Part shown: positions 1 through 64,000 of the stretch, in pieces
How the letters are laid out: every line of letters starts with the position of its first letter
Numbering within the stretch: the first letter of the stretch is position 1
Virus record (IMG/VR): IMGVR_UViG_3300027749_002876
Coordinates: 248,001 to 312,000 of that record
DNA: 64,000 nt
Direction: 5' to 3' (one strand)
The notes under the pieces: generated by a model
Told to the model about the DNA's origin: nothing
Database searches by the model: none
What the model saw: only the letters and a program-made list of their open reading frames with translations
Program-made: the position numbers and the translations under genes

Positions 1-1
1 T

Positions 2-853
2 GAACAAACCACCATCAGCATCACGATGGACCTGCTTGATACGCAACATCTTATCACGATCACCATCAATAGTCAGGTCCAGAAAGTGACAACGTGATTG
101 CAATGCTTCTAAGTGATCCTGTAATTTCTTAGACTTCAAGTTGCCGAATTTCAAGTTAGTGATAAAGATAGCACTACCATTGAAGTTGAAAGTATTCGGG
201 ATACCTTCTTCACGCAACAAACGTGAATCACTGTTCCAGCAAATTCTACGTGTCTTACCTGAATCAAGTGCGGCCTTCAAAATGTTCAAACTCAAGTCAT
301 CAGTAAAAACACTATCACAATCATCAAAAATTAACACATTCTTTGTGTCAGAATATTTGTACAGTTGACTATACAAACCCAATGCTGTCATCGCACCTTT
401 CACAATTTGAAAGCGAACTTTCTTACCTGCAAGCTTGTCAAACATACTTGCTTTTTCCATTTGTGTCTCAACACCATAACTTTTGCCGACACCGGGCGGG
501 CCTGAAACAATCATAGCACGGATATCACCATTGATACAAGCACGTGACATTTCATCAAGGACCTCGAAACGAGTAGCAATACGGTCCATTGCTTCTGTTT
601 CAGTTTCTTTCACAACTTCTTTTGCAAATTTTACTGTATTTTCTATCACATTATCTCCATTCAAAAATTCAATTTGATTAATATTATCAACAAGTACCTT
701 AACTGCAGGGATATTGATTGCGAATTGACCGTCATTTTTTACAGTCACATAACTACCTTTTTTACTTGTCTGAAAACCCTTGACTAGTGTAAACTCAGTA
801 TTGACTACTGCTTGTTTACGATAAGAGCCAGAGAGAATGCGAATAGTAGACAT
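2..853 (-). CDS. P-loop (AAA-like) ATPase, partial (runs off the left end)
   Basis: Not in ORF track; manual translation from ATG at 853 gives MSTIRILSGSY...IVSGPPGVGKSYGV (Walker A); RBS-like AAGGAA and sigma70 promoter upstream. Confidence 0.8.
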   Translation of the reverse strand, partial: MSTIRILSGSYRKQAVVNTEFTLVKGFQTSKKGSYVTVKNDGQFAINIPAVKVLVDNINQIEFLNGDNVIENTVKFAKEVVKETETEAMDRIATRFEVLDEMSRACINGDIRAMIVSGPPGVGKSYGVETQMEKASMFDKLAGKKVRFQIVKGAMTALGLYSQLYKYSDTKNVLIFDDCDSVFTDDLSLNILKAALDSGKTRRICWNSDSRLLREEGIPNTFNFNGSAIFITNLKFGNLKSKKLQDHLEALQSRCHFLDLTIDGDRDKMLRIKQVHRDADGGLF

Positions 854-884
854 TTGTTTCCTTTATTTCAGTGTCAATACAAGT

Positions 885-913
885 ATTGTATCACGTTATC
901 CATTTATTGTCAA
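885..913 (-). promoter_or_regulatory. sigma70-type early promoter
   Basis: TTGACA-17nt-TACAAT on minus strand. Confidence 0.8.
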
Positions 914-923
914 ATTTTGTGCC

Positions 924-1301
924 TTATGCGGCCTTACGAAAATACATATAAGGCAAGCCCAATGTATAGCACAAGTACTCATCATCGCTTTGAGTATCCT
1001 CAGCTTCGTGGATCCAGCGCATTGCTGTTGTACGGTCCTTAGCACCAGCATCAACCAATGACTGAATCCGTTGCTCAAAAACAACAGTTGCAGTAGCTTC
1101 TGCCTCTTTGCGGGCCTTATCTTCGGCTTCAATAGCTACACCAAGTCCTTCAAACTCAGCTTCAAACTGTTCCAAAGTCCAAGTTGAAGTGTCAACACCG
1201 CGAGGGCGAACACCGTAAGCGTCCTTGTACATATCCCAGTAAAGTTCCCGGGCTTGTTCCAATTGTGTCAACTCTTCCCAAGATTTAAATTCTGTAGTCA
1301 T
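924..1301 (-). CDS. hypothetical early phage protein
   Basis: 125-aa ORF with RBS (GAGGA) and own promoter. Confidence 0.75.
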   Translation of the reverse strand: MTTEFKSWEELTQLEQARELYWDMYKDAYGVRPRGVDTSTWTLEQFEAEFEGLGVAIEAEDKARKEAEATATVVFEQRIQSLVDAGAKDRTTAMRWIHEAEDTQSDDEYLCYTLGLPYMYFRKAA

Positions 1302-1334
1302 TTTGTAGTCCTCTTCTTTACTGTCTAAGATTCT

Positions 1335-1363
1335 ATTATAGCAGAAAGCCCATTTATTGTCAA
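1335..1363 (-). promoter_or_regulatory. sigma70-type early promoter
   Basis: TTGACA-17nt-TATAAT, perfect consensus. Confidence 0.85.
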
Positions 1364-1572
1364 ATTTTGGCTATCAAACTAGCATGAATTTCATTCATTT
1401 CCGACTGTTCTACGTAGAAATCGGACCTAGGATCATAGTACTGGCCTTCACTGTTGTCATAATACAACACTCTTCCGGAGAAATTGAACGGGCCTTCTAG
1501 TCCGTTTCTAGGACCATATTTGGTACGCATTTCATCCATCTGATACTTGTCAGCAACAACACGATATCCCAT
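1360..1572 (-). CDS. hypothetical early phage protein
   Basis: 70-aa ORF with own promoter; TGA stop lies inside the next TTGACA. Confidence 0.7.
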   Translation of the reverse strand: MGYRVVADKYQMDEMRTKYGPRNGLEGPFNFSGRVLYYDNSEGQYYDPRSDFYVEQSEMNEIHASLIAKI

Positions 1573-1599
1573 AAATCCCTTTCAACTGAATAAGACTCT

Positions 1600-1628
1600 A
1601 TTATATAGCCAAATCCATTTATTGTCAA
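1600..1628 (-). promoter_or_regulatory. sigma70-type early promoter
   Basis: TTGACA-17nt-TATAAT. Confidence 0.85.
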
Positions 1629-1630
1629 AT

Positions 1631-2089
1631 TTAACCTATTGTGATATCTTCCATACCGGCAGCCCTCAAGCGAACAATATGACCTAACATAAAATTCTTA
1701 GATTCTAAGGCCTTCATAATACCAAGCCAACGATTTCTAAGTAATGCAATTTCATTAATCAATACTTCCATATCAATTACTTCATCTTCACCTTCAGCAT
1801 ACTTTTCAGCATCACGGCTTGTCAATGCTCTATTATATGCTTCTAAATACTTTTGAAAATGTTTTCGGCGAATTTTACGTAATTGGATATTGAGATAATT
1901 CAATACGGCTTCTATCTCTTGTAGTTGATTAAATCTATGCTCAGTAACTCCGGGTATTGCGGCAATGTTCTTTTCAACATTGCCATATACCTTTACTTCT
2001 TGTTTAGCTGAAATTAGTTCATTCTCATAATGAGAGATGAAGTCAGGTAACACACCAAGATTTTGGGTGATGCGTGTATACCAATTCAT
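1631..2089 (-). CDS. uvsY: UvsY-like recombination mediator
   Basis: 152-aa helical protein (YLEAYNRALTSRDAEKY) just downstream of UvsX and gp32-like genes. Confidence 0.65.
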   Translation of the reverse strand: MNWYTRITQNLGVLPDFISHYENELISAKQEVKVYGNVEKNIAAIPGVTEHRFNQLQEIEAVLNYLNIQLRKIRRKHFQKYLEAYNRALTSRDAEKYAEGEDEVIDMEVLINEIALLRNRWLGIMKALESKNFMLGHIVRLRAAGMEDITIG

Positions 2090-2341
2090 TTAATCCCATT
2101 CTTCGTCTGCGTCATCTTCATCATAATCTTCATACGATTCTTCAGTATCGTTGTGTGCCAAATTCTCTTTAAGAGCAGTTAGTACTTCTTTCTCACCCTT
2201 AAAGGTATTTTTGATATCGTCAGCTTCGTAATTGTTATCAATCAGTAGATTGATTAGTGAATCAGCCGCATCGCTACGGTCATTTAAATCAATATGAGAA
2301 CGCAATGCGTCCCATACTTCTGCAACAAAATCTAAGTTCAT
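2090..2341 (-). CDS. hypothetical acidic protein
   Basis: 83-aa ORF coupled between uvsX and uvsY; D/E-rich tail. Confidence 0.7.
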   Translation of the reverse strand: MNLDFVAEVWDALRSHIDLNDRSDAADSLINLLIDNNYEADDIKNTFKGEKEVLTALKENLAHNDTEESYEDYDEDDADEEWD

Positions 2342-3405
2342 TCTGTAACATCCTCCTCCGATGATACATTACTTATCTTTGTTGTTGATTTTTGTGAGTA
2401 CTCAATCATAACTTTGTCTAGGCAGCCATCACTATTTGCTTCCCAAGCTTTGCGAAACTTCTTAATGATTTCACCATCAAGTGTTGTGTAAACTAAACTG
2501 TTACCTTCTTTCTTAACAAGTTCAGCCTTCTCAATCATATCTAATAATCCTGAGTAAGGGCTCATGCCTGTTTCATAAGGAATCTTAACTTGAACACTTT
2601 CAAATGGTTTCGCATAGCGAGTTTTCATAATCTTACATGCGGCACGAATACCTCGTACATCACTAATCTTATTACCATCTTCATCTTCTTTAAGTTTCAA
2701 TTTCTTCATAGCAACTACAATACTAGAAGCATAAACGAAACCTTGACCACCTGATATTTTATCATCTGGATCAAACATATCCTGTGAAGCATATGTGTGA
2801 TTAGTAGCTACTAAGCCAATGCCTAGTGAACCGAACATATTAACACAGTTACGAACAAGTGCTGTTAGTGCTTTAGGCTTACGACCCATGTCACCTTTCA
2901 TATCACCTGCTTCAAACTGATTAACGTCTGTGGGTGTTAGTAACATACCTAAACTGTCAACTACGAACAATACCTTAGGACGATCTGTTTCTGGTAGTGT
3001 TTTGTAATCTTTAACAAACATAGAAATAGTTTTTCCTACTTCGTCAATCATTGCCATGTTTAGTTTTAATAGTTTATTTTCTTCTGTAGATACACCAAGT
3101 GCGTGTAGCCATGCTTCGTCAAGGGCATTCTCGGAGTCAACTAAGACTACAAAAATTCCTTGTTCTTGTGCGTGTCTGACGAGGTTTCCTGAACAGATGA
3201 ACGATTTTCCTGCGCCTGACTCTCCGGCAAAGACAGTAACTTTACCAAGAGGTACGCCTTTATTAAAGTCGCCGCTAATGAGATAATTGAGAGCATAGTT
3301 ACCAGTTGAGATCCAGTCAGTAGGATCGTTAAATCCTATTGATAGACCTTCAATACTTTTTGTAATGTCCTTACGGAACTTACTAATGTCAAAGGGTTTT
3401 GCCAT
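2338..3405 (-). CDS. uvsX: RecA/UvsX recombinase
   Basis: ISTGNYALNYLISG, Walker A GESGAGKS, DSENALD, VVDSL, TNHTY, SGGQG motifs. Confidence 0.93.
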   Translation of the reverse strand: MAKPFDISKFRKDITKSIEGLSIGFNDPTDWISTGNYALNYLISGDFNKGVPLGKVTVFAGESGAGKSFICSGNLVRHAQEQGIFVVLVDSENALDEAWLHALGVSTEENKLLKLNMAMIDEVGKTISMFVKDYKTLPETDRPKVLFVVDSLGMLLTPTDVNQFEAGDMKGDMGRKPKALTALVRNCVNMFGSLGIGLVATNHTYASQDMFDPDDKISGGQGFVYASSIVVAMKKLKLKEDEDGNKISDVRGIRAACKIMKTRYAKPFESVQVKIPYETGMSPYSGLLDMIEKAELVKKEGNSLVYTTLDGEIIKKFRKAWEANSDGCLDKVMIEYSQKSTTKISNVSSEEDVTE

Positions 3406-3597
3406 TTAATTATCCAATTCTAGTGCTAATGCTTCTTTGATTACTTCAAAGAGTTCTTCATCAGTGGTACAGAGAAATTTGTAATTCTTCCAATCATTCT
3501 CTGAATCTCTTCCACCTACTTCAACCATATAACCATTAGTATAACGATTGATTGTAAATGATTCATTTACTTTGCTTAAATTTTCTAGGTATTTCAT
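3406..3597 (-). CDS. hypothetical protein
   Basis: 63-aa ORF with AAGGA RBS, abuts uvsX. Confidence 0.7.
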   Translation of the reverse strand: MKYLENLSKVNESFTINRYTNGYMVEVGGRDSENDWKNYKFLCTTDEELFEVIKEALALELDN

Positions 3598-3605
3598 ATT
3601 ATTCC

Positions 3606-3839
3606 TTATTGCTTGTGTATGCCGTTAGTATATACATGTAACGGTTGTTTGTCAAGGTATTCTGGACAATTGTCCGCAATACGCTCAAGTTCGTAATCAT
3701 TTGGAAAATGTCGTAATGCGGTCCTTGCTTTGTCTCTAATAAGACTAGGCACTCTTGGTGTCTTGCCTGGATCGCATAACTCTTCCAACAACTTTTTACT
3801 TTGCTTTAAAGCACGGTATCGTTCGTCTGTTGTGGTCAT
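3606..3839 (-). CDS. hypothetical protein
   Basis: 77-aa ORF with RBS, in operon. Confidence 0.7.
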   Translation of the reverse strand: MTTTDERYRALKQSKKLLEELCDPGKTPRVPSLIRDKARTALRHFPNDYELERIADNCPEYLDKQPLHVYTNGIHKQ

Positions 3840-3877
3840 GGAATATTCCTTAGGAGGGGCCTGAGCCCCATTACCTA

Positions 3878-4879
3878 TTAAGACTTGTTTTGTCTAGCAC
3901 GAATCATTGCTAGAATGTCTTGTGCTTTGTCACTTGAAGGCTGTGCTGGCGGAATCTTAATTGATTCTGCGGCTGCCATTGCATCTTCTTCCCACGGCGC
4001 TGTAGAAGGTTCTGCTACGGGTGCAGTTGCGGGTGCTCTAGTTTCAGTAGTAGCTGTTGTTTGAACCGCGGTCGCTCCTGCAGGTGCTTCTAATCCATAT
4101 GGACGATAGTAACTACCCCAACGCTCATTATCAAAAGGTTGACCATCAACTGATGCCTCAAACATTTCTTTAATGATACGTAATTCTGCTTCATTTGGTT
4201 TCTTAGGTAAGAAGTCATTCATGTTAAACAAACCATGTGCTTCAATAGCGGCCTGTTCTGTTTCTGTCAATGGTGATTCTTTACGTGCCCAGTTACTTGT
4301 AGAATAATCTGCGTAACCACCTTTACTTGTTTTCTTAACGTTGAAGTCAAGACCACGCATAAGGTCTGTTGGCAATTCTTCCATTTCAGGATCCATCAAA
4401 CTAGATTTGATGATTGTGAAAATCTGTGGACTAATAACAAATCTGCGAATTGGATTTGCAGGAACTTTGTCATCACCCATTGGGTTCTGACGAACAAAAC
4501 CTTGAAATAGATAACTGCGTTTCTTCCAATACTTGTTTGCCATTTCTTTCAGTGTTTCGTCTTTATACCAAGGACGAACTTCGGCCAGTACTGGGCAAGC
4601 ATCGCCATACATTTCCATACACGGAACTTGTACAACTGTTTGCTTAATGTTAGTATCACCTTTTACTCCATTGAATGGAAGTTTAATAATCTGACGTTCA
4701 ACCCAAAAGAATGTGTTAGAATTATTCGCATCTGGCAAGAAACGAATTGTAGCTGTTGTGCCTTCGTCCATATTCCAGTGTGGATAAATTGAGTTGTCAG
4801 ATTGTGTTCCTGAACCCTTGTTGTTTGATTTGTTGTCTTGTGCCGCGATACGGGCACGAATGTCTGCTAATGATGCCAT
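3878..4879 (-). CDS. single-stranded DNA-binding protein (T4 gp32-like)
   Basis: TATIRFLPD, VPC...CPV Zn-like motif, DFNVKKTSKGGYADYSTSNW; adjacent to uvsX. Confidence 0.88.
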   Translation of the reverse strand: MASLADIRARIAAQDNKSNNKGSGTQSDNSIYPHWNMDEGTTATIRFLPDANNSNTFFWVERQIIKLPFNGVKGDTNIKQTVVQVPCMEMYGDACPVLAEVRPWYKDETLKEMANKYWKKRSYLFQGFVRQNPMGDDKVPANPIRRFVISPQIFTIIKSSLMDPEMEELPTDLMRGLDFNVKKTSKGGYADYSTSNWARKESPLTETEQAAIEAHGLFNMNDFLPKKPNEAELRIIKEMFEASVDGQPFDNERWGSYYRPYGLEAPAGATAVQTTATTETRAPATAPVAEPSTAPWEEDAMAAAESIKIPPAQPSSDKAQDILAMIRARQNKS

Positions 4880-4960
4880 GATAATATTTCCTTATAAAAT
4901 TGAGATGGTCTCGTTTTTTAATATTCGCTACTTCCCTATGAAGTAACTAACATTAGAGAT

Positions 4961-4999
4961 AGTATAGCAAAACTATCTGTTAATGTCAATAGTATTTAT
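4961..4999 (-). promoter_or_regulatory. tandem early (sigma70) and late-type promoter of the ssb gene
   Basis: TTGACA(4984-4989)-17nt-TATACT(4961-4966) and ATAAATA at 4993-4999. Confidence 0.65.
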
Positions 5000-5026
5000 C
5001 CCTTTTGCGGGTAAACACATTTTTTC

Positions 5027-6271
5027 CTACGGTTTTTTAACCCTTTTAATAGATGAAAGATTTATGATTCTGTTTAACATATCTATACTTTCGTTAGATA
5101 ATTCTAATTGTGGATCGGGCTTTTGTTGAAATAAAGCATTTTTAGCAATTTTTAAGAAATTAGCCATCATTTCAGATGATGGCATAACACCCTGGTCAAG
5201 TTGTAGTTTTATATAAACTGCTTCATCTTGTAAGGTATCTAATATTTGTTTTTTAGTATACGGTGGATTCGCATTACTTAATTCTTGTTTATAGGCACTA
5301 ATGAAATGCTTATATAAAAATGGAATATTTATTTCCATCCATTTATTAAACTGGTCGTTACTCCAATTTAATCTACCTTCTTCGTTTAATTGTAGTGCTT
5401 CTTTTAAGTTATGATTAATATCTTCTGCCTGTATATCAACATTAGGACCAACCAAATTTGGATAATTAACATTTTGATTGCCACCCTGCTGATCACCTTG
5501 CTTATTTGCAAGTGATTTATAAAGTTGTGTTACAGCGTTTAATAAACCACGTATTTCAGTTGCATCATTTTTTGCACCTGCTTGTAAAGTTTTCAATTCG
5601 TTAGCATCTTTTGCAAATTGTTGAAGTTGAGTTGAAGTATCTGCAAGTTGTTGTGATGTTTGTTTTTTATAATCATTGGTGTTATCTCTATAAGTGGAGA
5701 ATCTTTCTTCTTTATCATCCAATTCTTTTTGAGTAGCTTGAAGTTTTTTGTAAACAGCATCATAGTTAACCGTTGCCTTACTATCAATACTGTTTACTAA
5801 ACTTTGTAATTTTTTAACATCACTATTTTCTGCTGAGGGGTTAGAAGCCAAAGCCATAATTTGTGCTTCCATTTCTTTATACTGCTTAGGATCCAAATTT
5901 GGTTTATCTTTTAATTCTTCTAATTGCTTTTGTAGTTTCTCTAATTCATCACCACTTACTTTTGCTTTTTGTCTAGCGTCAGCACCGCCGGCAGTTACTC
6001 TAGCAGTTAATTGTTTAATTCTTTCAACTTCATCTTCATTGGCATCTAATTCTCCCTGAAGAGTTTGAATAGCATTTCGTTGTGTATTGATTAGATTATT
6101 TTGAGAGGCATCAATTTTTTGTTGTTGATTTAACTTATCAGCCATATACAATGATAATGCCTGTTGGCTATCATAACCGGGAAACTTTAACATGGCTCTC
6201 TGCATTAAATCCTGATCTAAAGATAATGCAGGAGTACTTGGTGCTTCTCTCAACAATGCTGATATTTTCAT
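5027..6271 (-). CDS. coiled-coil protein, probable internal head protein
   Basis: 414 aa, Q/K/E-rich heptads; N-terminal MKISALLRE-A and LxE sites like prohead-protease cleavage sites. Confidence 0.55.
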   Translation of the reverse strand: MKISALLREAPSTPALSLDQDLMQRAMLKFPGYDSQQALSLYMADKLNQQQKIDASQNNLINTQRNAIQTLQGELDANEDEVERIKQLTARVTAGGADARQKAKVSGDELEKLQKQLEELKDKPNLDPKQYKEMEAQIMALASNPSAENSDVKKLQSLVNSIDSKATVNYDAVYKKLQATQKELDDKEERFSTYRDNTNDYKKQTSQQLADTSTQLQQFAKDANELKTLQAGAKNDATEIRGLLNAVTQLYKSLANKQGDQQGGNQNVNYPNLVGPNVDIQAEDINHNLKEALQLNEEGRLNWSNDQFNKWMEINIPFLYKHFISAYKQELSNANPPYTKKQILDTLQDEAVYIKLQLDQGVMPSSEMMANFLKIAKNALFQQKPDPQLELSNESIDMLNRIINLSSIKRVKKP

Positions 6272-6272
6272 A

Positions 6273-7949
6273 TTACTTACTTAATAAACGTCTAATAGTA
6301 TCTAAGTCTTCTTGACCTTCTGTTACAGGTTTTTCTTTATCACTAAATTCAGCACGAATGTTTTGCATTGTTTTTTCACTGGCATGTTTTTGTCCTGCGG
6401 CACGTAGTTTATCCATACCTTTTTTACCGTACTTCTTAATACCAAAAGATGCTTGTAGTGCGCTTTCTTCAATATCATCTTCAATGATATCTGTATCATC
6501 ATTTGGTTTAGCCATGCTAGGTTTACCGTGCTGTGATCCTGCTGGTGCACCTACATCTTTTTGCATCTTTTTCAATAGTTCTTCATCACTGCCATGACCC
6601 AATTTATCTAATACTTTACCGCCAACGGTCTTAACAGCATCTTTGACTTTATCAAACATACCTTCATCCACACCATTTAGTTGGCGTGCTACTTGCTTGA
6701 CCCAACCACTAACATCACTTGACCCAATTTCTTCAACATCACCCACAAAGTCTGCAACATCGGCAATAGCAGCCAATACTTTATCAGGACCGTGCTTCAA
6801 TAATTCAGGGTGTTGACGTATGATGCGGCGAGTTATTGCACTTACAACTGGATCATCAATATCGTCTTCCGATTCTTCTAAATCAAATGCTCTTAAATTC
6901 TTAGCATCTGTTCTTACATTGTGTCCAAGTGTTTCAGCGCCAGGAGCTTCTGTTAAACTATCAGCCCATTCGCTTAACTCACCAACTTCTTTCATCTCTG
7001 CTACTTTCTTTTGTAGCTTGTTCAATATTGGCATTACACTTTCAATACGTGGGTCTAATGTCTCTTGCACAAACAACTCATTCAAATTGTTTTCTTCAGT
7101 TTCGTTTTCCATCAATGATGGTGTCCAGCTTTCAAAGTAAGTATTGTAACCACGATGACCAGTCATTCTACTTAATGTCTCACGTAAACCTTGATAGTGA
7201 TTGATACCTTCATTCACTAGACGTTGTGCAGATTCATTGAACTGACCATTACGTGTAGCACGAACAAACGCACCCATCTTTTGATATTCTTCTACTAAAC
7301 TTGTAACGTGATTCCAACGTTCACCGTGTGGCTTATCACCTTCAGCAATTAGTCGACCATATACTCTAGCAACACCTGGCTTGATAGTTGGAGCTAAGAA
7401 TCTTTCACCCTCTTGGTTCTCTAAAAAGATTTTAGCAATATTACGATAACGTTGCTCACCTTCTTCAATTTGGCGAGTGTGCTGTATTACAATCTTTACA
7501 TTTGGTACAGCATCGTTGTAGCTTGCTTTTTTACCCATTGGGTAATAACCTTCTGATATTCTTTCTTGCTTTTTCATATATTCCCTTTTTGCCATATCGT
7601 GTTTCAAATGGTCAACATTTTTTAACTCAAAACTCAATTGATATTTTTGTGAGAAACGTTTCAATTGATTTAATATTTTATACCAAGATTCATCTTCCCC
7701 ATGACTTTCTTCTTTTTCACTACTTGCTACTTCATCGCTAAAATATATACATAACTTATGTAATCCATCAATAGAGATAGTTACTTTACCGTAATCTTCC
7801 CCGTCTTTGATGAAGTTGAATTGAAATACTTCTGCTTCCTCAGGAGTAGGAATTTCCTTACCTGAGGTATCAAGCATTGTAGGGTCAAACCCTTTACTGT
7901 GTAAAAGGTCAAATAATGAACGGTTTAATGATTCTGTGTTTTTTGGCAT
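6273..7949 (-). CDS. probable prohead core/internal protein
   Basis: 558 aa, many (I/L)xE motifs (ISEG, LTEA, LEES, IEES); downstream of terminase; late-type promoter 4 nt before ATG. Confidence 0.55.
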   Translation of the reverse strand: MPKNTESLNRSLFDLLHSKGFDPTMLDTSGKEIPTPEEAEVFQFNFIKDGEDYGKVTISIDGLHKLCIYFSDEVASSEKEESHGEDESWYKILNQLKRFSQKYQLSFELKNVDHLKHDMAKREYMKKQERISEGYYPMGKKASYNDAVPNVKIVIQHTRQIEEGEQRYRNIAKIFLENQEGERFLAPTIKPGVARVYGRLIAEGDKPHGERWNHVTSLVEEYQKMGAFVRATRNGQFNESAQRLVNEGINHYQGLRETLSRMTGHRGYNTYFESWTPSLMENETEENNLNELFVQETLDPRIESVMPILNKLQKKVAEMKEVGELSEWADSLTEAPGAETLGHNVRTDAKNLRAFDLEESEDDIDDPVVSAITRRIIRQHPELLKHGPDKVLAAIADVADFVGDVEEIGSSDVSGWVKQVARQLNGVDEGMFDKVKDAVKTVGGKVLDKLGHGSDEELLKKMQKDVGAPAGSQHGKPSMAKPNDDTDIIEDDIEESALQASFGIKKYGKKGMDKLRAAGQKHASEKTMQNIRAEFSDKEKPVTEGQEDLDTIRRLLSK

Positions 7950-7953
7950 AATG

Positions 7954-7960
7954 TATTTAT
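7954..7960 (-). promoter_or_regulatory. T4-late-type promoter
   Basis: GATAAATA directly upstream of ATG 7949. Confidence 0.55.
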
Positions 7961-7970
7961 CAAATATTGT

Positions 7971-9518
7971 TTAACCCAGTACCGCATAGAAGGGCAATGG
8001 CATGATGACTTCATCATGGTCACGTATTTGGTTCTCTAAGTCAAAATGATAGTCACTTAATTGCTGTAGCATACGTGTCACTAACAAACTAGCCATAATC
8101 AAGTCATCTGTATCACCAATTTTTGCGGCATAACTACCACCATGTGCAACAAATGCTTTTAATTCACTTATAAGACTACGACTATTTACGGTCATTTTCT
8201 TGCTTTCAACCAATGTTTTGAACTTAGCACAACTTGCTAATTTACTCTTATTAGTAGTATTGAATCCTCTACGTCCTTTACCTGCTTCACTGATAAAGAT
8301 ACCCGGAATATTACTTTCCCCGTATTCATTTAATGAAATGATCGCGGCTTCACCAATTCCATTACATTCAATACTGTAATAGATGTTATTAGGTTCATTG
8401 GTGCATTCTACTATATATTTGCTTATTTGTGCTAATAGTTTAATTTGGCTAGGGATATCTGTTTTATTGTGTTTCCACTCACCCACTTGAGTAGTAGTGT
8501 TTGCTTCAAATATTTGAATAGCAGATGGGTCGCCACCTGTACCAAGACTTGGATCCAATCCTATACAATATATATTACCTTTTGTTGGTTTTTGATACCA
8601 ACGAACTTGTCCTATACGACTTACGGGTTCTATACCTTCCATCATTAACAATGTGTTTGGATTAATCAATGTTTCATCCGCAATAATAAATTCGCAACCA
8701 ATTTCTCGATTGAAACGATCTTCACCTAACTGTGCTTTTATTTCATCAGCCCATTGTTGATCTCGTCCGGGTTGTTCACTCCAATGCGCTCTGTATGCTC
8801 TAAATCCATTAACTCCTACTTCAGTGGTGTTACCAAAATCATCTTCAGTCTTGTTAGCACCTTTCCAGATATAAGCAAACTGATCCTCATCACTGTTTGG
8901 TGTACTTGTAATAATAGCTTTACCACCAGTTGACAATGTTGGTGTAATAGCTGTCCAAAATTCTTTAGCTATACTTGGACGAACGAATGCAAACTCATCT
9001 AAGTATAATAGTGTAATAGACATACCACGACCTGTATTTTCAGTAGTTGTTGCACTAACAATACGACTACCATTCTCAAAGTCTAATGAGCCTTTATTGT
9101 ATGTAGTAACACCTGCTTTAATATGATCGGGGCAGTTTTCATATGCATAACGTATACGTTGCATAATCTCCTGAGCACCTGTATATTTGTGTGCCGCAAC
9201 TAAGATAGTACTGTCTGGAACAAACATTGCATACCAAAGTAAATATCCGGCGGCTGAAGTTGATTTACCACTCTGTCGAGGCATCAAACTAATACTATAA
9301 CGATAGTTGTGATATGTTTCAATCAATCGTTTTTGATAAGCCCAGGGGTGATATACCATACTACCCTTTGTAGGGTGTTGTATCATAAAGAAGTTATCCA
9401 TAAAATATAGATAACCTGTATCTGGGTCACAGCATTTAATAAAATCCTGTAGTTCTTTATCAGTTTTAAAAACTGTTTTAGTGTACGGGTTCTTTACTAA
9501 TGAAGGTGTATTACTCAT
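7971..9518 (-). CDS. terminase large subunit (T4 gp17-like)
   Basis: PWAYQ adenine-binding motif, PRQSGKS Walker A, LYLDEFAF Walker B, TSTPN, GLDPSLG nuclease, DDLIMA. Confidence 0.95.
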   Translation of the reverse strand: MSNTPSLVKNPYTKTVFKTDKELQDFIKCCDPDTGYLYFMDNFFMIQHPTKGSMVYHPWAYQKRLIETYHNYRYSISLMPRQSGKSTSAAGYLLWYAMFVPDSTILVAAHKYTGAQEIMQRIRYAYENCPDHIKAGVTTYNKGSLDFENGSRIVSATTTENTGRGMSITLLYLDEFAFVRPSIAKEFWTAITPTLSTGGKAIITSTPNSDEDQFAYIWKGANKTEDDFGNTTEVGVNGFRAYRAHWSEQPGRDQQWADEIKAQLGEDRFNREIGCEFIIADETLINPNTLLMMEGIEPVSRIGQVRWYQKPTKGNIYCIGLDPSLGTGGDPSAIQIFEANTTTQVGEWKHNKTDIPSQIKLLAQISKYIVECTNEPNNIYYSIECNGIGEAAIISLNEYGESNIPGIFISEAGKGRRGFNTTNKSKLASCAKFKTLVESKKMTVNSRSLISELKAFVAHGGSYAAKIGDTDDLIMASLLVTRMLQQLSDYHFDLENQIRDHDEVIMPLPFYAVLG

Positions 9519-9524
9519 AGTGAG

Positions 9525-9532
9525 TATTTATA
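9525..9532 (-). promoter_or_regulatory. T4-late promoter
   Basis: exact TATAAATA 6 nt upstream of terminase ATG. Confidence 0.7.
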
Positions 9533-9540
9533 TCCATAAA

Positions 9541-9559
9541 AAAACGGCTAAGCCGTTTT
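9541..9559 (-). terminator. intrinsic terminator
   Basis: AAAACGGC-TTA-GCCGTTTT hairpin with T-run after methyltransferase stop. Confidence 0.7.
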
Positions 9560-10249
9560 TTATTTAATATCTAACGGTCGTTGTTTTGTAGCTACAATAC
9601 AGTAAAATACTTCTTTTGCATTATAATCTTCACCTTTTTCGTTTTTACCTTCTAGCGTGAATTCTAAATTGTTAAAGATATTAGCATCAAAGCCACATCG
9701 TGACAGTAATGCTGCCAATTGATTTTGACCTAAAATACTATAATGATTTAGGTTCCATTCATGCTTACGGTCACAATCCGGAGCAGGAACTTCAATGTAA
9801 ATCTTTGCACCTTGCTTTAATATACGATTGTATTCCATTAAACTAAAGATAGGATATGGACTATGTTCTAATGCATGGCGTAAGAAAATAAAATCAACAG
9901 ATTCATCATGGTATCCATCTTTTTGTGGTAAAAAACTTAAATCATACTTCTTGATAGTATGACCTTTATCTTCACAGATTTTAATATCACCCGGACTTAA
10001 TGTTACTCCAGTAAGATTAGTATATCCACGTTCTTTCATACCATCTAGAAAATAACCAGGACCACAACCTAAATCTAAGATTTTACTATCTTTTGGTAAA
10101 TTTAATGGATCAATGTATTGTTTAACAACTTGTGCGGTCAGACTCTCGTGTATCTGGCTGTTACCTTCGTCATATATGTGTGCTTGGTACAGGTATTCAT
10201 TGTAGAATTTAAGTTTTATGAGGTCTAGGGTGTTATTAATATCAATCAT
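9560..10249 (-). CDS. class I SAM-dependent methyltransferase
   Basis: ILDLGCGPG motif I; DFIFLRHALEH; RILKQGAKIYIEVP. Confidence 0.88.
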   Translation of the reverse strand: MIDINNTLDLIKLKFYNEYLYQAHIYDEGNSQIHESLTAQVVKQYIDPLNLPKDSKILDLGCGPGYFLDGMKERGYTNLTGVTLSPGDIKICEDKGHTIKKYDLSFLPQKDGYHDESVDFIFLRHALEHSPYPIFSLMEYNRILKQGAKIYIEVPAPDCDRKHEWNLNHYSILGQNQLAALLSRCGFDANIFNNLEFTLEGKNEKGEDYNAKEVFYCIVATKQRPLDIK

Positions 10250-10301
10250 TGAGATTCCTGTAATTTGATATAATTACTTATTCTCAATATAGGTGATGAA
10301 A

Positions 10302-10676
10302 TTATTTTCTTTTGTAACCTTTAAAAGGTTTAACCAAACTTGTAGTATTAGTGTCATCTGGTTCTTGTGATTTACTATAGGGTACAACATTTTTTTTATC
10401 TGTAGGTATAGTTTTAGTAGCTGAAACAAACATATTATGTTCTTCTTCAGTATATGGATGAACAGTGTTATATTTTTCAGCAAAACTGGCATTATCCATT
10501 TCTACTGCATCTTTACTTTTACCATCAGCCATGCTCATAGCCATCATTAAACGGTTTAAATGATATATGCGGTCATAACCGCCTATATCACGGCTTTTAG
10601 AAACACCAGGGGTAGCTTGACTATGATGGTGATGCATTTTGCCTTCACCTTCAGTTACAAATTCAGTTGCTCTCAT
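10302..10676 (-). CDS. probable internal head protein
   Basis: N-terminal MRATEFVTE-G resembles T4 capsid-targeting sequence; paralog of next gene (both end FKGYKRK). Confidence 0.6.
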   Translation of the reverse strand: MRATEFVTEGEGKMHHHHSQATPGVSKSRDIGGYDRIYHLNRLMMAMSMADGKSKDAVEMDNASFAEKYNTVHPYTEEEHNMFVSATKTIPTDKKNVVPYSKSQEPDDTNTTSLVKPFKGYKRK

Positions 10677-11068
10677 TTTCTTTTATATCCCTTAAATCCT
10701 TTAATCGGGCTTATTTTATCTACATCAGGTGCTTCTTCGCTAGCCATTGAACCAATTTGTTTTGCGTCACTAGGTGGCATACCCATAGAACGTAATGCAT
10801 CATGTATGTAATCTGCTACATGAGGATCATAACTTACTATGATTTCATTTTCACCAAATATTGATTCTTTACCATCAAATTCAGGGACACCATCTTTAGC
10901 ACGTTGTTGAGCTCCTTTAGCACCTGCAATTGCTACACCAAAGCGATATTGTAAATAAGGGTCTTGGTTCTTAAGTGCAGGAATTTTAAAAGCACCGGGT
11001 AATGCCAATCCTACATCACGTGTGATTGATCCTGTTTTACCTTCACTGATAAATTCTTTTGCTCTCAT
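10673..11068 (-). CDS. probable internal head protein
   Basis: N-terminal MRAKEFISE-G; ends FKGYKRK. Confidence 0.6.
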   Translation of the reverse strand: MRAKEFISEGKTGSITRDVGLALPGAFKIPALKNQDPYLQYRFGVAIAGAKGAQQRAKDGVPEFDGKESIFGENEIIVSYDPHVADYIHDALRSMGMPPSDAKQIGSMASEEAPDVDKISPIKGFKGYKRK

Positions 11069-11069
11069 A

Positions 11070-11648
11070 TTAAATACTACTGTTAAAAGTCACTTGAGAT
11101 GCAATAAAATGTGTTATATTTGCATTGGCAATTGGATTAGCTAGAATTCTGATATTTCCACCATTTACATCCATGTTATAGTTAGAAACTGCACTACCTG
11201 AAAAGGTTAGTCCATACCCGGTAAACTTGACAGATGCGTTACTATTTGTAATCTGTGCTGATATTGTAATGTCTTGGCTATCACTATTGGCTGGATTACT
11301 TGAACGAATTTGAAATACACCCTGTGTAAATGCATTAGCTGGATATTCATAGATAACTTGGTTAGCTGTTAATCCAGTAGTATATGTTGAATTTGTGTTG
11401 ACTGTTGTGAGAAATAAATTACTAAAGTTATTATTAATCTTACTAAACGCTGTACGTAATGGATCACCTAATCCGTCATTAGGAGTGGCTCCAATATTAA
11501 TATATTCTTGTGAACCGTAAGGTCCTTCACTGCTAACAAATGATAAGGTGTCAACTACTGGAATGGCTTCAACAACAACAGGTGTATTGACAATAGGTTC
11601 TGGAGTCTCTTTTGGTATCTTGCTTGCTTTGATAACTTTTTGTGTCAT
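11070..11648 (-). CDS. structural protein with T4 gp9/gp10-like N-terminal motif
   Basis: INIGATPNDGLGDPLRTAFSKINNNF motif; late-type ATAAATA at 11670-11676. Confidence 0.7.
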   Translation of the reverse strand: MTQKVIKASKIPKETPEPIVNTPVVVEAIPVVDTLSFVSSEGPYGSQEYINIGATPNDGLGDPLRTAFSKINNNFSNLFLTTVNTNSTYTTGLTANQVIYEYPANAFTQGVFQIRSSNPANSDSQDITISAQITNSNASVKFTGYGLTFSGSAVSNYNMDVNGGNIRILANPIANANITHFIASQVTFNSSI

Positions 11649-11675
11649 TATAATTCCTAGACTATAATGTATTTA

Positions 11676-11936
11676 TCAAAGGCCAAGCCAATTCTTCTTT
11701 GGGGCTTCAATAACTATAGGGGTTTTGCTACGTTGTATCTCTTGTAAAGCACGTATTGCTTCCATTTTAACTTGATTATCTGAACTCTTTGTCAAGTCAA
11801 TCAGTACACTAATACGTGCGGCTTCGCTCATTGTAGCATCTCTGCTGATAGCTTTCTGTGCTTCTAAGTATAACTCAAAATCATTGTTAGTGGCGCAACC
11901 AGCTAATAATACACTCAATAATATAAAATACTTCAT
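11676..11936 (-). CDS. lipoprotein
   Basis: signal peptide with lipobox LLAGC. Confidence 0.75.
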   Translation of the reverse strand: MKYFILLSVLLAGCATNNDFELYLEAQKAISRDATMSEAARISVLIDLTKSSDNQVKMEAIRALQEIQRSKTPIVIEAPKKNWLGL

Positions 11937-11945
11937 AATATGCTA

Positions 11946-12206
11946 TTATTTTACACTATCAAATATCTTTTTCTGTTCGTTATACCAATCTTGCCATCCA
12001 TCTACTTTAGTTGAACATTCGTAGTATAGTGAATAGTTCTGTACAATTACTTTCAACATGTCTGTAATTGCTACTTTATCACCTTCAATCTTTTTAAGAC
12101 TTTCGCATTTCTTCATCAATTCGGGGGTAGCATTGGGAAACTTTTGTTTAACTGGAACAACGGTTGAGCATCCAGCTAATAATAATACTATTAGAAGATA
12201 CTTCAT
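11946..12206 (-). CDS. o-spanin (Rz1-like outer membrane lipoprotein)
   Basis: lipobox LLAGC, Pro and two further Cys, overlaps end of the i-spanin-like gene. Confidence 0.75.
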   Translation of the reverse strand: MKYLLIVLLLAGCSTVVPVKQKFPNATPELMKKCESLKKIEGDKVAITDMLKVIVQNYSLYYECSTKVDGWQDWYNEQKKIFDSVK

Positions 12207-12655
12207 TTCTTATCTCCCATGCTAGCGGCTTTATTTAATGTATCAATTACATCTTTAGGTACTGGGCAGTTTTCAATGTACTTGATAACTTCTTCTTTTT
12301 TGATTACTTCTTTATCAATGTATTGGATAATGTCTTTACCCTTTTCACGGATAACCTTAGTCTTTTCTACTATTTTTTCTTGTATCTCTATGTTCTTATT
12401 AGCTGATTGTGCTTCAGCTTGAGCCATTTTAGCTTCCATCTCTTTGACTTTAAGTTCCCACTCTTTATAGTCGGCTAATCCACCCTCAAGGTATACAGCA
12501 AATACAAGTACAATAATGCTACATATTTGTATAGCAAATTGATATGTTTTGACAAAAGGAATGAATCCTAGGACGAATCCTGCTATTGTGCCCAAAATAC
12601 CTAATATAAATATTATATGTATTGCGGCGTCGGGTAGTAATGATAGGATAAACAT
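12203..12655 (-). CDS. i-spanin (Rz-like)
   Basis: N-terminal TM segments, coiled coil, C-terminal CPVP; TATAAATA at 12664-12671. Confidence 0.7.
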   Translation of the reverse strand: MFILSLLPDAAIHIIFILGILGTIAGFVLGFIPFVKTYQFAIQICSIIVLVFAVYLEGGLADYKEWELKVKEMEAKMAQAEAQSANKNIEIQEKIVEKTKVIREKGKDIIQYIDKEVIKKEEVIKYIENCPVPKDVIDTLNKAASMGDKK

Positions 12656-12673
12656 AGTATTCTTATTTATACT

Positions 12674-13753
12674 TTAGAAAAACAATTTTACTTTATCCGC
12701 TATATATTCTACTTCTTGATCGGTTAACTCAGGATACATGGGCAAACTTAATACTCCCCTACTTAACATTACGCTTATAGCCATTAAATCAGGTCTACTA
12801 ATATTCCTATCTTGTGCTAACGGTAAATCACCTAGTACATATTCATAATGAATCTTGCTATCTATTCCATGTTCTTTTAGATGTGACTGTAATCTATTTC
12901 TATCATCCATATACATTACAAACTTCTGATGTGCGTGCGGGTCCTTTGTATCAGATAAACAACGTAATGGTAGTTCTTTAAACTTATCACACCAATACTT
13001 AGCTATTTCACTTCTACGATTCTGCCATTCATCTATGTACTTTGCTCTAACTAATATCTGAGCACAATCTTGTTCACTCATTTTACTATTAGTGCCTACA
13101 TCATGGAATGCAGGCTTATTGTTATCTCTATATGTTGATGCAAACAAATATAAATGTTCATCATTCGTTACAATAGCACCACCATTACCTGAACTAGGTA
13201 AGTTCTTTGTAGGATCAAAGCTGATAGACATACCACTACCTACATCCCCATTACACACTAACCAATGTTGTGCTCCATCTACAATTACTGCATTTGCGCT
13301 AGCATACCCTGCAATAGGCCATGGCTTACGACCACCATATCCCATGACACACGTATATCCTTTTAAACTATTCTCTACTTCAATGACACCGTTCTTGTCT
13401 GTATCAACTAAGTCTACATCCCATCCCGCACTTAATAATGAATTTAGTGTTGCTGGGTAAGTTAAGTTAGGTATACGAATCTTAGGATTATTTTTGAATG
13501 TTTCTAAATGTTTATGTTTCTTATACCTAGCAATAATCTCTAATGCTTGTGTACCACTATGAACTGTGATAGCATATTGTGTTTTAGTACGATTCTTAAG
13601 CCATTCTTCAAACGAACGTGTATAATGCCCACTCACAAGCTGTCCGTCTTTAAGGGCACGGTCTGTGGCATCTAATAACTCATCTCTTAGATTACCGTAC
13701 TGTCTTTTTAGACCAAAATGTGCTATTACTAAGCCACTCATAATATTTTTCAA
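12674..13753 (-). CDS. DegT/DnrJ/EryC1/StrS family PLP-dependent sugar aminotransferase
   Basis: SGTQAL, VDGAQ, SFDPTKNL (PLP lysine), GNGGAIVT, LSLPMYP; start may be 13741. Confidence 0.9.
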   Translation of the reverse strand: MKNIMSGLVIAHFGLKRQYGNLRDELLDATDRALKDGQLVSGHYTRSFEEWLKNRTKTQYAITVHSGTQALEIIARYKKHKHLETFKNNPKIRIPNLTYPATLNSLLSAGWDVDLVDTDKNGVIEVENSLKGYTCVMGYGGRKPWPIAGYASANAVIVDGAQHWLVCNGDVGSGMSISFDPTKNLPSSGNGGAIVTNDEHLYLFASTYRDNNKPAFHDVGTNSKMSEQDCAQILVRAKYIDEWQNRRSEIAKYWCDKFKELPLRCLSDTKDPHAHQKFVMYMDDRNRLQSHLKEHGIDSKIHYEYVLGDLPLAQDRNISRPDLMAISVMLSRGVLSLPMYPELTDQEVEYIADKVKLFF

Positions 13754-14669
13754 ATCCTTCTTCTACATCAGTTTTAGGATCATATCCAAAGTCTTTGCGA
13801 GCGGCATCAATGTTCAATGCCCCACGACTTGGAAAATCTTTATCTTTATCTTTAACTACTAATGTTCCACCACCTGCTAGTTTCAATGCTAATTGTGCGG
13901 CTTCTAACAATGTACGACTGTGGCTCTTAGTAATGTTATATGTCTTGTTCTCTGTGTTATCACTTAATGCGGCTGCAACAATTCCATCTGCGGCATCTTC
14001 AACATAGGTAAAGTCTAATGTTTCATTAGCACCATTTACATTCAATGTACCGCCACGCATTGCAGTTAACATAAACTTAGCGATAACACGATCCTCAACA
14101 TCTAGTGGTCCATATACAGCACTTGGACGAATGATAGTATGAACAAGATTGGTCTTGCGTGTGTAATCTTTGACTAACCATTCACCTGCAAGTTTCATAA
14201 TACCATATTGTCCTTGTGGTTTACAGATAGCATCTTCTGTTACATCGTCAGTAAAGTCACCATACACCATTGAACTACTGATATAAATGAATTTACGTAC
14301 ATCATACTTATCGCTAGCTTCCAGCAAGTTGAGCAACCCTTCACTCATAACACGACTTCCCCAAGCGGGATTACTATTAACTACTTTTTGTCTTGGGAAG
14401 CTAGCCATGTGAATTACAATCTCTGGTTGCTCTACATTGAATATGTGGTCAACTGATTTAGCATCACAAATGTCTCTATCGTAGATATAACTATCTACTG
14501 CTATTTTCTTTCTACGTTCAGTCATCAAATAATTAATTTCATCTTGTGGGATTATACCATAGTTTGTTTTAGTATCCATGATAGATACTAGATGACCCTT
14601 GTCTTGCAATCGTTTAACTACATTGTGTCCAATGAGTCCCAATCCTCCCGTTACTAATATATTACTCAT
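13692..14669 (-). CDS. NAD-dependent nucleotide-sugar epimerase/dehydratase
   Basis: TGGLGLIG, SSSMVYG, YGIMK (YxxxK), DFTYVED. Confidence 0.92.
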   Translation of the reverse strand: MSNILVTGGLGLIGHNVVKRLQDKGHLVSIMDTKTNYGIIPQDEINYLMTERRKKIAVDSYIYDRDICDAKSVDHIFNVEQPEIVIHMASFPRQKVVNSNPAWGSRVMSEGLLNLLEASDKYDVRKFIYISSSMVYGDFTDDVTEDAICKPQGQYGIMKLAGEWLVKDYTRKTNLVHTIIRPSAVYGPLDVEDRVIAKFMLTAMRGGTLNVNGANETLDFTYVEDAADGIVAAALSDNTENKTYNITKSHSRTLLEAAQLALKLAGGGTLVVKDKDKDFPSRGALNIDAARKDFGYDPKTDVEEGFEKYYEWLSNSTFWSKKTVR

Positions 14670-14991
14670 ATTTTAACTTCCAAAATGTTAATTGTTTATG
14701 TGTTAGATATGCTCTAATTTGATATATGTGACCATAACTGTATAGGTCATGGTTACGATGCCAACTAGGTATAGGATTAGAGTTTTCCATTATCCACTTA
14801 CCTTGTTCTGTTTGTTGCCATTCATATATAGGTTGTGCCACCATTAAATCAGGATCTTCAACATCACCCATTCTAATAGTATGAACTACTTGAGTGATAG
14901 ATACTGATTCTTCACCTGTATCAGATATTTGTACCTGATACTTAGGTCTAAGTTCAATATCAGACTGCCATTGTTGCTTTGATAGGGCCAT
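14662..14991 (-). CDS. hypothetical phage protein
   Basis: 109-aa ORF coupled to neighbours; ends FWKLKYE. Confidence 0.65.
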   Translation of the reverse strand: MALSKQQWQSDIELRPKYQVQISDTGEESVSITQVVHTIRMGDVEDPDLMVAQPIYEWQQTEQGKWIMENSNPIPSWHRNHDLYSYGHIYQIRAYLTHKQLTFWKLKYE

Positions 14992-15859
14992 GACTTTGAT
15001 AATTCTCTAAATGTATATCTTGCATTGTCATCTCAAAGATGTTATTCTTTTCTGCGTTTAACATTAATGTAGGCAATGGATAAGGTTCACGTGTTAATTG
15101 TTCTTTAACTTGTTCAATATGATTTTTATAGATATGTGTATCACCTGTGCTGATTATAAGTTCTCCTACTTTCAAACCACAGTGATGTGCCAATAGATGT
15201 ATAAGTAATGCATAACTAGCAATATTAAAGGGGAGGCCTAAAAAAACATCCACGGATCTCTGATACATATGGCAAGATAGTTCACGATTTTTGTTAACAT
15301 AGAATTGACTCATAACGTGACAAGGGGGCAATGCCATTTGGTCTAGCTCGCTCACGTTCCAAGCACTTAGTATGTGCCTGCGCCCATTAGGATCTTCAGT
15401 TAATCCTTTAATGAGATTTGCCAATTGGTCTACTTCAATCTTGTCAACTGCGAGGCGTGTGCCACCTTTGTGTGCCGGGCCCATGTCTTTTTCTATGCGG
15501 TACTTATTCCAGTGACGCCATTGTACTCCGTAGATACGACCAATATCACCTTCAAATTTTGCTTTGTGTTTCCAATAGGGTGACAATGCATTTGGTGTCC
15601 ATATCGTAACGGTATCTTCTCTAGTACCATGGGTAATCTCTGCCAATCTACGCTCATCACTACTGCCTTCAATAAACCAAAGTAGTTCACCGACACAAGC
15701 TTTCCATGCAAGTTTTTTAGTAGTGACTGCGGGAAAGCCCCTACGCAAATCAAAGCGAAGGTGGCGTCCAAAAACACTATGTGTGCCAACACCAGTTCTG
15801 TCATCTTTAACTTCTCCGTTGTCTAGTATATCTTGTAATAATTCTTTATATTGTTTCAT
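14960..15859 (-). CDS. thyA: thymidylate synthase
   Basis: DRTGVGT, ELLWF, YGVQWR, MALPPCH, YQRSVDVFLGLPFNIASY, GDTHIY. Confidence 0.97.
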   Translation of the reverse strand: MKQYKELLQDILDNGEVKDDRTGVGTHSVFGRHLRFDLRRGFPAVTTKKLAWKACVGELLWFIEGSSDERRLAEITHGTREDTVTIWTPNALSPYWKHKAKFEGDIGRIYGVQWRHWNKYRIEKDMGPAHKGGTRLAVDKIEVDQLANLIKGLTEDPNGRRHILSAWNVSELDQMALPPCHVMSQFYVNKNRELSCHMYQRSVDVFLGLPFNIASYALLIHLLAHHCGLKVGELIISTGDTHIYKNHIEQVKEQLTREPYPLPTLMLNAEKNNIFEMTMQDIHLENYQSHGPIKATMAV

Positions 15860-15911
15860 AATTTATTATATCATAATATAAGGAAAGCCCCAACGAATCA
15901 GGGCTTTTTAA

Positions 15912-16208
15912 TTAAAGTTTACCTAATAGTCTATCAGTCTCTGGTTGTACTGTGTCAGCAATACTTTGAACATTAAGTACAAATTCTACGCTAACTATTA
16001 GTTCATCCAGTTCATCTAACTTACGACTAACTGCATCTTCAATTTGATCGGGATCCAATCCTTGTTGTAAAAACTTCGCAATGTTAATTGTTTGTTGCTT
16101 TTTACCTTTAAGTTTGATAATTAACTTTTTGATAAATTCAACAGGAATTTTATTCTTCTCAACATCTTCAAGTATGTGTTCCCACTTATCGATAAATTCT
16201 GGTGACAT
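15912..16208 (-). CDS. hypothetical protein
   Basis: 98-aa ORF, 1-nt stop/start overlap with upstream gene. Confidence 0.7.
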   Translation of the reverse strand: MSPEFIDKWEHILEDVEKNKIPVEFIKKLIIKLKGKKQQTINIAKFLQQGLDPDQIEDAVSRKLDELDELIVSVEFVLNVQSIADTVQPETDRLLGKL

Positions 16209-16876
16209 TAGACACTAACTTTAGTTTTCTTTGTTGTAGTTTTCTTTGGTTTAGTTACTTCAGCAGTAACGCCTTCAAGTAGTGCGGCTTCTTTATGTAA
16301 ACGTGCAGATTCTGCCATCAAACCTTTAGCTTCAATATCCATCTTAGCTGCCTGTTGACGTAAGTTTTGTGCAATAGCCTGATCACCTAACGCATCACCT
16401 GAGGCTTGTAGACCTGTTGGTACTGTTGCATCTTTAGCACCACGCATCTTACGTGCTACTGTAGCAGGATCTTGTATGCCACGTGACTTGTCTAATTCAG
16501 CCATTCTTTTAACAGCATCCTCACCCAATTTCATTTCATCTAGTATCTTGTTAAGTTCATCTAAACGAATTAATTGATTTGGTGAAGGTGTCATCAAAAT
16601 TTGACTTGTCTGAACCTTTTTCAATTGACCTTCTAAATGCAATACTTGTAAAATGGGTTTGCCATCTTTAGTATAGGTTCTGTTTAATGCATCGGCTAAA
16701 TGCTCACTATTCTGACCGATATCACTCTCAATACATTGAATCAATGGATCGTGTATATGCTGATTGATTGTCTCAGTATAAGTGACTAAACACATATGTG
16801 CTTCACCTGGTACTTCTCTAAATACTACTGCAACTTTTCTATCACCGTGTTTACCAACATGTCGTGTAAAACTCAT
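16208..16876 (-). CDS. hypothetical protein
   Basis: 222-aa ORF with GAGGAG RBS. Confidence 0.75.
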   Translation of the reverse strand: MSFTRHVGKHGDRKVAVVFREVPGEAHMCLVTYTETINQHIHDPLIQCIESDIGQNSEHLADALNRTYTKDGKPILQVLHLEGQLKKVQTSQILMTPSPNQLIRLDELNKILDEMKLGEDAVKRMAELDKSRGIQDPATVARKMRGAKDATVPTGLQASGDALGDQAIAQNLRQQAAKMDIEAKGLMAESARLHKEAALLEGVTAEVTKPKKTTTKKTKVSV

Positions 16877-16939
16877 AGTGTGTTCTCCTCTTATATAAGC
16901 TAAACATATTTAATGTGAATTAAACATGTTAAATTTTTT

Positions 16940-17185
16940 TTATGACCACTTAAGTTCATAAAACGTAGCATCCTTAGGGTTTTCGAATGCTATGTTACCC
17001 AAATTGTATTCTACTAGAAAAATTTGACTGACTGGTACAATACAAAATCTACCCTTGATATTATCTAATACCCATTGCTTTGAATTCATCGTCAATGGTG
17101 TATCACTTAATATAAAATGTTTTGGATAAAATTCTACTTCTCTTTTACCAAACCAAATATAGGGATCAATCTCATAGTCTATCAT
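16940..17185 (-). CDS. hypothetical protein
   Basis: 81 aa, ends FYELKWS; ATGA overlap. Confidence 0.65.
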   Translation of the reverse strand: MIDYEIDPYIWFGKREVEFYPKHFILSDTPLTMNSKQWVLDNIKGRFCIVPVSQIFLVEYNLGNIAFENPKDATFYELKWS

Positions 17186-17613
17186 TTTGTCAATGTATCT
17201 AATACTTTATACTTTTCATATGCTTCAACTACTGCAGGAGTTGAGTTATCATTGGTGGGAACAACTTGCATCCACAATCCTTGACCTAACCTTGCCGGAT
17301 GATTATACTGATAATGATGACCATCTTTGCGGCCTGCATTATCAAATACTCTAGGTTGATGAATCCTACCTGAGTAGTATAATCTCGTAGCTAATGCTTT
17401 TACATCAGTCAAATCATAATCACCCAATTCACTCAATTTAGAACGTCTTGGATAGGGATTACCCTCTGCGTAATATTGTTCTACTACTTGCATAAAAGTA
17501 TCATATGTAGGACATAATGTACGTGTTACAATGAACATAACCTCATCCTCGGACACTTCATTATGCATAAGACTAAGTAAGCAACCACCGAGGCTTGTAC
17601 CAATATACATCAT
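17182..17613 (-). CDS. hypothetical protein
   Basis: 143 aa, ATGA overlaps both sides. Confidence 0.7.
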   Translation of the reverse strand: MMYIGTSLGGCLLSLMHNEVSEDEVMFIVTRTLCPTYDTFMQVVEQYYAEGNPYPRRSKLSELGDYDLTDVKALATRLYYSGRIHQPRVFDNAGRKDGHHYQYNHPARLGQGLWMQVVPTNDNSTPAVVEAYEKYKVLDTLTK

Positions 17614-17984
17614 ACAATCAATTTCCTATCTTGTTTAAGATAATCACTATAAACTTTTTTACCATTACTTCTAATCCATTCTACAATGGGTTGTGGATCA
17701 ATTTCAAATACTTCTTTCAGTTCATCATAAGCCATTGTACTATTAAACTCATAAATCTCATACATACGTTGACTGTTTACTTTTGCACGTAGTAGCATCA
17801 TTTGTAATGGAATACCTATTGGCTGACTGGGGATTCGTTCTTCTTTAAGAATGGCAACAACTTTTTGTTTTTCCCATTCATTGTACTTATCCATATGCAA
17901 GTCAACATCATGTAGACTTTCAAGACCCAGCATATCCCACATTGCTAAGTAATGTTTAGTTTTCTTCTTTCTTGAGTATGACAT
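17610..17984 (-). CDS. hypothetical protein
   Basis: 124 aa in coupled operon. Confidence 0.7.
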   Translation of the reverse strand: MSYSRKKKTKHYLAMWDMLGLESLHDVDLHMDKYNEWEKQKVVAILKEERIPSQPIGIPLQMMLLRAKVNSQRMYEIYEFNSTMAYDELKEVFEIDPQPIVEWIRSNGKKVYSDYLKQDRKLIV

Positions 17985-18204
17985 ATAACATTTCTGCTTT
18001 GTTAATTATGTTTGCTAATGAAGGTTCTGTTTCTGCTAACTTAAGAATTTCTTTCCACTCATACCATTTAGTGATATAGTGCTTATTGGGATCCTCTTGT
18101 ACTAATGTTCTATCGGACGATCCACTCTTACGTGAGTAGACCGTCTTACCACCATCCGGGCTTTCGTAAATGATTATTTCTTCACAAGATTTAATCATCG
18201 ACAT
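17956..18204 (-). CDS. hypothetical protein
   Basis: 82 aa, IYESPDGGKTVY motif. Confidence 0.7.
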   Translation of the reverse strand: MSMIKSCEEIIIYESPDGGKTVYSRKSGSSDRTLVQEDPNKHYITKWYEWKEILKLAETEPSLANIINKAEMLYVILKKEEN

Positions 18205-18301
18205 CTTTTATCATTCCCAAAAATCTAGTTAAGGCAATAACAAAGAGCCAAAGCAAACCCAATATAAGTATTGAAATTATAATGTAGTCAAGATAGCTCA
18301 T
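18191..18301 (-). CDS. small single-pass membrane protein (36 aa)
   Basis: Below ORF-track cutoff; MSYLDYIIISILILGLLWLFVIALTRFLGMIKDVDD; TAATG overlap with VWA gene stop. Confidence 0.6.
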   Translation of the reverse strand: MSYLDYIIISILILGLLWLFVIALTRFLGMIKDVDD

Positions 18302-19572
18302 TATTTTTCATCATAGATAGCATAAGTCCCGAATGGGGGATTGGGATTCTTATCACCATGAATGATCCATGTTGTGTCACAATAATCACTATCACCCCAA
18401 CTACCACAGGGGTAGCCATCAGTGAATACAATCAATCGTTTAGGTACATTGCCAATATCTTTCAAGTAAGTAAAGATACAATCAAAGTCAGTACCACCAC
18501 CACCTTGAGGCTCATATGTATCAATCGTGTCCATATTCTCACTGTTAAAATCTTGTGGATTATAAATTTCAGTATCAAAACAGAATACATGAATCTTATA
18601 GCCATCAAACGCATCCATCATGCCACTGATTTCACCTAAGAATTGTTGTGCTTGTTTGTTACTAATACTACCTGACATGTCAATAGATACGACAACATCA
18701 ATTTCTTCTCCCGGTGTCATGCCGGGCATAATAGCATCCATATGCCAACCTCTACGTGAGGGACGCATCCAACTATAATCAGTACGAATAGCACTTGTCA
18801 AATTAGTTTGAATCAGTTCACGCCAAGGCATAACTGGGTTAGTATGTTGGCGAATCAATCTTTCAACACCTAGTGGTAACTGACCTGCTTCAGCACTACT
18901 TGCGGCATTGATAATAGCTTGTTTAACTTCTTGGCGAACACGCTCACGTTCTTCAGCACTCATTGAGGGACGTTTACCTTTACCTTCACCATTACCTTCA
19001 TTATCACCATCACCGTCACCATCCATGTGATCGTCAATCATCTGGTCAAGCAAATCTTCAATAGAGATTTTTTGAACATTCTTCATCAAATCATCATAGA
19101 TAGCTTCTGCCGCTTTACCATCATACTTTTGCTCATATAAGCAAGGCACTGATGTAATAAACTGACCCACTTTGTGACGTTTCAAATCTGCATTAACAGC
19201 ATAGTCATCAGCAATGTTCCAGATTTCGGGATCACGATTGTCACGGCGGCCCATGTGATCGTATACTACGTGTAACACTTCATGGCCAACTAGAAATTCA
19301 ACTTCCTTAGGCTTCAACATCATAATGAAGCGACTATTGTAATAGAACTTCTGACCATCAGTTGCCGCTGTACTACACCATAGATCGGCATTAATCAATT
19401 GCATACGTGTAGCAAGATTGCCAAAAAAACTATGACGTAACAATAGACCAATACGTGCTGTTACCAAACGCTCACGTGCTAGTGCATCAATTTTACTATC
19501 TGTAGGTCCTACTAGATTTTCAAATTTCTTACTGCGGCTACGTTTCTTTGTGGGATTTAATACTTCACTCAT
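18301..19572 (-). CDS. metallopeptidase (HExxH) + VWA domain protein (DUF2201-like)
   Basis: TAATDG, HEVLH, WNIADDYAVN; MIDAS DMSGS, GGGGTDF, VFTDG. Confidence 0.88.
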   Translation of the reverse strand: MSEVLNPTKKRSRSKKFENLVGPTDSKIDALARERLVTARIGLLLRHSFFGNLATRMQLINADLWCSTAATDGQKFYYNSRFIMMLKPKEVEFLVGHEVLHVVYDHMGRRDNRDPEIWNIADDYAVNADLKRHKVGQFITSVPCLYEQKYDGKAAEAIYDDLMKNVQKISIEDLLDQMIDDHMDGDGDGDNEGNGEGKGKRPSMSAEERERVRQEVKQAIINAASSAEAGQLPLGVERLIRQHTNPVMPWRELIQTNLTSAIRTDYSWMRPSRRGWHMDAIMPGMTPGEEIDVVVSIDMSGSISNKQAQQFLGEISGMMDAFDGYKIHVFCFDTEIYNPQDFNSENMDTIDTYEPQGGGGTDFDCIFTYLKDIGNVPKRLIVFTDGYPCGSWGDSDYCDTTWIIHGDKNPNPPFGTYAIYDEK

Positions 19573-19598
19573 AATGATCCTTTAGTGTTTATGTGTCT

Positions 19599-19627
19599 AT
19601 TATAGCACATTGTGTATTTACTGTCAA
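19599..19627 (-). promoter_or_regulatory. sigma70-type early promoter
   Basis: TTGACA-17nt-TATAAT. Confidence 0.85.
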
Positions 19628-19776
19628 ATTGACAAGCCACGATATCCTGCATCAAATGCAATACGTGCGTAATCCTGTGCGGATTCAATACTATACAAGG
19701 CCATTCCTTGGTCCTTTGTCATTCCTTTTGCCCGGGCACTTTGACCCAATGAATAAAAATAAACTTTTGCTTTCAT
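19624..19776 (-). CDS. small hypothetical protein (50 aa)
   Basis: Below ORF-track cutoff; AAAGGT RBS, MKAKVYFYSLGQSARAKG...FDAGYRGLSI; stop inside TTGACA. Confidence 0.6.
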   Translation of the reverse strand: MKAKVYFYSLGQSARAKGMTKDQGMALYSIESAQDYARIAFDAGYRGLSI

Positions 19777-19794
19777 ATATACCTTTATTAAAAA

Positions 19795-19823
19795 AGATGA
19801 GTATGTTCACACCATACTCATCT
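19795..19823 (-). terminator. intrinsic terminator
   Basis: 11-bp stem AGATGAGTATG/CATACTCATCT followed by T-run. Confidence 0.75.
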
Positions 19824-19829
19824 ATAAAA

Positions 19830-20933
19830 TCACTCGCCAGCTTGTACGATATACTTGCCGTATTTCTTGTGGAAGTCATCAAAGTGTTTCAATTGACTTG
19901 GCTCAATCGGCAACTTGTATGTCTTAAGTGCAATCTTTGCGCCCATCACAACCAACTCAGTTTCAAAGTTAGTCATAATATAGTTAAAGAAGTTGTCAGC
20001 CATTTCGTGGAATTTCTTACTGTCAACTTTCTTATTCTCAAGTGCATCACGCAATTCATAGCACATTGAAATTGTAAGAGAGTACATTGCCGAAATTTCT
20101 TTGACTGACAAGTCTTTTACTTTACCAGAAAGAATTTCACTTGGCTCGGGCATACGACCTGCAATTTTGCGGTGTGCGGCAAACTTAACAGCAAGACCTT
20201 CACCAACAGCACCACTAATCAAATTGAACAATGTATCACTATCAGTATCATCCTCATCATTCAACAAGTCACTAACGAAACACCAGCTACGGGGTGTAGC
20301 GAATGCTCTACTTGATGATTTGCCATCAAACTCATACAAATCTTGTTTAGCGAATGACAGATAACCCACAACGTCTTTGTGAATACCTTTGTTAACTGCC
20401 CATGTCTGCCATGATGTAAAATCGGCTCGCATTTCTAAGTGTAAGAAACGATTAGCGAGGGGCATCGGCATACGATATGTAACACCTTTATCACTATCAC
20501 GATTACCTGCCGCAACAATCACAACGTTATCGGGAAGTACATACTTACCAACTCTGCGATTCAAAATCAACTGATAACCGGCCGCTTGAACTGCGGGGCT
20601 AGCACTATTCATTTCATCTAAAAACAATACCACGATCGGGTATTGACTTGCTAGTCCCTCATCAGGCAAATCAACTGGTGATGCCCAATCCATTTTATTA
20701 ATATCACGATTGAAGTATGGGATACCACGAATATCAGTGGGTTCCATTTGTGCCATACGCAAGTCAATCATATGACCACCTAGTTCTGCCGTAACTTCTG
20801 CTACAACTTCACTTTTGCCGATGCCGGGAGGTCCCCATAAGAATAAGGGACGTTTTGCCTTGAAAGCTTTAAGAATAGCTTTGCGGGCTTGTACTGACGT
20901 AATTGTCAGATTGTCTGATACTGATGATGCCAT
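19830..20933 (-). CDS. MoxR-like AAA+ ATPase
   Basis: WGPPGIGKS, LFLDEMN, AAGNR, PLANRF, FATPRSW; next to VWA gene. Confidence 0.9.
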   Translation of the reverse strand: MASSVSDNLTITSVQARKAILKAFKAKRPLFLWGPPGIGKSEVVAEVTAELGGHMIDLRMAQMEPTDIRGIPYFNRDINKMDWASPVDLPDEGLASQYPIVVLFLDEMNSASPAVQAAGYQLILNRRVGKYVLPDNVVIVAAGNRDSDKGVTYRMPMPLANRFLHLEMRADFTSWQTWAVNKGIHKDVVGYLSFAKQDLYEFDGKSSSRAFATPRSWCFVSDLLNDEDDTDSDTLFNLISGAVGEGLAVKFAAHRKIAGRMPEPSEILSGKVKDLSVKEISAMYSLTISMCYELRDALENKKVDSKKFHEMADNFFNYIMTNFETELVVMGAKIALKTYKLPIEPSQLKHFDDFHKKYGKYIVQAGE

Positions 20934-20966
20934 TAAATGCTCCTGTTAAAAATATAAGATGATGTA

Positions 20967-21072
20967 ATTGTACACTATAACTGATTTATTGTCAAATCAA
21001 CTGACCCAATGTATGTTTATATACATAGGAATAGTATTTGTAAATTATAGCAGACATTGGATTTATTGTCAA
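20967..21072 (-). promoter_or_regulatory. two tandem sigma70-type early promoters
   Basis: TTGACA-17-TACAAT (20967-20995) and TTGACA-17-TATAAT (21044-21072). Confidence 0.8.
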
Positions 21073-21090
21073 ATTTGTGTTGTTGTGTTT

Positions 21091-21345
21091 TTACAACACT
21101 TGTGTAGATGAAAAGTTATTGATTCTGGCAATTTGCTCAATATGAGAATCAATAATAGATTGTTCTGTAGTTAATGATAATTCTCTAAAATAGAGAGTTT
21201 TACCTAATAATACTTTACCTTTATTATTTGTTTTTGTATAATCACTTGCAGAGATTAATAAACAAATTTCTTCATCACTATAGGGCCGTTTCTTCACTGA
21301 GACTCTGAAGTACAAAGTACTAACTGCATTTGCATTGAATTTCAT
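21091..21345 (-). CDS. hypothetical early protein
   Basis: 84 aa, AAGGT RBS, own promoter. Confidence 0.65.
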   Translation of the reverse strand: MKFNANAVSTLYFRVSVKKRPYSDEEICLLISASDYTKTNNKGKVLLGKTLYFRELSLTTEQSIIDSHIEQIARINNFSSTQVL

Positions 21346-21372
21346 AGATACCTTTTGACTGAATAAGACTCT

Positions 21373-21401
21373 ATTATATACCCAATTTGATTTATTGTCA
21401 A
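21373..21401 (-). promoter_or_regulatory. sigma70-type early promoter
   Basis: TTGACA-17nt-TATAAT. Confidence 0.85.
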
Positions 21402-21402
21402 A

Positions 21403-21657
21403 TTACTTCATTAGATTGGCCATCAATACTAGTTTTTCTAAGTGATTGATTGCTGTATTGATATCGGCTACTTTGTCATCAAGCATTTCGTATTTGCCCG
21501 TTCTACGCAGATTGACTTCTAGTTTGCTTAATTCAGTTACCATTTTGTCAATGTTTTTGTGCATACGATGTAAGTCTGGATTGTAGCCAATGCCATTCAT
21601 TTGACTATTTAAGTCACTACTTACTTTATTCCAATCTATTGCCCGTTCTATTTTCAT
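21403..21657 (-). CDS. hypothetical helical protein
   Basis: 84 aa; promoter TTGACT-17-TACAAT at 21664-21692 ends 6 nt before ATG. Confidence 0.7.
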   Translation of the reverse strand: MKIERAIDWNKVSSDLNSQMNGIGYNPDLHRMHKNIDKMVTELSKLEVNLRRTGKYEMLDDKVADINTAINHLEKLVLMANLMK

Positions 21658-21695
21658 AAAATGATTGTAACATAGTATGGATATTTAGTCAACAA

Positions 21696-21717
21696 AAAAG
21701 GCACCTAAGTGCCTTTT
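21696..21717 (-). terminator. intrinsic terminator
   Basis: AAAAGGCAC-loop-GTGCCTTTT hairpin after propeller gene array. Confidence 0.75.
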
Positions 21718-21734
21718 ATTTTGAGTTAGTGAGA

Positions 21735-22685
21735 TTATGCGTAACCGTAACTTGCGGCTGCTAGACTGTATCTAGCAGTACCTACTCCTGTAGTATCAGT
21801 TGCTGCCACACCTGTATTACTTACTAAGTTGGTTATTGCTGTTAGTCCCGAATTAGTTGATCCATATCCAAATATAGCAGTATCAACACCATAACTAGCG
21901 GCTGCTAGATCAGTTCTAGCAGTACCAACACCTGTTGTATCAGTTGCTACTATACCTGTATTGCTTACTTTGTTTGTTACTGACATATATGCAGAGGTAA
22001 CATCAAGCCCATAACCAAATATAGCTTGACCACTAGAACCATATCCTGCGGCTGCAAGTCCAATTCTGGCAGTACCAACACCGGTAGTATCCCCGGCAAC
22101 TACTCCTGTGTTGGACACTAAGTTGGTAATTGAATAATATCCTATACCAGATCGGTTTCCATATCCAAAAATAGCTTTATCTGTTCCGTACCCTGCGGCC
22201 GCAAGAAATCGTCTGATAGTACCGACACCTGTTGTATCTGTAGCTACCACACCTGTGTTTGATACTAGGTTAGTAAGTGAATATGTAGTGGCGTTTGCAT
22301 ATCCATAACCAAATATAGCTTTGTCAGTGCCATAACCGGCGGCTGCTAAACCAGCTCTAGCAGTACCTACTCCTGTAGTATCAGTTGCTACTACACCGGT
22401 GTTTGATACTAGGTTGGTTGCTGCCGTGTAACTAGTGCTTCCACCATAACCAAATAAGGCTTTATTTGTGCCATAACCTGCTGCCGCTAACTCATATCTA
22501 GCAGTACCAACACCTGTTGTATCAGTTGCTACTACACCGGTGTTTGATACTAGGTTGGTTATTGATACTCCGGGATTACTTCCTGCAGTACCATATCCAA
22601 ATATAGCTTTTTGTGAGGGAGGGGGAGGTAGAGTGATTGAGTAACCACCACTGAATGTTACCCCTGAAAAAACCATGTCTGCCAT
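21735..22685 (-). CDS. six-repeat Kelch-like beta-propeller protein, copy 1
   Basis: six ~48-aa repeats KAIFGYG-x(var)-SITNLVSNTGVVATDTTGVGTAR-xx-LAAAGYGTD. Confidence 0.8.
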   Translation of the reverse strand: MADMVFSGVTFSGGYSITLPPPPSQKAIFGYGTAGSNPGVSITNLVSNTGVVATDTTGVGTARYELAAAGYGTNKALFGYGGSTSYTAATNLVSNTGVVATDTTGVGTARAGLAAAGYGTDKAIFGYGYANATTYSLTNLVSNTGVVATDTTGVGTIRRFLAAAGYGTDKAIFGYGNRSGIGYYSITNLVSNTGVVAGDTTGVGTARIGLAAAGYGSSGQAIFGYGLDVTSAYMSVTNKVSNTGIVATDTTGVGTARTDLAAASYGVDTAIFGYGSTNSGLTAITNLVSNTGVAATDTTGVGTARYSLAAASYGYA

Positions 22686-22716
22686 AATATATTATCCTTT
22701 TGTTTTGTTTGTGAGA

Positions 22717-23649
22717 TTACGAACCAAATGTTGCGGCTGCAATGTAATTTCTAGCATAACCTACTCCTGTAGTATCAGTAGATACTACACCTGTATTTGA
22801 TACTAAATTGGTTATTGAAAGTGGACTACCGTTAGTGCCATAGCCAAATATAGCTTGTCCGGAGCTTCCATAGCCTGCAGCCGCCAAAGCATATCTAGTA
22901 GTACCAACACCAGTAGTATCTGTGGCAACTACGCCTGAATTAGAAACTTTATTGGTCATTGATAGTCCTGATCCAGTCCCTCCATATCCAAATATAGCTT
23001 TATCAGTTCCATAAGTTGCGGCAGCAAGATAACCTCTAGCAGTACCAACACCTGCAGTATCAGTAGCAACTACACCTGTATTTGATACTAGATTGGTTAT
23101 TGATACATCAGAAAAACCACTATCAAATCCATATCCAAAAATAGCTTTATCAGTTCCATAACCTGCGGCTGCTAATGCACCTCTAGCAGTACCTACACCT
23201 GTTGTATCTGTAGCAACTACCCCTGAATTAGAAACTTTATTGGTCATTGATATAGTATCAGATGTATACCCATATCCAAATATAGCCTTATCTGTGCCAT
23301 AACCTGCGGCAGCAAGATAACCTCTAGCAGTACCAACACCTGCAGTATCAGTAGCAACTACACCCGTGTTGCTTACTAGATTGGTTATAGATGAAGATAT
23401 ACCACTAACCAATCCATATCCAAATATTGCCTTGTCAGTGCCATAACTTGCGGCTGCCAACAAATTTCTAGCAGTACCTACACCTGAGGTATCATTAGCA
23501 ACTACACCGGTGCTTGATACAATGTTGGTTATTGATACTGCGCCGGATGAACCTGATCCATATCCAAAAATAGCTCTAATATTTGGGGGAGGTGCTGTAA
23601 TTGCAAATCCACCACTGAAATTTACACCTGAAAAAACTATGTCTGCCAT
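22717..23649 (-). CDS. six-repeat Kelch-like beta-propeller protein, copy 2
   Basis: same six-repeat architecture. Confidence 0.8.
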   Translation of the reverse strand: MADIVFSGVNFSGGFAITAPPPNIRAIFGYGSGSSGAVSITNIVSSTGVVANDTSGVGTARNLLAAASYGTDKAIFGYGLVSGISSSITNLVSNTGVVATDTAGVGTARGYLAAAGYGTDKAIFGYGYTSDTISMTNKVSNSGVVATDTTGVGTARGALAAAGYGTDKAIFGYGFDSGFSDVSITNLVSNTGVVATDTAGVGTARGYLAAATYGTDKAIFGYGGTGSGLSMTNKVSNSGVVATDTTGVGTTRYALAAAGYGSSGQAIFGYGTNGSPLSITNLVSNTGVVSTDTTGVGYARNYIAAATFGS

Positions 23650-23680
23650 ACTATGTTATCCTTTTGTTTTGTTTGTGAGA

Positions 23681-24637
23681 CTATCTACTGTAACTTGAGG
23701 CTGCTAGTTCTTGTCTAGCAGTACCGACACCAGTTGTATCCGTAGCAACTACACCCGTATTTGATACCAGGTTAGTGATTGCTGTTACTGTAGCAGATCC
23801 ATCATTTACACTACCATATCCAAAAATAGCTTTATCTGCACCGTATCCTGCGGCAGCCGGGTTTGCTCTTACGGTACCTACACCTGTAGTATCAGTAGCT
23901 ACTACACCTGTGTTACTTACTAAGTTGGTCACATTTGTAACAGGATATCCTACTCCATATCCAAATATAGCTTTATCAGTGCCATAAGTTGCGGCTCCTA
24001 ACTGACTTCTAGCGGTTCCAACTCCCGTAGTGTCTGTAGCAACTACACCCGTATTTGATACTAAGTTGGTCATTGATACTCGGGTAAAACCATTATCGGC
24101 TCCATATCCAAAAATAGCTTTGTCAGTTCCATAACCAGTGGCCGCAAGAGCTTGTCTAGCAGTACCAACACCTGTAGTATCTGTAGCAACAACACCTGTA
24201 TTTGACACTAGGTTGGTTATTGAGTACACGGTACTGCTTGTAGCACCATACCCAAATATAGCTTGTCCAGAGCTACCATATCCTGCGGCTGCTATATAAC
24301 TCCTAGCAGTACCTACACCTGTTGTATCACTAGCAACTACACCGGTGTTTGATACTAGATTGGTTACTGATTGATATACATTAGTATTATTCCTTCCATA
24401 ACCAAATATAGCTTTATCTGTACCATATACAGTGGCTGCTAGATTTACCCTAGTAGTGCCAACACCTGCAGTATCAGTAGCGACAACGCCTGTATTTGAT
24501 ACTAGGTTAGTTATTGATACATAAAGATTAGTGACAGTTGAACCATATCCAAATATTGCCTTAGCTGAGGGTGGAGGAGGTGTAATGCTAATCCCAGTAC
24601 CAATTGTTATTCCTGATCCAAATATTATATCTGCCAT
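23681..24637 (-). CDS. six-repeat Kelch-like beta-propeller protein, copy 3
   Basis: same six-repeat architecture. Confidence 0.8.
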   Translation of the reverse strand: MADIIFGSGITIGTGISITPPPPSAKAIFGYGSTVTNLYVSITNLVSNTGVVATDTAGVGTTRVNLAATVYGTDKAIFGYGRNNTNVYQSVTNLVSNTGVVASDTTGVGTARSYIAAAGYGSSGQAIFGYGATSSTVYSITNLVSNTGVVATDTTGVGTARQALAATGYGTDKAIFGYGADNGFTRVSMTNLVSNTGVVATDTTGVGTARSQLGAATYGTDKAIFGYGVGYPVTNVTNLVSNTGVVATDTTGVGTVRANPAAAGYGADKAIFGYGSVNDGSATVTAITNLVSNTGVVATDTTGVGTARQELAASSYSR

Positions 24638-24665
24638 ACTATCCTTTTATGTTATTTTTTATATA

Positions 24666-25031
24666 CTACACTTCAAGCCAAGATGTTGTATCTTCATCCC
24701 ATTTATACATTTTATCATCTGTTGGCATTGGTACTGGTGAGTCCCACAAGCATTTAGTTTCATTTAATGTCCATGAATTGTAAGGCTTTGGTGGTATGAA
24801 TGCGTCAAGTGTTTCATCATAAGTGTACCCAATACCAGCATAGTTTTTGCGATACGGTGTACCACTGTTTGAATGAACACCACCATAAGTGTTGTAACTT
24901 GTGCGCTTGCAGATTTGACCGCGGACTTCACCGTAATGTTGTTCCCAATCAATATTGTTTTCCCCTTCATCTTTACCTACTATAACTTCAGTAACAATAT
25001 TATTTTCATTTAAAAATGCGTAATGTGCCAT
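24666..25031 (-). CDS. conserved phage protein, possible fibre/appendage assembly factor
   Basis: MAHYAFL...RKNYAGIGYTYD...FIPPKP...W; follows Gly-rich gene; ATAAATA at 25059-25065. Confidence 0.55.
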   Translation of the reverse strand: MAHYAFLNENNIVTEVIVGKDEGENNIDWEQHYGEVRGQICKRTSYNTYGGVHSNSGTPYRKNYAGIGYTYDETLDAFIPPKPYNSWTLNETKCLWDSPVPMPTDDKMYKWDEDTTSWLEV

Positions 25032-25072
25032 GTTTTTTCCTTTTTTAATTATTAATACTATTTATGCTAAAT

Positions 25073-27283
25073 TTAGAAGGTAATAGTTCCTGTACCGGCA
25101 GTAAATCTATACACTCTGTAGCCAGAACGAGATGGTTGGTCATAAGTTAAACCACTACCAATTGTTAGGGCAGGGTAACTGGTTGGATAAGCAATAATAA
25201 CTACTCCTGATCCACCGTTCCATCCAACGCTACCGGCATTAGAAGTTCTAGATCCGCCTCCGCCGTTGCCTGAATTTGCTGTAGCATCTCCACTAACAGT
25301 ATTAGACCAATAAGCCTGACCCCCTGCCGAATATGCAACATCTGAACCAGTAATGCCTTGTAAGGCGGCGCCTCCTCCGGTACCGCCTCCGGTTACACCG
25401 GTATCTATATCAGTTTTAGATTGACCAACTCCATTAGAACCACCTCCACCGGATCCTATCCAACCTCTATAGACACCTACATTAGTTGATGTACCTCCAT
25501 TAAATCCTTGACCGGATGTTGCTGTTCCACCTGCCATAGCTCCCGGAGTGTTGGTTGAACCATAAGAAGCTCCGCCTCCAGAACCACCACTACCACCGGG
25601 GTTAGTTAAGCCTGCCCCATATCCTCCACCGATTGCGGTATATCCAGTTAAAACTGAGTTAGTTCCGGCGCCAGCATTACCAGAGGTTTGTTGTCCTGCA
25701 CTTCCTCCTGCGCCCACGGTGACTGTATAGGAACCACTGAATGAAGCTGTAGCATAACCACCACCTACCATACCACCAGCACCTCCACCACCACCAGAAC
25801 CACCGCCTCCACCTGCTACCACAAGATATTCAGAAAGAGTTGAAGGTGCTTCTGTAGTAATACTATTACTTGGTGCACTTGGACTACTCGTACCAACGCT
25901 ATTTGTTGCTGTAACTGTAAATGTATAACTAGTAGAACCAGTTAAACCAGTCATATTAATAGTACCACTACCTGCTTGGCTTAATGTACCGGTGATTCCA
26001 CCTGGACTACTTGTTGCTGTATAACTTGTAATTGTAGCACCGCCGTTGCTTGCTGGTTGAGTAAATGAAACTGTAGCTGTAGTTGCACCAGTAGCTGTTG
26101 CTGTACCTATTGTTGGAGCTCCGGATACTGTAGGTGCTGCAACAGTAATTGTTCCTGTACCCGCAGTAAATGTATATATTGTGTTTCCACCTGAAGTTGT
26201 TTTAGTATATGTTAGTCCTACACTAATTGATGATAAGTCAGCATAACTAGATGGATAGGAAATGATAACAATACCAGAGCCACCGTTAACTGTTTGTCGT
26301 TGTGGTGATACACCGCCGGCGCCTCCACCTGTATTTGTAGTTCCGTCTGTAGCTGATGCGGCTCCTGCTCCTCCACCTTGCCCACCAGTACCTCCGCCAC
26401 CTAAACCGCCAATACCCTTAAGTGTATTCCATGTTGTGTAATCTGCACCTGCACCACCACCACCTGCATAGTATGTAGATGTTCCGGTAATACTTGAAGC
26501 AAGACCTACACCTCCATTACCTGCTTGCCCTGCTGTTAAGTTGGCACCAACTGCGCCGGCGCCACCGCCTCCACCGCCTCCGCGATAACTGCCATTTTGA
26601 GAATCACCGCCGTTATTACCTTGACCAACTGTGCCAGTACCGCCATAATCAAAATATCCGCCAGCTCCTCCACCCGAACCACCATTCAAGCCATTAGAAT
26701 CAGCATAAGCACCACCGCCACCTAATGAAGTAATTGATGAGAACACGCTATCACCTCCATTTGCAGTTCCAACTCCACCTGCACCAACCGTTACTGTAAA
26801 TGTACCACTGACAGAAAATCCTGAAGCTGTTCTGTACCCGCCGGCTCCGCCTCCTCCGCCATGATATGCACCAGCACATCCGCCGCCACCTGCGACTACA
26901 AGGTAATTAACAGATGATGGTGCTGACGGTGCTGATGTAGTAATACTATTACTTGCACTACTTGCATTACTTGTTCCTATTGCATTGGTTGCTGTAACTG
27001 TAAATGTATAACTAGTAGAACCAGTTAAACCACTAACAGTAATAGTACCACTACCTGCTTGACTTAATGTACCGGTGATTCCACCGGGACTGCTTGTAGC
27101 TGTATAACTTGTTATAGTTGAGCCGCCATTACTTGCAGGTTGAGTAAATGCCACTGTGGCTGTAGTTGAACCAGTAGACGTTGCAGTACCTATTGTAGGT
27201 GCACCCGGTACTGAGGGTGGTGGAGGTGTAATACTAACTCCACCTGAAATTGATATTCCGCCTGTAAATACGATATCCGCCAT
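25073..27283 (-). CDS. virion-associated protein with two FN3 + glycine-rich domain units
   Basis: Start moved to MADIVF at 27283 (AAGGAA RBS); 2x [PGAPTIGTAT...YTFTVTATN FN3 + YLVVAGGG...GGSGIVII Gly-rich domain]. Confidence 0.8.
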   Translation of the reverse strand: MADIVFTGGISISGGVSITPPPPSVPGAPTIGTATSTGSTTATVAFTQPASNGGSTITSYTATSSPGGITGTLSQAGSGTITVSGLTGSTSYTFTVTATNAIGTSNASSASNSITTSAPSAPSSVNYLVVAGGGGCAGAYHGGGGGAGGYRTASGFSVSGTFTVTVGAGGVGTANGGDSVFSSITSLGGGGAYADSNGLNGGSGGGAGGYFDYGGTGTVGQGNNGGDSQNGSYRGGGGGGGAGAVGANLTAGQAGNGGVGLASSITGTSTYYAGGGGAGADYTTWNTLKGIGGLGGGGTGGQGGGAGAASATDGTTNTGGGAGGVSPQRQTVNGGSGIVIISYPSSYADLSSISVGLTYTKTTSGGNTIYTFTAGTGTITVAAPTVSGAPTIGTATATGATTATVSFTQPASNGGATITSYTATSSPGGITGTLSQAGSGTINMTGLTGSTSYTFTVTATNSVGTSSPSAPSNSITTEAPSTLSEYLVVAGGGGGSGGGGGAGGMVGGGYATASFSGSYTVTVGAGGSAGQQTSGNAGAGTNSVLTGYTAIGGGYGAGLTNPGGSGGSGGGASYGSTNTPGAMAGGTATSGQGFNGGTSTNVGVYRGWIGSGGGGSNGVGQSKTDIDTGVTGGGTGGGAALQGITGSDVAYSAGGQAYWSNTVSGDATANSGNGGGGSRTSNAGSVGWNGGSGVVIIAYPTSYPALTIGSGLTYDQPSRSGYRVYRFTAGTGTITF

Positions 27284-27320
27284 GATATATTCTTCCTTTA
27301 TAGTATTTAGCAAAAAACAA

Positions 27321-27342
27321 AAAAGGCTCAAAAAGAGCCTTT
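27321..27342 (-). terminator. intrinsic terminator, AGGCTC/GAGCCT family
   Basis: AAAAGGCTC-AAAAA-GAGCCTTT hairpin. Confidence 0.75.
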
Positions 27343-27362
27343 TTATTCAATCTCAATGGAGA

Positions 27363-28247
27363 TTAGAAGCGATGTGTTACACCAACTCCAACTTGTTTTA
27401 CGTCATTTGTTGTGCCTTTAGCGTCAACATTACGATAGTTGACACCTAAACTAGTACGCTTACTGAAGTTATAATCAGCACCCATTGCATAAGCTTTTAC
27501 ATCAGTATTTGTTTTACCATAACTAGCTTTTGCTGTGATTGCACCAAATTGCTGGCTTGCACCAATCAAATCACCAGTACGTGCTACGGCACCTTTGTCA
27601 TCACTATGTGTGTAAAATACTTGTGTATTGCCTAATTTTGCGCTACCAGCATACACTGTGCTTTTCTCAACACCTTGAGTATATTGTGCAACTGTTGCGT
27701 TAATACCAAACAATTTTGCACTTGCACTATAGCTAGTTGCTTCTGTACCTACACCATTTTGTGTGCGGTCATAAGTTGCAGTTACACCCTTCATTGGTGT
27801 TAATGCAAAGAATGTACCATTGCTGATACGCAGACCACGCAAGTTATGTACATCACCTGCAACACTACCATACAATGTGCCAAAAGCGTCATTGTTAGTG
27901 ATTGCTAAAAAGTGACTGTGTAGATTGCGACCCAAGTCAACACTACCAATACTATTTACTAAGCCGATTGTTGATTGACGATCACCTAGTTTAGTTGCGG
28001 CGCCACCTGTTGGATCATTAGCTGCCAAACTTGTATCTAATACTACACGAGCCTTCAAACCTGCACCAATGTTTTCTGTAGCAGAAAGTGTGATGTTGCT
28101 TGTTGGGTCAGTAGCTAGACTTGTTTTGCTAATAGCACCAGTTTTAGTATTGTCAACAAATTCGCTGATTTTACCATTTAAACTAACTTGTGCTGTAGCA
28201 ACCATTGTTGTTGCTGCCAATAATGTCGCTATTGCGATTTTCTTCAT
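27363..28247 (-). CDS. Gram-negative trimeric porin
   Basis: signal peptide MKKIAIATLLAATTMVATA, ENIGAGLKA, DRQSTIGL..GSVDLGR, GADYNFSKRT, C-terminal VGVTHRF beta-signal. Confidence 0.88.
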   Translation of the reverse strand: MKKIAIATLLAATTMVATAQVSLNGKISEFVDNTKTGAISKTSLATDPTSNITLSATENIGAGLKARVVLDTSLAANDPTGGAATKLGDRQSTIGLVNSIGSVDLGRNLHSHFLAITNNDAFGTLYGSVAGDVHNLRGLRISNGTFFALTPMKGVTATYDRTQNGVGTEATSYSASAKLFGINATVAQYTQGVEKSTVYAGSAKLGNTQVFYTHSDDKGAVARTGDLIGASQQFGAITAKASYGKTNTDVKAYAMGADYNFSKRTSLGVNYRNVDAKGTTNDVKQVGVGVTHRF

Positions 28248-28361
28248 AAGATTTTCCTTTAAAAATAAACCTGATTTCTCAGGCTAGACTAATATTTATG
28301 TTGTTTTTTATTGTTGATATAAAATAGTTGTTTGCGTAATAACAACGAGTTTAACGTGGAT

Positions 28362-28381
28362 AAAGGCTCTTTCGAGCCTTT
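28362..28381 (-). terminator. intrinsic terminator, AGGCTC/GAGCCT family
   Basis: AAAGGCTC-TTTC-GAGCCTTT hairpin. Confidence 0.7.
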
Positions 28382-28399
28382 GTTTTTGTGGTTGTTTGA

Positions 28400-29341
28400 T
28401 TATGCGTAACCGTAACTTGCGGCTGCTAGTCCACTTCTAGCAGTACCGACACCTGTAGTATCTGTAGCAACTACCCCGGTGTTTGATACTAGGTTGGTCA
28501 ACGATAGATAACTTTCTCTACCCCCGTATCCAAATATAGCAGTATCAACTCCATAGCCAGCGGCTGCTAGATAAGTTCTACCAGTACCGACAGCGGTAGT
28601 ATCTGTAGCAACAACTCCTGTGTTTGATACTAGGTTGGTCATTCCGTAATACGGGCTACCACCAGCTCCTAAACCAAATCCAAAGATAGCTTTATCGGTG
28701 CCAAAAGTTGCGGCGGCTAACGCATATCTGGCCTGCCCTACACCTGTTGTATCTGTAGCAACTACACCTGTATTTGATACTTTATTGGTTACTGATGTAG
28801 TGGTAGGCGTAGCAGAGTATCCATATCCAAAAATAGCTTTATCGGTACCATAACCTGCGGCTGCAGGGTTACTCCTAGCAGTGCCAACACCGGCTGTGTC
28901 GTTAGCAACTACACCTGTGTTACTTACTAGATTGGTTATTGCTGTTCTAACCCAGCTACCATTATTGTATATACCATAACCAAAGATGGCTTTATCTGTT
29001 CCATAGCCTGCGGCTGCTAGTCCACTTCTAGCAGTACCGACACCTGTAGTATCTGTAGCAACTACACCGGTATTTGATACTTTGTTGGTTATTGCGGTCT
29101 GTGGAGTACCATATCCATATATAGCTTTATCACTACCGTAGCCTGCGGCAGCTGGTTCGCTTCTAGCTGTACCAACACCTGTAGTATCTGCGGCAACTAC
29201 CCCTGTGTTACTTACTAGATTGGTCATTGATAAAGAAGGACCATTAGTACCATATCCAAATATTGCCTTACTTGTTGGGGGAGGAGGTTGTGGTGTTACA
29301 CTCAATCCACCCGTAAATGTTAGTCCACCTGTAAAATCCAT
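28400..29341 (-). CDS. six-repeat Kelch-like beta-propeller protein, copy 4
   Basis: same six-repeat architecture. Confidence 0.8.
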   Translation of the reverse strand: MDFTGGLTFTGGLSVTPQPPPPTSKAIFGYGTNGPSLSMTNLVSNTGVVAADTTGVGTARSEPAAAGYGSDKAIYGYGTPQTAITNKVSNTGVVATDTTGVGTARSGLAAAGYGTDKAIFGYGIYNNGSWVRTAITNLVSNTGVVANDTAGVGTARSNPAAAGYGTDKAIFGYGYSATPTTTSVTNKVSNTGVVATDTTGVGQARYALAAATFGTDKAIFGFGLGAGGSPYYGMTNLVSNTGVVATDTTAVGTGRTYLAAAGYGVDTAIFGYGGRESYLSLTNLVSNTGVVATDTTGVGTARSGLAAASYGYA

Positions 29342-29372
29342 AATATATTATCCTTTTGTTTTGTACTTCATA

Positions 29373-30317
29373 TTAAGTTGATCCGTAACTTGCGGCGGCT
29401 AGATGATACCTAGCAGTACCCACACCGGTTGTATTTGTAGCTACTACACCAGTATTTGATACCAGGTTGGTTATGGATGTGACATTAATCACACTACTAT
29501 ATCCATATCCAAATATAGCTTTATCATTATTATAAGTTGCGGCAGCTAATCCAAGCCTTGCAGTACCAACTCCAGTTGTATCCGTAGCAACAACACCAGT
29601 GTTTGATACTAGATTAGTTACTGCTGTATAACTAACGCCACCATTAAGAAAGCCGTAGCCAAATATGGCTTTATCAGTTCCATAACCTACGGCTGCTAGC
29701 TCACCTCTAGCAGTACCAACACCGGTAACATCATTGGCTACTACACCCGTATTTGATACTAGGTTAGTTAGTGAATAAGTTACGCTAGATTGAGTAGTAC
29801 CATAACCAAATATAGCAGTACCAGTTCCATAAGTTGCGGCTGCCAATCCAACTCTAGCTGTACCAACACCTGTAACATCATTTCCAACAACACCCGTATT
29901 TGATACTAGGTTGGTCATTGAATAAACGCCACCACCACCATAACCAAAAATAGCTTTATCTGTACCATAACCAGTGGCCGCAAGATTATTTCTAACAGTA
30001 CCAACACCAGTTGTATCTGTAGCAACAACACCTGTATTTGACACTAGATTAGTTATTGATACAGTACTTGCTCCAGTATATCCATATCCAAATATAGCTT
30101 TGTCGTTTCCATAGCCTGCGGCTGCTAGATAGTATCTAGCAGTGCCAACACCGGTAGTATCACCTGCAACTACACCTGTATTTGATACTTTGTTAGTCAT
30201 TGATACTGAGGGTGTACCTCCATATCCAAAAATAGCATATGTACTATATGAGGGTGGAGGTAGAGTTACTGAGTAACCACCACTAAATGTTACACCTGAA
30301 AAAACCATATCTGCCAT
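29373..30317 (-). CDS. six-repeat Kelch-like beta-propeller protein, copy 5
   Basis: same architecture; GATAAATA at 30336-30343 and AAGGAG RBS. Confidence 0.8.
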   Translation of the reverse strand: MADMVFSGVTFSGGYSVTLPPPSYSTYAIFGYGGTPSVSMTNKVSNTGVVAGDTTGVGTARYYLAAAGYGNDKAIFGYGYTGASTVSITNLVSNTGVVATDTTGVGTVRNNLAATGYGTDKAIFGYGGGGVYSMTNLVSNTGVVGNDVTGVGTARVGLAAATYGTGTAIFGYGTTQSSVTYSLTNLVSNTGVVANDVTGVGTARGELAAVGYGTDKAIFGYGFLNGGVSYTAVTNLVSNTGVVATDTTGVGTARLGLAAATYNNDKAIFGYGYSSVINVTSITNLVSNTGVVATNTTGVGTARYHLAAASYGST

Positions 30318-30352
30318 AATATATCTCCTTTAATGTATTTATCAGAAAAGAA

Positions 30353-30375
30353 AAAAGGCTCAAAAAGAGCCTTTT
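30353..30375 (-). terminator. intrinsic terminator, AGGCTC/GAGCCT family
   Basis: identical hairpin to 27321-27342. Confidence 0.75.
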
Positions 30376-30392
30376 ATAGTAGCATATATTGA

Positions 30393-31292
30393 TTACGCTA
30401 CGAATGGAGTGTATTCAATACCAGTTGTTGCTAGTCCAACTAAACCAATAGTTGTTTCAAAACTAGCTAATTCACTAGCAATAACTAATACATCAGCTTG
30501 ACTATACTTGTTAGTAGTCATCCAGTTTGTCAATGCAGTTACATCAGCTAATGTAGCAGTTGTACCCATTACATTTTTGTAAACGTGCTTGATAAATGTC
30601 TCATCGCTAACACCACCGGCATCAGTTTTGTAAGTGTCAGTAGCTAATAATGCTGTAGCTAACTGTTTGTTTGTCCAACCTGAATCAGCTAAATAGATAC
30701 CAATACCTTCATAAGCTTTGGTAACATCAGCAACTCCTAATGCGGCAGCTAGTAATGCGTATACATCACCTGCACGACCTGTAGCATCATAAGCAATAGC
30801 TTTGTCTGTGAACACAACACGTTCGTGGTCAGCAAGTTTGATTTCTAAATTACTAACTAATGTGCTGGCTAATGTTACCGCACTTGTAGTTTTAGTTGTA
30901 GTGAACTCTGTACTTGCACCGCCTGCTACATAAGTGTCAATACCAGTTGTACCAGTAACATCAACTACTACATCAACTGTGCCATCGCCAACACGACCTG
31001 TACCTACTACACCAAATGTAGCAATCTTACCTAATGTACCAACAGTAGCAACTGTAACGATTAAGTTGTTAGCAACTGTACCGCCTAATGCTGTACCAGC
31101 AAGAGTGATGGTATCACCAGCTAAGTAGCCGTGACCTGCACTTGCGGCTAATGAATCTAATACAACGGAATATACTCCGTTAGTTTTTGTAACATCAAAT
31201 GCGGCTTCAACACCTGCGCCACCTGTTAATCCAGTGATGTTTTGATAGGTAGTGTTTACCGGTTTGTCTTTGATTGTAATTGTAGTTGTCAT
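30393..31292 (-). CDS. S-layer-like protein with DUF4214-like C-terminal domain
   Basis: Start moved to MTTTITIK (AAGGAA RBS); ERVVFTDKAIAYD and SDETFIKHVYKNVMG resemble DUF4214 proteins; TTGACA-18-TATACT at 31325-31354. Confidence 0.6.
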   Translation of the reverse strand: MTTTITIKDKPVNTTYQNITGLTGGAGVEAAFDVTKTNGVYSVVLDSLAASAGHGYLAGDTITLAGTALGGTVANNLIVTVATVGTLGKIATFGVVGTGRVGDGTVDVVVDVTGTTGIDTYVAGGASTEFTTTKTTSAVTLASTLVSNLEIKLADHERVVFTDKAIAYDATGRAGDVYALLAAALGVADVTKAYEGIGIYLADSGWTNKQLATALLATDTYKTDAGGVSDETFIKHVYKNVMGTTATLADVTALTNWMTTNKYSQADVLVIASELASFETTIGLVGLATTGIEYTPFVA

Positions 31293-31384
31293 AAATTTCC
31301 TTTTTATATAAAAATAACTCAATAAGTATATAGCGTTTCTACTAGTACTGTCAATACTAATATTTTACGTAGGTGTGATTAGGA

Positions 31385-32065
31385 TCACATGTTGGCATGA
31401 AATATAGCTACTTTAACCAAACTATCTATGCTATTGACTAAAGGAATACTGTTTTGTTCTGTTTCTTTAACCGCTAGTGGTAATTCTGTACAACCTAGTA
31501 CTACTGCACTTGCCCCACGAACAATCAAACTATCTACCACCGGCATCAACATATTATGTGAGTTAACCATATCTCCTGCCTTAATTAAATCTATAGCAGG
31601 TTGTACTATGTTATTCATTTCTTCTATACTAGGAACAATACAATCCCAATCAGTTAAACGATTTTGATATAAGCCTAATTCAATTGTAGCTTGTGTTCCC
31701 ATTATACCTATTGTACCAGTAACATTTATATCACGTAATGAATTAGCTACACTATCTACAATGTGTAAAATAGGAACTTTAAATTTAACTAATTCATCAT
31801 ACCAGTAATGCGCTGTATTGCAAGGTATGACAATTATAGTACATCCAAGTGATTTCAATACTTGTATACCTTGTAGTAAGTATGGTAGTGGTCTGTCATC
31901 ACCATTACGTATACTTGTACTACGATCAGGTGTACGTGGTTCATTCCATAACACGAATGGAATATGTTCTTGGTCACAACTTGCAGGTGTTTGTTGTATA
32001 AGTCTGTTTATAAATTCAGCACTGGCTGCTGGACCCATTCCACCTAGTATACCTAAACGTTTCAT
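31385..32065 (-). CDS. aspartate/glutamate racemase family protein
   Basis: GILGGMGPAAS, both catalytic cysteines PCNTAH and GCTELP. Confidence 0.92.
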   Translation of the reverse strand: MKRLGILGGMGPAASAEFINRLIQQTPASCDQEHIPFVLWNEPRTPDRSTSIRNGDDRPLPYLLQGIQVLKSLGCTIIVIPCNTAHYWYDELVKFKVPILHIVDSVANSLRDINVTGTIGIMGTQATIELGLYQNRLTDWDCIVPSIEEMNNIVQPAIDLIKAGDMVNSHNMLMPVVDSLIVRGASAVVLGCTELPLAVKETEQNSIPLVNSIDSLVKVAIFHANM

Positions 32066-32670
32066 TTTTTATTAAACAATAAACTAGAAGCGATTATCAT
32101 CGCTGTTTGTGCGGCTTCTACATCTGTGGGCTGTTCTTTCCAACCTACACTAATCTGTCCAATGAACACGCCGGGTTCAGCTGGTACGCTAATACGACAC
32201 ATATAGTTTACACCGTATTCTTTGTATACAAAGCCAATAAGACTTTGTGGTTTTGAATATGGACTACAAGGAATCTTACCTGACATTAAACCAATGACAT
32301 CATTGTTGTTGTCATAGTTTTTACTAAATAATCCAACTTCTAACCCGTCATTTCTTTTATCTCTACCACCATTGCGTGTAGCTAAGTAAACAACTTTTCG
32401 TGTGTTAATTAATGTGTTGACTTCAAGAAAGGCAACCATTTCTACTTCAGTATTTTTTAATAAGAAATTGTATGCCTCATCATACTTACCGTTCATTTTA
32501 GGTAATGCTTGCTGGGCACGATAACTTGCTAAAAAGGCATCTTTTTCCGTATAAACTATCCAACCACCAAAGCCTAGTATACAGAGAAACACAACGGTAA
32601 ATAGGCGAAATGGACTTTCGCCTATATAGGTTAATAAACTAAAGAGAAAATCTTTAAGTTTGTCCACCAA
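32062..32670 (-). CDS. single-TM protein resembling T4 holin T (periplasmic GAF-like domain)
   Basis: 202 aa; amphipathic N-terminus, one TM, WIVYTEKDAFLASYR and GVNYMCRI..GVFIGQISVGWK resemble T4 gpT segments as recalled. Confidence 0.55.
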   Translation of the reverse strand: MVDKLKDFLFSLLTYIGESPFRLFTVVFLCILGFGGWIVYTEKDAFLASYRAQQALPKMNGKYDEAYNFLLKNTEVEMVAFLEVNTLINTRKVVYLATRNGGRDKRNDGLEVGLFSKNYDNNNDVIGLMSGKIPCSPYSKPQSLIGFVYKEYGVNYMCRISVPAEPGVFIGQISVGWKEQPTDVEAAQTAMIIASSLLFNKK

Positions 32671-33928
32671 TAGCTACCTCTTTGTCACAGACAAAAGCTG
32701 TTACTGCTACGTTACCATGTACGTGACTTGCTGTGCGGATCATATCCATTAATGGATCAACCGCAATTAGTAATACTAATACAGCCTCACTTGGTAGTTT
32801 TAGTAAGTCACAAACAACTGCTACTGTAGCAACTGTAAGAATACCAGTTGTTCCTGCACTTGCTAATCCAGCTAAGATACTACCAAATAACACAACTAAT
32901 AAACCAGTTACTCCCATAGGTGCACCGTAGATGTTGGCAATAAACACTGTAGCAATTGCGTAGTATACAATACTACCAATACGGTTAACTGTGAAACTTA
33001 GTGGTACGGTTAGTTCTACACCAGTTCTATCAAAATGTAATTTGTGTAGTGATTCTTGTGCATAGGGTATACATGCTAGACTACTACGTGAACTAACAGC
33101 AACAATCAATGTTTCTTTAGTCTCACGAATAACAGTCATTAGGCTCAATCCTGAACGTTGCCAAATAACAATAGTGCCAGCAATAACAACAAGTAATCCA
33201 CCAATGGCCTGTTGCATGATAAACTCAACCATGGTTAAGAAAATACCAACTCCAACCTTACCAACTTGGCTACTAATCATTGCCAATAATGCAAACGGTA
33301 GAAAGTAGTTTAAGAATTTAAAAATACTGATACTAGCCTGTTGTACGCTCTTTAGTATATCCACTAGCATTTCTTGACCAGTCGTTTTTAAGTTACCTAA
33401 TGCAATACCAAAGATTAAACAGAAGATAACAATCTTTAAGCTTTCGCCGGCGGCTAGTGTATTAAAAATATTTTCTGGAATAAACTTCTGTGCCATCTGC
33501 ATTGGGTCAACGTGTGGTGCAACAGGCATTGGTTCTTTTAGAGTAATGTTGAGATCGCTTCCAGATTCTTTATCGTTAACAATTGCACCAAGTTGTGCTT
33601 GTTTTGCAGGAGTCATTTCGCTGCCGGTCAATGCAACAGTACCAACACCAATTACTGCAGCCAAGAACATACTACCAACAAAACCAATGATAATTTTGCG
33701 TATCATTGCGGCACTGCCTTCTTTTTGTAGTAAACTGATAACACCAACCAAAATAGTTGCAAGTAAGAAAGGTATTACCACAACTTTAAGCAAGCTGATG
33801 TAAATTCCACCAACACTTTCAAAATTCATACTTTGTGCAGGTGCATATACTCCTGCCAATACTCCAAGTATAATTGAACTTAAAATAGTCCACGGACTAG
33901 ATAAGAAGTTTTTTAAATTAAATTTCAT
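32654..33928 (-). CDS. dicarboxylate/amino acid:cation symporter (DAACS family)
   Basis: multiple TM helices, YISLLKVVVIP, IPENIF, SSRSSLACIP, AVDPLMDMIRT. Confidence 0.92.
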   Translation of the reverse strand: MKFNLKNFLSSPWTILSSIILGVLAGVYAPAQSMNFESVGGIYISLLKVVVIPFLLATILVGVISLLQKEGSAAMIRKIIIGFVGSMFLAAVIGVGTVALTGSEMTPAKQAQLGAIVNDKESGSDLNITLKEPMPVAPHVDPMQMAQKFIPENIFNTLAAGESLKIVIFCLIFGIALGNLKTTGQEMLVDILKSVQQASISIFKFLNYFLPFALLAMISSQVGKVGVGIFLTMVEFIMQQAIGGLLVVIAGTIVIWQRSGLSLMTVIRETKETLIVAVSSRSSLACIPYAQESLHKLHFDRTGVELTVPLSFTVNRIGSIVYYAIATVFIANIYGAPMGVTGLLVVLFGSILAGLASAGTTGILTVATVAVVCDLLKLPSEAVLVLLIAVDPLMDMIRTASHVHGNVAVTAFVCDKEVAIGGQT

Positions 33929-33940
33929 TTTATTTCCTAA

Positions 33941-34759
33941 TTATTTCTTTTCAGCTTTGTATCGTTCCATTAACTTTTTAGTGTCAATGTTGTTGTATTC
34001 ATTTTTAATAACGTAATTAATAATGCTTAACAATTGCAGTGATTTAGGATTTACTGCGATAGCAATATTATCAACACTGTCACTGATTGTGATACTCTTT
34101 GTGCTAATTGCGGCTTCTGGTTTTTCAAAAGCGATTTTCTTAATCTCAAATTCATCACGATAAGCGGCTGCGATATCACCACGTGTAACTTTGTCAATAA
34201 TCACATCCCATTTATCTTCCGGGAGAAATACAGCATTAGGGAAATTAGTACGTGCAAATGTGTCATAGCTTGAGTTGCGAATGAAACTTATTTTACCATT
34301 GAAATTTCTAATCACTTGATATACTTCACGACCCTGACTGTTTTGGCTTAACCATAAACGATTGATAACTAAACTTTGTCTAAGTTTAATATAAGGATCA
34401 CTGAATCTAACTACTTGTAGTCTGGGCCCAGTTACAGATAATTTACTAACTGCAACGTCGGCACGACCATCTCTTACTTGCTCAACGACTTCGGCAAAAC
34501 TTTCTGCATCTCGTCTAAACTGTACTGGAACTCCAAGCATTACGCCAATTCTCCGTGCAATTTCAACGTCAAGACCATGTATATCATCCTCGCCCCCACT
34601 GAAGAAGGGAGGGTTATCTTTTTTGGTCATTGCCACAATAAGAACGTTTGCTTTCTTAATTGCGGCAATATCATTGGGTAGTGGTACGGTACTAGTTGGT
34701 AATTGTGCGTGGACAACTGAACTAAACAATACACATAATAATAGTAGTAGTTTTTTCAT
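33941..34759 (-). CDS. periplasmic amino-acid substrate-binding protein (family 3)
   Basis: signal peptide, DNPPFF, GLDVEIARRIG, GRADVAVSKLSVTGPR, FSDPY; ATAAATA 7 nt upstream. Confidence 0.9.
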   Translation of the reverse strand: MKKLLLLLCVLFSSVVHAQLPTSTVPLPNDIAAIKKANVLIVAMTKKDNPPFFSGGEDDIHGLDVEIARRIGVMLGVPVQFRRDAESFAEVVEQVRDGRADVAVSKLSVTGPRLQVVRFSDPYIKLRQSLVINRLWLSQNSQGREVYQVIRNFNGKISFIRNSSYDTFARTNFPNAVFLPEDKWDVIIDKVTRGDIAAAYRDEFEIKKIAFEKPEAAISTKSITISDSVDNIAIAVNPKSLQLLSIINYVIKNEYNNIDTKKLMERYKAEKK

Positions 34760-34801
34760 AGTGTTGTATTTATGCTATGAAAATACTAACTTAGCTAAAA
34801 T

Positions 34802-35422
34802 CTACTTATTTGCTAACGGATTGTCCATAGCTTTTTGTATTTTGTTATCAACTTCTCTTTTTAGTGTCTCTACTTCACGGTTAATTTCTCTACGTGCCGC
34901 AGTAAATTCACTGTTAATTTCTTTACGGGTTGATTCCATATCCTTGCGAATTGTGTTAGCTTCGTTTCTAGCTCTTTCTAAGTCTTCACGAACGGCCTTA
35001 CGCATATCACGCATTTCGCTTTCAGTTTCACGCTGTGCGTTCTTAACACTACGTTCTACTTGTTCTGTGACAGTTTCATTACGGCGAATATCATTCTTTA
35101 AGTCAGTTTTGATATCACGGGTGTAATCAGCACCTTTTTGACTGTTTTCCTCAATGACAGCTAATCGCTTATCAAATCCACTCAAGTCTGGTGCACTGTA
35201 TTCAGCTATCTTTTTCTTCATACCCACATAGTCTTTATACACTTCAAAGGCTCCGTATAATCCACCTAGCGTAGATGACACGATTGTGGCTGCTACCATA
35301 AGTTTAGCTGGGGTAAATTCATACCCACCAATACTGATAACAGTATCTTTACTAGCATACTTTTTTGCGGCTGCTTCAAGTTCATCAACTTTTGCGTTTA
35401 CGTCTTTTATTTCTTCTGTCAT
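34802..35422 (-). CDS. membrane-anchored coiled-coil protein
   Basis: hydrophobic segment, long R/E/K heptads, ends DNPLANK. Confidence 0.7.
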   Translation of the reverse strand: MTEEIKDVNAKVDELEAAAKKYASKDTVISIGGYEFTPAKLMVAATIVSSTLGGLYGAFEVYKDYVGMKKKIAEYSAPDLSGFDKRLAVIEENSQKGADYTRDIKTDLKNDIRRNETVTEQVERSVKNAQRETESEMRDMRKAVREDLERARNEANTIRKDMESTRKEINSEFTAARREINREVETLKREVDNKIQKAMDNPLANK

Positions 35423-35437
35423 TTTTTTCTCCTAAGT

Positions 35438-35626
35438 TTAATTCCAGCCCTGTGGCCATTTTGAATTGTTTGTTTTTTGGTCAGCCAACATTCTGATCCA
35501 TTCTTTACGCACAGCAAGATCATGCTTCATACGTTCTAATTGATCTAGTGAGTTATCACTATAAAAGATATAGTAAAATGGAATACCAAATCCAAAACCC
35601 AACATAAAATAAGCAATGTAGTCCAT
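35438..35626 (-). CDS. small membrane protein
   Basis: 62 aa, N-terminal hydrophobic helix. Confidence 0.6.
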   Translation of the reverse strand: MDYIAYFMLGFGFGIPFYYIFYSDNSLDQLERMKHDLAVRKEWIRMLADQKTNNSKWPQGWN

Positions 35627-35627
35627 A

Positions 35628-38099
35628 TTAATTTCCTAACTTATATTGTTGGTTAACCATTTCTTGATGTTTGGTATCACTACCACCAGTCAACCCACGT
35701 AGTAATCTAACATTGTCAACTGTTTGTTGATTCTTATATACTTCTTTTATTTCATAAAATGATGCATCTTTTAAAACAAAAGAATAAGCATTGAATCCAG
35801 TAGGTACACTAGCTATTAATGCAATGTCAATATTACCTGCTAATTCATTTGGCAACACATTTCTATTCACTGAGCTTGTGGGTTGAGTTATATTGTTTTG
35901 CATTAACTCAAATCGTTGTTGCATTATTATTTCTGATAATGGATTACCTGCTTTACCTATTCCACTAAAACTAGACATTTGATACTGATGTGTTTCAACT
36001 TCATATTGTATTGAATCTAATTTAGGTTGATATATTGGTGCTTGCTGTGGTAACATTGACACAGTACCAGAACTAGACAGTACTACAGGATTATAAGCAA
36101 ACAAATTACGGGTAACTACTATACCGGTGCCACTATTAGATTGTTGCTGAGTTTCAACCTCTAGTGTGGTAGGTGGTTTTAATATAACAACTTGTGTTGA
36201 TTGCGTTTCTTGTTGTAGTACTGGAGGGATATACACAAACTGCGGAGTTTGTATTACATTGATAGAATGTGATAATGCTTGTTGTGAATCCTGTTGTTGT
36301 ACTTGAGGACCTGCTCTACTTCCCTGTTGTTGTGTTTGCATACTATTTTGCGTAGTTTGTTGTTGATTAAATTGTGTTGATGATTGTATACTCGTTTGTG
36401 TTGATTGACTAGCAAATGTAGCGGATGTAGTTGCGCTACTAGCACTCATATCTTGGTTCATACTAACTAAAGCGTTACTAGTAGCTTGTGAACTTTGCAT
36501 TGTATTTTCTAATGTTTTTGCGGCATTAGATACTGCGACATTTTGTGTAGCTTTATCTTTATCTTGTGAAGATTTAACGACACTCATTGCTAACTTACTA
36601 GGGCCAGCGCCGCCACCTGATTGTTGTTGATTTGATGATCCGGATGCTTGAGTTTGTGCTGGACCACCTGCAGGTCCGGGTGATCCTGTTGGTGCAGGTT
36701 GTGATGGATCTGATTGTGCCACTGCTGTTTGCTGATTTGAATCTTGTGGTGGACTTGATTGTTGCTGTTGTTGCTGTTGCGATTGTTGTTGAGTTTGTTC
36801 TGGTTGTGTATTACCCTGATTTTGATCTAGTTGTCCAGTATTAGCAGACATTGAGGTTCCACCTGAGGATACAATAGCACCTGAGGCACTAGCAACTGTT
36901 GATCCTAATAACATATTCTTAGCAAACGCAACAGCATATCCAGAACACGATGCATTATACAATGGATTAGATACACACGGATCTGCTGTATAGACTAAAC
37001 TTGCTGAAAAATTACCTACAGATGATCCTGTACCTGAAGTGTTGCCAGTAAGGCTTACTCTGCCTAACGATATTTGATTCAAACTAGTTGGCAACAAATA
37101 CTGTCCACTTACTGATCCACTAGTTCCATCACCGGATAATGTATTACTTTTTGAATATATTGTTTGATTATTACTATTAGTAAGTCGTGCCGTAGCACTT
37201 ACTTGGGCTGGAATATTCATATACCAACTACAAGAACCATCTTGGTTAGTAGCTGTACAACCGTACCAACTTTGTCCTACATTGTAATCAAAACCATAAT
37301 TAAAGCCGTGTACAGTAGCACCAATACCGCCGTTCTTTAATGCTGTATTGATAGCAAATGATTGATTTACAGCACTACCCCATACATTACTATTGAAAAG
37401 ATTGTCACCGGTCGCAACTGTACTAAACTTAGGACAAGTTGTACTATAAGCAGGATTGAGGGCACATGGATCAACACGATATTTTAAACTGAAGCTGACA
37501 TTATAAATTTCAGGACCATAGTTTCCAGCCCAGAAGTTTGTATCTCTACCTACAAATCCTACTTGTGCGTTAGTATAATTTGATGCGGCAACTGGGTTAG
37601 CAAATGTTTCACTGAAGTTAAAGTTAGTCCAGTTATATTTTCTATTGGTTTGGTTTGTATAATCATAGTTAGCCATTAGACCCGAACTGCCATATAACTT
37701 AACATAAGCGGCTAGGTAATCTTGTTGGCCGTTATCCCACCCATTGCCGTTCTTGGCTGTAAACCCAAAGTTGAATCCACTAAGTTGTACACCATTACCG
37801 CCGGCAGCCAATGCTTTGTTTATGTTAACCACTTGATTTAAATCTACTTGGCCATAAGAATAGTTAATATATCCTCCGGGTCTAACACTGGGGTTTGGCC
37901 CGCAATTGCCTGCACCACCGGCACCAAAACATACTTGATTAACATAGACGCCATTATTCCAAGTGCTGGTTGTATCCGTAGCAGAATTACCGTAATTTAT
38001 TAAATTACCGGTAGTACTATCTACTTGACTATTACTTGAAAGCGTTATGAATGAGAACGCCAAGCAAAGCGCCAAAGCCAACTTTCTTGTAAGTGTCAT
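35628..38099 (-). CDS. large secreted protein, two beta-rich domains plus Q/S/T-rich region
   Basis: signal-like N-terminus; two DPC..NP.Y...C motifs; poly-Q tracts. Confidence 0.7.
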   Translation of the reverse strand: MTLTRKLALALCLAFSFITLSSNSQVDSTTGNLINYGNSATDTTSTWNNGVYVNQVCFGAGGAGNCGPNPSVRPGGYINYSYGQVDLNQVVNINKALAAGGNGVQLSGFNFGFTAKNGNGWDNGQQDYLAAYVKLYGSSGLMANYDYTNQTNRKYNWTNFNFSETFANPVAASNYTNAQVGFVGRDTNFWAGNYGPEIYNVSFSLKYRVDPCALNPAYSTTCPKFSTVATGDNLFNSNVWGSAVNQSFAINTALKNGGIGATVHGFNYGFDYNVGQSWYGCTATNQDGSCSWYMNIPAQVSATARLTNSNNQTIYSKSNTLSGDGTSGSVSGQYLLPTSLNQISLGRVSLTGNTSGTGSSVGNFSASLVYTADPCVSNPLYNASCSGYAVAFAKNMLLGSTVASASGAIVSSGGTSMSANTGQLDQNQGNTQPEQTQQQSQQQQQQQSSPPQDSNQQTAVAQSDPSQPAPTGSPGPAGGPAQTQASGSSNQQQSGGGAGPSKLAMSVVKSSQDKDKATQNVAVSNAAKTLENTMQSSQATSNALVSMNQDMSASSATTSATFASQSTQTSIQSSTQFNQQQTTQNSMQTQQQGSRAGPQVQQQDSQQALSHSINVIQTPQFVYIPPVLQQETQSTQVVILKPPTTLEVETQQQSNSGTGIVVTRNLFAYNPVVLSSSGTVSMLPQQAPIYQPKLDSIQYEVETHQYQMSSFSGIGKAGNPLSEIIMQQRFELMQNNITQPTSSVNRNVLPNELAGNIDIALIASVPTGFNAYSFVLKDASFYEIKEVYKNQQTVDNVRLLRGLTGGSDTKHQEMVNQQYKLGN

Positions 38100-39423
38100 C
38101 TATTTCTTCCTTTTGAAGTTTTGGTAACTTATCTGGATTTGCTTCCCAAGCTGCCTTAGCTTGTTCACCGATCTTACCTTCGTATGGGCAAGGGGTACCT
38201 GCAGCCAACATAGCATCAAATACTCTTCGGTCTTGACACATGGTAGCAACAGCGGCTACTTTCATACCCATGTCATATAGTGTTTTAGATAACTTTAATC
38301 GTTCACAATTTAAATCACGACTAGTACTACCTGCACCAACACCAAATATTTGTGTTTGAATACTACCACTTGTACCAGTACTACATAAATCAGCATTACC
38401 ACCACTCATCATTGCTGGAGCCACCGCAGTTGGTGGAGGTTGAATAACTTTCTGTGTGACCACACTTTCGTTTTTATTAATATTAGTCACTTCACCGCTG
38501 TTAATGTTTTGATTGACATTAGCATTTTGATTAACATTAGTGCTTGTACTAGTATTGTTGTTGTTATTTGTCATAGTACCGTTGTTGGTATTTTGATTAA
38601 TGTTAGTCATTGTACCACTATTGATGTTAGTGTTTGTGTTACTTGTTGTAGCCGTAGTGTTATTGATATTACGGTTAGTCATATCACCGGTATTAACATT
38701 GTTATTAGTATTTGTACTTGTGCTAGTGTTAACATTGTTGTTATTGTTAGTCATTGTACCATATTGATAATTTGTGTTAGTACTTGTGCTAACGTTATTG
38801 TTGTTATTAGTATTAGTGCTTGTGCTAACATTATTGTTATTGTAAGTCATTGTACCACTATTAATATTGTTATTTGTATTAACTGATGTACTTGCTGATG
38901 TACTGTTATTATTATTGTTAAACGTTTGAGTTCCGCTGTTTACATTATTGTTAGTATTAACATTGGTGCTCGAACTAGTGCTGGTATTAACATTGTTATT
39001 GTTGTTGGTCATAGTACCAGTATTAACGTTGTTATTGTTAAACGTTTGTGTTCCACTGTTGACGTTGTTATTATTGTTTGTATAGGTAACACTACCACTC
39101 ATAACGTTGTTATTGTTATTGTTGTTGGTCATTGTGCCACTGTTAACATTGTTATTGTTGTTGGTGTTAGTTGTGCCACCTGTTAAGTTGGTATTATTGT
39201 TATTAGTAATAGTTCCGCTGTTAACATTGTTAGTGTTAACTGTACTTACACTATTACTGGTACTGTTAGTATCAACCAAAGATTTACTATCATAAGTACC
39301 CTGATTAATAACCGTACTTGTTCCGGTAGTTGTTCCACCAGTAGAACCTGATGTAGTAGTAGTTTGTGCTTGCGTAGTGAATGCCATACCCAGCATGGCA
39401 ACTATAGCGAGAATCTTTTTCAT
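38032..39423 (-). CDS. secreted Asn/Thr-rich repeat protein with Cys-containing C-terminal domain
   Basis: signal peptide MKKILAIVAMLGMAFTTQA; repeated NNNNVNSGTMT; four Cys in C-terminal domain; hydrophobic tail. Confidence 0.75.
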   Translation of the reverse strand: MKKILAIVAMLGMAFTTQAQTTTTSGSTGGTTTGTSTVINQGTYDSKSLVDTNSTSNSVSTVNTNNVNSGTITNNNNTNLTGGTTNTNNNNNVNSGTMTNNNNNNNVMSGSVTYTNNNNNVNSGTQTFNNNNVNTGTMTNNNNNVNTSTSSSTNVNTNNNVNSGTQTFNNNNNSTSASTSVNTNNNINSGTMTYNNNNVSTSTNTNNNNNVSTSTNTNYQYGTMTNNNNNVNTSTSTNTNNNVNTGDMTNRNINNTTATTSNTNTNINSGTMTNINQNTNNGTMTNNNNNTSTSTNVNQNANVNQNINSGEVTNINKNESVVTQKVIQPPPTAVAPAMMSGGNADLCSTGTSGSIQTQIFGVGAGSTSRDLNCERLKLSKTLYDMGMKVAAVATMCQDRRVFDAMLAAGTPCPYEGKIGEQAKAAWEANPDKLPKLQKEEIDDTYKKVGFGALLGVLIHNAFK

Positions 39424-39494
39424 TTTTATTATCATCCTCTAGAGATAATATTTATTTGTTTTTTAGTTGAGAAATATCAAGCTTTATTAAATAG

Positions 39495-39515
39495 GAAAGG
39501 CTCTTAGAGCCTTTC
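39495..39515 (-). terminator. intrinsic terminator, AGGCTC/GAGCCT family
   Basis: GAAAGGCTC-TTA-GAGCCTTTC hairpin. Confidence 0.7.
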
Positions 39516-39532
39516 GTTTTGACTTTGATAAA

Positions 39533-40471
39533 TTATATACTATAATTTGAGGCGGCTAGTGCATATCTAGCAGTACCAACACCAGTAACGTCATTAGCAA
39601 CTACACCGGTGTTTGATACTAGGTTAGTTATTGCTGTTACACTTGCAGGTGAAAGTATCCTTCCATATCCAAATATTGCAGTATCTAAACCATAACCTGC
39701 GGCTGCTAGAATATATCTAGCGGTACCAACACCAGATGTATTAGTTGCAACTACACCTGTATTTGATACTTTATTGGTTATTGAAACATTTGGATTTCCA
39801 CCATAACCAAAAATAGCTTTATCTGTGCCATAAGTTGCGGCTGCTAATTGAGTTCTGGCAGTACCAACACCTGCAGTATCAGTAGCAACTACACCGGTAT
39901 TACTTACTAGATTGGTTATTGAAACTGGACCAACTGCGCCGTCTTCTCCAAATCCAAAAATTGCTTTATCTGTACCATAACCTGCGGCTGCTAGTGCATA
40001 TCTAGCAGTACCAACACCGGAAACGTCGGTGGAGACTACACCTGTGTTACTTACTAGGTTAGTTACTGCTGAGTAGGAGTAGGTATATCCATATCCAAAT
40101 ATAGCTTTATCAGTACCATAACCTGCCGCTCCTAGTTGACTTCTAGCAGTCCCTACTCCCGTAGTATCTGTAGCAACTACCCCTGTATTACTTACTAAAT
40201 TGGTCATTGATACAAGTCCGGAGTTGTTAAATCCATATCCAAATAGTGCTTTATCAGTACCATAGCCCGCTGCCGCTAGTTCATCTCTAGCAGTACCGAC
40301 TCCTGTTGTATCGGTTGCAACAACCCCAGTGTTACTTACTAGATTAGTTATTGATATATATGATGGGCTGGAATATCCATATCCAAAGATTGCTTTATAA
40401 GAGGGTGGGGGAGGTGCTGTAATTGCAAATCCACCACTGAAATTTACACCTGAAAAAATTATGTCTGCCAT
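39533..40471 (-). CDS. six-repeat Kelch-like beta-propeller protein, copy 6
   Basis: same architecture; GATAAATA at 40491-40498 and AAGGA RBS. Confidence 0.8.
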   Translation of the reverse strand: MADIIFSGVNFSGGFAITAPPPPSYKAIFGYGYSSPSYISITNLVSNTGVVATDTTGVGTARDELAAAGYGTDKALFGYGFNNSGLVSMTNLVSNTGVVATDTTGVGTARSQLGAAGYGTDKAIFGYGYTYSYSAVTNLVSNTGVVSTDVSGVGTARYALAAAGYGTDKAIFGFGEDGAVGPVSITNLVSNTGVVATDTAGVGTARTQLAAATYGTDKAIFGYGGNPNVSITNKVSNTGVVATNTSGVGTARYILAAAGYGLDTAIFGYGRILSPASVTAITNLVSNTGVVANDVTGVGTARYALAASNYSI

Positions 40472-40502
40472 ACTATATTATCCTTTAATGTATTTATCAA
40501 AA

Positions 40503-40528
40503 AGAATAGGCTCCGAAGAGCCTATTCT
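40503..40528 (-). terminator. terminator of tmRNA locus, AGGCTC/GAGCCT family
   Basis: AGAATAGGCTC-TTCG-GAGCCTATTCT on minus strand plus T-run. Confidence 0.8.
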
Positions 40529-40529
40529 G

Positions 40530-40870
40530 CTATTTTCTGTTACGAGGGATAACTCCCCTAGCTGCCTTTATCAGGCCGCAATGCTAAACTGTGAGTCGTT
40601 TGCGGTTACTTTTTTTGCTTCTACGACCGGGTTGCCCCAATCCTACGGCTTCTGCTTTGCCGAGCTGTCCACTCTGTTACTTGTTGCCCTGTCGAAACTT
40701 TTCAGGCCCATCATAAAAAGAATATTAAAAAAACCAAAATAATAACACTCAATATTCCACATGTATATTGATATTTTACTTCAGGATCCATATTGTCTCC
40801 TTATGGTGGACCTGGGGAGATTCGCACTCCCGTCCAGAACACCTTTCCCGTTACTTCATACAGCAATAAC
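40530..40870 (-). ncRNA. ssrA: circularly permuted (two-piece) tmRNA
   Basis: Acceptor piece ends GACGGGAGTGCGAATCTCCCCAGGTCCACCA (3' end 40804). Coding piece starts GGGCCTGAAAAGTTTCGAC (40709). Acceptor stem GGGCCTG/CAGGTCC has G3:U70. Tag frame 40603-40568 reads ANDSQFSIAA then TGA TAA. Outer ends approximate. Confidence 0.92.
40711..40791 (-). CDS. 26-aa hydrophobic peptide encoded in the tmRNA intervening segment
   Basis: TAAGGAG-5nt-ATG; MDPEVKYQYTCGILSVIILVFLIFFL; ends 1 nt before the coding-piece 5' G. Confidence 0.6.
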   Translation of the reverse strand: MDPEVKYQYTCGILSVIILVFLIFFL

Positions 40871-40871
40871 T

Positions 40872-43800
40872 TCAATTGTATTTAGCATTGAAATACTTTT
40901 TTAACCAAGGCCAATCATAACTTAGACGCAATTTGCCTAACTCACCATTGACTTGTTCAACATATTCTACAGCATGTTTTGCACCATCGATACTATATTG
41001 GGCATAGTCACCCTCACCCACAGTTGACCATATCTTTAATCGTTGTTTGCTATCAGGACTATCATCTAGTTTTAACTTGATAACTTCACGGAAACTGGTA
41101 CGCCATGTACTAAATTCATCAGTGTTATATCGTGCTACACCCGAATTAATCTCTACAACTTCATGCTCATTGTCTAATGTAAAGTCCAAACCTTTACCCA
41201 TATTACTTAACGTAATCTGTTTATGGTATGCAATCATAGCTTGGTGACCATACACTAATCCATTTACAGGGTTACTTGCGTAGAAGATATAATGTTTAGG
41301 TATCTGTAATCTATCTGGTTGCCATGTAAAATCAAATTTACTATTGATACGTAACTTAGCAAACACTGTAAACATCCAAGGTGTTTCACTAGCTGTTGCG
41401 GCTGCATGATAAGCCTGAACACGACCATTTACACCATCAACACGAACAACACGATTAGGCAATCCTTTAGTCACGTTTAGTAAGTGTTCATAGTTCTCAT
41501 CAGCTCCAACTTCACCGTTGCTAAGGAAAACTATATCCAGTGGCTTAGACTGTATTAGTTTATCAGCTTTACTGATGTATGGATAATCATACAACTCTTT
41601 CTTAACATATTCTTTAGCTTCTTTCGGCACAATAATACGTGTGCCACCGGTAGTAGTAATTAATATGTTTTTAGATTCTTTAGACCATAAACTTATTGGT
41701 TCATTGTCAACAACTTTTATTTCTTTGTTGTCTTCCGTGACAAACGTAGCATAAGGCCAATTAAAATCAGTATTAGTAATAGAGACATGTGTATCGCTTT
41801 CAGTTATAAAGTTTGGAGCAGGTAAACGCTTTACTCTTTGATGTTGGTTAAAGTTAATTTTCTCAATTTTTTCTAAATTATCTAATTCTTCTATCAGCAT
41901 ACGTAATTTATTGACATTGATAAAGAATGTATCACCAAACTTTTGCAAGTTACTAGGGAATACATGCAATTGTTCCAGTGAAAACGGATCACATATGTAT
42001 GTAAAATCAAAATTAGTATAGTCACATATAGAACTACATACCCAAACATAATGTTCTTTTTTAATACCTAACTCATACAACATATTTTTTAATGTAGTTA
42101 GGTAATCATTATCATATTTAATAACTTCAACATTCTTTTTAGTTTTATTTTCTAATAATGATGTAATATTATCAGTAGTATCATTACCGTAATCAATCAA
42201 ATAAACGTCATACAAGCAGTTACTAGCGACCGCTCGCTTTGTTTTTACAAAGTTAAGATTACTTAAATGTTCTATAATTTTAATATGTTTAGTATCTTCT
42301 ATGAATGTTTCTTTATTGACCATAAAGGTAGTTCCCCAATGGCTCCATTGTGTTCCAAATATATGAACCATTTTCATTTGCCATGGGCTAGGATAATAGT
42401 CAAATGTAAAATTTGTATAATCTAATTCACTATTCAGTATCCAACATACTTCAGTTTCAGACTTGTTAAGACAACGATTAATAGTATCAACCCAGCTATT
42501 TAAATAACGTGTTTTTTGTATTTTTGGATAGCGTTGTTTTAATTCTTCGAATCTTTGTTGGCTTTCATTGTTGTTCTTATCAACAAAAAACATTGATAGG
42601 TTACTGTCGATTTCCACTGTTTGTTCTTCAACATAGTTAAATTCTCTATGACCCATAGTGTATAATGGTCCGTTAACATAATAAGTTTGTGTGTTCTTAC
42701 TATATTCGTTACCAAATACATTTATGTGCCTAAAGTTTTCACTATTTGGTCTCCAGTTAAAATCAAATTTATCATAATTTAAGTCAGGGTTGATGACCCA
42801 AAATACTTCATCCGGATGTTCTGCAATCAAATCCTCAAGTGTTGTTTTAAGTTTATAACGATTAACTGTATTACGGTTTGTAGTAATTGTAGTTTCTGTT
42901 CGTTCCATCAACACAACTTCAGTTGCGCCTGGCACAGTGTATCTAGGACCATTATCTGCCCACTGGTAAATTTGAGGAGGACTATGTGGATTAGGTCTCC
43001 AACTAAAATCAAATGTATTGTAATCGTCTACATTACTCACATGCCAATTTTTTAATTCTGGTTTAGTAATAGCAACAATGCTTTTAACATATTTTCGTTC
43101 TGATGCCCCATAAGTCCAATATTCTACTGTAGGTTCTACTGTAGCGTCATTCCATTTGTTACCAAAAACATATACATATGGTGGACTTTTGGGATCAGGT
43201 CTCCATGAATAATCAAAATTGTCAACAGGTATTACTACTAGCCACTTGTTCATATCAGGTAATGTAGTTGCTACTACATCATCCATATATTTAAATTCAG
43301 TAGCACCTGGACAAGTGTAAGTGATAGTAGGTTCACGTACAGCATCGTTATATTTGTTACCCCATACATAGATATACGCAGGTTCACGCGGATCAGGTCT
43401 CCAGCTAAAATCAAATGAAGATTTATCAACTGGTATAAGAGTTTCCCATCTATTAAGCTGTGGCTTTACATCAACTATACCTACATATTTGCGTTCTGTT
43501 GCACCTGGTACATGATATTCTAATGTAGGTTCTACTTCTGCCGGAACATATTTGTTTCCCCATGTATATATGTAGGGTTTTTCAGTCTCATCGGGATGCC
43601 AACTAAGTTGGTCTTCTACTACAGCCTGATGTATAACCCAATTATCCTTTGTAGGCAGTGCTTTTGCTCTGGTTGCGTCAATATATTTTACAGCACTGTT
43701 CTCATTTACACCGTCTGCATAATATACAGGGCCGCCCGTCTTTTGCCATTGTGTTCCAAATTTATATATGTATGGTATATCTTCGATATCAGGATGCCAA

Positions 43801-45215
43801 CTAAAATCAAACTCGGATGTGTCAATACTATCCGGTGTGAACCAACTTGCCATGATATTATGTTCGGGCATTATCCAATTTTTCATATTAGGTAATGCTT
43901 TTGCTTTGACCTCATCAACATATTTTACATGACTATATTCATTTGCACCTTCAGAATAATAAATAGGTCCGCCTATCTTTTGCCATTGTGTTCCAAACTG
44001 ATACTTATATGGTCTATCTTCAATGCCGGGGTGCCAACTAAAATCAAATTCAGATACATCCACACCATCAGGGATAGACCAATTAGTCATGTTTGATAAT
44101 GCTTTAGCTACAGGGTAATCAATATATTTTACATCTGTTGCATTGTTGACAACATAGCGAGGACCACCTGCTTTACTCCATTGGTCGGGGAATTGATATA
44201 TAAAATCAGGTTCATTTGGTTTTGGTTCCCAACTATAATCAAAAGTAGATGCATCAATATATGAAGGTACTATCCAATTATCTTTAAACTGTTTACGTGT
44301 TAATCGGTATTCATCTATATATTTGTATTGTGTTGCACCTTCAACAGTGTATGTTGCAGAAATCTTATCTTCTGCTTTAGTCCATTGATTACCCCATGCA
44401 TAGATAAATGCGGGTTCACGTGGATCTGGTCTCCAACTAAAGTCAAATTCATTTTTGTCTATATCATCAGCAATGACCCAACGATCCCATTTGGGTTCTA
44501 GTGCTACTTCATCTGTCATATATTTTATAATAGAAGAACCTTCAGTATGATATTCCAATACACTTTTAACTTCTACTGGGAAGAATTTGCAACCCCAATG
44601 ATAAATGAATGCAGGTTCACGTGGATCTGGTCTCCAACTAAAGTCAAATTTGTTCTTGTCTATATCATCAGTAATAACCCAACGATCCCATTTGGGTTCT
44701 AGTGCTACTTCATCTGTCATATATTTTATATTGATAGCACCGGGCACACGATATTCTATTACATTTTTAACTTCTACTGGGAAGAATTTGCAACCCCAAT
44801 GATAAATGAATGGCGGATCAGTTGGATCAGGATGCCATGAAAAATCAAATTTAGTTTCATCAATTAAATCATGTAAGATCCATCTATCATTTTTTTCGTT
44901 GTGTCTAAGTACTGGTTGTACATCAGCACGATAAATTGTTAATGGTAATTTATTATCAGCATTACACAACCATGTGCCGCTGTCTTTCTGATGTTGACTT
45001 GGCCAAATATTATCATGTTCATATGCCCATACATCTTCATCCGGCAAGAATTCAAAATCAAAATCCCAATCAAAATTTCGATAATCACAGTACTCGTTGA
45101 TTATCCAAAAATGTTCTGTTGTGGCTTGTTTTCTGGCCTCGGCTAGATTACGTGCTTGTTTTTCTCTGGGGTGGGCGTTTGGTTTATTACCAAAATAAAA
45201 TACATCTCTTAGCAT
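40872..45215 (-). CDS. 1447-aa repeat protein with degenerate glycosyltransferase-like C-terminal domains
   Basis: about ten ~67-aa repeats FDFSW(H/R)PDPxEPxYIYxWG...YxVPGATExKY; C-terminus similar to 57248..58201 protein. Confidence 0.7.
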   Translation of the reverse strand: MLRDVFYFGNKPNAHPREKQARNLAEARKQATTEHFWIINEYCDYRNFDWDFDFEFLPDEDVWAYEHDNIWPSQHQKDSGTWLCNADNKLPLTIYRADVQPVLRHNEKNDRWILHDLIDETKFDFSWHPDPTDPPFIYHWGCKFFPVEVKNVIEYRVPGAINIKYMTDEVALEPKWDRWVITDDIDKNKFDFSWRPDPREPAFIYHWGCKFFPVEVKSVLEYHTEGSSIIKYMTDEVALEPKWDRWVIADDIDKNEFDFSWRPDPREPAFIYAWGNQWTKAEDKISATYTVEGATQYKYIDEYRLTRKQFKDNWIVPSYIDASTFDYSWEPKPNEPDFIYQFPDQWSKAGGPRYVVNNATDVKYIDYPVAKALSNMTNWSIPDGVDVSEFDFSWHPGIEDRPYKYQFGTQWQKIGGPIYYSEGANEYSHVKYVDEVKAKALPNMKNWIMPEHNIMASWFTPDSIDTSEFDFSWHPDIEDIPYIYKFGTQWQKTGGPVYYADGVNENSAVKYIDATRAKALPTKDNWVIHQAVVEDQLSWHPDETEKPYIYTWGNKYVPAEVEPTLEYHVPGATERKYVGIVDVKPQLNRWETLIPVDKSSFDFSWRPDPREPAYIYVWGNKYNDAVREPTITYTCPGATEFKYMDDVVATTLPDMNKWLVVIPVDNFDYSWRPDPKSPPYVYVFGNKWNDATVEPTVEYWTYGASERKYVKSIVAITKPELKNWHVSNVDDYNTFDFSWRPNPHSPPQIYQWADNGPRYTVPGATEVVLMERTETTITTNRNTVNRYKLKTTLEDLIAEHPDEVFWVINPDLNYDKFDFNWRPNSENFRHINVFGNEYSKNTQTYYVNGPLYTMGHREFNYVEEQTVEIDSNLSMFFVDKNNNESQQRFEELKQRYPKIQKTRYLNSWVDTINRCLNKSETEVCWILNSELDYTNFTFDYYPSPWQMKMVHIFGTQWSHWGTTFMVNKETFIEDTKHIKIIEHLSNLNFVKTKRAVASNCLYDVYLIDYGNDTTDNITSLLENKTKKNVEVIKYDNDYLTTLKNMLYELGIKKEHYVWVCSSICDYTNFDFTYICDPFSLEQLHVFPSNLQKFGDTFFINVNKLRMLIEELDNLEKIEKINFNQHQRVKRLPAPNFITESDTHVSITNTDFNWPYATFVTEDNKEIKVVDNEPISLWSKESKNILITTTGGTRIIVPKEAKEYVKKELYDYPYISKADKLIQSKPLDIVFLSNGEVGADENYEHLLNVTKGLPNRVVRVDGVNGRVQAYHAAATASETPWMFTVFAKLRINSKFDFTWQPDRLQIPKHYIFYASNPVNGLVYGHQAMIAYHKQITLSNMGKGLDFTLDNEHEVVEINSGVARYNTDEFSTWRTSFREVIKLKLDDSPDSKQRLKIWSTVGEGDYAQYSIDGAKHAVEYVEQVNGELGKLRLSYDWPWLKKYFNAKYN
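44405..44810. repeat. recent tandem duplication, 201-nt period
   Basis: TGGATCTGGTCTCCAACTAAAGTCAAATT at 44421 and 44622; near-identical 67-aa units. Confidence 0.85.
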
Positions 45216-45220
45216 TATTA

Positions 45221-45295
45221 TACTTATGAAAGTACAGGTATGTTGTAAAGTTTTTAAATTGATAATAAATGTTATATATTTTGTTGATATAAATA
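45221..45295. promoter_or_regulatory. divergent late-type promoters
   Basis: ATAAGTA (minus, 45221-45227) 5 nt before ATG 45215; TATAAATA (plus, 45288-45295) 6 nt before ATG 45302. Confidence 0.6.
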
Positions 45296-45301
45296 GTTCG
45301 T

Positions 45302-46396
45302 ATGCCTAAAAAGCATTTATCAATAACAGGAACACGCATGAGCAGAACACAATTTGAATTTACACCAGGAAAACCAATTAGAACATACGGAGCCAATGGC
45401 TCATGGAGAGATTGGAGCACCGATGAACTTGTGGGGGCAAAATTAAATTATCTATCAGGTTGGAAATGTGGTGCAGGCGTTGATAGCTTATTCATCGATA
45501 TGGATGGTGGTGTATGGACAGCTAGTTGTCGTGTAGGTGGCAAATTAGGTAGTGTTTGGGATGACTTTTCAGTTCCGGAAGATTGGATTGATTGTACTAA
45601 AAATGTATGTAGTTGCGGTGCTGACTTGTTTATCCCAAAAACTAGTCTTGTTGAATTCAAGCCATTACTACGAAAAGGACAAGAATTGCCAACTCAGGGT
45701 GAAATGTTAAATGAACAACTAACTGAGTTTGTAGGTATGGAACGAACACACGCTAGTACTCAAAAACAAATATATTGGGAAATAGGTCGTAGATGTAATT
45801 ATGATTGTAGTTATTGCTGGCCTTGGATACATAACAATACTGACCCACACAAGCCATTGGAAGATTTAATGAGAGCTACTCATTTGATTGAGAAAAAATT
45901 CACCAAAGGTGAAAGCGTTAACTTCATTATTAGTGGTGGTGAACCCACTGTTAATAAAGATTTCTTAGATTGGTTACGTTATTTAAATGCATGCGGACAT
46001 CATGTGAGCTTGCATAGTAATGGTAGTCGATTGCCTGACTATTACAAAGAAGTTATACATTACGGTGATTTGAACTTGAGTGTTCATTATGAGTTCTATA
46101 ACAGAGAAAAGTTTGTTAAAGTGGTTGAGGCTATTGCAAAAGAAAAATCAGAACACGGTGGTTGTGGTCACTTAGAAGTTAAGTTTATGATGGCTCCGCA
46201 CAACCGTGATGAGACATTGAGCTTAGAAGCTGAATTAAAAGAATTACCTCACTTTGTAGATTACTGCACCTGGGCTATTGTTCCTATACGAGGAGACATG
46301 AATAACAAAATCAGTTCACCTGATACCGGTTCAGGCAGTGAAGTTATGGAAGGCTACACTAAGGAAGATTACATTTTATTCGGAGATCGTAAATAA
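45302..46396 (+). CDS. radical SAM enzyme with N-terminal SPASM-like domain
   Basis: CNYDCSYC, SGGEPT, SNGSR; N-terminal WKC...C...CTKNVCSC. Confidence 0.9.
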   Translation: MPKKHLSITGTRMSRTQFEFTPGKPIRTYGANGSWRDWSTDELVGAKLNYLSGWKCGAGVDSLFIDMDGGVWTASCRVGGKLGSVWDDFSVPEDWIDCTKNVCSCGADLFIPKTSLVEFKPLLRKGQELPTQGEMLNEQLTEFVGMERTHASTQKQIYWEIGRRCNYDCSYCWPWIHNNTDPHKPLEDLMRATHLIEKKFTKGESVNFIISGGEPTVNKDFLDWLRYLNACGHHVSLHSNGSRLPDYYKEVIHYGDLNLSVHYEFYNREKFVKVVEAIAKEKSEHGGCGHLEVKFMMAPHNRDETLSLEAELKELPHFVDYCTWAIVPIRGDMNNKISSPDTGSGSEVMEGYTKEDYILFGDRK

Positions 46397-46397
46397 T

Positions 46398-48320
46398 ATG
46401 GAAAAAGACGAATGGATGGTAGAAACGTTAATACCAAGAAACACCGGTATACGCAAGAAGCCTAACATACAAGCTGTAACATATTTTAATGCTACTAGAA
46501 AAACTAAATTAGTACTAGCTGTAATGGGGTGCTGGGCTATTTGGATGCCACCATATAACTTAGGAAGACTAGCTTCATTAACTAGATCATCCGGATATGC
46601 AACAAAATGTTTTGATTTCAATGTTCAAAGTTATCACGACTTTAGAGAAATGTATCCTGGTTCTGATTTAGAGGATGCTTGGGGTACAGGTAATTGGTGG
46701 TGGTGGAAAGAACGTTATTTTGACAAAATACATGAAAGAAACATTCCACTACTAGAAAAATATGTGGATGAAATATTAGCAGAAGATCCGGATATTGTAG
46801 GATTAAGTTTATACTTTACTAACAGATTGCCGTCAGAGTGGGTAGCTAATGAAATTAAAAGACGTAGACCAAGTGTACTAATTATATTTGGTGGACCTGA
46901 ATGCCATTCAGAAGATTACGTTCCGCCCGAATCGGTCGACCACTGGTTTACGGGAGAATCTGAACAATTACTATTAGATTTTTTAGAGAAATACGAAACG
47001 GGTGAGAAGATTACTGAACGTCATTTGGGCAGTTTATATAGTTCTACTAGAATTGATATTGATAGTTTACCCTTCCCCGACTATTCTGATTTTGACTTTT
47101 CTAAGTATTTAGGACATTTATCAATTAATACTGAAATCAGCAGAGGGTGTATTGCTAAATGTAGCTTTTGTTCCGAAACATATTATTGGAAATATAGAGA
47201 TAGAGAAGCACATTCAATATTAGATGAGATAGAGCACCAAGTAAAAACCAACGAAATTGTTGCTGTTTCATTTGTTGATAGTTTAGTCAATGGCAATCTA
47301 AAAAGTCTCAAAGGTTTTGCTGAAGGATTAATTGATCGTAAATTAAACATTAGATGGTGGGGATATGCCAGATGTGATGGACGTATGGATGGTGCTTACT
47401 TTGATTTGCTTCGTGCTAGCGGTTGTGACGGATTCAGTTACGGAGTAGAAAGCGGTAGCCAAAAAGTATTAGACTTAATGCAGAAAAAAGTTAAAGTATC
47501 TGATATTAATGAAAATCTATATCATTCAGGTAGAGTGGGAATGACAGCTAATGCTAATTGGATTATCGGTGCGCCCGGAGAAGATATTGAGGCATTAGCG
47601 CATAGTATGAACCTTATTTGGAATCATAGAAATAATATACATTCAATTAGTCCAGGCAATGGTTTAGGTGACACGTTGGGTACTGACTATGATAATAGAG
47701 AAAAATACAACATAAACCCTCGTAACAAACCTTTCTTAGGACATTGGTACTCATTAGACTGGACTAATACTCAATTAAACAGATACATTAGAATGAAACT
47801 ATTTGTTATTCTTTTAAAGATAGCAAAAGATCATGGAGTGATTGTTAATCTTAATGGTGACAAAGGTATAACCTCACATTACGATTTAAAATTTGATGAT
47901 GACAATTATATTGTTGATAATATTGAATATGAGAATTTTGAATACCATCTATTAAAAACTGGTTACGGTTTTTTTGCTGACACCGTTGTGAATGAAGTAT
48001 TTTCTTTGTTCAGAATATTGTGGAGAATTAAAGGTGGTTTTGAAATTACGCTAAACTTTGAGCAAGAGGTTGATGTTGAGGCATTTGGTGGATTATTAAC
48101 TCATACACCACATACTTATAATGCAACACATTATTTCAAAATAGATAAAGAGGGTAATTTTCAATCTAATAATACATATGAGTTTTTTTATGAACCAGAA
48201 TCTTGGGATAGAATTGAGAATAAGAGTTTTAAATATGAAGGTAATGTTTCAGGTTATTGGGGTGAAGTAAAGATTGCTCCTGTGAAACGTCACATATGGA
48301 TAGAGAACAATATAAATTAA
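46398..48320 (+). CDS. cobalamin-binding (class B-type) radical SAM enzyme
   Basis: PPYNLGRL, DIVGLS, IIFGGPE, GESE, LPFPDY, SRGCIAKCSFC, GVESGSQKVL; start moved to MEKDEW (GGAG RBS). Confidence 0.9.
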   Translation: MEKDEWMVETLIPRNTGIRKKPNIQAVTYFNATRKTKLVLAVMGCWAIWMPPYNLGRLASLTRSSGYATKCFDFNVQSYHDFREMYPGSDLEDAWGTGNWWWWKERYFDKIHERNIPLLEKYVDEILAEDPDIVGLSLYFTNRLPSEWVANEIKRRRPSVLIIFGGPECHSEDYVPPESVDHWFTGESEQLLLDFLEKYETGEKITERHLGSLYSSTRIDIDSLPFPDYSDFDFSKYLGHLSINTEISRGCIAKCSFCSETYYWKYRDREAHSILDEIEHQVKTNEIVAVSFVDSLVNGNLKSLKGFAEGLIDRKLNIRWWGYARCDGRMDGAYFDLLRASGCDGFSYGVESGSQKVLDLMQKKVKVSDINENLYHSGRVGMTANANWIIGAPGEDIEALAHSMNLIWNHRNNIHSISPGNGLGDTLGTDYDNREKYNINPRNKPFLGHWYSLDWTNTQLNRYIRMKLFVILLKIAKDHGVIVNLNGDKGITSHYDLKFDDDNYIVDNIEYENFEYHLLKTGYGFFADTVVNEVFSLFRILWRIKGGFEITLNFEQEVDVEAFGGLLTHTPHTYNATHYFKIDKEGNFQSNNTYEFFYEPESWDRIENKSFKYEGNVSGYWGEVKIAPVKRHIWIENNIN

Positions 48321-48330
48321 GGTATATTAA

Positions 48331-49716
48331 ATGAATAACACTAAAACGTTTTGCAACATGGCATGGGATTATCCTATGTTCTTTATGTTTAAAAATGCAG
48401 TAGGTTACTGCTGTAGAACACCTAGAATAGATATTGATAATGAATTACTAGAGGAGATGAAAGAGGACTTTTGGTCTAATCATCCTAGCTTTGTCAATAG
48501 AAGAAAAGAATTAATCAATGGTATAAAAAGTAAAGATTGTGATACCTGTTGGCAATTAGAAGATGCTGGATTTAAAAGCTCTAGGAATGATGACCACTTC
48601 AATATGTTTATGAAGAAAAATTATCCCAATTTTAATGAAAAATTAGACCAGCGTTTATTTAAATTCTTTCCAGGCATTGAACGTAGTAACTATTCAAATG
48701 TAATTGAAATTGTATTGAATAACACATGTGATGCAAAATGTACATATTGTAGTGAACATTATAGTACTCAATGGGTAACTGAAAAAAAGAAGTTTGGTGG
48801 AATAAGTCCGTATTATACTGACATGAATGACAGAAATCCTAGAGCAGAAGAACTGTTCTGGTCATGGTATGAAAACAAAGTATTACATACTAATAAACGT
48901 TTTGGATTCATTGGTGGTGAACCGTTAATTATTGATGCATTATATGAATGTTTTGATAAATTAATTGAAATACATGAAAGAAAACAACTATCAATTCAGT
49001 CTGATGCGGATAAAATGGAACTATGTATTACTAGTAATATGAATACACCTCCTGCATATTTTGAAAAGTTTATGGGGTATGTGAAAAAACTAGAAAAACA
49101 TTTCAGAATTATCATTCAAGTAAGCGGTGAAAACGTAGGTGACGATTTAGAATATATACGACACGGTGTTAAATGGAAACGTTGGTCTAGAAATGTTGAA
49201 TATTTATTAGACAATACTAACATTACGCTAAACTTTTTACCATGCTTAAGCTTGTTAACTATTCCTAGATTTAACGAATACATACAATATGTAAACAAGT
49301 TAAACAAAAAATACGGAGTAATGAAAATACATCAAAACATTGTTACATGGCCAGTAGAACAAAGTCCTATGATAGCTCCTAAAGAATTTTCCCAGTACTT
49401 TGATCCATGCATTGACAGTGTGAATGAAATTCTTGCCGGAGAAATTAAGGATCGATTTATACGAGGTGAATATGAAAACCTATTATTGTGGCTTACAAAA
49501 ACACGTGAAGCTATTATAAGCAATCCAAGTGCAAGTGAACCTGTTGAGAATGCTAAAAAGTTTTATTCTTTTTTTAATGAGTTAGATCGTAGAAGAAATA
49601 CTAGTGTATTGAAAATATTTCCTGAAATAAAAGAATTTTATGACACAGGTAAACAGTTATATGAAGGCACAGTACAACCACGCATTATACCAATTGTAGC
49701 TGTGACAAATGAATAA
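48331..49716 (+). CDS. radical SAM enzyme with N-terminal twitch-like Cys domain
   Basis: FC...YCC...CDTCW; CDAKCTYC; IGGEPL. Confidence 0.88.
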   Translation: MNNTKTFCNMAWDYPMFFMFKNAVGYCCRTPRIDIDNELLEEMKEDFWSNHPSFVNRRKELINGIKSKDCDTCWQLEDAGFKSSRNDDHFNMFMKKNYPNFNEKLDQRLFKFFPGIERSNYSNVIEIVLNNTCDAKCTYCSEHYSTQWVTEKKKFGGISPYYTDMNDRNPRAEELFWSWYENKVLHTNKRFGFIGGEPLIIDALYECFDKLIEIHERKQLSIQSDADKMELCITSNMNTPPAYFEKFMGYVKKLEKHFRIIIQVSGENVGDDLEYIRHGVKWKRWSRNVEYLLDNTNITLNFLPCLSLLTIPRFNEYIQYVNKLNKKYGVMKIHQNIVTWPVEQSPMIAPKEFSQYFDPCIDSVNEILAGEIKDRFIRGEYENLLLWLTKTREAIISNPSASEPVENAKKFYSFFNELDRRRNTSVLKIFPEIKEFYDTGKQLYEGTVQPRIIPIVAVTNE

Positions 49717-50938
49717 CAATTTACCAAATAGTGCAACATTGTGTACACAATTATGGAATCATGCTGTTGTTGATATAGATAAGAAAAAAATCAGAGCATG
49801 TTGTAAAACTCCTTCTATACAATTAACAGATAATGATATTGCTACATACAAGCAAGATGCTTTTATTAATTTACCAGTAATACGTGAAGCAAGAAAAGAA
49901 ATGCTTGACGGTGAGAAGCCAGCTATGTGCCGCACCTGCTGGGATTTAGAAGCCAAAGGAAATTTTAGTTTTAGAACTGGGAATTTTGCTTGGCAAAACT
50001 ATTTTAAAGATTTAAATTACAGTGATTATACATTATCAAATCATCCAAATGATTTAGATATACAGTTGGATAACTATTGTGATTTAAAGTGTTTATATTG
50101 CAATGAAGAATTTAGTAGCCAATGGCAAGCAGAGAAACAAAAGTTTGGTGATATACAGTCTTTTATCCCTATACAAACAGCACATGATGACTTTGTTAAA
50201 ATTTTCTTTACATGGTTTAACACAGTAAAAGATAACTTTGAACGTATTGCTTTTTTAGGCGGGGAGCCATTAATCAGTCCTCGTTTCTATGAGTTACTTG
50301 ATATGATTCTTGAAGCGTACAATAATAAATTCCCCGATGAATTGGTGATTAATATCATAACTAATCTGAATACTACATCAAAATACTTAGAAAAATTTAT
50401 TGACACTATCAATCGTTATAAAGATAAAGTTAAGTTTAACATAAACATTTCACAAGAAGCATATGGGCAGCAAGCTGAAGCTATTAGACATGGTTTAGAT
50501 TTTAACAGATTTATGTTTAATTTTAATGAGTTAGCCAAAATTAAAGGGATTGTATTAAGCACTATAACTACTGTCAATGTATTGAGCCTAAGTACATTGT
50601 ATAAGTATTTAAAATTTGTGACTGAGATTGAAAAAGAACACAATGTTCACGTTATCATTTATCCAAACTTAGTGAGCTTTCCAGAACATTTACAAGTTTC
50701 ATTAATGGATAAACAGTTGGGTAAAGAATATATTGATTTGGCTATTGAAGCTTTATCCGAAAAAAATCACCAGGGGTACATTGACTTCTTAAATACATTA
50801 TACGATAAGTTTGTCTTTGAAGAAATCAGAGATACAGATAACCACAATTCTCTTATAAAAGAACTAGAAACTCTGTCTGTTAGACGAAACGTAAATTATA
50901 AGGAAATATTTAATGAGTACAAATACATCTGGGGATAA
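49709..50938 (+). CDS. radical SAM enzyme with N-terminal twitch-like Cys domain
   Basis: LC...ACC...CRTCW; CDLKCLYC; LGGEPL. Confidence 0.88.
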   Translation: MNNNLPNSATLCTQLWNHAVVDIDKKKIRACCKTPSIQLTDNDIATYKQDAFINLPVIREARKEMLDGEKPAMCRTCWDLEAKGNFSFRTGNFAWQNYFKDLNYSDYTLSNHPNDLDIQLDNYCDLKCLYCNEEFSSQWQAEKQKFGDIQSFIPIQTAHDDFVKIFFTWFNTVKDNFERIAFLGGEPLISPRFYELLDMILEAYNNKFPDELVINIITNLNTTSKYLEKFIDTINRYKDKVKFNINISQEAYGQQAEAIRHGLDFNRFMFNFNELAKIKGIVLSTITTVNVLSLSTLYKYLKFVTEIEKEHNVHVIIYPNLVSFPEHLQVSLMDKQLGKEYIDLAIEALSEKNHQGYIDFLNTLYDKFVFEEIRDTDNHNSLIKELETLSVRRNVNYKEIFNEYKYIWG

Positions 50939-52508
50939 CTCAGTTTGGGATTCACTGACACATGAACATGCTGAGTCAGGAAAAGTGTACAACGAAACAC
51001 TCGAGGTTATAACACCACCATTACAAAACTACATGGATGAACCTACCTTCCCTGCACAAGTTGATCCAGCTAACGTATCTTGTAAATTCAAATGGGATTA
51101 TCCTATTGTTAACTTGATGAGCGGTCATAGTAGAACATGTTGCCGTGTACCAAAACAAGTTATAACTCAACAAGACCTTGATATGTATGGCATAGATGCT
51201 ATTCAAAATTTACCATACGAACAAGATAGACGTAGAGAAAAGATTTTAGGTATTACACATGTTGATTGTGAATCTTGTGTAAGATTAGAATGGAATGGTG
51301 CTATTAGCCCTCGTAGTAATATGCAAGGGTTTGTTAATGAGTGGTTAATTACCCATCATAATGCATATCCACATAAAGTAAAAAATGTACAGAAATGGCA
51401 CGTTGACCATATGCCAACAAATGCCAATGACTTACCCTTCAATCATCCATTACTAAGAGCAGATCATCCTGATATGTTAGAAATTATCTTGGGTAATCAT
51501 TGTGATTTGAAATGTACATATTGTAGTATTCATTACAGCACTCAATGGCAAACTGAATTAATTAAGTTTGGTGATATCAAAAAAGAAGATATTGACCATC
51601 ATTTTCCGGCAGCGCCTGAAAAATTAGAACCTGTATTCTGGGAATGGTTCTATGATGTTGGTCGTCATTCTAGTAAAGTTATTAACATTCTAGGTGGCGA
51701 GCCTACATATATGCCAAAGTTTTATGATGTTATGGAAAAGTTAACAGCGGCTTACAAAGACTTAGGTAAGAAAGATAGACATGTTGAATTAGGTATATTA
51801 TCTAACATGAACACTAAACAACCACAAATGGATCGTTTTTTAAATCTATTACCTGAACTTACTAAGTATCTATTTTTAAGATTACAACCTAGCATTGAAG
51901 CTGTTGGTAAGAAAGCAGAATATATTAGATATGGTTTAGATTGGAATCGATTTGAAGGTAACATCAAAAGAATATTAGGAGAACGATCTAAGTATGGATT
52001 AACTCCTGACAACTTTGGCATGGGATTTCAAATGGCTTTGAATAGCTTTAGTATTTCAAGTTTACCAGACTTTATTCATTGGTCTAATGAATTGATTAAT
52101 GAGTTTGACTTTGAAATTGGATTGATGAAAAATGTGGTTAGTTTTCCTAGACACCATAATCCACACGTACTTACTCCTGACTTTGGTACTTACCTTGAAC
52201 AAGCACGTGATTATATTGAAATATATGCCGAGCGCAATGATAGACAAATCAGAAGATTATCAGCATTGCATCATGGTGTCCCCCCTCATGGTAGTTGGGT
52301 GAGCTATAATGTAGATTTATTAAACAGTTTAGTAGATTCTGTCAGTAGTGATTATCGCAGTGAATATGATGTTGAAAGCCGTGGCCATTGGTATCATTTT
52401 GTAGAATCTATGAAGCATAGAAGAAATATTGATGTATTAGAATATTATCCTGAAATGACAGAATTTTATAATTTGTGCAAGAAACATGCACAACATGGTG
52501 ATAAATAA
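50913..52508 (+). CDS. radical SAM enzyme with N-terminal twitch-like Cys domain
   Basis: SC...TCC...CESC; CDLKCTYC; LGGEPT. Confidence 0.88.
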   Translation: MSTNTSGDNSVWDSLTHEHAESGKVYNETLEVITPPLQNYMDEPTFPAQVDPANVSCKFKWDYPIVNLMSGHSRTCCRVPKQVITQQDLDMYGIDAIQNLPYEQDRRREKILGITHVDCESCVRLEWNGAISPRSNMQGFVNEWLITHHNAYPHKVKNVQKWHVDHMPTNANDLPFNHPLLRADHPDMLEIILGNHCDLKCTYCSIHYSTQWQTELIKFGDIKKEDIDHHFPAAPEKLEPVFWEWFYDVGRHSSKVINILGGEPTYMPKFYDVMEKLTAAYKDLGKKDRHVELGILSNMNTKQPQMDRFLNLLPELTKYLFLRLQPSIEAVGKKAEYIRYGLDWNRFEGNIKRILGERSKYGLTPDNFGMGFQMALNSFSISSLPDFIHWSNELINEFDFEIGLMKNVVSFPRHHNPHVLTPDFGTYLEQARDYIEIYAERNDRQIRRLSALHHGVPPHGSWVSYNVDLLNSLVDSVSSDYRSEYDVESRGHWYHFVESMKHRRNIDVLEYYPEMTEFYNLCKKHAQHGDK

Positions 52509-52512
52509 AAAA

Positions 52513-53187
52513 ATGAATATTACATTTACGTTAGATCCAAACAATAGATCGATATACTATATCAATTTAGAAGTAAGCCCTGAAATACTCGAAGAACTCA
52601 AGCAGGAAAATTGGGTACCTATTACTCCTACTCATTTAGATGAATATTATACAAAACGTCATCGTCTAGATGATGGATACGGAATAAAAGGTTTATTAGT
52701 ACGTAAAGTATACACTTTTATGAGGTCTTCTGAATTTAAAAAAACTATGTTAGACTTGATATGGAAAGATATGACATTTCAACATAAATGGGGTCCTCGT
52801 CTTAACTATGAAAAAATTAACAATTGTACCATTGTTGAATTTGGTTTTGATAAAGATTGTCCTGGATTTAGTACAGACCTTCATTTAGAAAATCGTTGTC
52901 AAATTGCATTTGGTAAGATTTTTTTTGTACCTGAGGATGCGGAAAATAAAAGCTCATATTTTTATAGAACAATAAATCGTGATGATCCTTTAAGAGTCCC
53001 TGTAGGTATGGGACTAGGTTGGCTATGTGTCAATACACATGAAGGTTGGCATGAAGGTTATAACGCTAGTGAGGAAGATAGATATTCATCTAGTATAAAT
53101 TTTACATTTGATATATTTAACAACGGCCATGTAAAAAGCGATGACGCCACTATTAAATATATACGTGGCGAAGCTGCTTCTATTTAA
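52513..53187 (+). CDS. 2OG-Fe(II) oxygenase-like protein
   Basis: DCPGFSTDLHLE, NTHEGWHEG, R-Y-S distal motif; start moved to MNITF after GATAAATA (52500-52507). Confidence 0.55.
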   Translation: MNITFTLDPNNRSIYYINLEVSPEILEELKQENWVPITPTHLDEYYTKRHRLDDGYGIKGLLVRKVYTFMRSSEFKKTMLDLIWKDMTFQHKWGPRLNYEKINNCTIVEFGFDKDCPGFSTDLHLENRCQIAFGKIFFVPEDAENKSSYFYRTINRDDPLRVPVGMGLGWLCVNTHEGWHEGYNASEEDRYSSSINFTFDIFNNGHVKSDDATIKYIRGEAASI

Positions 53188-54371
53188 TAATTTATTAATT
53201 TCCATAATTCAGGCAAATAGTCTTTCATATCTGTTTGTCTATAGTCATCGTGTAATTTTAAAAAGTTAATTAACTTAATTCTATATTCTTCTGCATTAGA
53301 ATATTCATATCCATCATCATTTGGTAGATTAATGAAATTAATGATAAATTCTTTGTGACCGGTGTCAGGAGATTTTAAATTATACTTACTAAAATCTATC
53401 TTATCTATTTTTTCTACTAATTTATTTTTTAATCTTGATGGTAAGTTTTTAAGACATAACATTTGTGGATCATGTATTAGATTTGCAAACATAATAAAAC
53501 AACCATACTTACTTAATTCATCTAATATTTCTTCTAAGTTTAAAATATTTAAAATACTAGCAGTTGGATAAATACCAACAAAGAAAGGGTGTGGTAATAC
53601 AGCATATTTTTTGATGTTATCATCTATTTTATTCCATTTTGCTGGCCAACGTTGATATTCAAATCTAGTACCAATATCATCTATACTCAAAAACAAATTT
53701 ATTCTTTTAAATTGTTTAAGTAATTCTATTAGTTCATCAGTATATACTGTACCATTTGTATTCAGTGTTAAACTAATATTTTTAGCTAAATTTTTATCTA
53801 CTAAAAATTTAATGTAATCCAATACTTCATCATTGATTAATGGTTCACCGCCGTATATTAATAGATATTCAAGATTGACTGACATATCATGCAATGCTTG
53901 TAATCGTTCACCTTCAAATTTATCTAATGATACCGTTTCATAGTAATCAGCTGGTATCAACGGTATATTTAATTTATTAAATTGTGTTTGCCATAAACTA
54001 CTTAGATAAGGACTACATATGCGACAAGCCAAATTACATTTATTAGATAGTTTTAAACTAAGGTAATTTACAACAGGCTTATCAATTCTATACCTGTTGT
54101 TATATTGATTTTGTTGACGTAAACTAAAAACTCCGGCTTCTTCTTCAGTCCAACATCTTATACATTCTTCTGGTTTCTCCCCTGCTAAGAATTTCTTTCG
54201 TAATGTATTAACATCTTCACTATTCCAAATAGTATCTAATCTATCTTCAAGTATATTATACATCCCGATCTGATCGGGTTTTTTAATTACTTTACGTATT
54301 TTACAGCATACTTGACATGAGCCTTCTGGACTTATTTCCAAACTGTTAAAGGGCATTGAACAAAAACTCAT
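53184..54371 (-). CDS. twitch-domain radical SAM enzyme
   Basis: FCSMPF..VCC..CIRCW; CNLACRIC; YGGEPL; NTNGT. Confidence 0.9.
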   Translation of the reverse strand: MSFCSMPFNSLEISPEGSCQVCCKIRKVIKKPDQIGMYNILEDRLDTIWNSEDVNTLRKKFLAGEKPEECIRCWTEEEAGVFSLRQQNQYNNRYRIDKPVVNYLSLKLSNKCNLACRICSPYLSSLWQTQFNKLNIPLIPADYYETVSLDKFEGERLQALHDMSVNLEYLLIYGGEPLINDEVLDYIKFLVDKNLAKNISLTLNTNGTVYTDELIELLKQFKRINLFLSIDDIGTRFEYQRWPAKWNKIDDNIKKYAVLPHPFFVGIYPTASILNILNLEEILDELSKYGCFIMFANLIHDPQMLCLKNLPSRLKNKLVEKIDKIDFSKYNLKSPDTGHKEFIINFINLPNDDGYEYSNAEEYRIKLINFLKLHDDYRQTDMKDYLPELWKLINY

Positions 54372-55594
54372 TCTAATAAACCTTTCAGTTCAGGGAACAA
54401 TTCAATTGTATTTTCTTTTCTAATACCATCTAATAATTTAGTTTCTATTTTTAAATTATCAATTTCAGTTTGTGTATCGTCTGAATACATATACTTTATA
54501 ACCTTATGTATTTCATTTATAGTAACATCAGTAAGAGTATATGATTCACATTTTTTAGCATATTCTAGCCAATGCTGTTCTACTAATTCTTTTTTATCTT
54601 TAGGTAAAGATGTAAGATTGTACATTACTGGGTCTGTTAGTATGTTATAATAGATGTTATCAATATGAATTATACCTTCATCAGCTAAAAACAAATGCAT
54701 TTTAGGTAAATGAAACGCATTCAATATGCTAATGGTAGGACATAATTGTAAATAGATATCTGGACAATTTTGTTTAATTGTTCTTAGATTAGATAAGATA
54801 TTATCCCATGTACTGCCATTGCGTATGATGCTGGCTTGTTCCCAACCAGCATCTAAACTTAGTGATAGTCGGACTTTCTTAAATAAATTCCAATAATCAG
54901 TTACCACATTTTTATCTTTAAATGTTAGGCGTGTACAATTTGTATTGTAACGCAATACCAAATCAAATTTCTTATGCTCAACTAGAATATCTAATATTTC
55001 GTAATGTTCTGCCAATAGTAATGGCTCTCCACCACAAAAATATATTTCTTCAATACTATCTAAATTGTTTTTGAAAAACTCAAAAAAATCATTCTTTTCA
55101 TCAAACGCTTTTTGCAATACAGGAACTTTTCTTTTCAAACTAGATACTGTTTCTTCTGCTATGCTACTACTATTGATATGGTCACATGTTCTGCATTTTA
55201 AATTACAGAGATTACTAAATCTTACGTCCCATGTGGCTATTTTATTTCCAACAAGATTGTTATTTTCATCAAATTCTAGTTTTTTAAATGCATCACCATA
55301 ATTTCTGTTACTAAACCATCTATAACTATGAGCACCATATGTTTGTTCAGGCAATGAACAACGATTACAGGACTCTGGTAATTTAGGTCCATTAATCATT
55401 TGTTGTTGCATTTCTGTTAGTTTGACATTAGAATTAGAATATATGTCAGACATTTTTTGAGTTTTTGTATCACCTAATATATAATTTTGATTGATACAAC
55501 ATGGGATGGCTCTTCCGTCTGTCCAAACACAAGCATGAATAAAAGGAAGAACACAAAAATGGTTAGAATTAAGTAAATGTTCTTTATCAATCAT
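54368..55594 (-). CDS. twitch-domain radical SAM enzyme
   Basis: FCVLPF..PCC..CNRC; CNLKCRTC; CGGEPL. Confidence 0.9.
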   Translation of the reverse strand: MIDKEHLLNSNHFCVLPFIHACVWTDGRAIPCCINQNYILGDTKTQKMSDIYSNSNVKLTEMQQQMINGPKLPESCNRCSLPEQTYGAHSYRWFSNRNYGDAFKKLEFDENNNLVGNKIATWDVRFSNLCNLKCRTCDHINSSSIAEETVSSLKRKVPVLQKAFDEKNDFFEFFKNNLDSIEEIYFCGGEPLLLAEHYEILDILVEHKKFDLVLRYNTNCTRLTFKDKNVVTDYWNLFKKVRLSLSLDAGWEQASIIRNGSTWDNILSNLRTIKQNCPDIYLQLCPTISILNAFHLPKMHLFLADEGIIHIDNIYYNILTDPVMYNLTSLPKDKKELVEQHWLEYAKKCESYTLTDVTINEIHKVIKYMYSDDTQTEIDNLKIETKLLDGIRKENTIELFPELKGLLE

Positions 55595-56307
55595 GTTGGT
55601 TGTTTGCTTATTAAAATATTTATATAGTCTTGTACTTCTTTGGCATTCTCTATCATTTCATAAGGGTTATCGGGTAATTGTTTTTCTAAACGAATATTAG
55701 TAATAATTGGAATTAAAAAATATCTAGTCAAATCATAAACAGCACGTTCATATCTTACAGTAAAGGTAGTATCCAGTTTATATTCCATAATTAATTTATC
55801 AAAATTTATAATTCTATTGTATAACCATGACATATTTGGAAAAAGTTTGGTAGGTATATGAATAGGATTATCATGTGTGCCGTGAAGTGAATTCCATTTA
55901 TTAGTAGAAAGACCAAATACATAACTTACCAAGTGATTTTCTATATTTTCTCTTTTTATAATTAGAAATTTAAAATTTAATGCATGTAGCTCATTTAATA
56001 TCTTTGTTGTAAAAGGTATATTATCTTCAGTTAAAAATAATTTTATTACCAATGATTGATCTTGATTACCAGTTTTTAAAAGGTTAAGTACATAATCAAT
56101 CTGCACTTCATGGGAATCGTATTTTGTAAAATCAGAAGGTATTGCACGTAATAAACGATTGTCATATTGTTCTATACAATAGGGATGTCCAACCGTAAAA
56201 GGCTCTGCTAAATTTTTCATGCCTGATCCTATTGATCTAGCTATCAATTCTGAAACATACTGACTACCAGATCTGGGTAGACCTATCAGACAAATTCTAG
56301 TAGTCAT
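55591..56307 (-). CDS. sulfotransferase-like protein
   Basis: GLPRSGS PAPS-binding loop, EPF, KREN...VS, VRYE. Confidence 0.7.
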   Translation of the reverse strand: MTTRICLIGLPRSGSQYVSELIARSIGSGMKNLAEPFTVGHPYCIEQYDNRLLRAIPSDFTKYDSHEVQIDYVLNLLKTGNQDQSLVIKLFLTEDNIPFTTKILNELHALNFKFLIIKRENIENHLVSYVFGLSTNKWNSLHGTHDNPIHIPTKLFPNMSWLYNRIINFDKLIMEYKLDTTFTVRYERAVYDLTRYFLIPIITNIRLEKQLPDNPYEMIENAKEVQDYINILISKQPT

Positions 56308-57254
56308 GCTACCTTTGTACTCATTATGTCAAAATTGCAATGGCACATTGTTTTATCACATAGTATTGGATCTTTTGGTACTTCAAAATTCTCAAAAATA
56401 TTCCCAATCTTGTCACCCACTCTACACCATCCTCTATATACATCACCTCTTAGGTCCACAATGATTTGCTCTACACCTGCATAACATTTCCAGCCACTCC
56501 AGTCATTTGTTTTTTGGCTAATAAATCTATGTGCGCTTGATACAATCTCAGTACCATCTTCTTGTACCATCTTCATTGCACCACGATAATAATCAAATGA
56601 TTTGGTGTACTTAATATGTTTAACAATCAATTCATGTTGTTTATCAAATATCTTTTTCTGAAACTCATCGTAGTCATACAATGTATCACCAAAGTCATGT
56701 ATCAATGGTTGTAATGCCATACTGATATTACCTATACCTTTAACTTTGTTTGCTATAGCATAACAAAAGTCAAATTTTTCAGGACTCATCATAATGTTAA
56801 CATGAGTTCTAACATCATTATTGATTAATTTAACTACTTGAACAAAGTGGTCAGCATCAGCAAACTCAGGATGAAAACTTAAACATACGTGGTCAAAGTA
56901 TTGTTTGTTATCTTCCCACCAACGTAACGTTCTACTACCATTACTGATTAATCCAACTTTAGCTCCCAACTCAGTGCAATGTTTGCATATCTCTATAAAA
57001 TGTTTGTATAATGTTACTTCACCACCAGTTAATTCAAAATAAACTTTACGCGGAGCAACTTGTTCTACTACACGTGAAATAAATTCTTTAACTAAATCAA
57101 TTTCAGGCCATTTAATACTACCTGAGTGTAAATTATCCGGACAATAACTACATTCAAAATTACAAGTGTTGCCTAAACACCAGTTAACTACAAACCATTC
57201 TTCATGCTCCGGAGTACTATGTGCTAATTTAATATATTTGTGTTCCATTACCAT
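56304..57254 (-). CDS. radical SAM enzyme with C-terminal SPASM-like domain
   Basis: CNFECSYC, TGGEVT, SNGSR; C-terminal WKC...WC...CDKTMCHC. Confidence 0.9.
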   Translation of the reverse strand: MVMEHKYIKLAHSTPEHEEWFVVNWCLGNTCNFECSYCPDNLHSGSIKWPEIDLVKEFISRVVEQVAPRKVYFELTGGEVTLYKHFIEICKHCTELGAKVGLISNGSRTLRWWEDNKQYFDHVCLSFHPEFADADHFVQVVKLINNDVRTHVNIMMSPEKFDFCYAIANKVKGIGNISMALQPLIHDFGDTLYDYDEFQKKIFDKQHELIVKHIKYTKSFDYYRGAMKMVQEDGTEIVSSAHRFISQKTNDWSGWKCYAGVEQIIVDLRGDVYRGWCRVGDKIGNIFENFEVPKDPILCDKTMCHCNFDIMSTKVA

Positions 57255-58201
57255 CCTTCTATTTTTCTAATAACATCCATCTCTTTAACTAACGGACCGA
57301 TGTTATATTTATCAGCTAGATAATGTCGTTTGAAGAACTTGCTTTGTTCTACATCATGCATACACATTGGTAAACCTAACTTATCATGCAATGCTTCACC
57401 TAACAAGTTTGCTTCTTTTTGTGGATCTCTATGTGAGTGTTCTTCCCATAATACAGTATAGTTATCAAACCATTGTACGTTGGCAGGATCCCATTCAGTT
57501 AACATAGTCATGTATGTGCCTAATCGTGCACCATAGATAGCCCACTCACCGTTCTCTACATCACGACCGATGTTGTGCCAAATTGTTAAGTTGTTTAAAT
57601 TACGACTAGCAACAGTTTCTTTAAATTCATCAATCGTAGGTCTTGCACCACGATTTAAACTCATCTTAACACCTTCACGAAAACCTGCACGCCAAGCTTG
57701 AAAGGGTGTATGATTGGGATATGTTGTACTGTAACAATCATACATAGACCAATATAAGTTATCCTTACTATCTAAGCAAAAGTCAGCAATACGTGATACA
57801 TCTCCATCTTTCTGATTCTCATGTGTTTGCATATTCATTACATAAGTCTTTGTCCAACTACTCATGCCACCATTACCATAACGTAGTCCATTGATACTAT
57901 TAGTTGCCTTCCAACGATATTGTGCTAAATGATAACTAGGGTCTTTATTGGTGAAATCAAATTGCATGTTGAAGAACCTTTCTTCAGGCATATTATCACC
58001 GTCAATTAAAATAAAACGTTCAGTGTCACTTGCCATTGCAGCCGCTTTATGCGCGGCATCACTACCTTTTATATTATCTACTCGTTTAGCCCAAGGAACC
58101 ATGTTCTTAATCTTAAGCCAAAATTCTTCTTTCTGCGGCTCGTCATAACTAAGATAGATGCAATCTAAATCGGCTACATCAATGATATCATTCGAGTTCA
58201 T
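57248..58201 (-). CDS. glycosyltransferase-like protein (GT-A)
   Basis: YLSYDEP, AHKAAA, ILIDGD (DxD), NGLRYGNGG, AWRAGFRE. Confidence 0.65.
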   Translation of the reverse strand: MNSNDIIDVADLDCIYLSYDEPQKEEFWLKIKNMVPWAKRVDNIKGSDAAHKAAAMASDTERFILIDGDNMPEERFFNMQFDFTNKDPSYHLAQYRWKATNSINGLRYGNGGMSSWTKTYVMNMQTHENQKDGDVSRIADFCLDSKDNLYWSMYDCYSTTYPNHTPFQAWRAGFREGVKMSLNRGARPTIDEFKETVASRNLNNLTIWHNIGRDVENGEWAIYGARLGTYMTMLTEWDPANVQWFDNYTVLWEEHSHRDPQKEANLLGEALHDKLGLPMCMHDVEQSKFFKRHYLADKYNIGPLVKEMDVIRKIEGW

Positions 58202-58547
58202 ATATGTTTAATTTCCATTTTGTTGTTTTACCGTCATATGAGCTATCAGCTATAATGCTTATATCTTCTGCAATGCAATCTACCCCATCATCACTATTGG
58301 GCATTAACTTATATACAACTGATTTAGGACCAGCTGTTGATAGTCTACCATCAATAACTCTTATGTCTGGTCTTGCGGCAGCAAAAGTTTGTGCATCAAT
58401 TACAATGTAATTGCCAGTCATTGATTTATCACCGGTATAACATACTACCGCCCCGTTTTCATCATAATATAATCTAAATTCGGGTGGTTCCATTTTAGGT
58501 TGTTCCCATATAACTATATATTCTACTTGGGTATTTTCTATGCTCAT
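58188..58547 (-). CDS. hypothetical protein
   Basis: 119 aa, coupled in operon. Confidence 0.65.
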   Translation of the reverse strand: MSIENTQVEYIVIWEQPKMEPPEFRLYYDENGAVVCYTGDKSMTGNYIVIDAQTFAAARPDIRVIDGRLSTAGPKSVVYKLMPNSDDGVDCIAEDISIIADSSYDGKTTKWKLNIYELE

Positions 58548-59299
58548 TTCATACTTTCTAATATTTTATCACTAAAATTCTTTATATGATAGTGAAAAGG
58601 ATATCGTTGTGGGACAGTTTGAATTCTAATATGATCCGGTAAACATTCATATACAAATGTATCAGTCCAATTTTCAGTTGGTGTTTCATTAATATATTGT
58701 TTCATATGCACCATTGACATATCAGTAAACGTTGGCATCATAGTGTTTTCCACACCCATAATATGACAAGCAATAGCGTATGCCCAATCAGTTGTTGCTA
58801 ACTCTTGTGCATTGCATCTTAATGACGATTTGTAATGTACCCAATTTTCAAACACATCTCTTACAATAGCAAAAAATTGTTTTGCAGTATCAGATTTTTT
58901 AAAATATGTAATTGCATTATATGCATCAGGTAAATTATTATCATCTATAAATCTACGATATACTCTATTGTCTGATATGTCTTGTTTGTAATTTCTAATT
59001 ATACTTGATACTACTATGTCTCTATGTGATAACACATCCCACCAATAGTCAATGTTTTTAGGAATGTACATATCTGCTTCTAGTTTAATTGTATACTCGT
59101 ATGGACTAGCATCATATACTTGCCAATCATTTTGTAATTTCCAATTAGTGTCAGGTGCTTGATCACCATATGGCAACATGTCTGTAGTTACTATAGTTAC
59201 ATTAGCATTGGGCATTACTCTTTTAATACTTTTTTCTAACACATTAGCACATTTAACATAGTCATCACCTTGCGCCATAATCACAAAGCCTTTGTTCAT
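58544..59299 (-). CDS. glycosyltransferase-like protein (GT-A)
   Basis: KGFVIMA, YDASPYEYTIKLEADM, TTDWAY. Confidence 0.65.
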   Translation of the reverse strand: MNKGFVIMAQGDDYVKCANVLEKSIKRVMPNANVTIVTTDMLPYGDQAPDTNWKLQNDWQVYDASPYEYTIKLEADMYIPKNIDYWWDVLSHRDIVVSSIIRNYKQDISDNRVYRRFIDDNNLPDAYNAITYFKKSDTAKQFFAIVRDVFENWVHYKSSLRCNAQELATTDWAYAIACHIMGVENTMMPTFTDMSMVHMKQYINETPTENWTDTFVYECLPDHIRIQTVPQRYPFHYHIKNFSDKILESMK

Positions 59300-60096
59300 A
59301 CTAACTCCATAAAGTTTTCTTTATTCATAACGTGGCAGTCCATATCTTTAACAATAATATATTCTTTACGAATTTTTCCTCGTTGCCAATTATCAAACAT
59401 CACCGTATATTCAGTATTAAAACTATCATCACTATTTTTATAAACCATAGTATTCTTGCCTATGTGAACTAAATTCCAAGGAATTAAATCTTCTACTGAA
59501 AGAGTATTGCCATTAGTAATACGTGTTGCAAGAGTGATAGCATAGTCATTGCGATAAGGGGAAGGAATAAATCCATGTAAATTTGCATAATGTTCATAAT
59601 TACGTTGAACCATACCCATTGAGTTAAATATCTGTTCTGCTCGTTTAGTTTTATTAAATCTAATAACTGTGGCCCATAATGTTTTAAATCCATATGGATT
59701 TAACATCTCTATTTGGGGGGTATTATACATTAGGAAATGTGTATCTTCGTGACAACAAAAATCAGTAGGTAACTCAAATGTCTTTAACAGTTTAGTTGAA
59801 TTAACTAAGTAGTCTGTATCTATTAATAATGTTTCATCATATGGAGTTAATTCAAATACCCGATATCTACCCTTATTAATCCATGTTTCTCGATCTCGTT
59901 TGTTACTTGTATCCGCAGTAGCGATAATAGTATTATCAAACACATAATCAATATTTTCAGGTATGGAAGTAGTATCTGTTATAATTGATACCGGTAAGTT
60001 TAAAAAGTGATTAATGCGTTTAGCTGTTGCAACAGCCATATCATAGTAGTTGAATTTAGTAGAGTTAAACGCAAATAGTATTACACCTTTGCTCAT
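59296..60096 (-). CDS. glycosyltransferase-like protein (GT-A)
   Basis: KGVILFA, ELTPYDETLLIDTDYL (DxD), YRNDYA; paralog of neighbour. Confidence 0.7.
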   Translation of the reverse strand: MSKGVILFAFNSTKFNYYDMAVATAKRINHFLNLPVSIITDTTSIPENIDYVFDNTIIATADTSNKRDRETWINKGRYRVFELTPYDETLLIDTDYLVNSTKLLKTFELPTDFCCHEDTHFLMYNTPQIEMLNPYGFKTLWATVIRFNKTKRAEQIFNSMGMVQRNYEHYANLHGFIPSPYRNDYAITLATRITNGNTLSVEDLIPWNLVHIGKNTMVYKNSDDSFNTEYTVMFDNWQRGKIRKEYIIVKDMDCHVMNKENFMELV

Positions 60097-60398
60097 CGTT
60101 TTTTCTCTAGTTCAACCCACTCAGTGTACCATTCTTCCATAGTTGCTTTATAAACTATATTGAGTTTATTCAATAATGATTTTCTGTTTATTTTAACTGG
60201 GTTATTAAAATTATCCACTAGAATAATCTCATCTTCATTAGAAGATGCTAGGAAGTTGATTGTTGATAGATTAGCACTCCATAAGCCATTTTGTTCAGCT
60301 ACGATAAGTTTACTTTCGTATTTGTCCTTTAAATATGCTTTTGCGCTATTATGATTGAAGCGGGCTTTGGCTTCGGTTATTAAAGTCTTGGTATCCAT
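60093..60398 (-). CDS. hypothetical protein
   Basis: 101 aa, AGGAG RBS, CTAAATA at 60414-60420. Confidence 0.7.
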   Translation of the reverse strand: MDTKTLITEAKARFNHNSAKAYLKDKYESKLIVAEQNGLWSANLSTINFLASSNEDEIILVDNFNNPVKINRKSLLNKLNIVYKATMEEWYTEWVELEKKR

Positions 60399-60445
60399 GT
60401 AATCTCCTAAGAGTATTTAGATGGATACAAAGACTTGTGAAAAAA

Positions 60446-61396
60446 TTATGAACCGGTAACTGATCCAGATAAAGTAATTGCACCCCAAGTGTTAGCCAAA
60501 GTATTGGCTTCTGGGGCTACTGCTGTAAGTGTCACCGTAGAACCAGAACCTACTGTTAACCCATCTGGAACTTCATCCCAAACTGTATATAACGTAATAA
60601 CAGAACCAGCATCACCATTAACACCTTGAGTGCCATTTGATTTAGCAACAACACGAATGAATGAGTTAACATACGCTGTGGCACCACCTGCTAATTGCGT
60701 GAATACATCAACATTACTATTGGTCATTGCAAAGTAACCACTGTTGGTACTGATAGTAGGTGCACCACCACCTCCACCGATTTTAGTAATACCATTATAT
60801 GATGTAGATGCAATTGTAATTGTACCTGAAGTTGGTGCGGACATTACAACAGTACCTACATTACTTGCCAAACCATTGAATAGTGTGTTGCCGGCTCCGG
60901 ATGTTGAAGTGTGCGTAGGTACGATTTTTAATTGTCCACCTGCGTTAAAGAAATAACGTGCGGCGTCTCCATTGGCAAAAGTTACAGTCTGCGTGAAAGT
61001 AAGAGCATTAAGCCAGCTACTACCATATGAAACAGCATTAGAACCAGTTGCACCTTGTGTTGCGGCATTCAATCTACTGTTATAAATTGTTGGTAGATTA
61101 GTTGATACAGCAGAAATATAAGTAATAGTTCCACCAGTAACTGGAGCAGATACACTACTAATTGATGTGCCTTGATGTGCGGCTGCGCTTGCTGTTTTGT
61201 TAATAAGATTAGCCCATTTACTTGCAGTAACACTATCACCTACTGCGACAGTTGCTTCAGCAGTTTGACCATAACCCGCAGATGTTCCACCAGTCGACCA
61301 AACAGTGTTTAGTGTACCAGAAGCTGTATTTGGGTTTGTACCTACTAGACCATTATAATCTGCGGCTTGTATTGATCCGTATTGTGCGTAAGTCAT
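60446..61396 (-). CDS. virion structural (tail/baseplate-associated) protein
   Basis: G/S/T-rich, AGYGQT, ARYFFNAGG motif; structural neighbourhood. Confidence 0.65.
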   Translation of the reverse strand: MTYAQYGSIQAADYNGLVGTNPNTASGTLNTVWSTGGTSAGYGQTAEATVAVGDSVTASKWANLINKTASAAAHQGTSISSVSAPVTGGTITYISAVSTNLPTIYNSRLNAATQGATGSNAVSYGSSWLNALTFTQTVTFANGDAARYFFNAGGQLKIVPTHTSTSGAGNTLFNGLASNVGTVVMSAPTSGTITIASTSYNGITKIGGGGGAPTISTNSGYFAMTNSNVDVFTQLAGGATAYVNSFIRVVAKSNGTQGVNGDAGSVITLYTVWDEVPDGLTVGSGSTVTLTAVAPEANTLANTWGAITLSGSVTGS

Positions 61397-61405
61397 TTAT
61401 TGTCC

Positions 61406-62641
61406 TTAATTAATTTTAACGAAGGCTTCTACTGTGCCCACATCATCTGTTGTTTTATTCTCTAATGCACGACCAATTACATTGAATGATGTTGCCTCCC
61501 CTGCCAATGCGGCTCGGGCAATTCCTTTTCCTGCACTTACTAATCGTTCACCTTTTTTAACTTTACCAGTTACTTTAACTTTAACTCGTCCACCGACTGC
61601 AATCGGAGGATGTGTTGCGTCATTACCGGCGGCTGAATTCATTAAGTATGCCGCTGTTGCTGATACAACTCCAAATACGTCTTCTGATAAATCATACTGG
61701 ACTGCGGTAATCTCTTTATCTCCGCCCATTTCAACAACAGTACCAGCATCATAATATGCGTCTGCTTCAAATCTTTCTGCCAAGTCAGCATATGTTGCAT
61801 TCAATCTTGAACCTGAACTTAGTGACCAGTTACCTGTAATAGTACCTGCTGTGATATTTGCACCAGTAGTTAATGTAGTACCATTAAATGTAGCAGTACC
61901 TCCGCCTACAGTACCGTTAAATGTTGGTAGATAATTTGCTACTGTAGCATTAGAATAAGTGCCGCCAAAATTGATTGCGTTACCATTGGCATAATAATAA
62001 TTATCTGTTCTAATACCAATGTTACCGCCACCTGTAATAACTAAATTACCACCTGTAATCCACATACTTGTACCAGCAATCCCATTGGCAGTACCTGCAC
62101 CATTTTGAGTTAGTACACCAGTTAACGTTACTGCGGTTGATTGTGAACCTGCATTAATACTTTGAGTAAACAATGATCCAATATTACCAGTACCAATGTT
62201 GGCAGTTCCTGAACTGATATTAGCAGTAGAACTAACTGAAATATTAGTGAAAACACCGTTTGCACCAGTTACATTATTAACGGCAGTGATATTATTTGCT
62301 GCCAAATTTCCAGTAACTTGAACTGAACCAAAAGTGGTAGTTGAATTTGCTGAACTTACTGCTAGTGAAACCCATGCATTTGCGTTTGATAATCCGTCTG
62401 TTGGGCAAACATACAAAGTATTAGCATTTGTGTTATACCATAATTGACCAGTTAATGGATTTGCAGGTGGCGTAGAATTTGAGAAGTTTTCTAATTGATG
62501 TACGAAATTTGTGTCTAATTGCTGACCATAACCAGCATAGTTTCTTCCTGGAAGACCAACTGATGTACTGGTCGTATTTATGGTTCCGTCAGCGATGGTT
62601 GTCAGTATAGTTCCATCACTTTTTACAATTGTATATGCCAT
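61406..62641 (-). CDS. tail fibre/baseplate wedge-like protein with C-terminal chaperone-like domain
   Basis: GRNYAGYG..NFVHQLENF..PANPLTGQLWY; YADLAERF...GRVKVKV...IGRALE. Confidence 0.7.
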   Translation of the reverse strand: MAYTIVKSDGTILTTIADGTINTTSTSVGLPGRNYAGYGQQLDTNFVHQLENFSNSTPPANPLTGQLWYNTNANTLYVCPTDGLSNANAWVSLAVSSANSTTTFGSVQVTGNLAANNITAVNNVTGANGVFTNISVSSTANISSGTANIGTGNIGSLFTQSINAGSQSTAVTLTGVLTQNGAGTANGIAGTSMWITGGNLVITGGGNIGIRTDNYYYANGNAINFGGTYSNATVANYLPTFNGTVGGGTATFNGTTLTTGANITAGTITGNWSLSSGSRLNATYADLAERFEADAYYDAGTVVEMGGDKEITAVQYDLSEDVFGVVSATAAYLMNSAAGNDATHPPIAVGGRVKVKVTGKVKKGERLVSAGKGIARAALAGEATSFNVIGRALENKTTDDVGTVEAFVKIN

Positions 62642-62674
62642 CTTGAATTACTCCGGGGTTCTATTTTATTTATC

Positions 62675-63295
62675 TTAAATTGTCACTAAGTTTGTTAGTG
62701 CTTGTATTCTAACTGTATAATCTATTTGAATCTGTCTATTTAAACTCTTTTGGACTGGGTGAAAAATAACATGTGTTAACAATCTTGTTACCACATTGCC
62801 GTTAGTATCAGTTCCGTAATTTGCCAATAAACCTAATTCGTCAAAAATATAGCTAGAATCAGTTTGTGTGCTATTATCAAATGCTGCCTGACCTGACGGC
62901 TCGCCGTAGTCTAGTAAACATTGTACTAAAATGTCTGTATACACACGGCCTGTCGTGTGCGATACAGTCATTTTATTTCTTGTAGGGTCTAGATTAAAAA
63001 CACTGGTATCATCTACGATTTTAGCGTAGGTTTGATTGTATAGTGCCGCATTCTGCCCTGTTGTATTTGGGGGTAGATAAGTGATAACTCCGGTTTCGTC
63101 AACTGACGCACCACCGTTACCAAATGCCATTTGATAGATTTCTCCGTAACCACGACTGCTTAATGTGTCAGCAATCGCTTCTGACATATTTTCGTAGTTA
63201 ATAGCATTATGCTTATCAACAAAAACTTCGCCGTTGTTAGGGTCATATACCTTTAAAAAACCCTCTACTTTATATGATAGTGTTATTACTGACAT
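62675..63295 (-). CDS. baseplate-associated structural protein
   Basis: NAINYENMS, MAFGNGG, FDELGL, THVIFHPVQKSLNR. Confidence 0.6.
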   Translation of the reverse strand: MSVITLSYKVEGFLKVYDPNNGEVFVDKHNAINYENMSEAIADTLSSRGYGEIYQMAFGNGGASVDETGVITYLPPNTTGQNAALYNQTYAKIVDDTSVFNLDPTRNKMTVSHTTGRVYTDILVQCLLDYGEPSGQAAFDNSTQTDSSYIFDELGLLANYGTDTNGNVVTRLLTHVIFHPVQKSLNRQIQIDYTVRIQALTNLVTI

Positions 63296-63450
63296 TAGTT
63301 ATCACCCCGTGTTTGAACCAATACTTCTTCAGTATTTGGATCTGTAATTTTTAGAAAAGATGAGAAATAAAACCCTCCGGACTCATTAGGTTTAACTTCT
63401 GCTCTAACCTCAGTTTGAGCATTTTCTGTATTTTCTTGTTTATTATTCAT
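63295..63450 (-). CDS. small protein (51 aa) resembling the N-terminus of the downstream gene
   Basis: Below ORF-track cutoff; ...SSFLKITDPNTEEVLVQTRGDN; TAATG overlap; GATAAATA 5 nt upstream. Confidence 0.65.
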   Translation of the reverse strand: MNNKQENTENAQTEVRAEVKPNESGGFYFSSFLKITDPNTEEVLVQTRGDN

Positions 63451-63465
63451 TTACTTATTTATCTT

Positions 63466-64000
63466 TCAGGGAACATCGGCATTTAAGAAATTAGCAGGAT
63501 ATGTTGTGCTAATCTGTAAAGGATCACCGTCTACTAGGTTATAGTTGAACGAATTCCAACTAAATCCGTTATAAACATCAGGTAACACATTTGACGATAA
63601 TATCCCGTAAACTGTCGTAAATTTAGGAATATATGTTAGTTTTCCGGTACCATTTGCACCACGTTGCAATCCAGATAAAGTATTCTCATCAAAATTGACA
63701 GTGGTGTAACGTATTTGCTCACCGTTAATATAAATTAAATTACCCAATATTACTGTTACAGTTAAATTATTCCCTACAATAATTGAAGGACTAGTTGGAT
63801 CTATATCTATTACTAATACTGGAGCTGTATTCTCTATTACAATACGATATTCTGCAGGATCAACTAACAAACTTGAGGTATTATTATATACAATAACTTC
63901 TGAAATTGTATTCTTATCACCATTGAGTCCTATACTCATTGTATCATCAACTACTACAGGAGCAGTTTCATTTTGTACAATAGACGCTGTAACTCTGGAT
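63466..64000 (-). CDS. C-terminal part of a large structural (baseplate-like) protein, partial
   Basis: frame stays open to the window end; IYINGEQIRY...LSGLQRGANGT. Confidence 0.65.
   Translation of the reverse strand, partial: SRVTASIVQNETAPVVVDDTMSIGLNGDKNTISEVIVYNNTSSLLVDPAEYRIVIENTAPVLVIDIDPTSPSIIVGNNLTVTVILGNLIYINGEQIRYTTVNFDENTLSGLQRGANGTGKLTYIPKFTTVYGILSSNVLPDVYNGFSWNSFNYNLVDGDPLQISTTYPANFLNADVP

What the first reader, a model, noticed from the sequence alone, without database searches (positions are those of the whole stretch)
40872..45215. Giant protein built from an expanding Trp/Pro/Tyr-rich repeat and apparently inactivated glycosyltransferase-like domains
Seen: roughly ten ~67-aa FDFSWxPD repeats including a recent 201-nt duplication, then several units with W(I/V)xNxxxDYxxFDF, and a last domain matching the 57248 protein (AYHAAA vs AHKAAA; NGLVYG vs NGLRYG; TWRTSFRE vs AWRAGFRE) but with FAK where that protein has DGD. 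Inference: a catalytically altered scaffold or sugar-binding ruler that organises the modification enzymes or sets glycan length.
Basis: partly seen in the sequence, partly recalled or inferred. Interest (0 to 1): 0.6.

Follow-up and report, generated by a model that had tools for sequence, protein, structure and literature searches.

The report
Giant repeat-bearing phage glycosyltransferase-like protein
A 1447-residue protein of an uncultured freshwater jumbo phage joins three glycosyltransferase-fold (GT-A) domains to ten copies of a 67-residue module that is copied from part of that fold and numbers 1 to about 26 in relatives; the family is abundant, unnamed and probably acts in phage-directed sugar-chain assembly.

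Summary
Window 40872-45215 (-) is one 1447-aa ORF. It has ten ~67-aa FDFSWxPD repeats (aa 109-780), a 201-nt tandem duplication at 89.6% identity, three further W..DY..FDF units, and a C-terminal domain homologous to the 57248 protein, with FAK where that protein has DGD.

AlphaFold models with fold searches show three GT-A (nucleotide-diphospho-sugar transferase) folds:

A repeat HMM also matches the strand-loop-strand that follows the DxD position in each of these domains. The repeat is therefore a duplicated GT-A sub-fragment.

FAK is invariant in the giant family; DGD is kept in the stand-alone relatives. "Inactivated" is not shown, for three reasons:
- Domain 868-1000 keeps a near-invariant E-L-D in the DxD register.
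- Other motifs shared with the DGD relatives survive in the C-terminal domain.
- Metal-independent GT-A enzymes without DxD are documented.

Complete relatives carry 1 to about 26 repeats. They lie in glycan-gene islands of ~300-365-kb freshwater phages. No Pfam, NCBIfam, PHROG or PDB sequence match exists.

Most likely this is a glycan-assembly protein with a length-variable binding arm. The ruler idea remains untested.

The parts
40872..45215 (-). Whole ORF, 1447 aa (P0001). Acidic (pI 5.2), with no signal peptide and no hydrophobic segment.
44892..45215 (-). N-terminal cap, aa 1-108. Its start (MLRDVFY..KPN.HPRE) is very conserved, and it holds a first W-strand/FDW.FDF unit.
42876..44891 (-). 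Array of ten ~67-aa all-beta repeats, aa 109-780. Consensus W..x..ID...FDFSWxPDP..P.YIY.WG...Y..GAT..KY, about four strands per unit, model pLDDT 85-92.
44409..44810 (-). Most recent 201-nt tandem duplication inside the array (aa 136-202 versus 203-269): 89.6% nt identity, dS 0.20, dN/dS 0.45.
42615..42875 (-). Transitional unit u11, aa 781-867: a helix followed by a W-strand/FDFNW unit. Matches the repeat HMM at 36.5 bits.
42216..42614 (-). GT-A-like domain 1, aa 868-1000 (beta-alpha-beta-alpha-beta plus two strands). The most conserved part of the protein.
42420..42428 (-). E930-L931-D932, an acidic pair in the DxD register of GT-A-like domain 1. At least 90% conserved in the family, flanked by invariant S929 and Y933.
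   Evidence: register inferred from the W-strand alignment
41868..42215 (-). GT-A-like domain 2, aa 1001-1116: a truncated Rossmann-like half with only the second acidic position (D1065).
41553..41867 (-). Linker and small beta-rich segment, aa 1117-1221. No fold assigned.
40875..41552 (-). Complete C-terminal GT-A domain (aa 1222-1364) followed by a five-helix tail (aa 1365-1447). Homologous to the stand-alone DGD proteins.
41355..41363 (-). F1285-A1286-K1287 at the DxD position of the C-terminal GT-A domain. V, K and L of VFAKL are invariant and A is at least 90% conserved in the family alignment.
57248..58201 (-). Stand-alone paralogue (317 aa) with an intact DGD. More than 80% identical in thousands of metagenomic proteins. 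Co-occurs 11-26 kb from the giant gene in 5 of 5 large related genomes.

Best explanation
P0001 is a soluble, cytoplasmic, multi-domain member of the GT-A (nucleotide-diphospho-sugar transferase) fold superfamily. It is specific to a lineage of uncultured freshwater jumbo phages of about 300-365 kb, whose host is probably a proteobacterium.

Shown: its C-terminal half holds three GT-A-like domains. Its N-terminal half is an array of 67-aa beta modules. These arose by serial duplication of the W-strand / FDFSWxP-loop / next-strand segment that follows the DxD position in those domains.

Inferred: the protein works in the phage's own glycan-assembly pathway. Neighbouring genes in this phage and its relatives include NDP-sugar epimerases/dehydratases, an aminotransferase, many radical SAM enzymes and other glycosyltransferase-like proteins. 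At least one domain still binds a nucleotide sugar and transfers it. The best candidate is aa 868-1000 with E-L-D. The alternative is the C-terminal domain, with Lys1287 taking the place of the metal. The degenerate GT-A units and the repeat array would act as an extended, multivalent arm that holds the acceptor or the growing glycan. The length of that arm is tuned by gain and loss of internal units (1 to about 26 units in relatives).

The target, whether virion proteins or host envelope glycan, is not known.
For: Fold:

Repeat origin:
- An HMM built from 1140 family repeats matches aa 806-866 (36.5 bits), 925-962 (17.5), 1291-1311 (14.6) and 1058-1094 (10.3). The best of 300 shuffles scores 6.2.

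Motifs:
- E930-L931-D932 is at least 90% conserved.
- The C-terminal domain shares S..E, RV, NGLxYG, DF and WR..FRE with the DGD relatives.

Variable arm:
- Protein length = 67.1 x units + 557, r = 0.986.
- Complete members with 1-6 units exist.
- Internal units turn over while terminal units are positional orthologues.

Pathway context:
- Eight radical SAM genes, DegT and an epimerase lie in the window.
- A homologue's locus has three epimerases/dehydratases, a carbamoyltransferase, a GT4, a cytidylyltransferase and a PfkB kinase.
- The DGD domain family is repeatedly fused to GT-B (GT1/GT28-type) glycosyltransferase domains.

Loss of DxD does not imply loss of activity: WrtF; GT14 and bacterial GT6.
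Against: - No activity, ligand or target has been observed.
- No sequence family assignment exists.
- The fold of the repeat itself was never tested in isolation.
- The array's overall shape is uncertain (pTM 0.39).
- A profile comparison of the repeats with the stand-alone paralogue found nothing.
- Gene neighbours of the giant gene are poorly conserved across 80 loci, so the pathway link rests on regional rather than operon-level association.
- COSMC shows that GT-A proteins that lose DxD can be pure chaperones.
Confidence: 0.45

Rival explanations
1. Pure pseudo-enzyme scaffold or molecular ruler. None of the GT-A-like domains is catalytic. The protein recruits the active enzymes of the island or binds the product, and the number of repeats sets glycan length or spacing.
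For: - The canonical DxD is replaced by an invariant FAK, and YGNGG by YGHQA, in the only complete GT-A domain.
- Two domains are truncated.
- Repeat number ranges from 1 to about 26 with a strict 67-aa increment.
- An active-looking DGD paralogue always co-occurs 11-26 kb away.
- COSMC is a precedent for a GT-A pseudo-enzyme acting as a chaperone.
Against: - E-L-D is retained in the DxD register of aa 868-1000.
- The candidate base-bearing FRE helix and other shared motifs are retained in the C-terminal domain, whereas COSMC lost both DxD and xED.
- Metal-independent active GT-A enzymes exist.
- No interaction or length data exist.
Confidence: 0.25
2. Virion structural or decoration protein. 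The GT-fold domains and aromatic-rich repeats are repurposed as lectin-like binding modules that contact host surface glycans. Repeat turnover would then reflect an arms race.
For: - The size is very large, internal repeat birth and death is fast, and the repeats are rich in aromatic residues and proline (W 5.2%, Y 7.0%, P 8.8%).
- Tail-fibre-like genes and a 5889-aa ORF lie 15-20 kb away.
- Vaccinia H3, a virion envelope protein with a GT-A fold, appears among the structural matches.
Against: - The gene is embedded between radical SAM/sugar genes and auxiliary host-like genes, not in the structural module.
- The nucleotide-site-like motifs are strongly conserved.
- No fibre-like coiled coil, beta-helix or chaperone domain was detected.
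- No proteomic data exist.
Confidence: 0.15
3. Sugar-nucleotide-forming enzyme (a nucleotidyltransferase such as IspD, TarI or RmlA) rather than a glycosyltransferase.
For: Many structural matches, especially for aa 1001-1116, are cytidylyl- or uridylyltransferases.
Against: - The two enzyme classes share one fold, so the matches do not discriminate between them.
- The best matches for the complete domain are glycosyltransferases.
- The G-x-G-T-R/K signature of nucleotidyltransferases is not evident at the first strand of any domain.
- The relatives are fused to GT-B transferases.
Confidence: 0.05

Closest known systems
Stand-alone phage 'DGD' GT-A-like proteins (window 57248-58201; Ralstonia jumbo phage RsoM2USA gp348 and gp350). 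All are annotated hypothetical.
   Same: Clear sequence homology with the C-terminal domain (E 9e-8 and 4e-12). The motifs S..E, RV, NGLxYG, DF and WR..FRE are shared. They occur in the same genomes.
   Different: They are 230-320 aa single domains with a conserved DGD and YGNGG. The giant protein has FAK and YGHQA, two extra GT-A-like domains and the repeat array. None is characterised.
WrtF (Rhizobium tropici O-polysaccharide fucosyltransferase) and the SunS/ThuS S-glycosyltransferases
   Different: Only 10% identity, single catalytic domain, no repeats. WrtF keeps the second Asp, whereas the giant protein has Lys there.
COSMC (C1GALT1C1), a GT31 pseudo-glycosyltransferase chaperone
   Same: A GT-A fold protein that lost DxD and acts as a scaffold or chaperone for an active paralogue. 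Here too an active-looking paralogue co-occurs.
   Different: COSMC also lost xED and has a single domain. Here the other motifs are retained, one domain keeps E-L-D, and there is no sequence relation.
Virus-encoded cytoplasmic GT-A glycosyltransferases (PBCV-1 A64R, mimivirus R655/R699, STIV A197, mycobacteriophage Che8 GT)
   Same: Soluble viral GT-A proteins, some multi-domain, that glycosylate virion proteins. They appear as structural matches.
   Different: They have canonical motifs and no array of sub-domain repeats. Identity is 7-12%.
WbdD-type chain-length rulers of O-antigen synthesis (from general knowledge, not tested here)
   Same: The concept only: an extended domain whose length sets glycan length, working with a GT-A polymerase.
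   Different: The WbdD ruler is a coiled coil, not beta repeats. There is no homology and no length data for this protein.

Membership tests
GT-A fold / nucleotide-diphospho-sugar transferase superfamily | Rossmann-like alpha/beta/alpha sandwich with the characteristic strand order | tested here: met
GT-A fold / nucleotide-diphospho-sugar transferase superfamily | DxD (or variant) metal-binding motif at the end of the central strand | tested here: not met
   The complete C-terminal domain has F-A-K, invariant in the family, opposite D-G-D of three relatives. Domain aa 868-1000 has E-L-D in the same register, which is inconclusive for that domain.
GT-A fold / nucleotide-diphospho-sugar transferase superfamily | Catalytic base (xED-like) on the helix after the core sheet | tested here: inconclusive
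   An invariant W-R..F-R-E lies on helix aa 1367-1383 and is shared with the DGD relatives. Its equivalence to xED was not established residue by residue.
Any curated glycosyltransferase sequence family (Pfam, NCBIfam, PHROG) | Score above the family threshold | tested here: not met
   No hit at E <= 1 in Pfam, E <= 0.01 in PHROGs or E <= 0.01 in NCBIfam. No PDB sequence relative.
Glycosyltransferase (functional class) | Transfer of a sugar from an activated donor | not testable with these tools
   Only context is available: sugar-modifying neighbours and fusion of relatives to GT-B domains.
Phage stand-alone DGD-domain family (window 57248 protein / RsoM2USA gp348, gp350) | Sequence homology over the whole domain | tested here: met
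   E 9e-8 over 229 columns. tblastn E 4e-12 to RsoM2USA. Four-way alignment A5.
Phage stand-alone DGD-domain family (window 57248 protein / RsoM2USA gp348, gp350) | Conserved DGD and YGNGG motifs | tested here: not met
   FAK and YGHQA in the giant protein.
COSMC-type pseudo-glycosyltransferase | Loss of both DxD and the catalytic-base motif | tested here: inconclusive
   DxD is lost in the C-terminal domain, but the FRE helix and E-L-D of aa 930-932 are retained.
Glycan chain-length ruler | Length of the extended domain correlates with product length | not testable with these tools
   Only the prerequisite is met: the arm varies from 1 to about 26 units of 67 aa.

The most novel reading that the evidence does not exclude
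The 67-aa module is a new kind of protein repeat, made by excising and serially duplicating the sugar-facing strand-loop-strand of a GT-A domain. It would work as a glycan-binding bead. The array would then be a genetically tunable ruler or processivity arm that sets the length or spacing of a phage-made glycan, and phage lineages would adjust it from 1 to about 26 beads in an arms race with hosts or grazers.
Probability: 0.15. Interest if true: 0.8.

Novelty: new variant of a known kind. Interest (0 to 1): 0.55.

Why it matters
The family is abundant. I found more than 1,500 clusters of full-length proteins at 90% identity, about 600 IMG/VR loci, and exact copies in several freshwater metagenomes. 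It is nevertheless entirely unannotated.

This work assigns the family a fold. It shows that the repeat is a recycled piece of an enzyme domain, which is an unusual route to a repeat protein. It also places the family in the glycan islands of large freshwater phages.

If the arm does bind or measure glycans, it would be a simple, naturally length-graded system for studying how glycosyltransferases control polymer length. It would also help explain how jumbo phages decorate themselves or their hosts.

The analysis further gives a concrete test of whether losing DxD makes a dead enzyme or a metal-independent one: the FAK site against the DGD paralogue in the same genome.

Tried and rejected
- Pfam, PHROGs and NCBIfam scans of the whole protein found nothing.
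- PDB sequence searches with family profiles found nothing meaningful: a PKD domain at E 0.28, and no hit at all for the paralogue profile.
- The ESM Atlas searches, by features and by shape, returned only unnamed viral clusters.
- A profile-profile comparison of the repeats with the stand-alone paralogue showed no similarity. The link between repeats and GT-A therefore rests on the giant protein's own domains.
- Fold searches with the 1140-aa model cannot speak for the repeats, because the GT-A domains fill the lists.
The contigs break inside the repeats, and the many 'joints' have short sides at 90% likeness, so they give no reliable evidence of repeat-number polymorphism. No RNA run holds the gene, so expression is unknown.
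- Literature searches for jumbo phage + radical SAM + glycosyltransferase found nothing. The 'moraphage' and huge-phage papers do not describe this protein.
- A DNA-glycosylation role was considered. It was set aside because the protein is acidic throughout (pI 4.8-7.1 by region) and the nearby thymidylate-synthase homologue is full length and ordinary. It is not excluded.
- No alternative genetic code was used.
Full report
WHAT IS THERE

Window 40872-45215 (-) is a single open frame of 1447 aa (P0001). It lies on a 170,963-bp viral contig. The contig's large terminase is 49-51% identical to those of PA5oct-like and Phosso-like jumbo phages. Near-complete relatives that carry the same gene are 303-364 kb, and one of them has direct terminal repeats. 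An IMG/VR contig of 524,565 bp is 100% identical over the 924 nt compared. Four freshwater metagenome runs hold the gene without mismatch.

The protein is acidic (pI 5.2). It has no signal peptide and no hydrophobic segment.

THE OBSERVATION

- Ten units of about 67 aa carry FDFSWxPD (aa 109-780). Each scores 74-105 bits against a repeat HMM.
- Tandem Repeats Finder reports a 201-nt period with 2.1 copies at 89%. In the best phase the two copies (44610-44810 and 44409-44609) are 89.6% identical, with dS 0.20 and dN/dS 0.45. The duplication is young relative to the other units but not very recent, and it is under moderate constraint.
- Further W..DY..FDF units lie at aa 806-830, 925-941 and 1058-1073, and one at the N-terminus.
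- The last domain aligns with the 57248 protein (E 9e-8), with FAK opposite DGD.

FOLDS

An AlphaFold2 model of aa 1140-1447 (41-sequence alignment, pLDDT 88, pTM 0.84) was searched in several ways.
- Foldseek's best PDB matches are the SunS/ThuS S-glycosyltransferases, RmlT, ArnC and PBCV-1 A64R.
- Against predicted viral structures, the matches are two uncharacterised homologues from uncultured phages, then viral glycosyltransferases including that of mycobacteriophage Che8.

WHAT THE REPEAT IS

In the model each unit is all-beta, with about four strands and pLDDT 85-92. I built an HMM from 1140 repeats of 119 relatives and ran it against the non-repeat parts of P0001. It matches:
- aa 806-866 at 36.5 bits
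- aa 925-962 at 17.5 bits
- aa 1291-1311 at 14.6 bits
- aa 1058-1094 at 10.3 bits

The best of 300 shuffled controls scores 6.2.

In each GT-A-like domain the matched piece is the central W-strand (the strand that ends in DxD in canonical enzymes), the FDFxW.P loop and the next strand. The repeat is thus a sub-fragment of the protein's own GT-A-like domain that has been duplicated serially.

In the family's repeats the position equivalent to the second Asp of DxD (W+7) is Asp in 77% of units, and the first position is Asn or Asp in 54%. A profile comparison with the stand-alone paralogue alone shows nothing. The fold of the isolated repeat could not be searched. This part remains an inference from sequence.

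ACTIVE OR DEAD?

In the complete C-terminal domain the DxD position reads F-A-K. In the 41-sequence alignment V, K and L of VFAKL are invariant, and A is at least 90% conserved. DGD is kept in the window's paralogue and in gp348 and gp350 of Ralstonia phage RsoM2USA. YGNGG is also changed to YGHQA. That is a real and fixed change of the metal site.

Three facts argue against simply calling the protein inactivated.
1. The other motifs shared with the DGD proteins are invariant in the giant family: S..E after strand 1, RV after strand 2, NGLxYG, DF and W-R..F-R-E.
2. Domain aa 868-1000, the most conserved stretch of the protein, has S929 and Y933 invariant and E930-L931-D932 at least 90% conserved, in exactly the register of DGD counted from the W-strand.
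3. Active GT-A enzymes without DxD are documented. WrtF, one of the best structural matches and likewise a GT-A core with a helical C-terminal domain, has GAD and uses neither metal nor basic residues (PMC12595478). GT14 and bacterial GT6 lost DxD independently, and GT14 uses basic side chains instead (PMC7185993).

The same paper describes COSMC, which lost both DxD and xED and is a pure chaperone. Both outcomes therefore have precedent.

FAMILY AND VARIATION

A word-based search found 1506 proteins at E <= 0.001, with lengths 1298-2527 aa among the 120 listed. All are unnamed and sit on contigs of up to 370 kb. N- and C-termini are nearly identical across the family.

Length follows 67.1 x (repeat HMM hits) + 557, with r = 0.986. 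A search with the non-repeat half found shorter members. 68 of the 120 listed have the conserved N-terminus, and these carry 1-6 canonical repeats (824-1167 aa). The array thus ranges from 1 to about 26 units.

Comparison with six close relatives shows that the first unit and the last four are positional orthologues, while internal units are gained and lost. For example, units 4-6 of P0001 all map to one unit of its closest relative.

CONTEXT

Upstream and divergent lie eight radical SAM genes. They include a B12-binding one and two with an N-terminal twitch/SPASM domain. Next come the DGD paralogue and two unnamed genes (window 58544-59299 and 59296-60096) whose N-termini look GT8-like by eye only; Pfam and NCBIfam gave no hit.

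DegT and an NDP-sugar epimerase lie 27 kb downstream. In a Lake-type metagenome homologue the gene is flanked by three epimerases/dehydratases, a radical SAM enzyme, a carbamoyltransferase, a GT4, a cytidylyltransferase and a PfkB kinase.

Across 80 IMG/VR loci the immediate neighbours are variable. The B12 radical SAM gene is present in 21 of 80, and a MoxR ATPase in 37 of 80. The DGD paralogue is present 11-26 kb away in 5 of 5 large genomes examined.

A full HMMER scan with the paralogue found 1139 cluster representatives. Sixteen of the 150 listed carry the domain at about aa 420-670; four of these were scanned and all have a GT-B (GT1/GT28-type) glycosyltransferase domain N-terminal to it, and a shorter fifth protein (444 aa) carries a partial GT28-type match. 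That fusion supports a role of this domain family in glycan assembly.

INTERPRETATION

- Shown: fold, repeat anatomy, fixed loss of DxD in one domain, retention of an acidic pair in another, extreme variation in repeat number, and a regional link to sugar genes.
- Inferred: the protein takes part in phage-directed glycan assembly; at least one site still binds or transfers a nucleotide sugar; the array is a length-variable binding or spacing arm.
- Odds: I put 0.45 on this reading, 0.25 on a wholly non-catalytic scaffold or ruler, 0.15 on a virion or adhesin role (vaccinia H3 is a GT-A-fold virion protein), and 0.05 on a nucleotidyltransferase.

NOVELTY

The fold is known. The sequence family is unnamed and uncharacterised. 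An array built from a sub-domain fragment of a GT-A domain, varying from 1 to about 26 copies, is to my knowledge undescribed. I rate it a new variant of a known kind.

LIMITS

- There are no experimental data and no RNA evidence.
- The repeat fold was not searched alone.
- Residue equivalences to DxD and xED come from sequence register and secondary structure, not from superposed coordinates.
- The tandem duplication is not bridged by the independent contigs.

Noticed in passing
window 40503-40905 (-); also L005, L007, L011, L012, L017, L031, L045: A permuted (two-piece) tmRNA gene lies directly downstream of the giant gene and overlaps its last ~30 nt. Rfam beta_tmRNA scores 95.4 bits (threshold 84) and tmRNA_permuted 98.9 bits (threshold 47). 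ARAGORN gives the tag ANDSQFSIAA. A terminator-like hairpin sits at 40528-40503. The same gene order (tmRNA 0-3.6 kb downstream, same strand) holds in 7 of 7 related loci. This points to a beta- or alphaproteobacterial host.
   Followed up: partly
window 39533-40471, 21735-24637, 28400-31322 (-), and further copies elsewhere in the genome: About a dozen paralogous ~310-aa proteins, each made of six ~48-aa repeats (KAIFGYG...ITNLVSNTGVVATDTTGVGTAR..LAAAGYG). They look propeller-like. The only family hit is an unnamed PHROG.
   Followed up: no
window 45302-57254: Eight radical SAM genes in one 12-kb block of a phage. One is B12-binding (46338-48320). Two are twitch/SPASM types; the one at 53184-54371 scores 300 bits to NF033640. 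Their substrates are unknown.
   Followed up: partly
window 38032-39435 (-) and 35628-38099 (-): Two secreted proteins with signal peptides. One (467 aa) is almost entirely Asn/Thr-rich low-complexity sequence with a Cys-containing C-terminal domain.
   Followed up: no
window 27363-28247, 32654-33928, 33941-34759 (-): Host-like envelope and transport genes in the phage: a Gram-negative porin (Porin_4), a sodium:dicarboxylate symporter and a family-3 solute-binding protein.
   Followed up: no
window 63466-63999 (-), continuing to genome 134368-152037: The last ORF of the window is the end of a 5889-aa ORF of the phage genome. Tail-fibre-like genes lie next to it; the one at 61406-62641 has a weak, sub-threshold Peptidase_G2 match (22.4 bits against a 25-bit cut-off).
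   Followed up: no
G000 versus L004 (IMGVR_UViG_3300027749_002876): The held genome is a 171-kb contig. The identical locus also sits in a 524,565-bp IMG/VR contig, while complete relatives are about 350 kb. One of the two assemblies is likely a fragment and the other possibly a chimera or concatemer.
   Followed up: no
proteins P0424, P0437, P0452, P0488, P0508: The stand-alone DGD domain family recurs as a C-terminal fusion to GT-B (GT1/GT28, EryCIII-like) glycosyltransferase domains in proteins of ~715-810 aa. Other members carry two tandem copies.
   Followed up: partly
window 18301-20933 (-): A MoxR-type AAA ATPase paired with a DUF2201 metallopeptidase/VWA protein. The ATPase is the most frequently conserved neighbour of the giant gene in related loci (37 of 80), which suggests that the 20 kb between them in this phage is an inserted variable island.
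   Followed up: no

What the first reader, a model, noticed from the sequence alone, without database searches (positions are those of the whole stretch)
45302..57254. Two radical SAM paralogs are domain permutations of each other
Seen: the 56304 protein is core then Cys domain (GWKCYAGVEQIIVDLRGDVYRGWCRVGDKIGNIFENFEVPKDPILCDKTMCHCNFD). The 45302 protein has the homologous Cys domain first (GWKCGAGVDSLFIDMDGGVWTASCRVGGKLGSVWDDFSVPEDWIDCTKNVCSCGAD) followed by a related core (W..G..CN..CSYC, GGE.T, SNGSR, LS.H.EF, MM.P). Known: SPASM/twitch domains are normally C-terminal. Inference: natural permutation, possibly acting as a heterodimer or in sequential steps.
Basis: seen in the sequence. Interest (0 to 1): 0.6.

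Follow-up and report, generated by a model that had tools for sequence, protein, structure and literature searches.

The report
Circularly permuted radical SAM enzyme pair
A giant phage encodes two related iron-sulfur "radical SAM" enzymes built from the same two modules joined in opposite order, and this natural circular permutation is old, widespread in phages and predatory bacteria, and shows that the small cysteine-rich module is a movable part.

Summary
The 45302 protein (P1) and the 56304 protein (P2) are significantly similar only in swapped order. P1 residues 18-118 match P2 216-316 (Cys module, profile E 1e-20). P1 141-364 match P2 5-207 (radical SAM core, E 3e-19). A linker of about 22 residues is new in P1. 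P2 has the canonical order and its model aligns end to end with twitch-type enzymes (BlsE Z 16.9, SkfB, BtrN), so P1 is the derived permutant.

Both are conserved families with intact CxxxCxxC motifs and five conserved Cys in the small module. Core and Cys-module trees agree, which fits one old event. The same family also holds split genes (core and Cys module separate, cut at the same site) and about 650-aa tandem doublets.

The P2-then-P1 gene pair recurs in many viral contigs and in Bdellovibrionota chromosomes, next to N-terminal-twitch radical SAM genes (NF033640, five in this window) and glycosyltransferases.

"Twitch is always C-terminal" is therefore overstated. The heterodimer idea got no verdict, and some genomes carry P1 without P2. 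The likeliest role is separate, successive steps in sugar or glycan tailoring; this is inferred. I class it as a new variant of a known kind.

The parts
45302..46396 (+). P1-type radical SAM gene (P0001, 364 aa; probable true start M13 at 45338): Cys module, then linker, then core
   Evidence: ORF. Pfam Radical_SAM at residues 160-274, E 8e-16. 288 homologs, the best 120 at 67-90% identity and about 95% coverage, 347-355 aa long.
45353..45655 (+). N-terminal Cys (twitch-like) module of P0001, residues 18-118; conserved C56, C76, C98, C103, C105
   Evidence: Aligns to P0002 216-316; profile E 1e-20.
45656..45721 (+). Linker of about 22 residues (119-140), specific to P1, joining what were the C- and N-termini of the canonical form
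   Evidence: No counterpart in P0002 in the rotated alignment and the profile comparison.
45722..46393 (+). Radical SAM core of P0001 (residues 141-364), a (beta/alpha)6 partial barrel; CxxxCxxC at 45794-45817
   Evidence: Aligns to P0002 5-207. Secondary structure of the model, core pLDDT mostly 60-90.
56304..57254 (-). P2-type radical SAM gene (P0002, 316 aa): canonical order, core then Cys module
   Evidence: ORF. 646 homologs, the best 120 at 68-96% identity over the full length. Model pLDDT 73, pTM 0.77. Aligns with BlsE at Z 16.9 over model residues 18-316.
56634..57242 (-). Radical SAM core of P0002 (residues 5-207); CxxxCxxC at 57141-57164
   Evidence: Pfam Radical_SAM at residues 27-127.
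56307..56609 (-). C-terminal Cys (twitch-like) module of P0002, residues 216-316; conserved C257, C277, C299, C304, C306
   Evidence: Structural alignments to twitch/SPASM enzymes run to the C-terminus.
46338..48320 (+). B12-binding radical SAM gene (the listed ORF starts at a GTG inside P0001's end; an ATG at 46398 is the likelier start). First gene of the variable cassette between P1 and P2
   Evidence: Pfam B12-binding plus Radical_SAM; NCBIfam PhpK/RiPP C-methyltransferase-like matches below cutoff.
48331..52508 (+). Three N-terminal-twitch radical SAM genes (48331-49716, 49709-50938, 50913-52508)
   Evidence: NF033640 N_Twi_rSAM scores of 229, 234 and 183 bits against a cutoff of 170.
53184..55594 (-). 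Two N-terminal-twitch radical SAM genes (53184-54371, 54368-55594)
   Evidence: NF033640 scores of 301 and 317 bits. Pfam SPASM at residues 4-74 and 14-79, ahead of Radical_SAM.
55591..56307 (-). 238-aa gene of unknown function directly downstream of P2 on the minus strand
   Evidence: No Pfam, NCBIfam or PHROG hit.
57248..60096 (-). Conserved neighbours of P2: a 317-aa GT2-like protein (57248-58201), a 119-aa protein (58188-58547), and 251-aa and 266-aa GT-A-like proteins (58544-59299, 59296-60096)
   Evidence: These families co-occur with the pair in all four viral clades. Atlas feature hits: 'Glycosyltransferase 2-like' and Nucleotid_trans/Glyco_transf_8 clusters. These are leads only.

Best explanation
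P0001 is a genuine, ancient circular permutant of the canonical twitch-type radical SAM enzyme represented by P0002. Shown: the enzyme consists of two modules. One is a core of about 200 residues, a partial (beta/alpha)6 barrel with the CxxxCxxC motif. The other is a Cys module of about 100 residues with five conserved cysteines. In P2 the Cys module follows the core, as in BlsE, BtrN and SkfB. In P1 the same module precedes the core, tied to it by a new linker of about 22 residues, and P1's new termini fall at the old core/Cys junction. The Cys module behaves as an independent evolutionary unit: the same family contains core-Cys, Cys-core, separate core and Cys genes cut at the same site, and core-Cys-core-Cys doublets. 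Inferred: the CxxxCxxC motif binds the SAM-cleaving [4Fe-4S] cluster and the Cys module binds an auxiliary iron-sulfur cluster. P1 probably arose once, from a tandem fused duplicate that lost its first core and last Cys module. In P1 the N-terminal module probably folds back onto the same face of the barrel to cap the active site. Both enzymes are active. They most likely act as separate enzymes on successive steps in tailoring a sugar, sugar nucleotide or glycan that the neighbouring glycosyltransferases then handle.
For: Permutation: searches give the residue mapping P0001 18-118 to P0002 216-316 and P0001 141-364 to P0002 5-207. P1's C-terminal tail aligns to P2 170-207 (E 6e-6).

Canonical order of P2: its model aligns colinearly with BlsE (Z 16.9, 270 residues), SkfB (15.7), PqqE (14.8), MoaA, anSME and BtrN (11.6), in each case through to the C-terminus. 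The two models show the same order of secondary-structure elements in the Cys module: hairpin, helix, hairpin.

Real genes: hundreds of intact full-length homologs of each, and catalytic Cys and GGE motifs conserved in both.

Old, single event: in the core tree the P2 cores form one clade (support 100) and 57 of 60 P1 cores form one clade (93). The Cys-module tree is congruent: P2 100, P1 87, with the same subclades.

Module autonomy and intermediates: a Cys-module profile finds 1234 cluster representatives. Among the top 150 there are 87 core-Cys, 14-15 Cys-core and 9-10 doublets. In doublet P0258 the two halves are 24% identical (E 1e-21) and the second core lacks CxxxCxxC; in P0382 both cores are intact. 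Split genes occur in L078, L079, L080 and L084, cut at the permutation site, with an unrelated gene inserted between the halves in L078.

Linkage: P2-then-P1 tandem with overlapping stop and start in 14 viral loci, and convergent P1/P2 flanking 0-6 N_Twi genes in 26 loci. The tandem pair is also found in Bdellovibrionota chromosomes.

Sugar link: P0253 is a P1-type enzyme fused to GT2 domains and is preceded by a P2-type gene. GT2 genes sit beside P1 in bacterial loci. The phage neighbours are GT-like. The nearest solved structure, BlsE, acts on a sugar nucleoside (its function is from my own knowledge).
Against: The P0001 model is unusable for residues 1-154 (pLDDT below 50), so the claim that the N-terminal module docks on the same face as in P2 is not shown. 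Pfam's SPASM model does not hit the Cys module even at E 10, so 'twitch' rests on a predicted structure and the Cys pattern. Cluster binding is untested. Three P1 cores (L078, L080, L084) and the split cores fall outside the main P1 clade in an unresolved polytomy, so a second origin or a fission-fusion route is not excluded. The substrate is unknown, and twitch/SPASM enzymes are more often peptide maturases. The phage GT assignments are feature-based leads without Pfam support.
Confidence: 0.6

Rival explanations
1. P1 and P2 form an obligate heterodimer. The opposite module orders (core-Cys next to Cys-core) bring the two Cys modules and their clusters together at an interface, making one two-site machine.
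For: The tandem P2-then-P1 arrangement is conserved across divergent phages and Bdellovibrionota, with overlapping stop and start codons. The two families co-diversify in congruent subclades.
Against: complex prediction gave no verdict, which is not evidence either way. No P2-P1 (core-Cys-Cys-core) fusion was seen among the top 150 representatives. Viral clade C contigs show P1 with 8-10 kb on both sides and no P2. Genomes G009 and G010 have P1 but no colinear P2 match, and in G007 the two lie about 100 kb apart. MAGs and contigs may be incomplete.
Confidence: 0.13
2. The permuted order arose by gene fission and re-fusion, or by boundary shifts in an array of core and Cys genes, and not by duplication, fusion and truncation. 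It may have happened more than once.
For: Split core and Cys genes exist, cut at exactly the permutation site. Other fusions place the Cys module ahead of other things: P0323 is Cys+SPASM+core, and L134 is N_Twi-Cys-core. The P1 genes of L078, L080 and L084 lie outside the main P1 clade.
Against: P1 retains counterparts of both original termini of P2 around a short linker (P2 residues 5-28 and 300-316), as expected from head-to-tail fusion of two full genes. Doublets, the intermediate the duplication model predicts, exist in the family. One origin is not rejected by either tree.
Confidence: 0.3
3. The pair, together with the N_Twi enzymes, matures a peptide or protein. This could be a RiPP-like product, a glycosylated peptide, or a virion protein, and not a free sugar.
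For: Most characterised SPASM/twitch enzymes are peptide maturases. The sequence hits to solved structures are SkfB and YydG/EpeE. GT2 enzymes also make glycopeptides (own knowledge). The cluster lies beside large repeat proteins and tail-fibre-like genes.
Against: No precursor-like small gene was identified, and no RiPP recognition element or peptidase/transporter genes were detected. The best structural match is a sugar-nucleoside enzyme. A direct P1-GT2 fusion exists.
Confidence: 0.25
4. P0001 is an annotation or assembly artefact, or a decaying chimera: the tail of one truncated P2-like gene fused to the head of the next.
For: None beyond the architecture itself.
Against: The same architecture and length occur in at least 288 protein clusters and 354 viral stretches. 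All motifs are conserved, with 67-90% identity and no stops. It also occurs in bacterial chromosomes of up to 1.74 Mb.
Confidence: 0.01
5. P0001 is simply a divergent member of the known N-terminal-twitch family NF033640, so the permutation is the one already catalogued.
For: It shares the twitch-before-core order. NF033640 matches P0001's core weakly (30 bits). The C..G..C hairpin aligns with the N_Twi twitch domain.
Against: The score is 30 bits against a cutoff of 170, and the match covers only the core. P1's Cys module against the N_Twi N-terminus gives E 0.16, against E 1e-20 with P2's C-terminal module. N_Twi cores are a very distant outgroup in the core tree. Pfam SPASM hits the N_Twi modules but not P1's.
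Confidence: 0.04

Closest known systems
Twitch-domain radical SAM enzymes (BlsE 7vob, BtrN 4m7t, SkfB 6efn, MoaA)
   Same: Partial (beta/alpha)6 core with CxxxCxxC and GGE, plus a small Cys-rich hairpin module. The P0002 model aligns over its whole length: BlsE Z 16.9, SkfB 15.7, BtrN 11.6.
   Different: Sequence identity is only 12-16%. Pfam SPASM does not recognise the module. In P0001 the module is N-terminal. Substrate and cluster content are unknown.
NCBIfam NF033640 N_Twi_rSAM (twitch domain-containing radical SAM protein, twitch at the N-terminus)
   Same: The auxiliary Cys module precedes the core. Genes of this family sit next to P1 and P2 in the window, in viral loci and in bacterial loci.
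   Different: It is a different family. P0001 scores 30 bits against a cutoff of 170, and its Cys module is not significantly similar to the N_Twi module (E 0.16). N_Twi proteins carry an extra helical C-terminal region of about 100 aa, and no canonical-order paralog is evident beside them.
SPASM-domain radical SAM maturases (anSME, PqqE, CteB, SuiB; Pfam PF13186)
   Same: Same superfamily and overall fold, Z about 13-15.
   Different: SPASM carries seven or more Cys for two auxiliary clusters. This module has five conserved Cys and about 100 residues, which is closer to a one-cluster twitch. There is no PF13186 hit.
Textbook natural circular permutations by duplication and fusion (for example saposin/swaposin and DNA methyltransferase motif orders; from my own knowledge, not tested here)
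   Same: The segments are swapped with both ancestral termini retained around a linker, and tandem doublets are present in the same family.
   Different: Here the permuted unit is a whole cofactor-binding module of a radical SAM enzyme. The canonical and permuted paralogs are kept side by side as a conserved gene pair.

Membership tests
Radical SAM superfamily (PF04055) | Pfam model above its gathering score | tested here: met
   P0001 scores 59.1 bits and P0002 43.9 bits against a cutoff of 29.5.
Radical SAM superfamily (PF04055) | CxxxCxxC cluster motif and GGE SAM-binding motif | tested here: met
   C165/C169/C172 with SGGEP in P0001, and C31/C35/C38 with TGGEV in P0002. These are invariant across both families.
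Twitch/SPASM subclass | Cys-rich hairpin module packed after the core, shown by structural similarity through the C-terminus | tested here: met
   Met for P0002, on a predicted model only: BlsE Z 16.9 (model 18-316), SkfB 15.7 (14-316), BtrN 11.6 (18-314). For P0001 the module could not be modelled (pLDDT below 50).
Twitch/SPASM subclass | Match to Pfam SPASM (PF13186) | tested here: not met
   None of the 22 Cys-module sequences gives a hit, even at E 10. Neither whole protein gives a hit at E 0.01.
Twitch/SPASM subclass | Auxiliary [4Fe-4S] cluster bound by the module's cysteines | not testable with these tools
   Five conserved Cys are present. Iron-sulfur content needs biochemistry.
NF033640 N_Twi_rSAM | Score above the curated cutoff (170 bits) over the full length | tested here: not met
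   P0001 scores 30 bits (core only, residues 153-253) and P0002 21 bits. The five neighbouring genes score 183-317 bits.
Circular permutation (relationship between P0001 and P0002) | Two significant colinear segments in swapped order that together cover nearly the whole of both proteins | tested here: met
   The score rises from 170 to 319 on rotation, and only about 22 linker residues and about 8 junction residues are unmatched.
Circular permutation by duplication | Tandem fused duplicates (the predicted intermediate) exist in the family | tested here: met
   There are 9-10 doublets of about 650 aa among the top 150 representatives. P0258's halves match at E 1e-21. That they are ancestral to P1 is not shown.
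Viperin family (NF038283) and STM4011 family (NF038073) | Score above the curated cutoff | tested here: not met
   P0002 scores 60.0 bits (cutoff 180) and 58.8 bits (cutoff 200). P0001 scores 47.6 and 26.9 bits.

The most novel reading that the evidence does not exclude
The canonical and permuted paralogs are kept as a pair because they assemble head to head (core-Cys with Cys-core). Their two auxiliary-cluster modules would then meet and form a shared electron path or substrate channel. This would be a two-site radical SAM machine, with the permutation selected for that geometry, making an unusual sugar for phage or predator surface glycans.
Probability: 0.12. Interest if true: 0.75.

Novelty: new variant of a known kind. 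Interest (0 to 1): 0.55.

Why it matters
This gives radical SAM enzymology a natural experiment. The same auxiliary-cluster module is found after the core, before the core, as a separate gene, and in doublets, all within one alignable family. That argues the twitch-type module is an autonomous, dockable unit, and it offers matched pairs for testing how module connectivity affects cluster assembly and catalysis. It also marks a conserved module of many radical SAM genes plus glycosyltransferases, not characterised in the literature searched here, shared by huge phages and Bdellovibrionota. Its chemistry is unknown. It is not a new kind of system: N-terminal twitch architectures are already curated, and circular permutation is a known evolutionary route.

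Tried and rejected
1. Structure superposition of P0001 on P0002 was not possible.
2. Heterodimer prediction (A6 plus A5 alignments) gave a score of 0.25 against a mark of 0.32. This is no verdict and is not counted for or against binding.
3. The Pfam SPASM model was tried on the Cys module at E 10 and gave no hit.
4. Megablast of the region against the phage collection found no match. tblastn of P0001 found only a weak core hit in Erwinia phage pEa_SNUABM_33.
5. 'Cys-only' representatives as evidence for free-standing modules: the one traced (P0262) is a contig-end fragment of a P2-type gene followed by a P1-type gene. That class is therefore not counted. Only the split genes inside long contigs (L078, L079, L080, L084) are counted.
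6. hhalign of whole-family profiles reports only the core segment, so the halves had to be compared separately.
7. Literature searches for circular permutation or circularly permuted with radical SAM/SPASM, and for twitch with phage or glycosyltransferase, found nothing on this architecture. The library does not cover all journals.
8. Pfam, PHROGs and NCBIfam gave no annotation for the non-rSAM neighbours.
Full report
**Setting.** The window is bases 70903-134902 of a 170,963-bp IMG/VR virus record that CheckV rates 45% complete. A 524,565-bp viral contig carries an identical copy of the P0001 gene (L006). The window encodes a phage-type large terminase (phrog_36964, E 4e-105) and an HNH endonuclease. 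It therefore belongs to a very large phage.

**The observation.** ORF 45302-46396 (+) gives P0001 (364 aa) and ORF 56304-57254 (-) gives P0002 (316 aa). BLASTP finds two significant segments in swapped order:
- P0001 3-115 with P0002 205-316 (E 7e-19).
- P0001 157-341 with P0002 23-196 (E 1e-16).

I scored every rotation of P0002 against P0001. The unrotated score is 170. It climbs to a plateau of 310-319 for cuts after residues 165-240, with the best at 196. Shuffled sequences average 9 with sd 5. Profiles built from eleven members of each family confirm both halves: Cys module E 1e-20 and core E 3e-19.

With the domain alignment and the profile comparisons of the tails, the map is:
- P0001 18-118 corresponds to P0002 216-316.
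- P0001 119-140 is a linker with no counterpart.
- P0001 141-364 corresponds to P0002 5-207.

Both original termini of the canonical form are kept around the linker, and P1's new termini fall in the old core/Cys junction.

**Which order is ancestral?** Both proteins pass Pfam Radical_SAM and keep the CxxxCxxC and GGE motifs. The P0002 model (pLDDT 73, pTM 0.77) aligns colinearly and end to end with twitch/SPASM radical SAM structures:
- BlsE, Z 16.9 (270 residues, model 18-316).
- SkfB, Z 15.7.
- PqqE, Z 14.8.
- MoaA and anSME, Z about 13.5.
- BtrN, Z 11.6.

P2 is therefore the canonical order and P1 the derived one. The small module has five conserved cysteines. That is too few for a two-cluster SPASM domain, so I call it twitch-like. 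Pfam's SPASM model does not recognise it even at E 10, and cluster binding is untested. The P0001 model is poor for residues 1-154. The docking of its N-terminal module is therefore inferred, supported only by the same hairpin-helix-hairpin order of predicted elements in both models.

**Are they real genes?** P0001 has 288 homologous clusters. The best 120 are 67-90% identical over about 95% of the length and are 347-355 aa long, which suggests the true start is M13. P0002 has 646 clusters, and the best 120 are 68-96% identical over the full length. An artefact or a decaying chimera is excluded.

Between the two genes lie a B12-binding radical SAM gene and five genes that pass NCBIfam NF033640, 'twitch domain-containing radical SAM protein'. 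This is a curated family whose twitch domain is N-terminal. Two of the five also hit Pfam SPASM at residues 4-79, ahead of Radical_SAM. An N-terminal twitch is therefore already a known architecture.

P0001 is not a member of that family. It scores 30 bits against a cutoff of 170, on the core only. Its Cys module is unrelated at profile level to the N_Twi module (E 0.16) but clearly related to P2's C-terminal module (E 1e-20). Two different twitch-first families therefore sit in one locus.

**Family-wide architecture.** A profile of the Cys module alone, searched against 1.84 billion representatives, finds 1234 proteins at E <= 1e-3 and 607 at E <= 1e-10. I classified the top 150 with local HMMs:
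- 87 core-Cys.
- 14-15 Cys-core.
- 9-10 doublets of about 650 aa (core-Cys-core-Cys).
- 38 Cys-only.

In doublet P0258 the two halves are 24% identical (E 1e-21) and the second core has lost CxxxCxxC. In P0382 both cores are intact. The one Cys-only entry I traced is a contig-end fragment, so I do not count that class.

Genuine split genes do exist inside long viral contigs. L078, L079, L080 and L084 each carry a P1-type gene, then a core-only gene (226-231 aa), then a Cys-only gene (95-125 aa). The cut is at the same junction as the permutation. In L078 an unrelated 210-aa gene lies between the two halves.

Other fusions include Cys+SPASM+core (P0323), N_Twi-Cys-core (L134), and a P1-type enzyme fused to three GT2 domains (P0253). 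The Cys module is therefore an autonomous unit. The doublets predicted by the duplication-fusion-truncation route are present, although their ancestry to P1 is not shown.

**Age and origin.** In a core tree rooted on N_Twi cores, all 27 P2 cores form one clade (support 100) and 57 of 60 P1 cores form one clade (93). The P1 genes of L078, L080 and L084 and the split cores sit in an unresolved basal polytomy. The Cys-module tree is congruent: P2 100, P1 87, with the same three P1 subclades. This fits one old permutation followed by co-diversification. A fission-fusion route or a second origin is not excluded.

**Linkage.** Among 81 viral loci with a P1-type gene:
- 26 have P1 (+) and P2 (-) convergent, with 0-6 N_Twi genes between them. 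This is the window's arrangement. The two genes are directly adjacent in L004, L005, L046 and L049.
- 14 have P2 immediately upstream of P1 on the same strand, mostly with overlapping stop and start codons.
- 4 have the split form.
- 37 show no P2. Most of these end inside the N_Twi cassette. In clade C, however, 8-10 kb on both sides holds no P2, and the whole (fragmentary) contigs hold none either.

A scan of 185,579 species genomes found P1-type genes almost only in Bdellovibrionota (Bdellovibrionaceae, Pseudobdellovibrionaceae, Bacteriovoracaceae). They reach up to 60% identity and lie on contigs of up to 1.74 Mb, usually as a P2-then-P1 tandem beside N_Twi genes. Housekeeping neighbours confirm a chromosomal context. 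In five such genomes, one has P2 about 100 kb from P1, two have only more distant canonical-order relatives, and two have no colinear P2 match. These are MAGs of unknown completeness. The pair is strongly but not universally linked, which argues against an obligate complex. The complex prediction gave no verdict.

**Function (inferred).** Three independent associations point to carbohydrate chemistry:
- The P1-GT2 fusion, preceded by a P2-type gene and followed by more GT2 genes.
- GT2 genes directly upstream of N_Twi-N_Twi-P1 in bacterial loci.
- Conserved phage neighbours whose nearest Atlas clusters are GT2-like and GT8/Nucleotid_trans-like. These are leads only.

The nearest solved structure, BlsE, acts on a sugar nucleoside (own knowledge). 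The highest-scoring NCBIfam partial matches are to viperin and, for P0001, also MoaA, which act on nucleotides, and to NrdG. A peptide or protein substrate remains a serious rival, because most twitch/SPASM enzymes are peptide maturases.

**Verdict.** Its framing as an exception to 'always C-terminal' is weakened by the curated N-terminal-twitch family next door. The heterodimer idea is untested and somewhat disfavoured. It is a new variant of a known kind and of moderate interest.

Noticed in passing
window 40503-40905 (-): A phage-encoded tmRNA passes the Rfam gathering scores for tmRNA_permuted (98.9 bits) and beta_tmRNA (95.4 bits). ARAGORN also calls a permuted tmRNA with tag peptide ANDSQFSIAA. 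It abuts, and slightly overlaps, the 3' end of the 1447-aa ORF.
   Followed up: partly
window 48331-55594; loci L006-L085: N-terminal-twitch radical SAM genes (NF033640) form a highly variable cassette. There are five copies in the window and about 200 copies across 65 of the viral loci, with 0-6 between P1 and P2 depending on the contig. This looks like a hot spot of gene gain and loss.
   Followed up: partly
window 40872-45215 (-): A 1447-aa protein carries well over a dozen copies of a unit of about 67 aa bearing an FDFSW(R/H)PDP...IY.WG motif (seen by eye in the translation). TRF finds a 201-bp period at 44391-44812. Its C-terminal domain is homologous to the 317-aa GT2-like neighbour of P2 (E 6e-9). 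It has no Pfam or PHROG hit.
   Followed up: partly
window 21735-24637 and 27363-31322 (-): Seven similar-sized ORFs of about 294-318 aa lie in a region of raised G+C (0.42-0.44). The one pair I compared is 72% identical, and both proteins are built of units of about 60 aa (TNLVSNTGVVATDTTGVGTAR..LAAAGYG..KAIFGYG). Function unknown.
   Followed up: partly
loci L089-L137 (genome contigs): The P2/P1/N_Twi module of this huge phage is otherwise found almost only in Bdellovibrionota chromosomes, at up to 60% identity. This hints at gene exchange with, or a host among, predatory bacteria. The scan pattern (RRCN[YF]xC[SGA]YC) may bias the result.
   Followed up: partly
L006 (IMGVR_UViG_3300027749_002876, 524,565 bp): A viral contig of more than half a megabase carries a 100% identical copy of the P0001 gene and the same five N_Twi genes. 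The window's phage is probably a megaphage, and its record holds only part of the genome.
   Followed up: no
L078 11558-12187 (+): A 210-aa gene with an SGGADSS motif, which resembles a PP-loop ATP pyrophosphatase motif by eye, is inserted between the split core and Cys-module genes.
   Followed up: no
L004/L005 and contig U1NiKAPu: In relatives where P1 and P2 are adjacent, an Asp/Arg beta-hydroxylase-family gene (PF05118) lies directly upstream of P1, and a collagen-repeat protein lies nearby. I did not check whether the window has that hydroxylase gene.
   Followed up: no

Follow-up and report, generated by a model that had tools for sequence, protein, structure and literature searches.

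Radical SAM (rSAM) enzymes and glycosyltransferases have been seen together in phages before, as the "host recognition cluster" of pelagimyophages was reported to hold GT8 genes and radical SAM cassettes (PMC7029224). A minimal version of the module described here is carried by the cultured Ralstonia jumbo phage RsoM2USA (PMC8504454). Enzymes of the SPASM/twitch type very often modify peptides, but they also include BtrN, a carbohydrate dehydrogenase. The locus considered here lies in a stretch of 64 kb (the window) taken from a jumbo phage contig of 524,565 bp, in which three glycosyltransferase-like genes are packed together with eight rSAM genes beside tail-fibre genes. An earlier note, made from the sequence alone, had described positions 45302-60096 as a block of eight rSAM enzymes with tailoring enzymes, next to tail genes and behind late-type promoters. 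With the exception of the promoters, this description has proven correct. Related but uncharacterized cassettes are found in dozens of environmental phage contigs and in chromosomes of predatory bacteria, and most likely build an unusually modified sugar coat on an acceptor that can, on present evidence, only be inferred.

The Radical SAM Enzymes

Eight open reading frames (ORFs) with one CX3CX2C motif each lie in the block, and no other ORF of 150 amino acids or more in the window has the motif. Seven of the eight reach the Pfam gathering score for Radical_SAM (PF04055), whereas the product of 48331-49716 remains below it (22.1 bits against 29.5) but passes NCBIfam NF033640. Five of the proteins exceed the curated cutoff of NF033640, "twitch domain-containing radical SAM protein" (183-317 bits against 170), across the full model, and share five invariant N-terminal Cys residues plus the GGEP motif. 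Three of these N-terminal-twitch enzymes are on the plus strand. The first (48331-49716, 228.6 bits) has orthologues in L003 (71% identity; L numbers denote the related loci that were fetched) and in the Bdellovibrionota loci L081/L082 (50%). The second (49709-50938, 233.8 bits) is in a clade with L003 and L082 with a support of 100. The third (50913-52508, 183.1 bits) has a 50-amino-acid N-terminal extension, is 66% identical to L082 14943-16538, and has a clade support of 99-100. The other two are on the minus strand, at 53184-54371 (300.6 bits) and 54368-55594 (317.2 bits).

One rSAM is of the cobalamin-binding type (class B) and is probably a methyltransferase. Its listed ORF starts at GTG 46338 and ends at 48320 (plus strand), but the ATG at 46398 lies 1 nt after the upstream stop and is the more likely start. 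It matches Radical_SAM (1.7e-12), with a B12-binding hit of 3.5e-7 that falls just under the Pfam cutoff (30.5 against 32.1 bits), and has partial hits to many class B families, including PhpK, RiPP C-methyltransferase, BzaD and BchE, all below cutoff.

The remaining two rSAMs are circular permutations of each other. Both carry a five-Cys auxiliary domain with identical spacing (C-x19-C-x21-C-x4-C-x-C). In the protein encoded at 45302-46396 (plus strand, "Nperm") this domain is N-terminal (C56, C76, C98, C103, C105) and is followed by the rSAM core (C165-x3-C-x2-C, GGEP at 212; Pfam Radical_SAM 8e-16), whereas in the protein encoded at 56304-57254 (minus strand, "Cperm") the core comes first (C31-x3-C-x2-C, GGEV at 77) and the auxiliary domain is C-terminal (C257, C277, C299, C304, C306). 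Consistent with a permutation, a BLASTP comparison of the two gives two segments in swapped order (7e-19 and 1e-16). All NCBIfam equivalog hits of Nperm are far below cutoff. The earlier note had called these two proteins SPASM-like, but they are so only by motif; Pfam SPASM hits fall instead on two of the N-twitch proteins, those at 53184-54371 (8e-9, residues 4-74) and 54368-55594 (2e-6, residues 14-79).

Glycosyltransferase-Like Genes and Other Neighbors

Directly preceding the Cperm gene is orf317 (57248-58201, minus strand), which encodes a divergent glycosyltransferase of predicted GT-A fold with an invariant D66-x-D68 that belongs to no Pfam family. Its AlphaFold2 model (pLDDT 90.4, pTM 0.89) matches RmlT, the PBCV-1 capsid glycosyltransferase, TarP and cellulose synthase in a Foldseek search of the PDB (E 2e-4 to 1e-2, probability 0.9-1.0), albeit with low TM-scores (0.2-0.35), and many viral GT-A enzymes in BFVD. 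It has at least 8000 homologous 90% clusters, the best 120 of which are 81% identical or more and all annotated as "hypothetical". Two further genes on the minus strand are glycogenin-like (GT8-like). The family profile of 58544-59299 matches glycogenin-1 at 1.1e-8, and the gene also matches phrog_1903 at 7e-9. The product of 59296-60096 is more divergent, with an invariant D92-x-D94, and its family profile matches glycogenin-1 only weakly, at 0.018; this family is always paired with that of 58544-59299 in related loci. The note had counted three to four glycosyltransferase-like genes, and a fourth GT-A-like domain is indeed found, but outside of the block, in a 1447-amino-acid protein (40872-45215, minus strand) transcribed divergently from the plus-strand rSAM operon. 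This protein has about 12 repeats of an "FDFSWxPDP…IYxWG" unit (about 67 amino acids) and a C-terminal orf317-like domain (BLASTP 5e-11 over residues 1217-1413) in which the DxD motif of the family is replaced by "TVFAKL", so that it is probably a pseudo-glycosyltransferase. It gave no Pfam or PHROG hit.

Two more putative tailoring enzymes are assigned with less support. The gene at 52486-53187 (plus strand) encodes a 233-amino-acid protein with a 2OG/Fe(II)-oxygenase-type HxE…H…RxS motif (H130, E132, H186, R196, S198). The assignment is by motif only, as no Pfam, NCBIfam, PHROG or PDB hit was found, but H130, H186 and R196 are invariant and D/E132 is nearly so across 60 homologues. A homologue sits at the same position in the sister contig L161. 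The stop of this gene overlaps that of the convergent rSAM gene at 53184-54371 by 4 nt. The gene at 55591-56307 (minus strand) encodes a 238-amino-acid protein with a predicted P-loop kinase/sulfotransferase fold (AlphaFold2 pLDDT 76), and its GLPRSGSQY (lacking the Walker lysine) and KRENIExxLxS motifs are invariant in eight homologues, one of which heads the rSAM operon in contig L163. Foldseek finds P-loop kinases at E of about 1e-3 (TMq 0.33) and the sulfotransferase SULT7A1 at TMq 0.43, and thus does not separate kinase from sulfotransferase.

Two small minus-strand genes without an assigned function complete the block. That at 58188-58547 encodes a conserved protein of 119 amino acids, between the GT8 and GT-A genes, with homologues at the same position in L084, L085 and L161 and no family hit; that at 60093-60398 encodes 101 amino acids at the head of the transferase block, with homologues at the same position in L085 and L008. 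Next to the block, a 316-amino-acid Ser/Thr/Gly-rich (27% S+T) protein, fibre-like by its composition, is encoded at 60446-61396 (minus strand), and its homologues lie directly upstream of the GT8 pair in 21 fetched loci. At 61406-62641 (minus strand) lies a tail-fibre gene with a C-terminal intramolecular-chaperone (Peptidase_G2/S74-type) domain (PF11962 9e-5; phrog_14394 "virion structural protein" 2e-10). The claim that the block lies behind late-type promoters is not supported: TATAAATA occurs 5 times in the window against about 12 expected by chance, with one copy 6 nt before the 45302 start codon, and sigma-70-like sites are not enriched.

Conservation of the Module

The module is not unique to this phage. 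In IMG/VR, 497 stretches encode N-twitch relatives, and in the 78 other loci fetched these form tandem arrays, with a median of 4 N-twitch genes per locus (maximum 10), often in the order fibre, orf316, GT8, GT8, GT-A and rSAM array. Each of the seven non-B12 rSAMs of the window has an orthologue (43-66% identity) in a chromosomal cluster of a Bdellovibrionota genome. An orf317-type GT-A gene directly precedes a Cperm-type rSAM gene here and in 24 of 26 viral loci that have this rSAM type.

The neighbors of the relatives are sugar enzymes. An SDR sugar epimerase/dehydratase lies inside the module in L013, a carbamoyltransferase is inserted in L161, and GT90, GT2 and SDR genes lie next to the single N-twitch gene of the isolate Nereida ignava. 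In L129, an rSAM–rSAM–Gfo/Idh/MocA fusion is found. In the Bdellovibrionota cluster L082, GT2 domains are fused to rSAM-derived domains, and two membrane-anchored proteins carry a GDSL-like motif.

A Putative Glycan-Tailoring Pathway

The interpretation in the earlier note, a pathway that builds a heavily tailored glycan or other modification on virion proteins or DNA, is supported in part: the glycan core of the idea is supported by the transferase assignments and by the sugar-enzyme neighborhoods, whereas the acceptor rests on inference. The explanation that we favor, with moderate confidence, is that the region is a soluble, cytoplasmic module for building and tailoring glycans. In this view, the two GT8-like enzymes and the novel GT-A enzyme would transfer sugars onto an acceptor made in the infected cell, and the seven twitch-type rSAMs (the five N-twitch enzymes and the permuted pair) would abstract hydrogen atoms from the sugar residues or their precursors, driving oxidation, epimerization, deoxygenation or C-C/C-X bond formation. 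The cobalamin-type rSAM would add methyl groups to unactivated carbons, and the 2OG-oxygenase-like and sulfotransferase-like proteins would add hydroxyl and sulfate (or phosphate) groups. The favored acceptor is a virion fibre protein encoded immediately upstream (61406-62641 or 60446-61396).

The enzyme classes, the gene order, its conservation, the orthology and the sugar-enzyme neighborhood of the relatives follow directly from the analysis, but that the radical chemistry acts on sugars, each of the individual reactions, and the identity of the acceptor are inferred. No rSAM of the NF033640 family has a known substrate, and the sugar chemistry is thus inferred from neighbors only. No nucleotide-sugar synthesis gene lies in the window's own block, and given the habits of SPASM/twitch enzymes, the rSAMs could act on protein rather than sugar. 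In L163, an rSAM set with the sulfotransferase-like gene stands with no homologue of the window's transferases in the 16.7 kb fetched. A cytoplasmic acceptor, such as a virion protein, is favored by the adjacency of fibre genes in many phages and by the absence of any membrane protein, as no protein of the block has a hydrophobic 19-residue window above 1.4 on the Kyte-Doolittle scale, and no flippase, polymerase or lipid-carrier transferase is present. Nevertheless, the virion as the acceptor is supported by adjacency alone.

Alternative Readings

Of the alternatives, which all appear less likely, remodeling of the host envelope survives best, although it remains improbable. The transferases and rSAMs could alter the O-antigen, capsule or exopolysaccharide of the host during infection, blocking superinfection or preventing progeny from re-adsorbing to debris, as was proposed for the GT8 genes of the pelagimyophage clusters (PMC7029224). 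Bacterial relatives sit in contexts resembling envelope polysaccharide loci, as in Nereida, and L082 has a signal-peptide protein that looks like an outer-membrane barrel besides its two membrane-anchored GDSL-motif proteins, although these two readings were made by eye and not by a database hit. Arguing against this idea, none of the phage proteins has a transmembrane segment, no initiating phosphoglycosyltransferase or exporter is present in the block, and the module is tied to fibre genes rather than to early or lysogeny genes.

Similarly doubtful is a RiPP-like modification, in which the twitch/SPASM-type and class B rSAMs act directly on fibre or other virion polypeptides (cross-links, epimerization, C-methylation) and glycosylation is a separate decoration. 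The N-twitch proteins have weak hits to many peptide maturases (PapB, SCIFF, QhpD, XyeB and others) and the class B enzyme to RiPP C-methyltransferases, and both the adjacent fibre genes and the rSAM set of L163 are consistent with this notion. However, all peptide-maturase hits are 10-20 times below cutoff and cover only the rSAM core, no precursor-peptide gene or RiPP recognition element was detected in a block whose genes abut or overlap along its whole length, and the candidate fibres contain 0-1 Cys, making thioether chemistry unlikely. The pairing of GT-A and rSAM genes and the fusions to GT2 and Gfo/Idh/MocA domains point to sugars instead.

A diffusible glycoside or pseudo-oligosaccharide, perhaps aminoglycoside-like and made to inhibit competitors or host defenses, is quite unlikely. 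The enzyme palette, when the relatives are included, resembles that of aminoglycoside tailoring, with its BtrN-type twitch rSAMs, class B rSAM methylases, carbamoyltransferases, and Gfo/Idh/MocA and SDR enzymes, but no cyclitol synthase, aminotransferase or exporter is in the block, and the module keeps a fixed place among fibre genes in several kinds of phage contig. Hypermodification of DNA bases to evade restriction is about as unlikely. Phages do glycosylate DNA, one rSAM (M6 gp53) acts in thymidine hypermodification (PMC8989533), and the 238-amino-acid P-loop protein (orf238) has a kinase-like fold, but M6 gp53 is spore-photoproduct-lyase-like and not twitch-type, the module sits in the structural/fibre region, its bacterial orthologues lie in chromosomal clusters with GT2 domains, and no nucleotide-metabolism or DNA-binding domain was detected in the block, in searches that did not specifically include 5-HMUDK and aGPT-Pplase. 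Ordinary cofactor or housekeeping enzymes (MoaA, QueE, NrdG, PflA), the first three of which the note had named as an outcome that would count against its reading, and antiviral viperin-like enzymes can all but be dismissed, as the sub-threshold hits to these models cover only the first 90-120 positions of the rSAM core and score 4-10 times below curated cutoffs (MoaA 36 against 284 bits, NrdG2 42 against 131, QueE 21-26 against 206, viperin 48-60 against 180).

Comparison with Described Systems

Among solved structures, the best match of the N-twitch profile is the twitch domain of BtrN, although this match is weak (E 0.003). Among cultured phages, the minimal copy of the module in RsoM2USA consists of gp355-gp348 and lies shortly downstream of the tail sheath gene (ORF359; PMC8504454).

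Organization of the region and its radical SAM genes

The region lies on the 524,565-bp contig IMGVR_UViG_3300027749_002876, and its proteins recur, 100% identical, on a 171-kb contig. It encodes a large terminase that is 43-51% identical to those of jumbo myoviruses (Sinorhizobium phage Phosso, Pseudomonas phage PA5oct, Cronobacter phage GAP32), whereas no nucleotide-level relative is found among 50,697 GenBank phages and a nucleotide search of the block against INPHARED phages gives no match, indicating that this is an uncultured jumbo or mega phage. The only nucleotide-level similarity of the first 25 kb of the window to any GenBank phage is at 2338-3405 (-), a stretch 74% identical to RecA-like genes of the jumbo phages Xanthomonas XbC2 and Escherichia JNE01/Turkey5. 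A 423-aa ORF at 18301-19572 (-) matches PHROG 1314, "HNH endonuclease", at 6e-108 and is probably a homing endonuclease among the structural genes. Six paralogous genes of about 312 aa, at 21735-22685, 22717-23649, 23681-24637, 28400-29341, 29373-30317 and 39533-40471 (all -), are 65-73% identical to each other. Each has internal repeats of about 95 aa, is Ser/Thr/Gly-rich and has no Cys, and they are probably repeated virion (fibre or propeller-like) proteins.

The block itself is gene-dense and made of two convergent operons, with the plus strand running from 45302 to 53187, the minus strand running from 60398 to 53184, and the two terminal stop codons overlapping by 4 nt. Eight proteins carry one CX3CX2C motif each, as is characteristic of radical SAM (rSAM) enzymes, and a regex scan of all ORFs of 150 aa or more finds no other such ORF in the 64 kb, so that the clustering is not due to chance. 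The observation made in the earlier note, a block of eight rSAM enzymes with tailoring enzymes next to tail genes, is confirmed. Seven of the eight have a GGEP or GGEV motif, and the cobalamin-type protein has no such motif by regex. Similarly, seven score above the gathering threshold of the Pfam Radical_SAM model (PF04055), and the eighth, at 48331-49716, scores 22 bits against a cutoff of 29.5 but is above the cutoff for NCBIfam NF033640, the "twitch domain-containing radical SAM protein" family.

Five of the proteins match NF033640 over its full length (model positions 1-4 to 397-398) and above its curated cutoff of 170 bits, with 228.6, 233.8, 183.1, 300.6 and 317.2 bits. Their alignment shows five invariant N-terminal Cys residues (C-x17/18-CC-x41/42-C-x2-C), the CX3CX2C motif and a GGEP motif, so all five look catalytically intact, although the binding of an auxiliary [4Fe-4S] cluster by these N-terminal residues is inferred from sequence alone. 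One further protein resembles class B (cobalamin-dependent) rSAM enzymes: the B12-binding model PF02310 scores 30.5 bits at residues 136-195, just under its cutoff of 32.1, the rSAM core follows at residues 266-427, and partial hits to 20 or more class B families are all below cutoff. Its real start is probably ATG 46398, 1 nt after the upstream stop. The remaining two, at 45302-46396 (Nperm) and 56304-57254 (Cperm), are circular permutations of one another. BLASTP aligns the N-terminal 113 residues of the first to the C-terminal 112 of the second (7e-19) and the two cores to each other (1e-16), and their auxiliary Cys residues have identical spacing, C-x19-C-x21-C-x4-C-x-C. This pair does not qualify as SPASM-domain rSAMs, which have a seven-Cys motif (CX9-15GX4C…CX2CX5CX3C…C) and two auxiliary clusters, since only five auxiliary Cys are conserved and PF13186 gives no hit. 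The PF13186 hits fall on the N-terminal domains of two of the N-twitch proteins instead.

Glycosyltransferase-like and other putative tailoring genes

Single-sequence Pfam, NCBIfam and PHROG searches of the non-rSAM genes are almost empty, even at E up to 10. The gene at 57248-58201 (orf317) has no family hit, and a profile search against PDB sequences gives nothing, but AlphaFold2 yields a confident model (pLDDT 90.4, pTM 0.89), the alignment submitted having left out a row from the Ralstonia jumbo phage RsoM2USA. The best matches of this model among PDB and viral (BFVD) structures are GT-A glycosyltransferases, namely RmlT, the PBCV-1 capsid glycosyltransferase, TarP, cellulose synthase and the Che8 phage glycosyltransferase, with probabilities of 0.9-1.0 but low TM-scores. 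D66-x-D68 is invariant in 27 homologues, consistent with a GT-A fold carrying a DxD motif, and transferase activity is inferred from this. A family profile of 58544-59299 matches glycogenin at 1e-8 over the first 106 positions, supporting a GT8-like assignment, although the single sequence has no Pfam hit and the window protein has E-A-D where the family consensus has D-A-D. The profile of the second GT8-like candidate, 59296-60096, matches glycogenin only at 0.018, which is weak, and its D92-x-D94 is invariant.

The gene at 55591-56307 (orf238) is modeled with a P-loop kinase/sulfotransferase fold (pLDDT 76), and fold search matches both P-loop kinases and sulfotransferases. It has a PRSGS loop without a Walker lysine and an invariant R…S motif, but searches of families and a profile search against PDB sequences return no hit, so that "sulfotransferase-like" is a reasonable but not a proven description. 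The gene at 52486-53187 (orf233) has no detectable relative of known function: Pfam, NCBIfam and PDB sequence searches are negative, and a search of 1.84 billion representatives widened the family to 109 clusters but brought no annotated relative. Across 60 homologues, H130, H186 and R196 are invariant and residue 132 is D or E, which is the HxD/E…H…RxS pattern of 2OG/Fe(II)-dependent oxygenases, and the putative assignment is by this motif only.

A tail fibre with an intramolecular-chaperone domain lies at 61406-62641. On the other side of the block, the gene at 40872-45215 (-) encodes 1447 residues (orf1447), with about 12 repeats of an "FDFSWxPDP…IYxWG" unit (period about 67 aa) that resemble a segment of the orf317 GT-A domain, and a C-terminal orf317-like domain. 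It has no family hit in any search, although BFVD holds 804- and 1076-aa uncharacterized phage proteins that contain an orf317-like domain (TMq 0.6). The C-terminal domain has "TVFAKL" where every other family member has a DxD (VDGDA, IDGDN and similar). This fourth "glycosyltransferase" is therefore probably a non-catalytic derivative that belongs with the module, outside the 45302-60096 block of the earlier note. A phage-encoded tmRNA gene at 40503-40905 (-) overlaps the last ~30 nt of this gene. ARAGORN reports the tag peptide ANDSQFSIAA, and Rfam gives beta_tmRNA (RF01850) at 95.4 bits (gathering 84; E 2e-29) and tmRNA_permuted (RF04321) at 98.9 bits. The betaproteobacterial type hints at the host, and fits the nearest cultured relative of the module being a Ralstonia phage.

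The claim that the block lies behind late-type promoters is not supported. TATAAATA is rarer than chance in the window (5 copies against about 12 expected), and sigma-70-like and terminator-like sites are at chance level. Nevertheless, three copies, at 9525-9532 (-), 12664-12671 (-) and 45288-45295 (+), lie 6-8 nt upstream of the start codons of the terminase gene, the 12203-12655 gene and the first rSAM gene, which leaves no room for a Shine-Dalgarno sequence.

Distribution of the module in phages

A profile of the five N-twitch paralogues finds 497 confirmed stretches in IMG/VR. ORFs were called in the 80 loci kept and compared with all window proteins, showing that N-twitch genes come in tandem arrays, with a median of 4 per locus and a maximum of 10, and that 68 of the 78 other loci have three or more. 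Of these loci, 47 also hold an orf317-type gene, 34 hold the GT8-like pair, and 25 hold fibre-like genes. The order fibre, orf316-like gene (related to the 316-aa fibre-like protein at 60446-61396), GT8, GT8, (small gene), orf317, rSAM array recurs. In 24 of the 26 viral loci with a Cperm-type rSAM, one copy is directly preceded by an orf317-type gene, but many of these loci are near-duplicates and the number of independent cases is smaller. orf317 itself has at least 8000 homologous clusters in metagenomes, of which the best 120 are 81% identical or more, and none of these has a name or Pfam domain.

RsoM2USA is the only cultured phage found with the transferase-rSAM module. A tblastn search with an N-twitch protein found only four records, and the N-twitch protein alone gave weak hits in three GenBank records other than RsoM2USA. 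The minimal version in RsoM2USA consists of gp355 (fibre-like), gp353 and gp352 (GT8-like), gp350 (orf317-like, 39%), gp349 (N-twitch) and gp348 (short orf317-like), all of which are annotated "hypothetical" and lie just downstream of the tail sheath gene (PMC8504454). The phage-type module, comprising fibre, orf316, GT8 pair, orf119 (a 119-aa small gene), orf317 (62% identical) and an N-twitch array, is also carried by two contigs of 148 and 183 kb (NZ_JBBAKG010000003.1 and NZ_JBBAKG010000001.1) of a "Haliscomenobacter sp." MAG, which are probably jumbo-phage contigs binned into a bacterial MAG.

Bacterial relatives and gene neighborhoods

In GTDB genomes, the closest relatives are in Bdellovibrionota. 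A 1.74-Mb contig (locus L082) has orthologues of all five N-twitch genes of the window (a to e, lettered in their order along it), arranged as e, d, a, b, c, with 43-66% identity as against 19-27% between the window's own paralogues, and of both permuted rSAMs (46-54%). This cluster is flanked by LolA-like, rplU and obg genes and its GC content equals that of its flanks, indicating that it is chromosomal. A FastTree phylogeny of 298 N-twitch proteins puts window paralogues a, b, c and d each with one viral contig (L003) and then with Bdellovibrionota sequences (local support 97-100), but as this tree is not bootstrapped and is rooted at the midpoint only, it does not establish the direction of transfer.

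The neighbors of these relatives point to carbohydrate chemistry. The L082 cluster includes two GT2 domains fused to rSAM-derived domains, which lack CX3CX2C and thus link the folds evolutionarily but are not active rSAM fusions, as well as a secreted protein and two membrane-anchored proteins with a GDSL-like motif, read by eye. The isolate Nereida ignava has a single N-twitch gene beside GT90, GT2 and an SDR epimerase/dehydratase, and a Myxococcales protein fuses two rSAM domains to a Gfo/Idh/MocA oxidoreductase domain. In one viral locus (L013), an SDR sugar epimerase/dehydratase sits between the GT8 and orf317 homologues. A sister phage contig (L161, ENA ERZ28594079 scaffold_129) has the same architecture at 60-81% identity, but with a carbamoyltransferase (Carbam_trans_N/C) at 431-1909 (-), inserted between the orf1447 homologue and the first rSAM gene, a 250-aa gene in place of the class B-like rSAM, and an extra N-twitch gene. 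Tailoring genes are therefore exchanged between close relatives around a stable rSAM core.

Possible functions and targets

The interpretation offered in the earlier note, a pathway that builds a heavily tailored glycan or other modification on virion proteins or on DNA, is partly supported, in that a glycan pathway is well supported but this support does not extend to its target. The set of rSAM and transferase-like genes, their order and their recurrence elsewhere are observed directly, whereas catalysis by any of these proteins, sugar transfer, auxiliary cluster binding and the nature of the acceptor are inferred. No protein in the phage block has a transmembrane-like segment, and no flippase, polymerase or lipid-carrier transferase is present in it, so the acceptor is probably cytoplasmic. 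The fixed position among fibre genes in the window phage, RsoM2USA and the IMG/VR contigs favors a virion protein, and candidates are the fibre at 61406-62641 and the 27% Ser/Thr protein at 60446-61396, but this remains an inference. One caution is contig L163, where an orf238-like gene, both permuted rSAMs (74-85% identical) and three N-twitch genes stand with no homologue of the window's transferases in the 16.7 kb fetched.

Host-envelope remodeling, direct protein modification, a small-molecule product and DNA modification remain possible, in roughly that order. Ordinary cofactor enzymes such as MoaA, QueE and NrdG, whose presence had been named beforehand as an outcome that would count against the glycan pathway, are rejected on curated cutoffs, and a defence or viperin reading is also rejected: MoaA, QueE, NrdG, PflA and viperin models all score 4-10 times below their cutoffs and match only the N-terminal half of the core, and PADLOC pVip hits cover only the first ~100 of 257 model positions (up to 150 in two).

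A more far-reaching possibility, which is unlikely on present evidence but not excluded, is that arrays of N-terminal-twitch rSAM enzymes form a previously unrecognized class of post-glycosylation, radical glycan-editing enzymes that phages would use to diversify the sugar coat of their receptor-binding fibres. In this view, tailoring genes (class B methylase, carbamoyltransferase, sulfotransferase-like, oxygenase-like) would be swapped between close relatives as a host-range or anti-defence strategy, and the whole seven-rSAM set would be exchanged with Bdellovibrionota, predators that also use fibre-like adhesins to recognize prey.

Radical SAM cassettes next to tail-fibre genes have been mentioned in marine phage surveys but never explained, and the NF033640 family, which in this sample is widespread in environmental phage contigs and recurrent in Bdellovibrionota and Bacteroidota MAGs, has no known reaction. 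Literature searches for the function of the N-twitch family, and for rSAM with jumbo phage and glycosyltransferase, returned nothing relevant. The window gives an unusually complete example, with three handles for experiments in the conserved GT-A-rSAM gene pair, the orthologous chromosomal cluster in Bdellovibrionota, and the minimal five-to-six-gene version in the cultured RsoM2USA. If the product is a radically tailored glycan on virion fibres, it would be a new layer of phage-host recognition and a new source of carbohydrate-modifying radical enzymes. If the target is the host envelope, DNA or a small molecule, the chemistry would still be new.

Comparison with known systems

The thymidine hypermodification clusters of phages M6 and ViI are likewise phage-encoded, multi-enzyme, combinatorially varying tailoring clusters that include an rSAM enzyme (PMC8989533). 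Their rSAM is, however, of a different, spore-photoproduct-lyase-like type, their substrate is DNA, and their partner enzymes (5-HMUDK, aGPT-Pplase, PLP enzymes) were not detected here in general family searches. NF033640 (N_Twi_rSAM), which five window proteins match end to end, is a sequence-defined subfamily with no assigned reaction, and membership says nothing about function. The best solved-structure match of the N-twitch profile is the twitch domain (residues 182-257) of BtrN, the rSAM dehydrogenase of butirosin biosynthesis, which similarly combines an rSAM core with a single-cluster twitch auxiliary domain and has a carbohydrate-type substrate. This match is weak (E 0.003) and restricted to about 75 residues, the twitch domain is N-terminal here and C-terminal in BtrN, and no aminocyclitol pathway genes are present.

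Among virus-encoded virion glycosylation systems, Foldseek places orf317 next to the capsid glycosyltransferase of chlorovirus PBCV-1 (2p6w), whose PDB title states its role in virion glycosylation, and the glycosyltransferase of mycobacteriophage Che8, which also glycosylates virions. These are soluble, virus-encoded GT-A glycosyltransferases and, as in those systems, no lipid-carrier machinery is present here. None of those systems is known to include rSAM enzymes, whereas 8 of the 15 genes in 45302-60398 are rSAMs, so that the module would differ from them by an rSAM array of unknown chemistry, if indeed it glycosylates virions. The same kind of arrangement, GT8 genes and rSAM cassettes among tail-fibre genes, has been noted in passing, without analysis of the cassettes, in the "host recognition cluster" of pelagimyophages (PMC7029224), as have many rSAM genes in one phage genome, a T4-like marine viral genome with 12 of them (PMC5332604), and the IMG/VR loci fetched here show the same synteny. 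The window's rSAM set is nevertheless closer to a Bdellovibrionota chromosomal cluster than to most viral arrays, and sits in a 524-kb phage related to the PA5oct, GAP32 and RsoM2USA jumbo phages.
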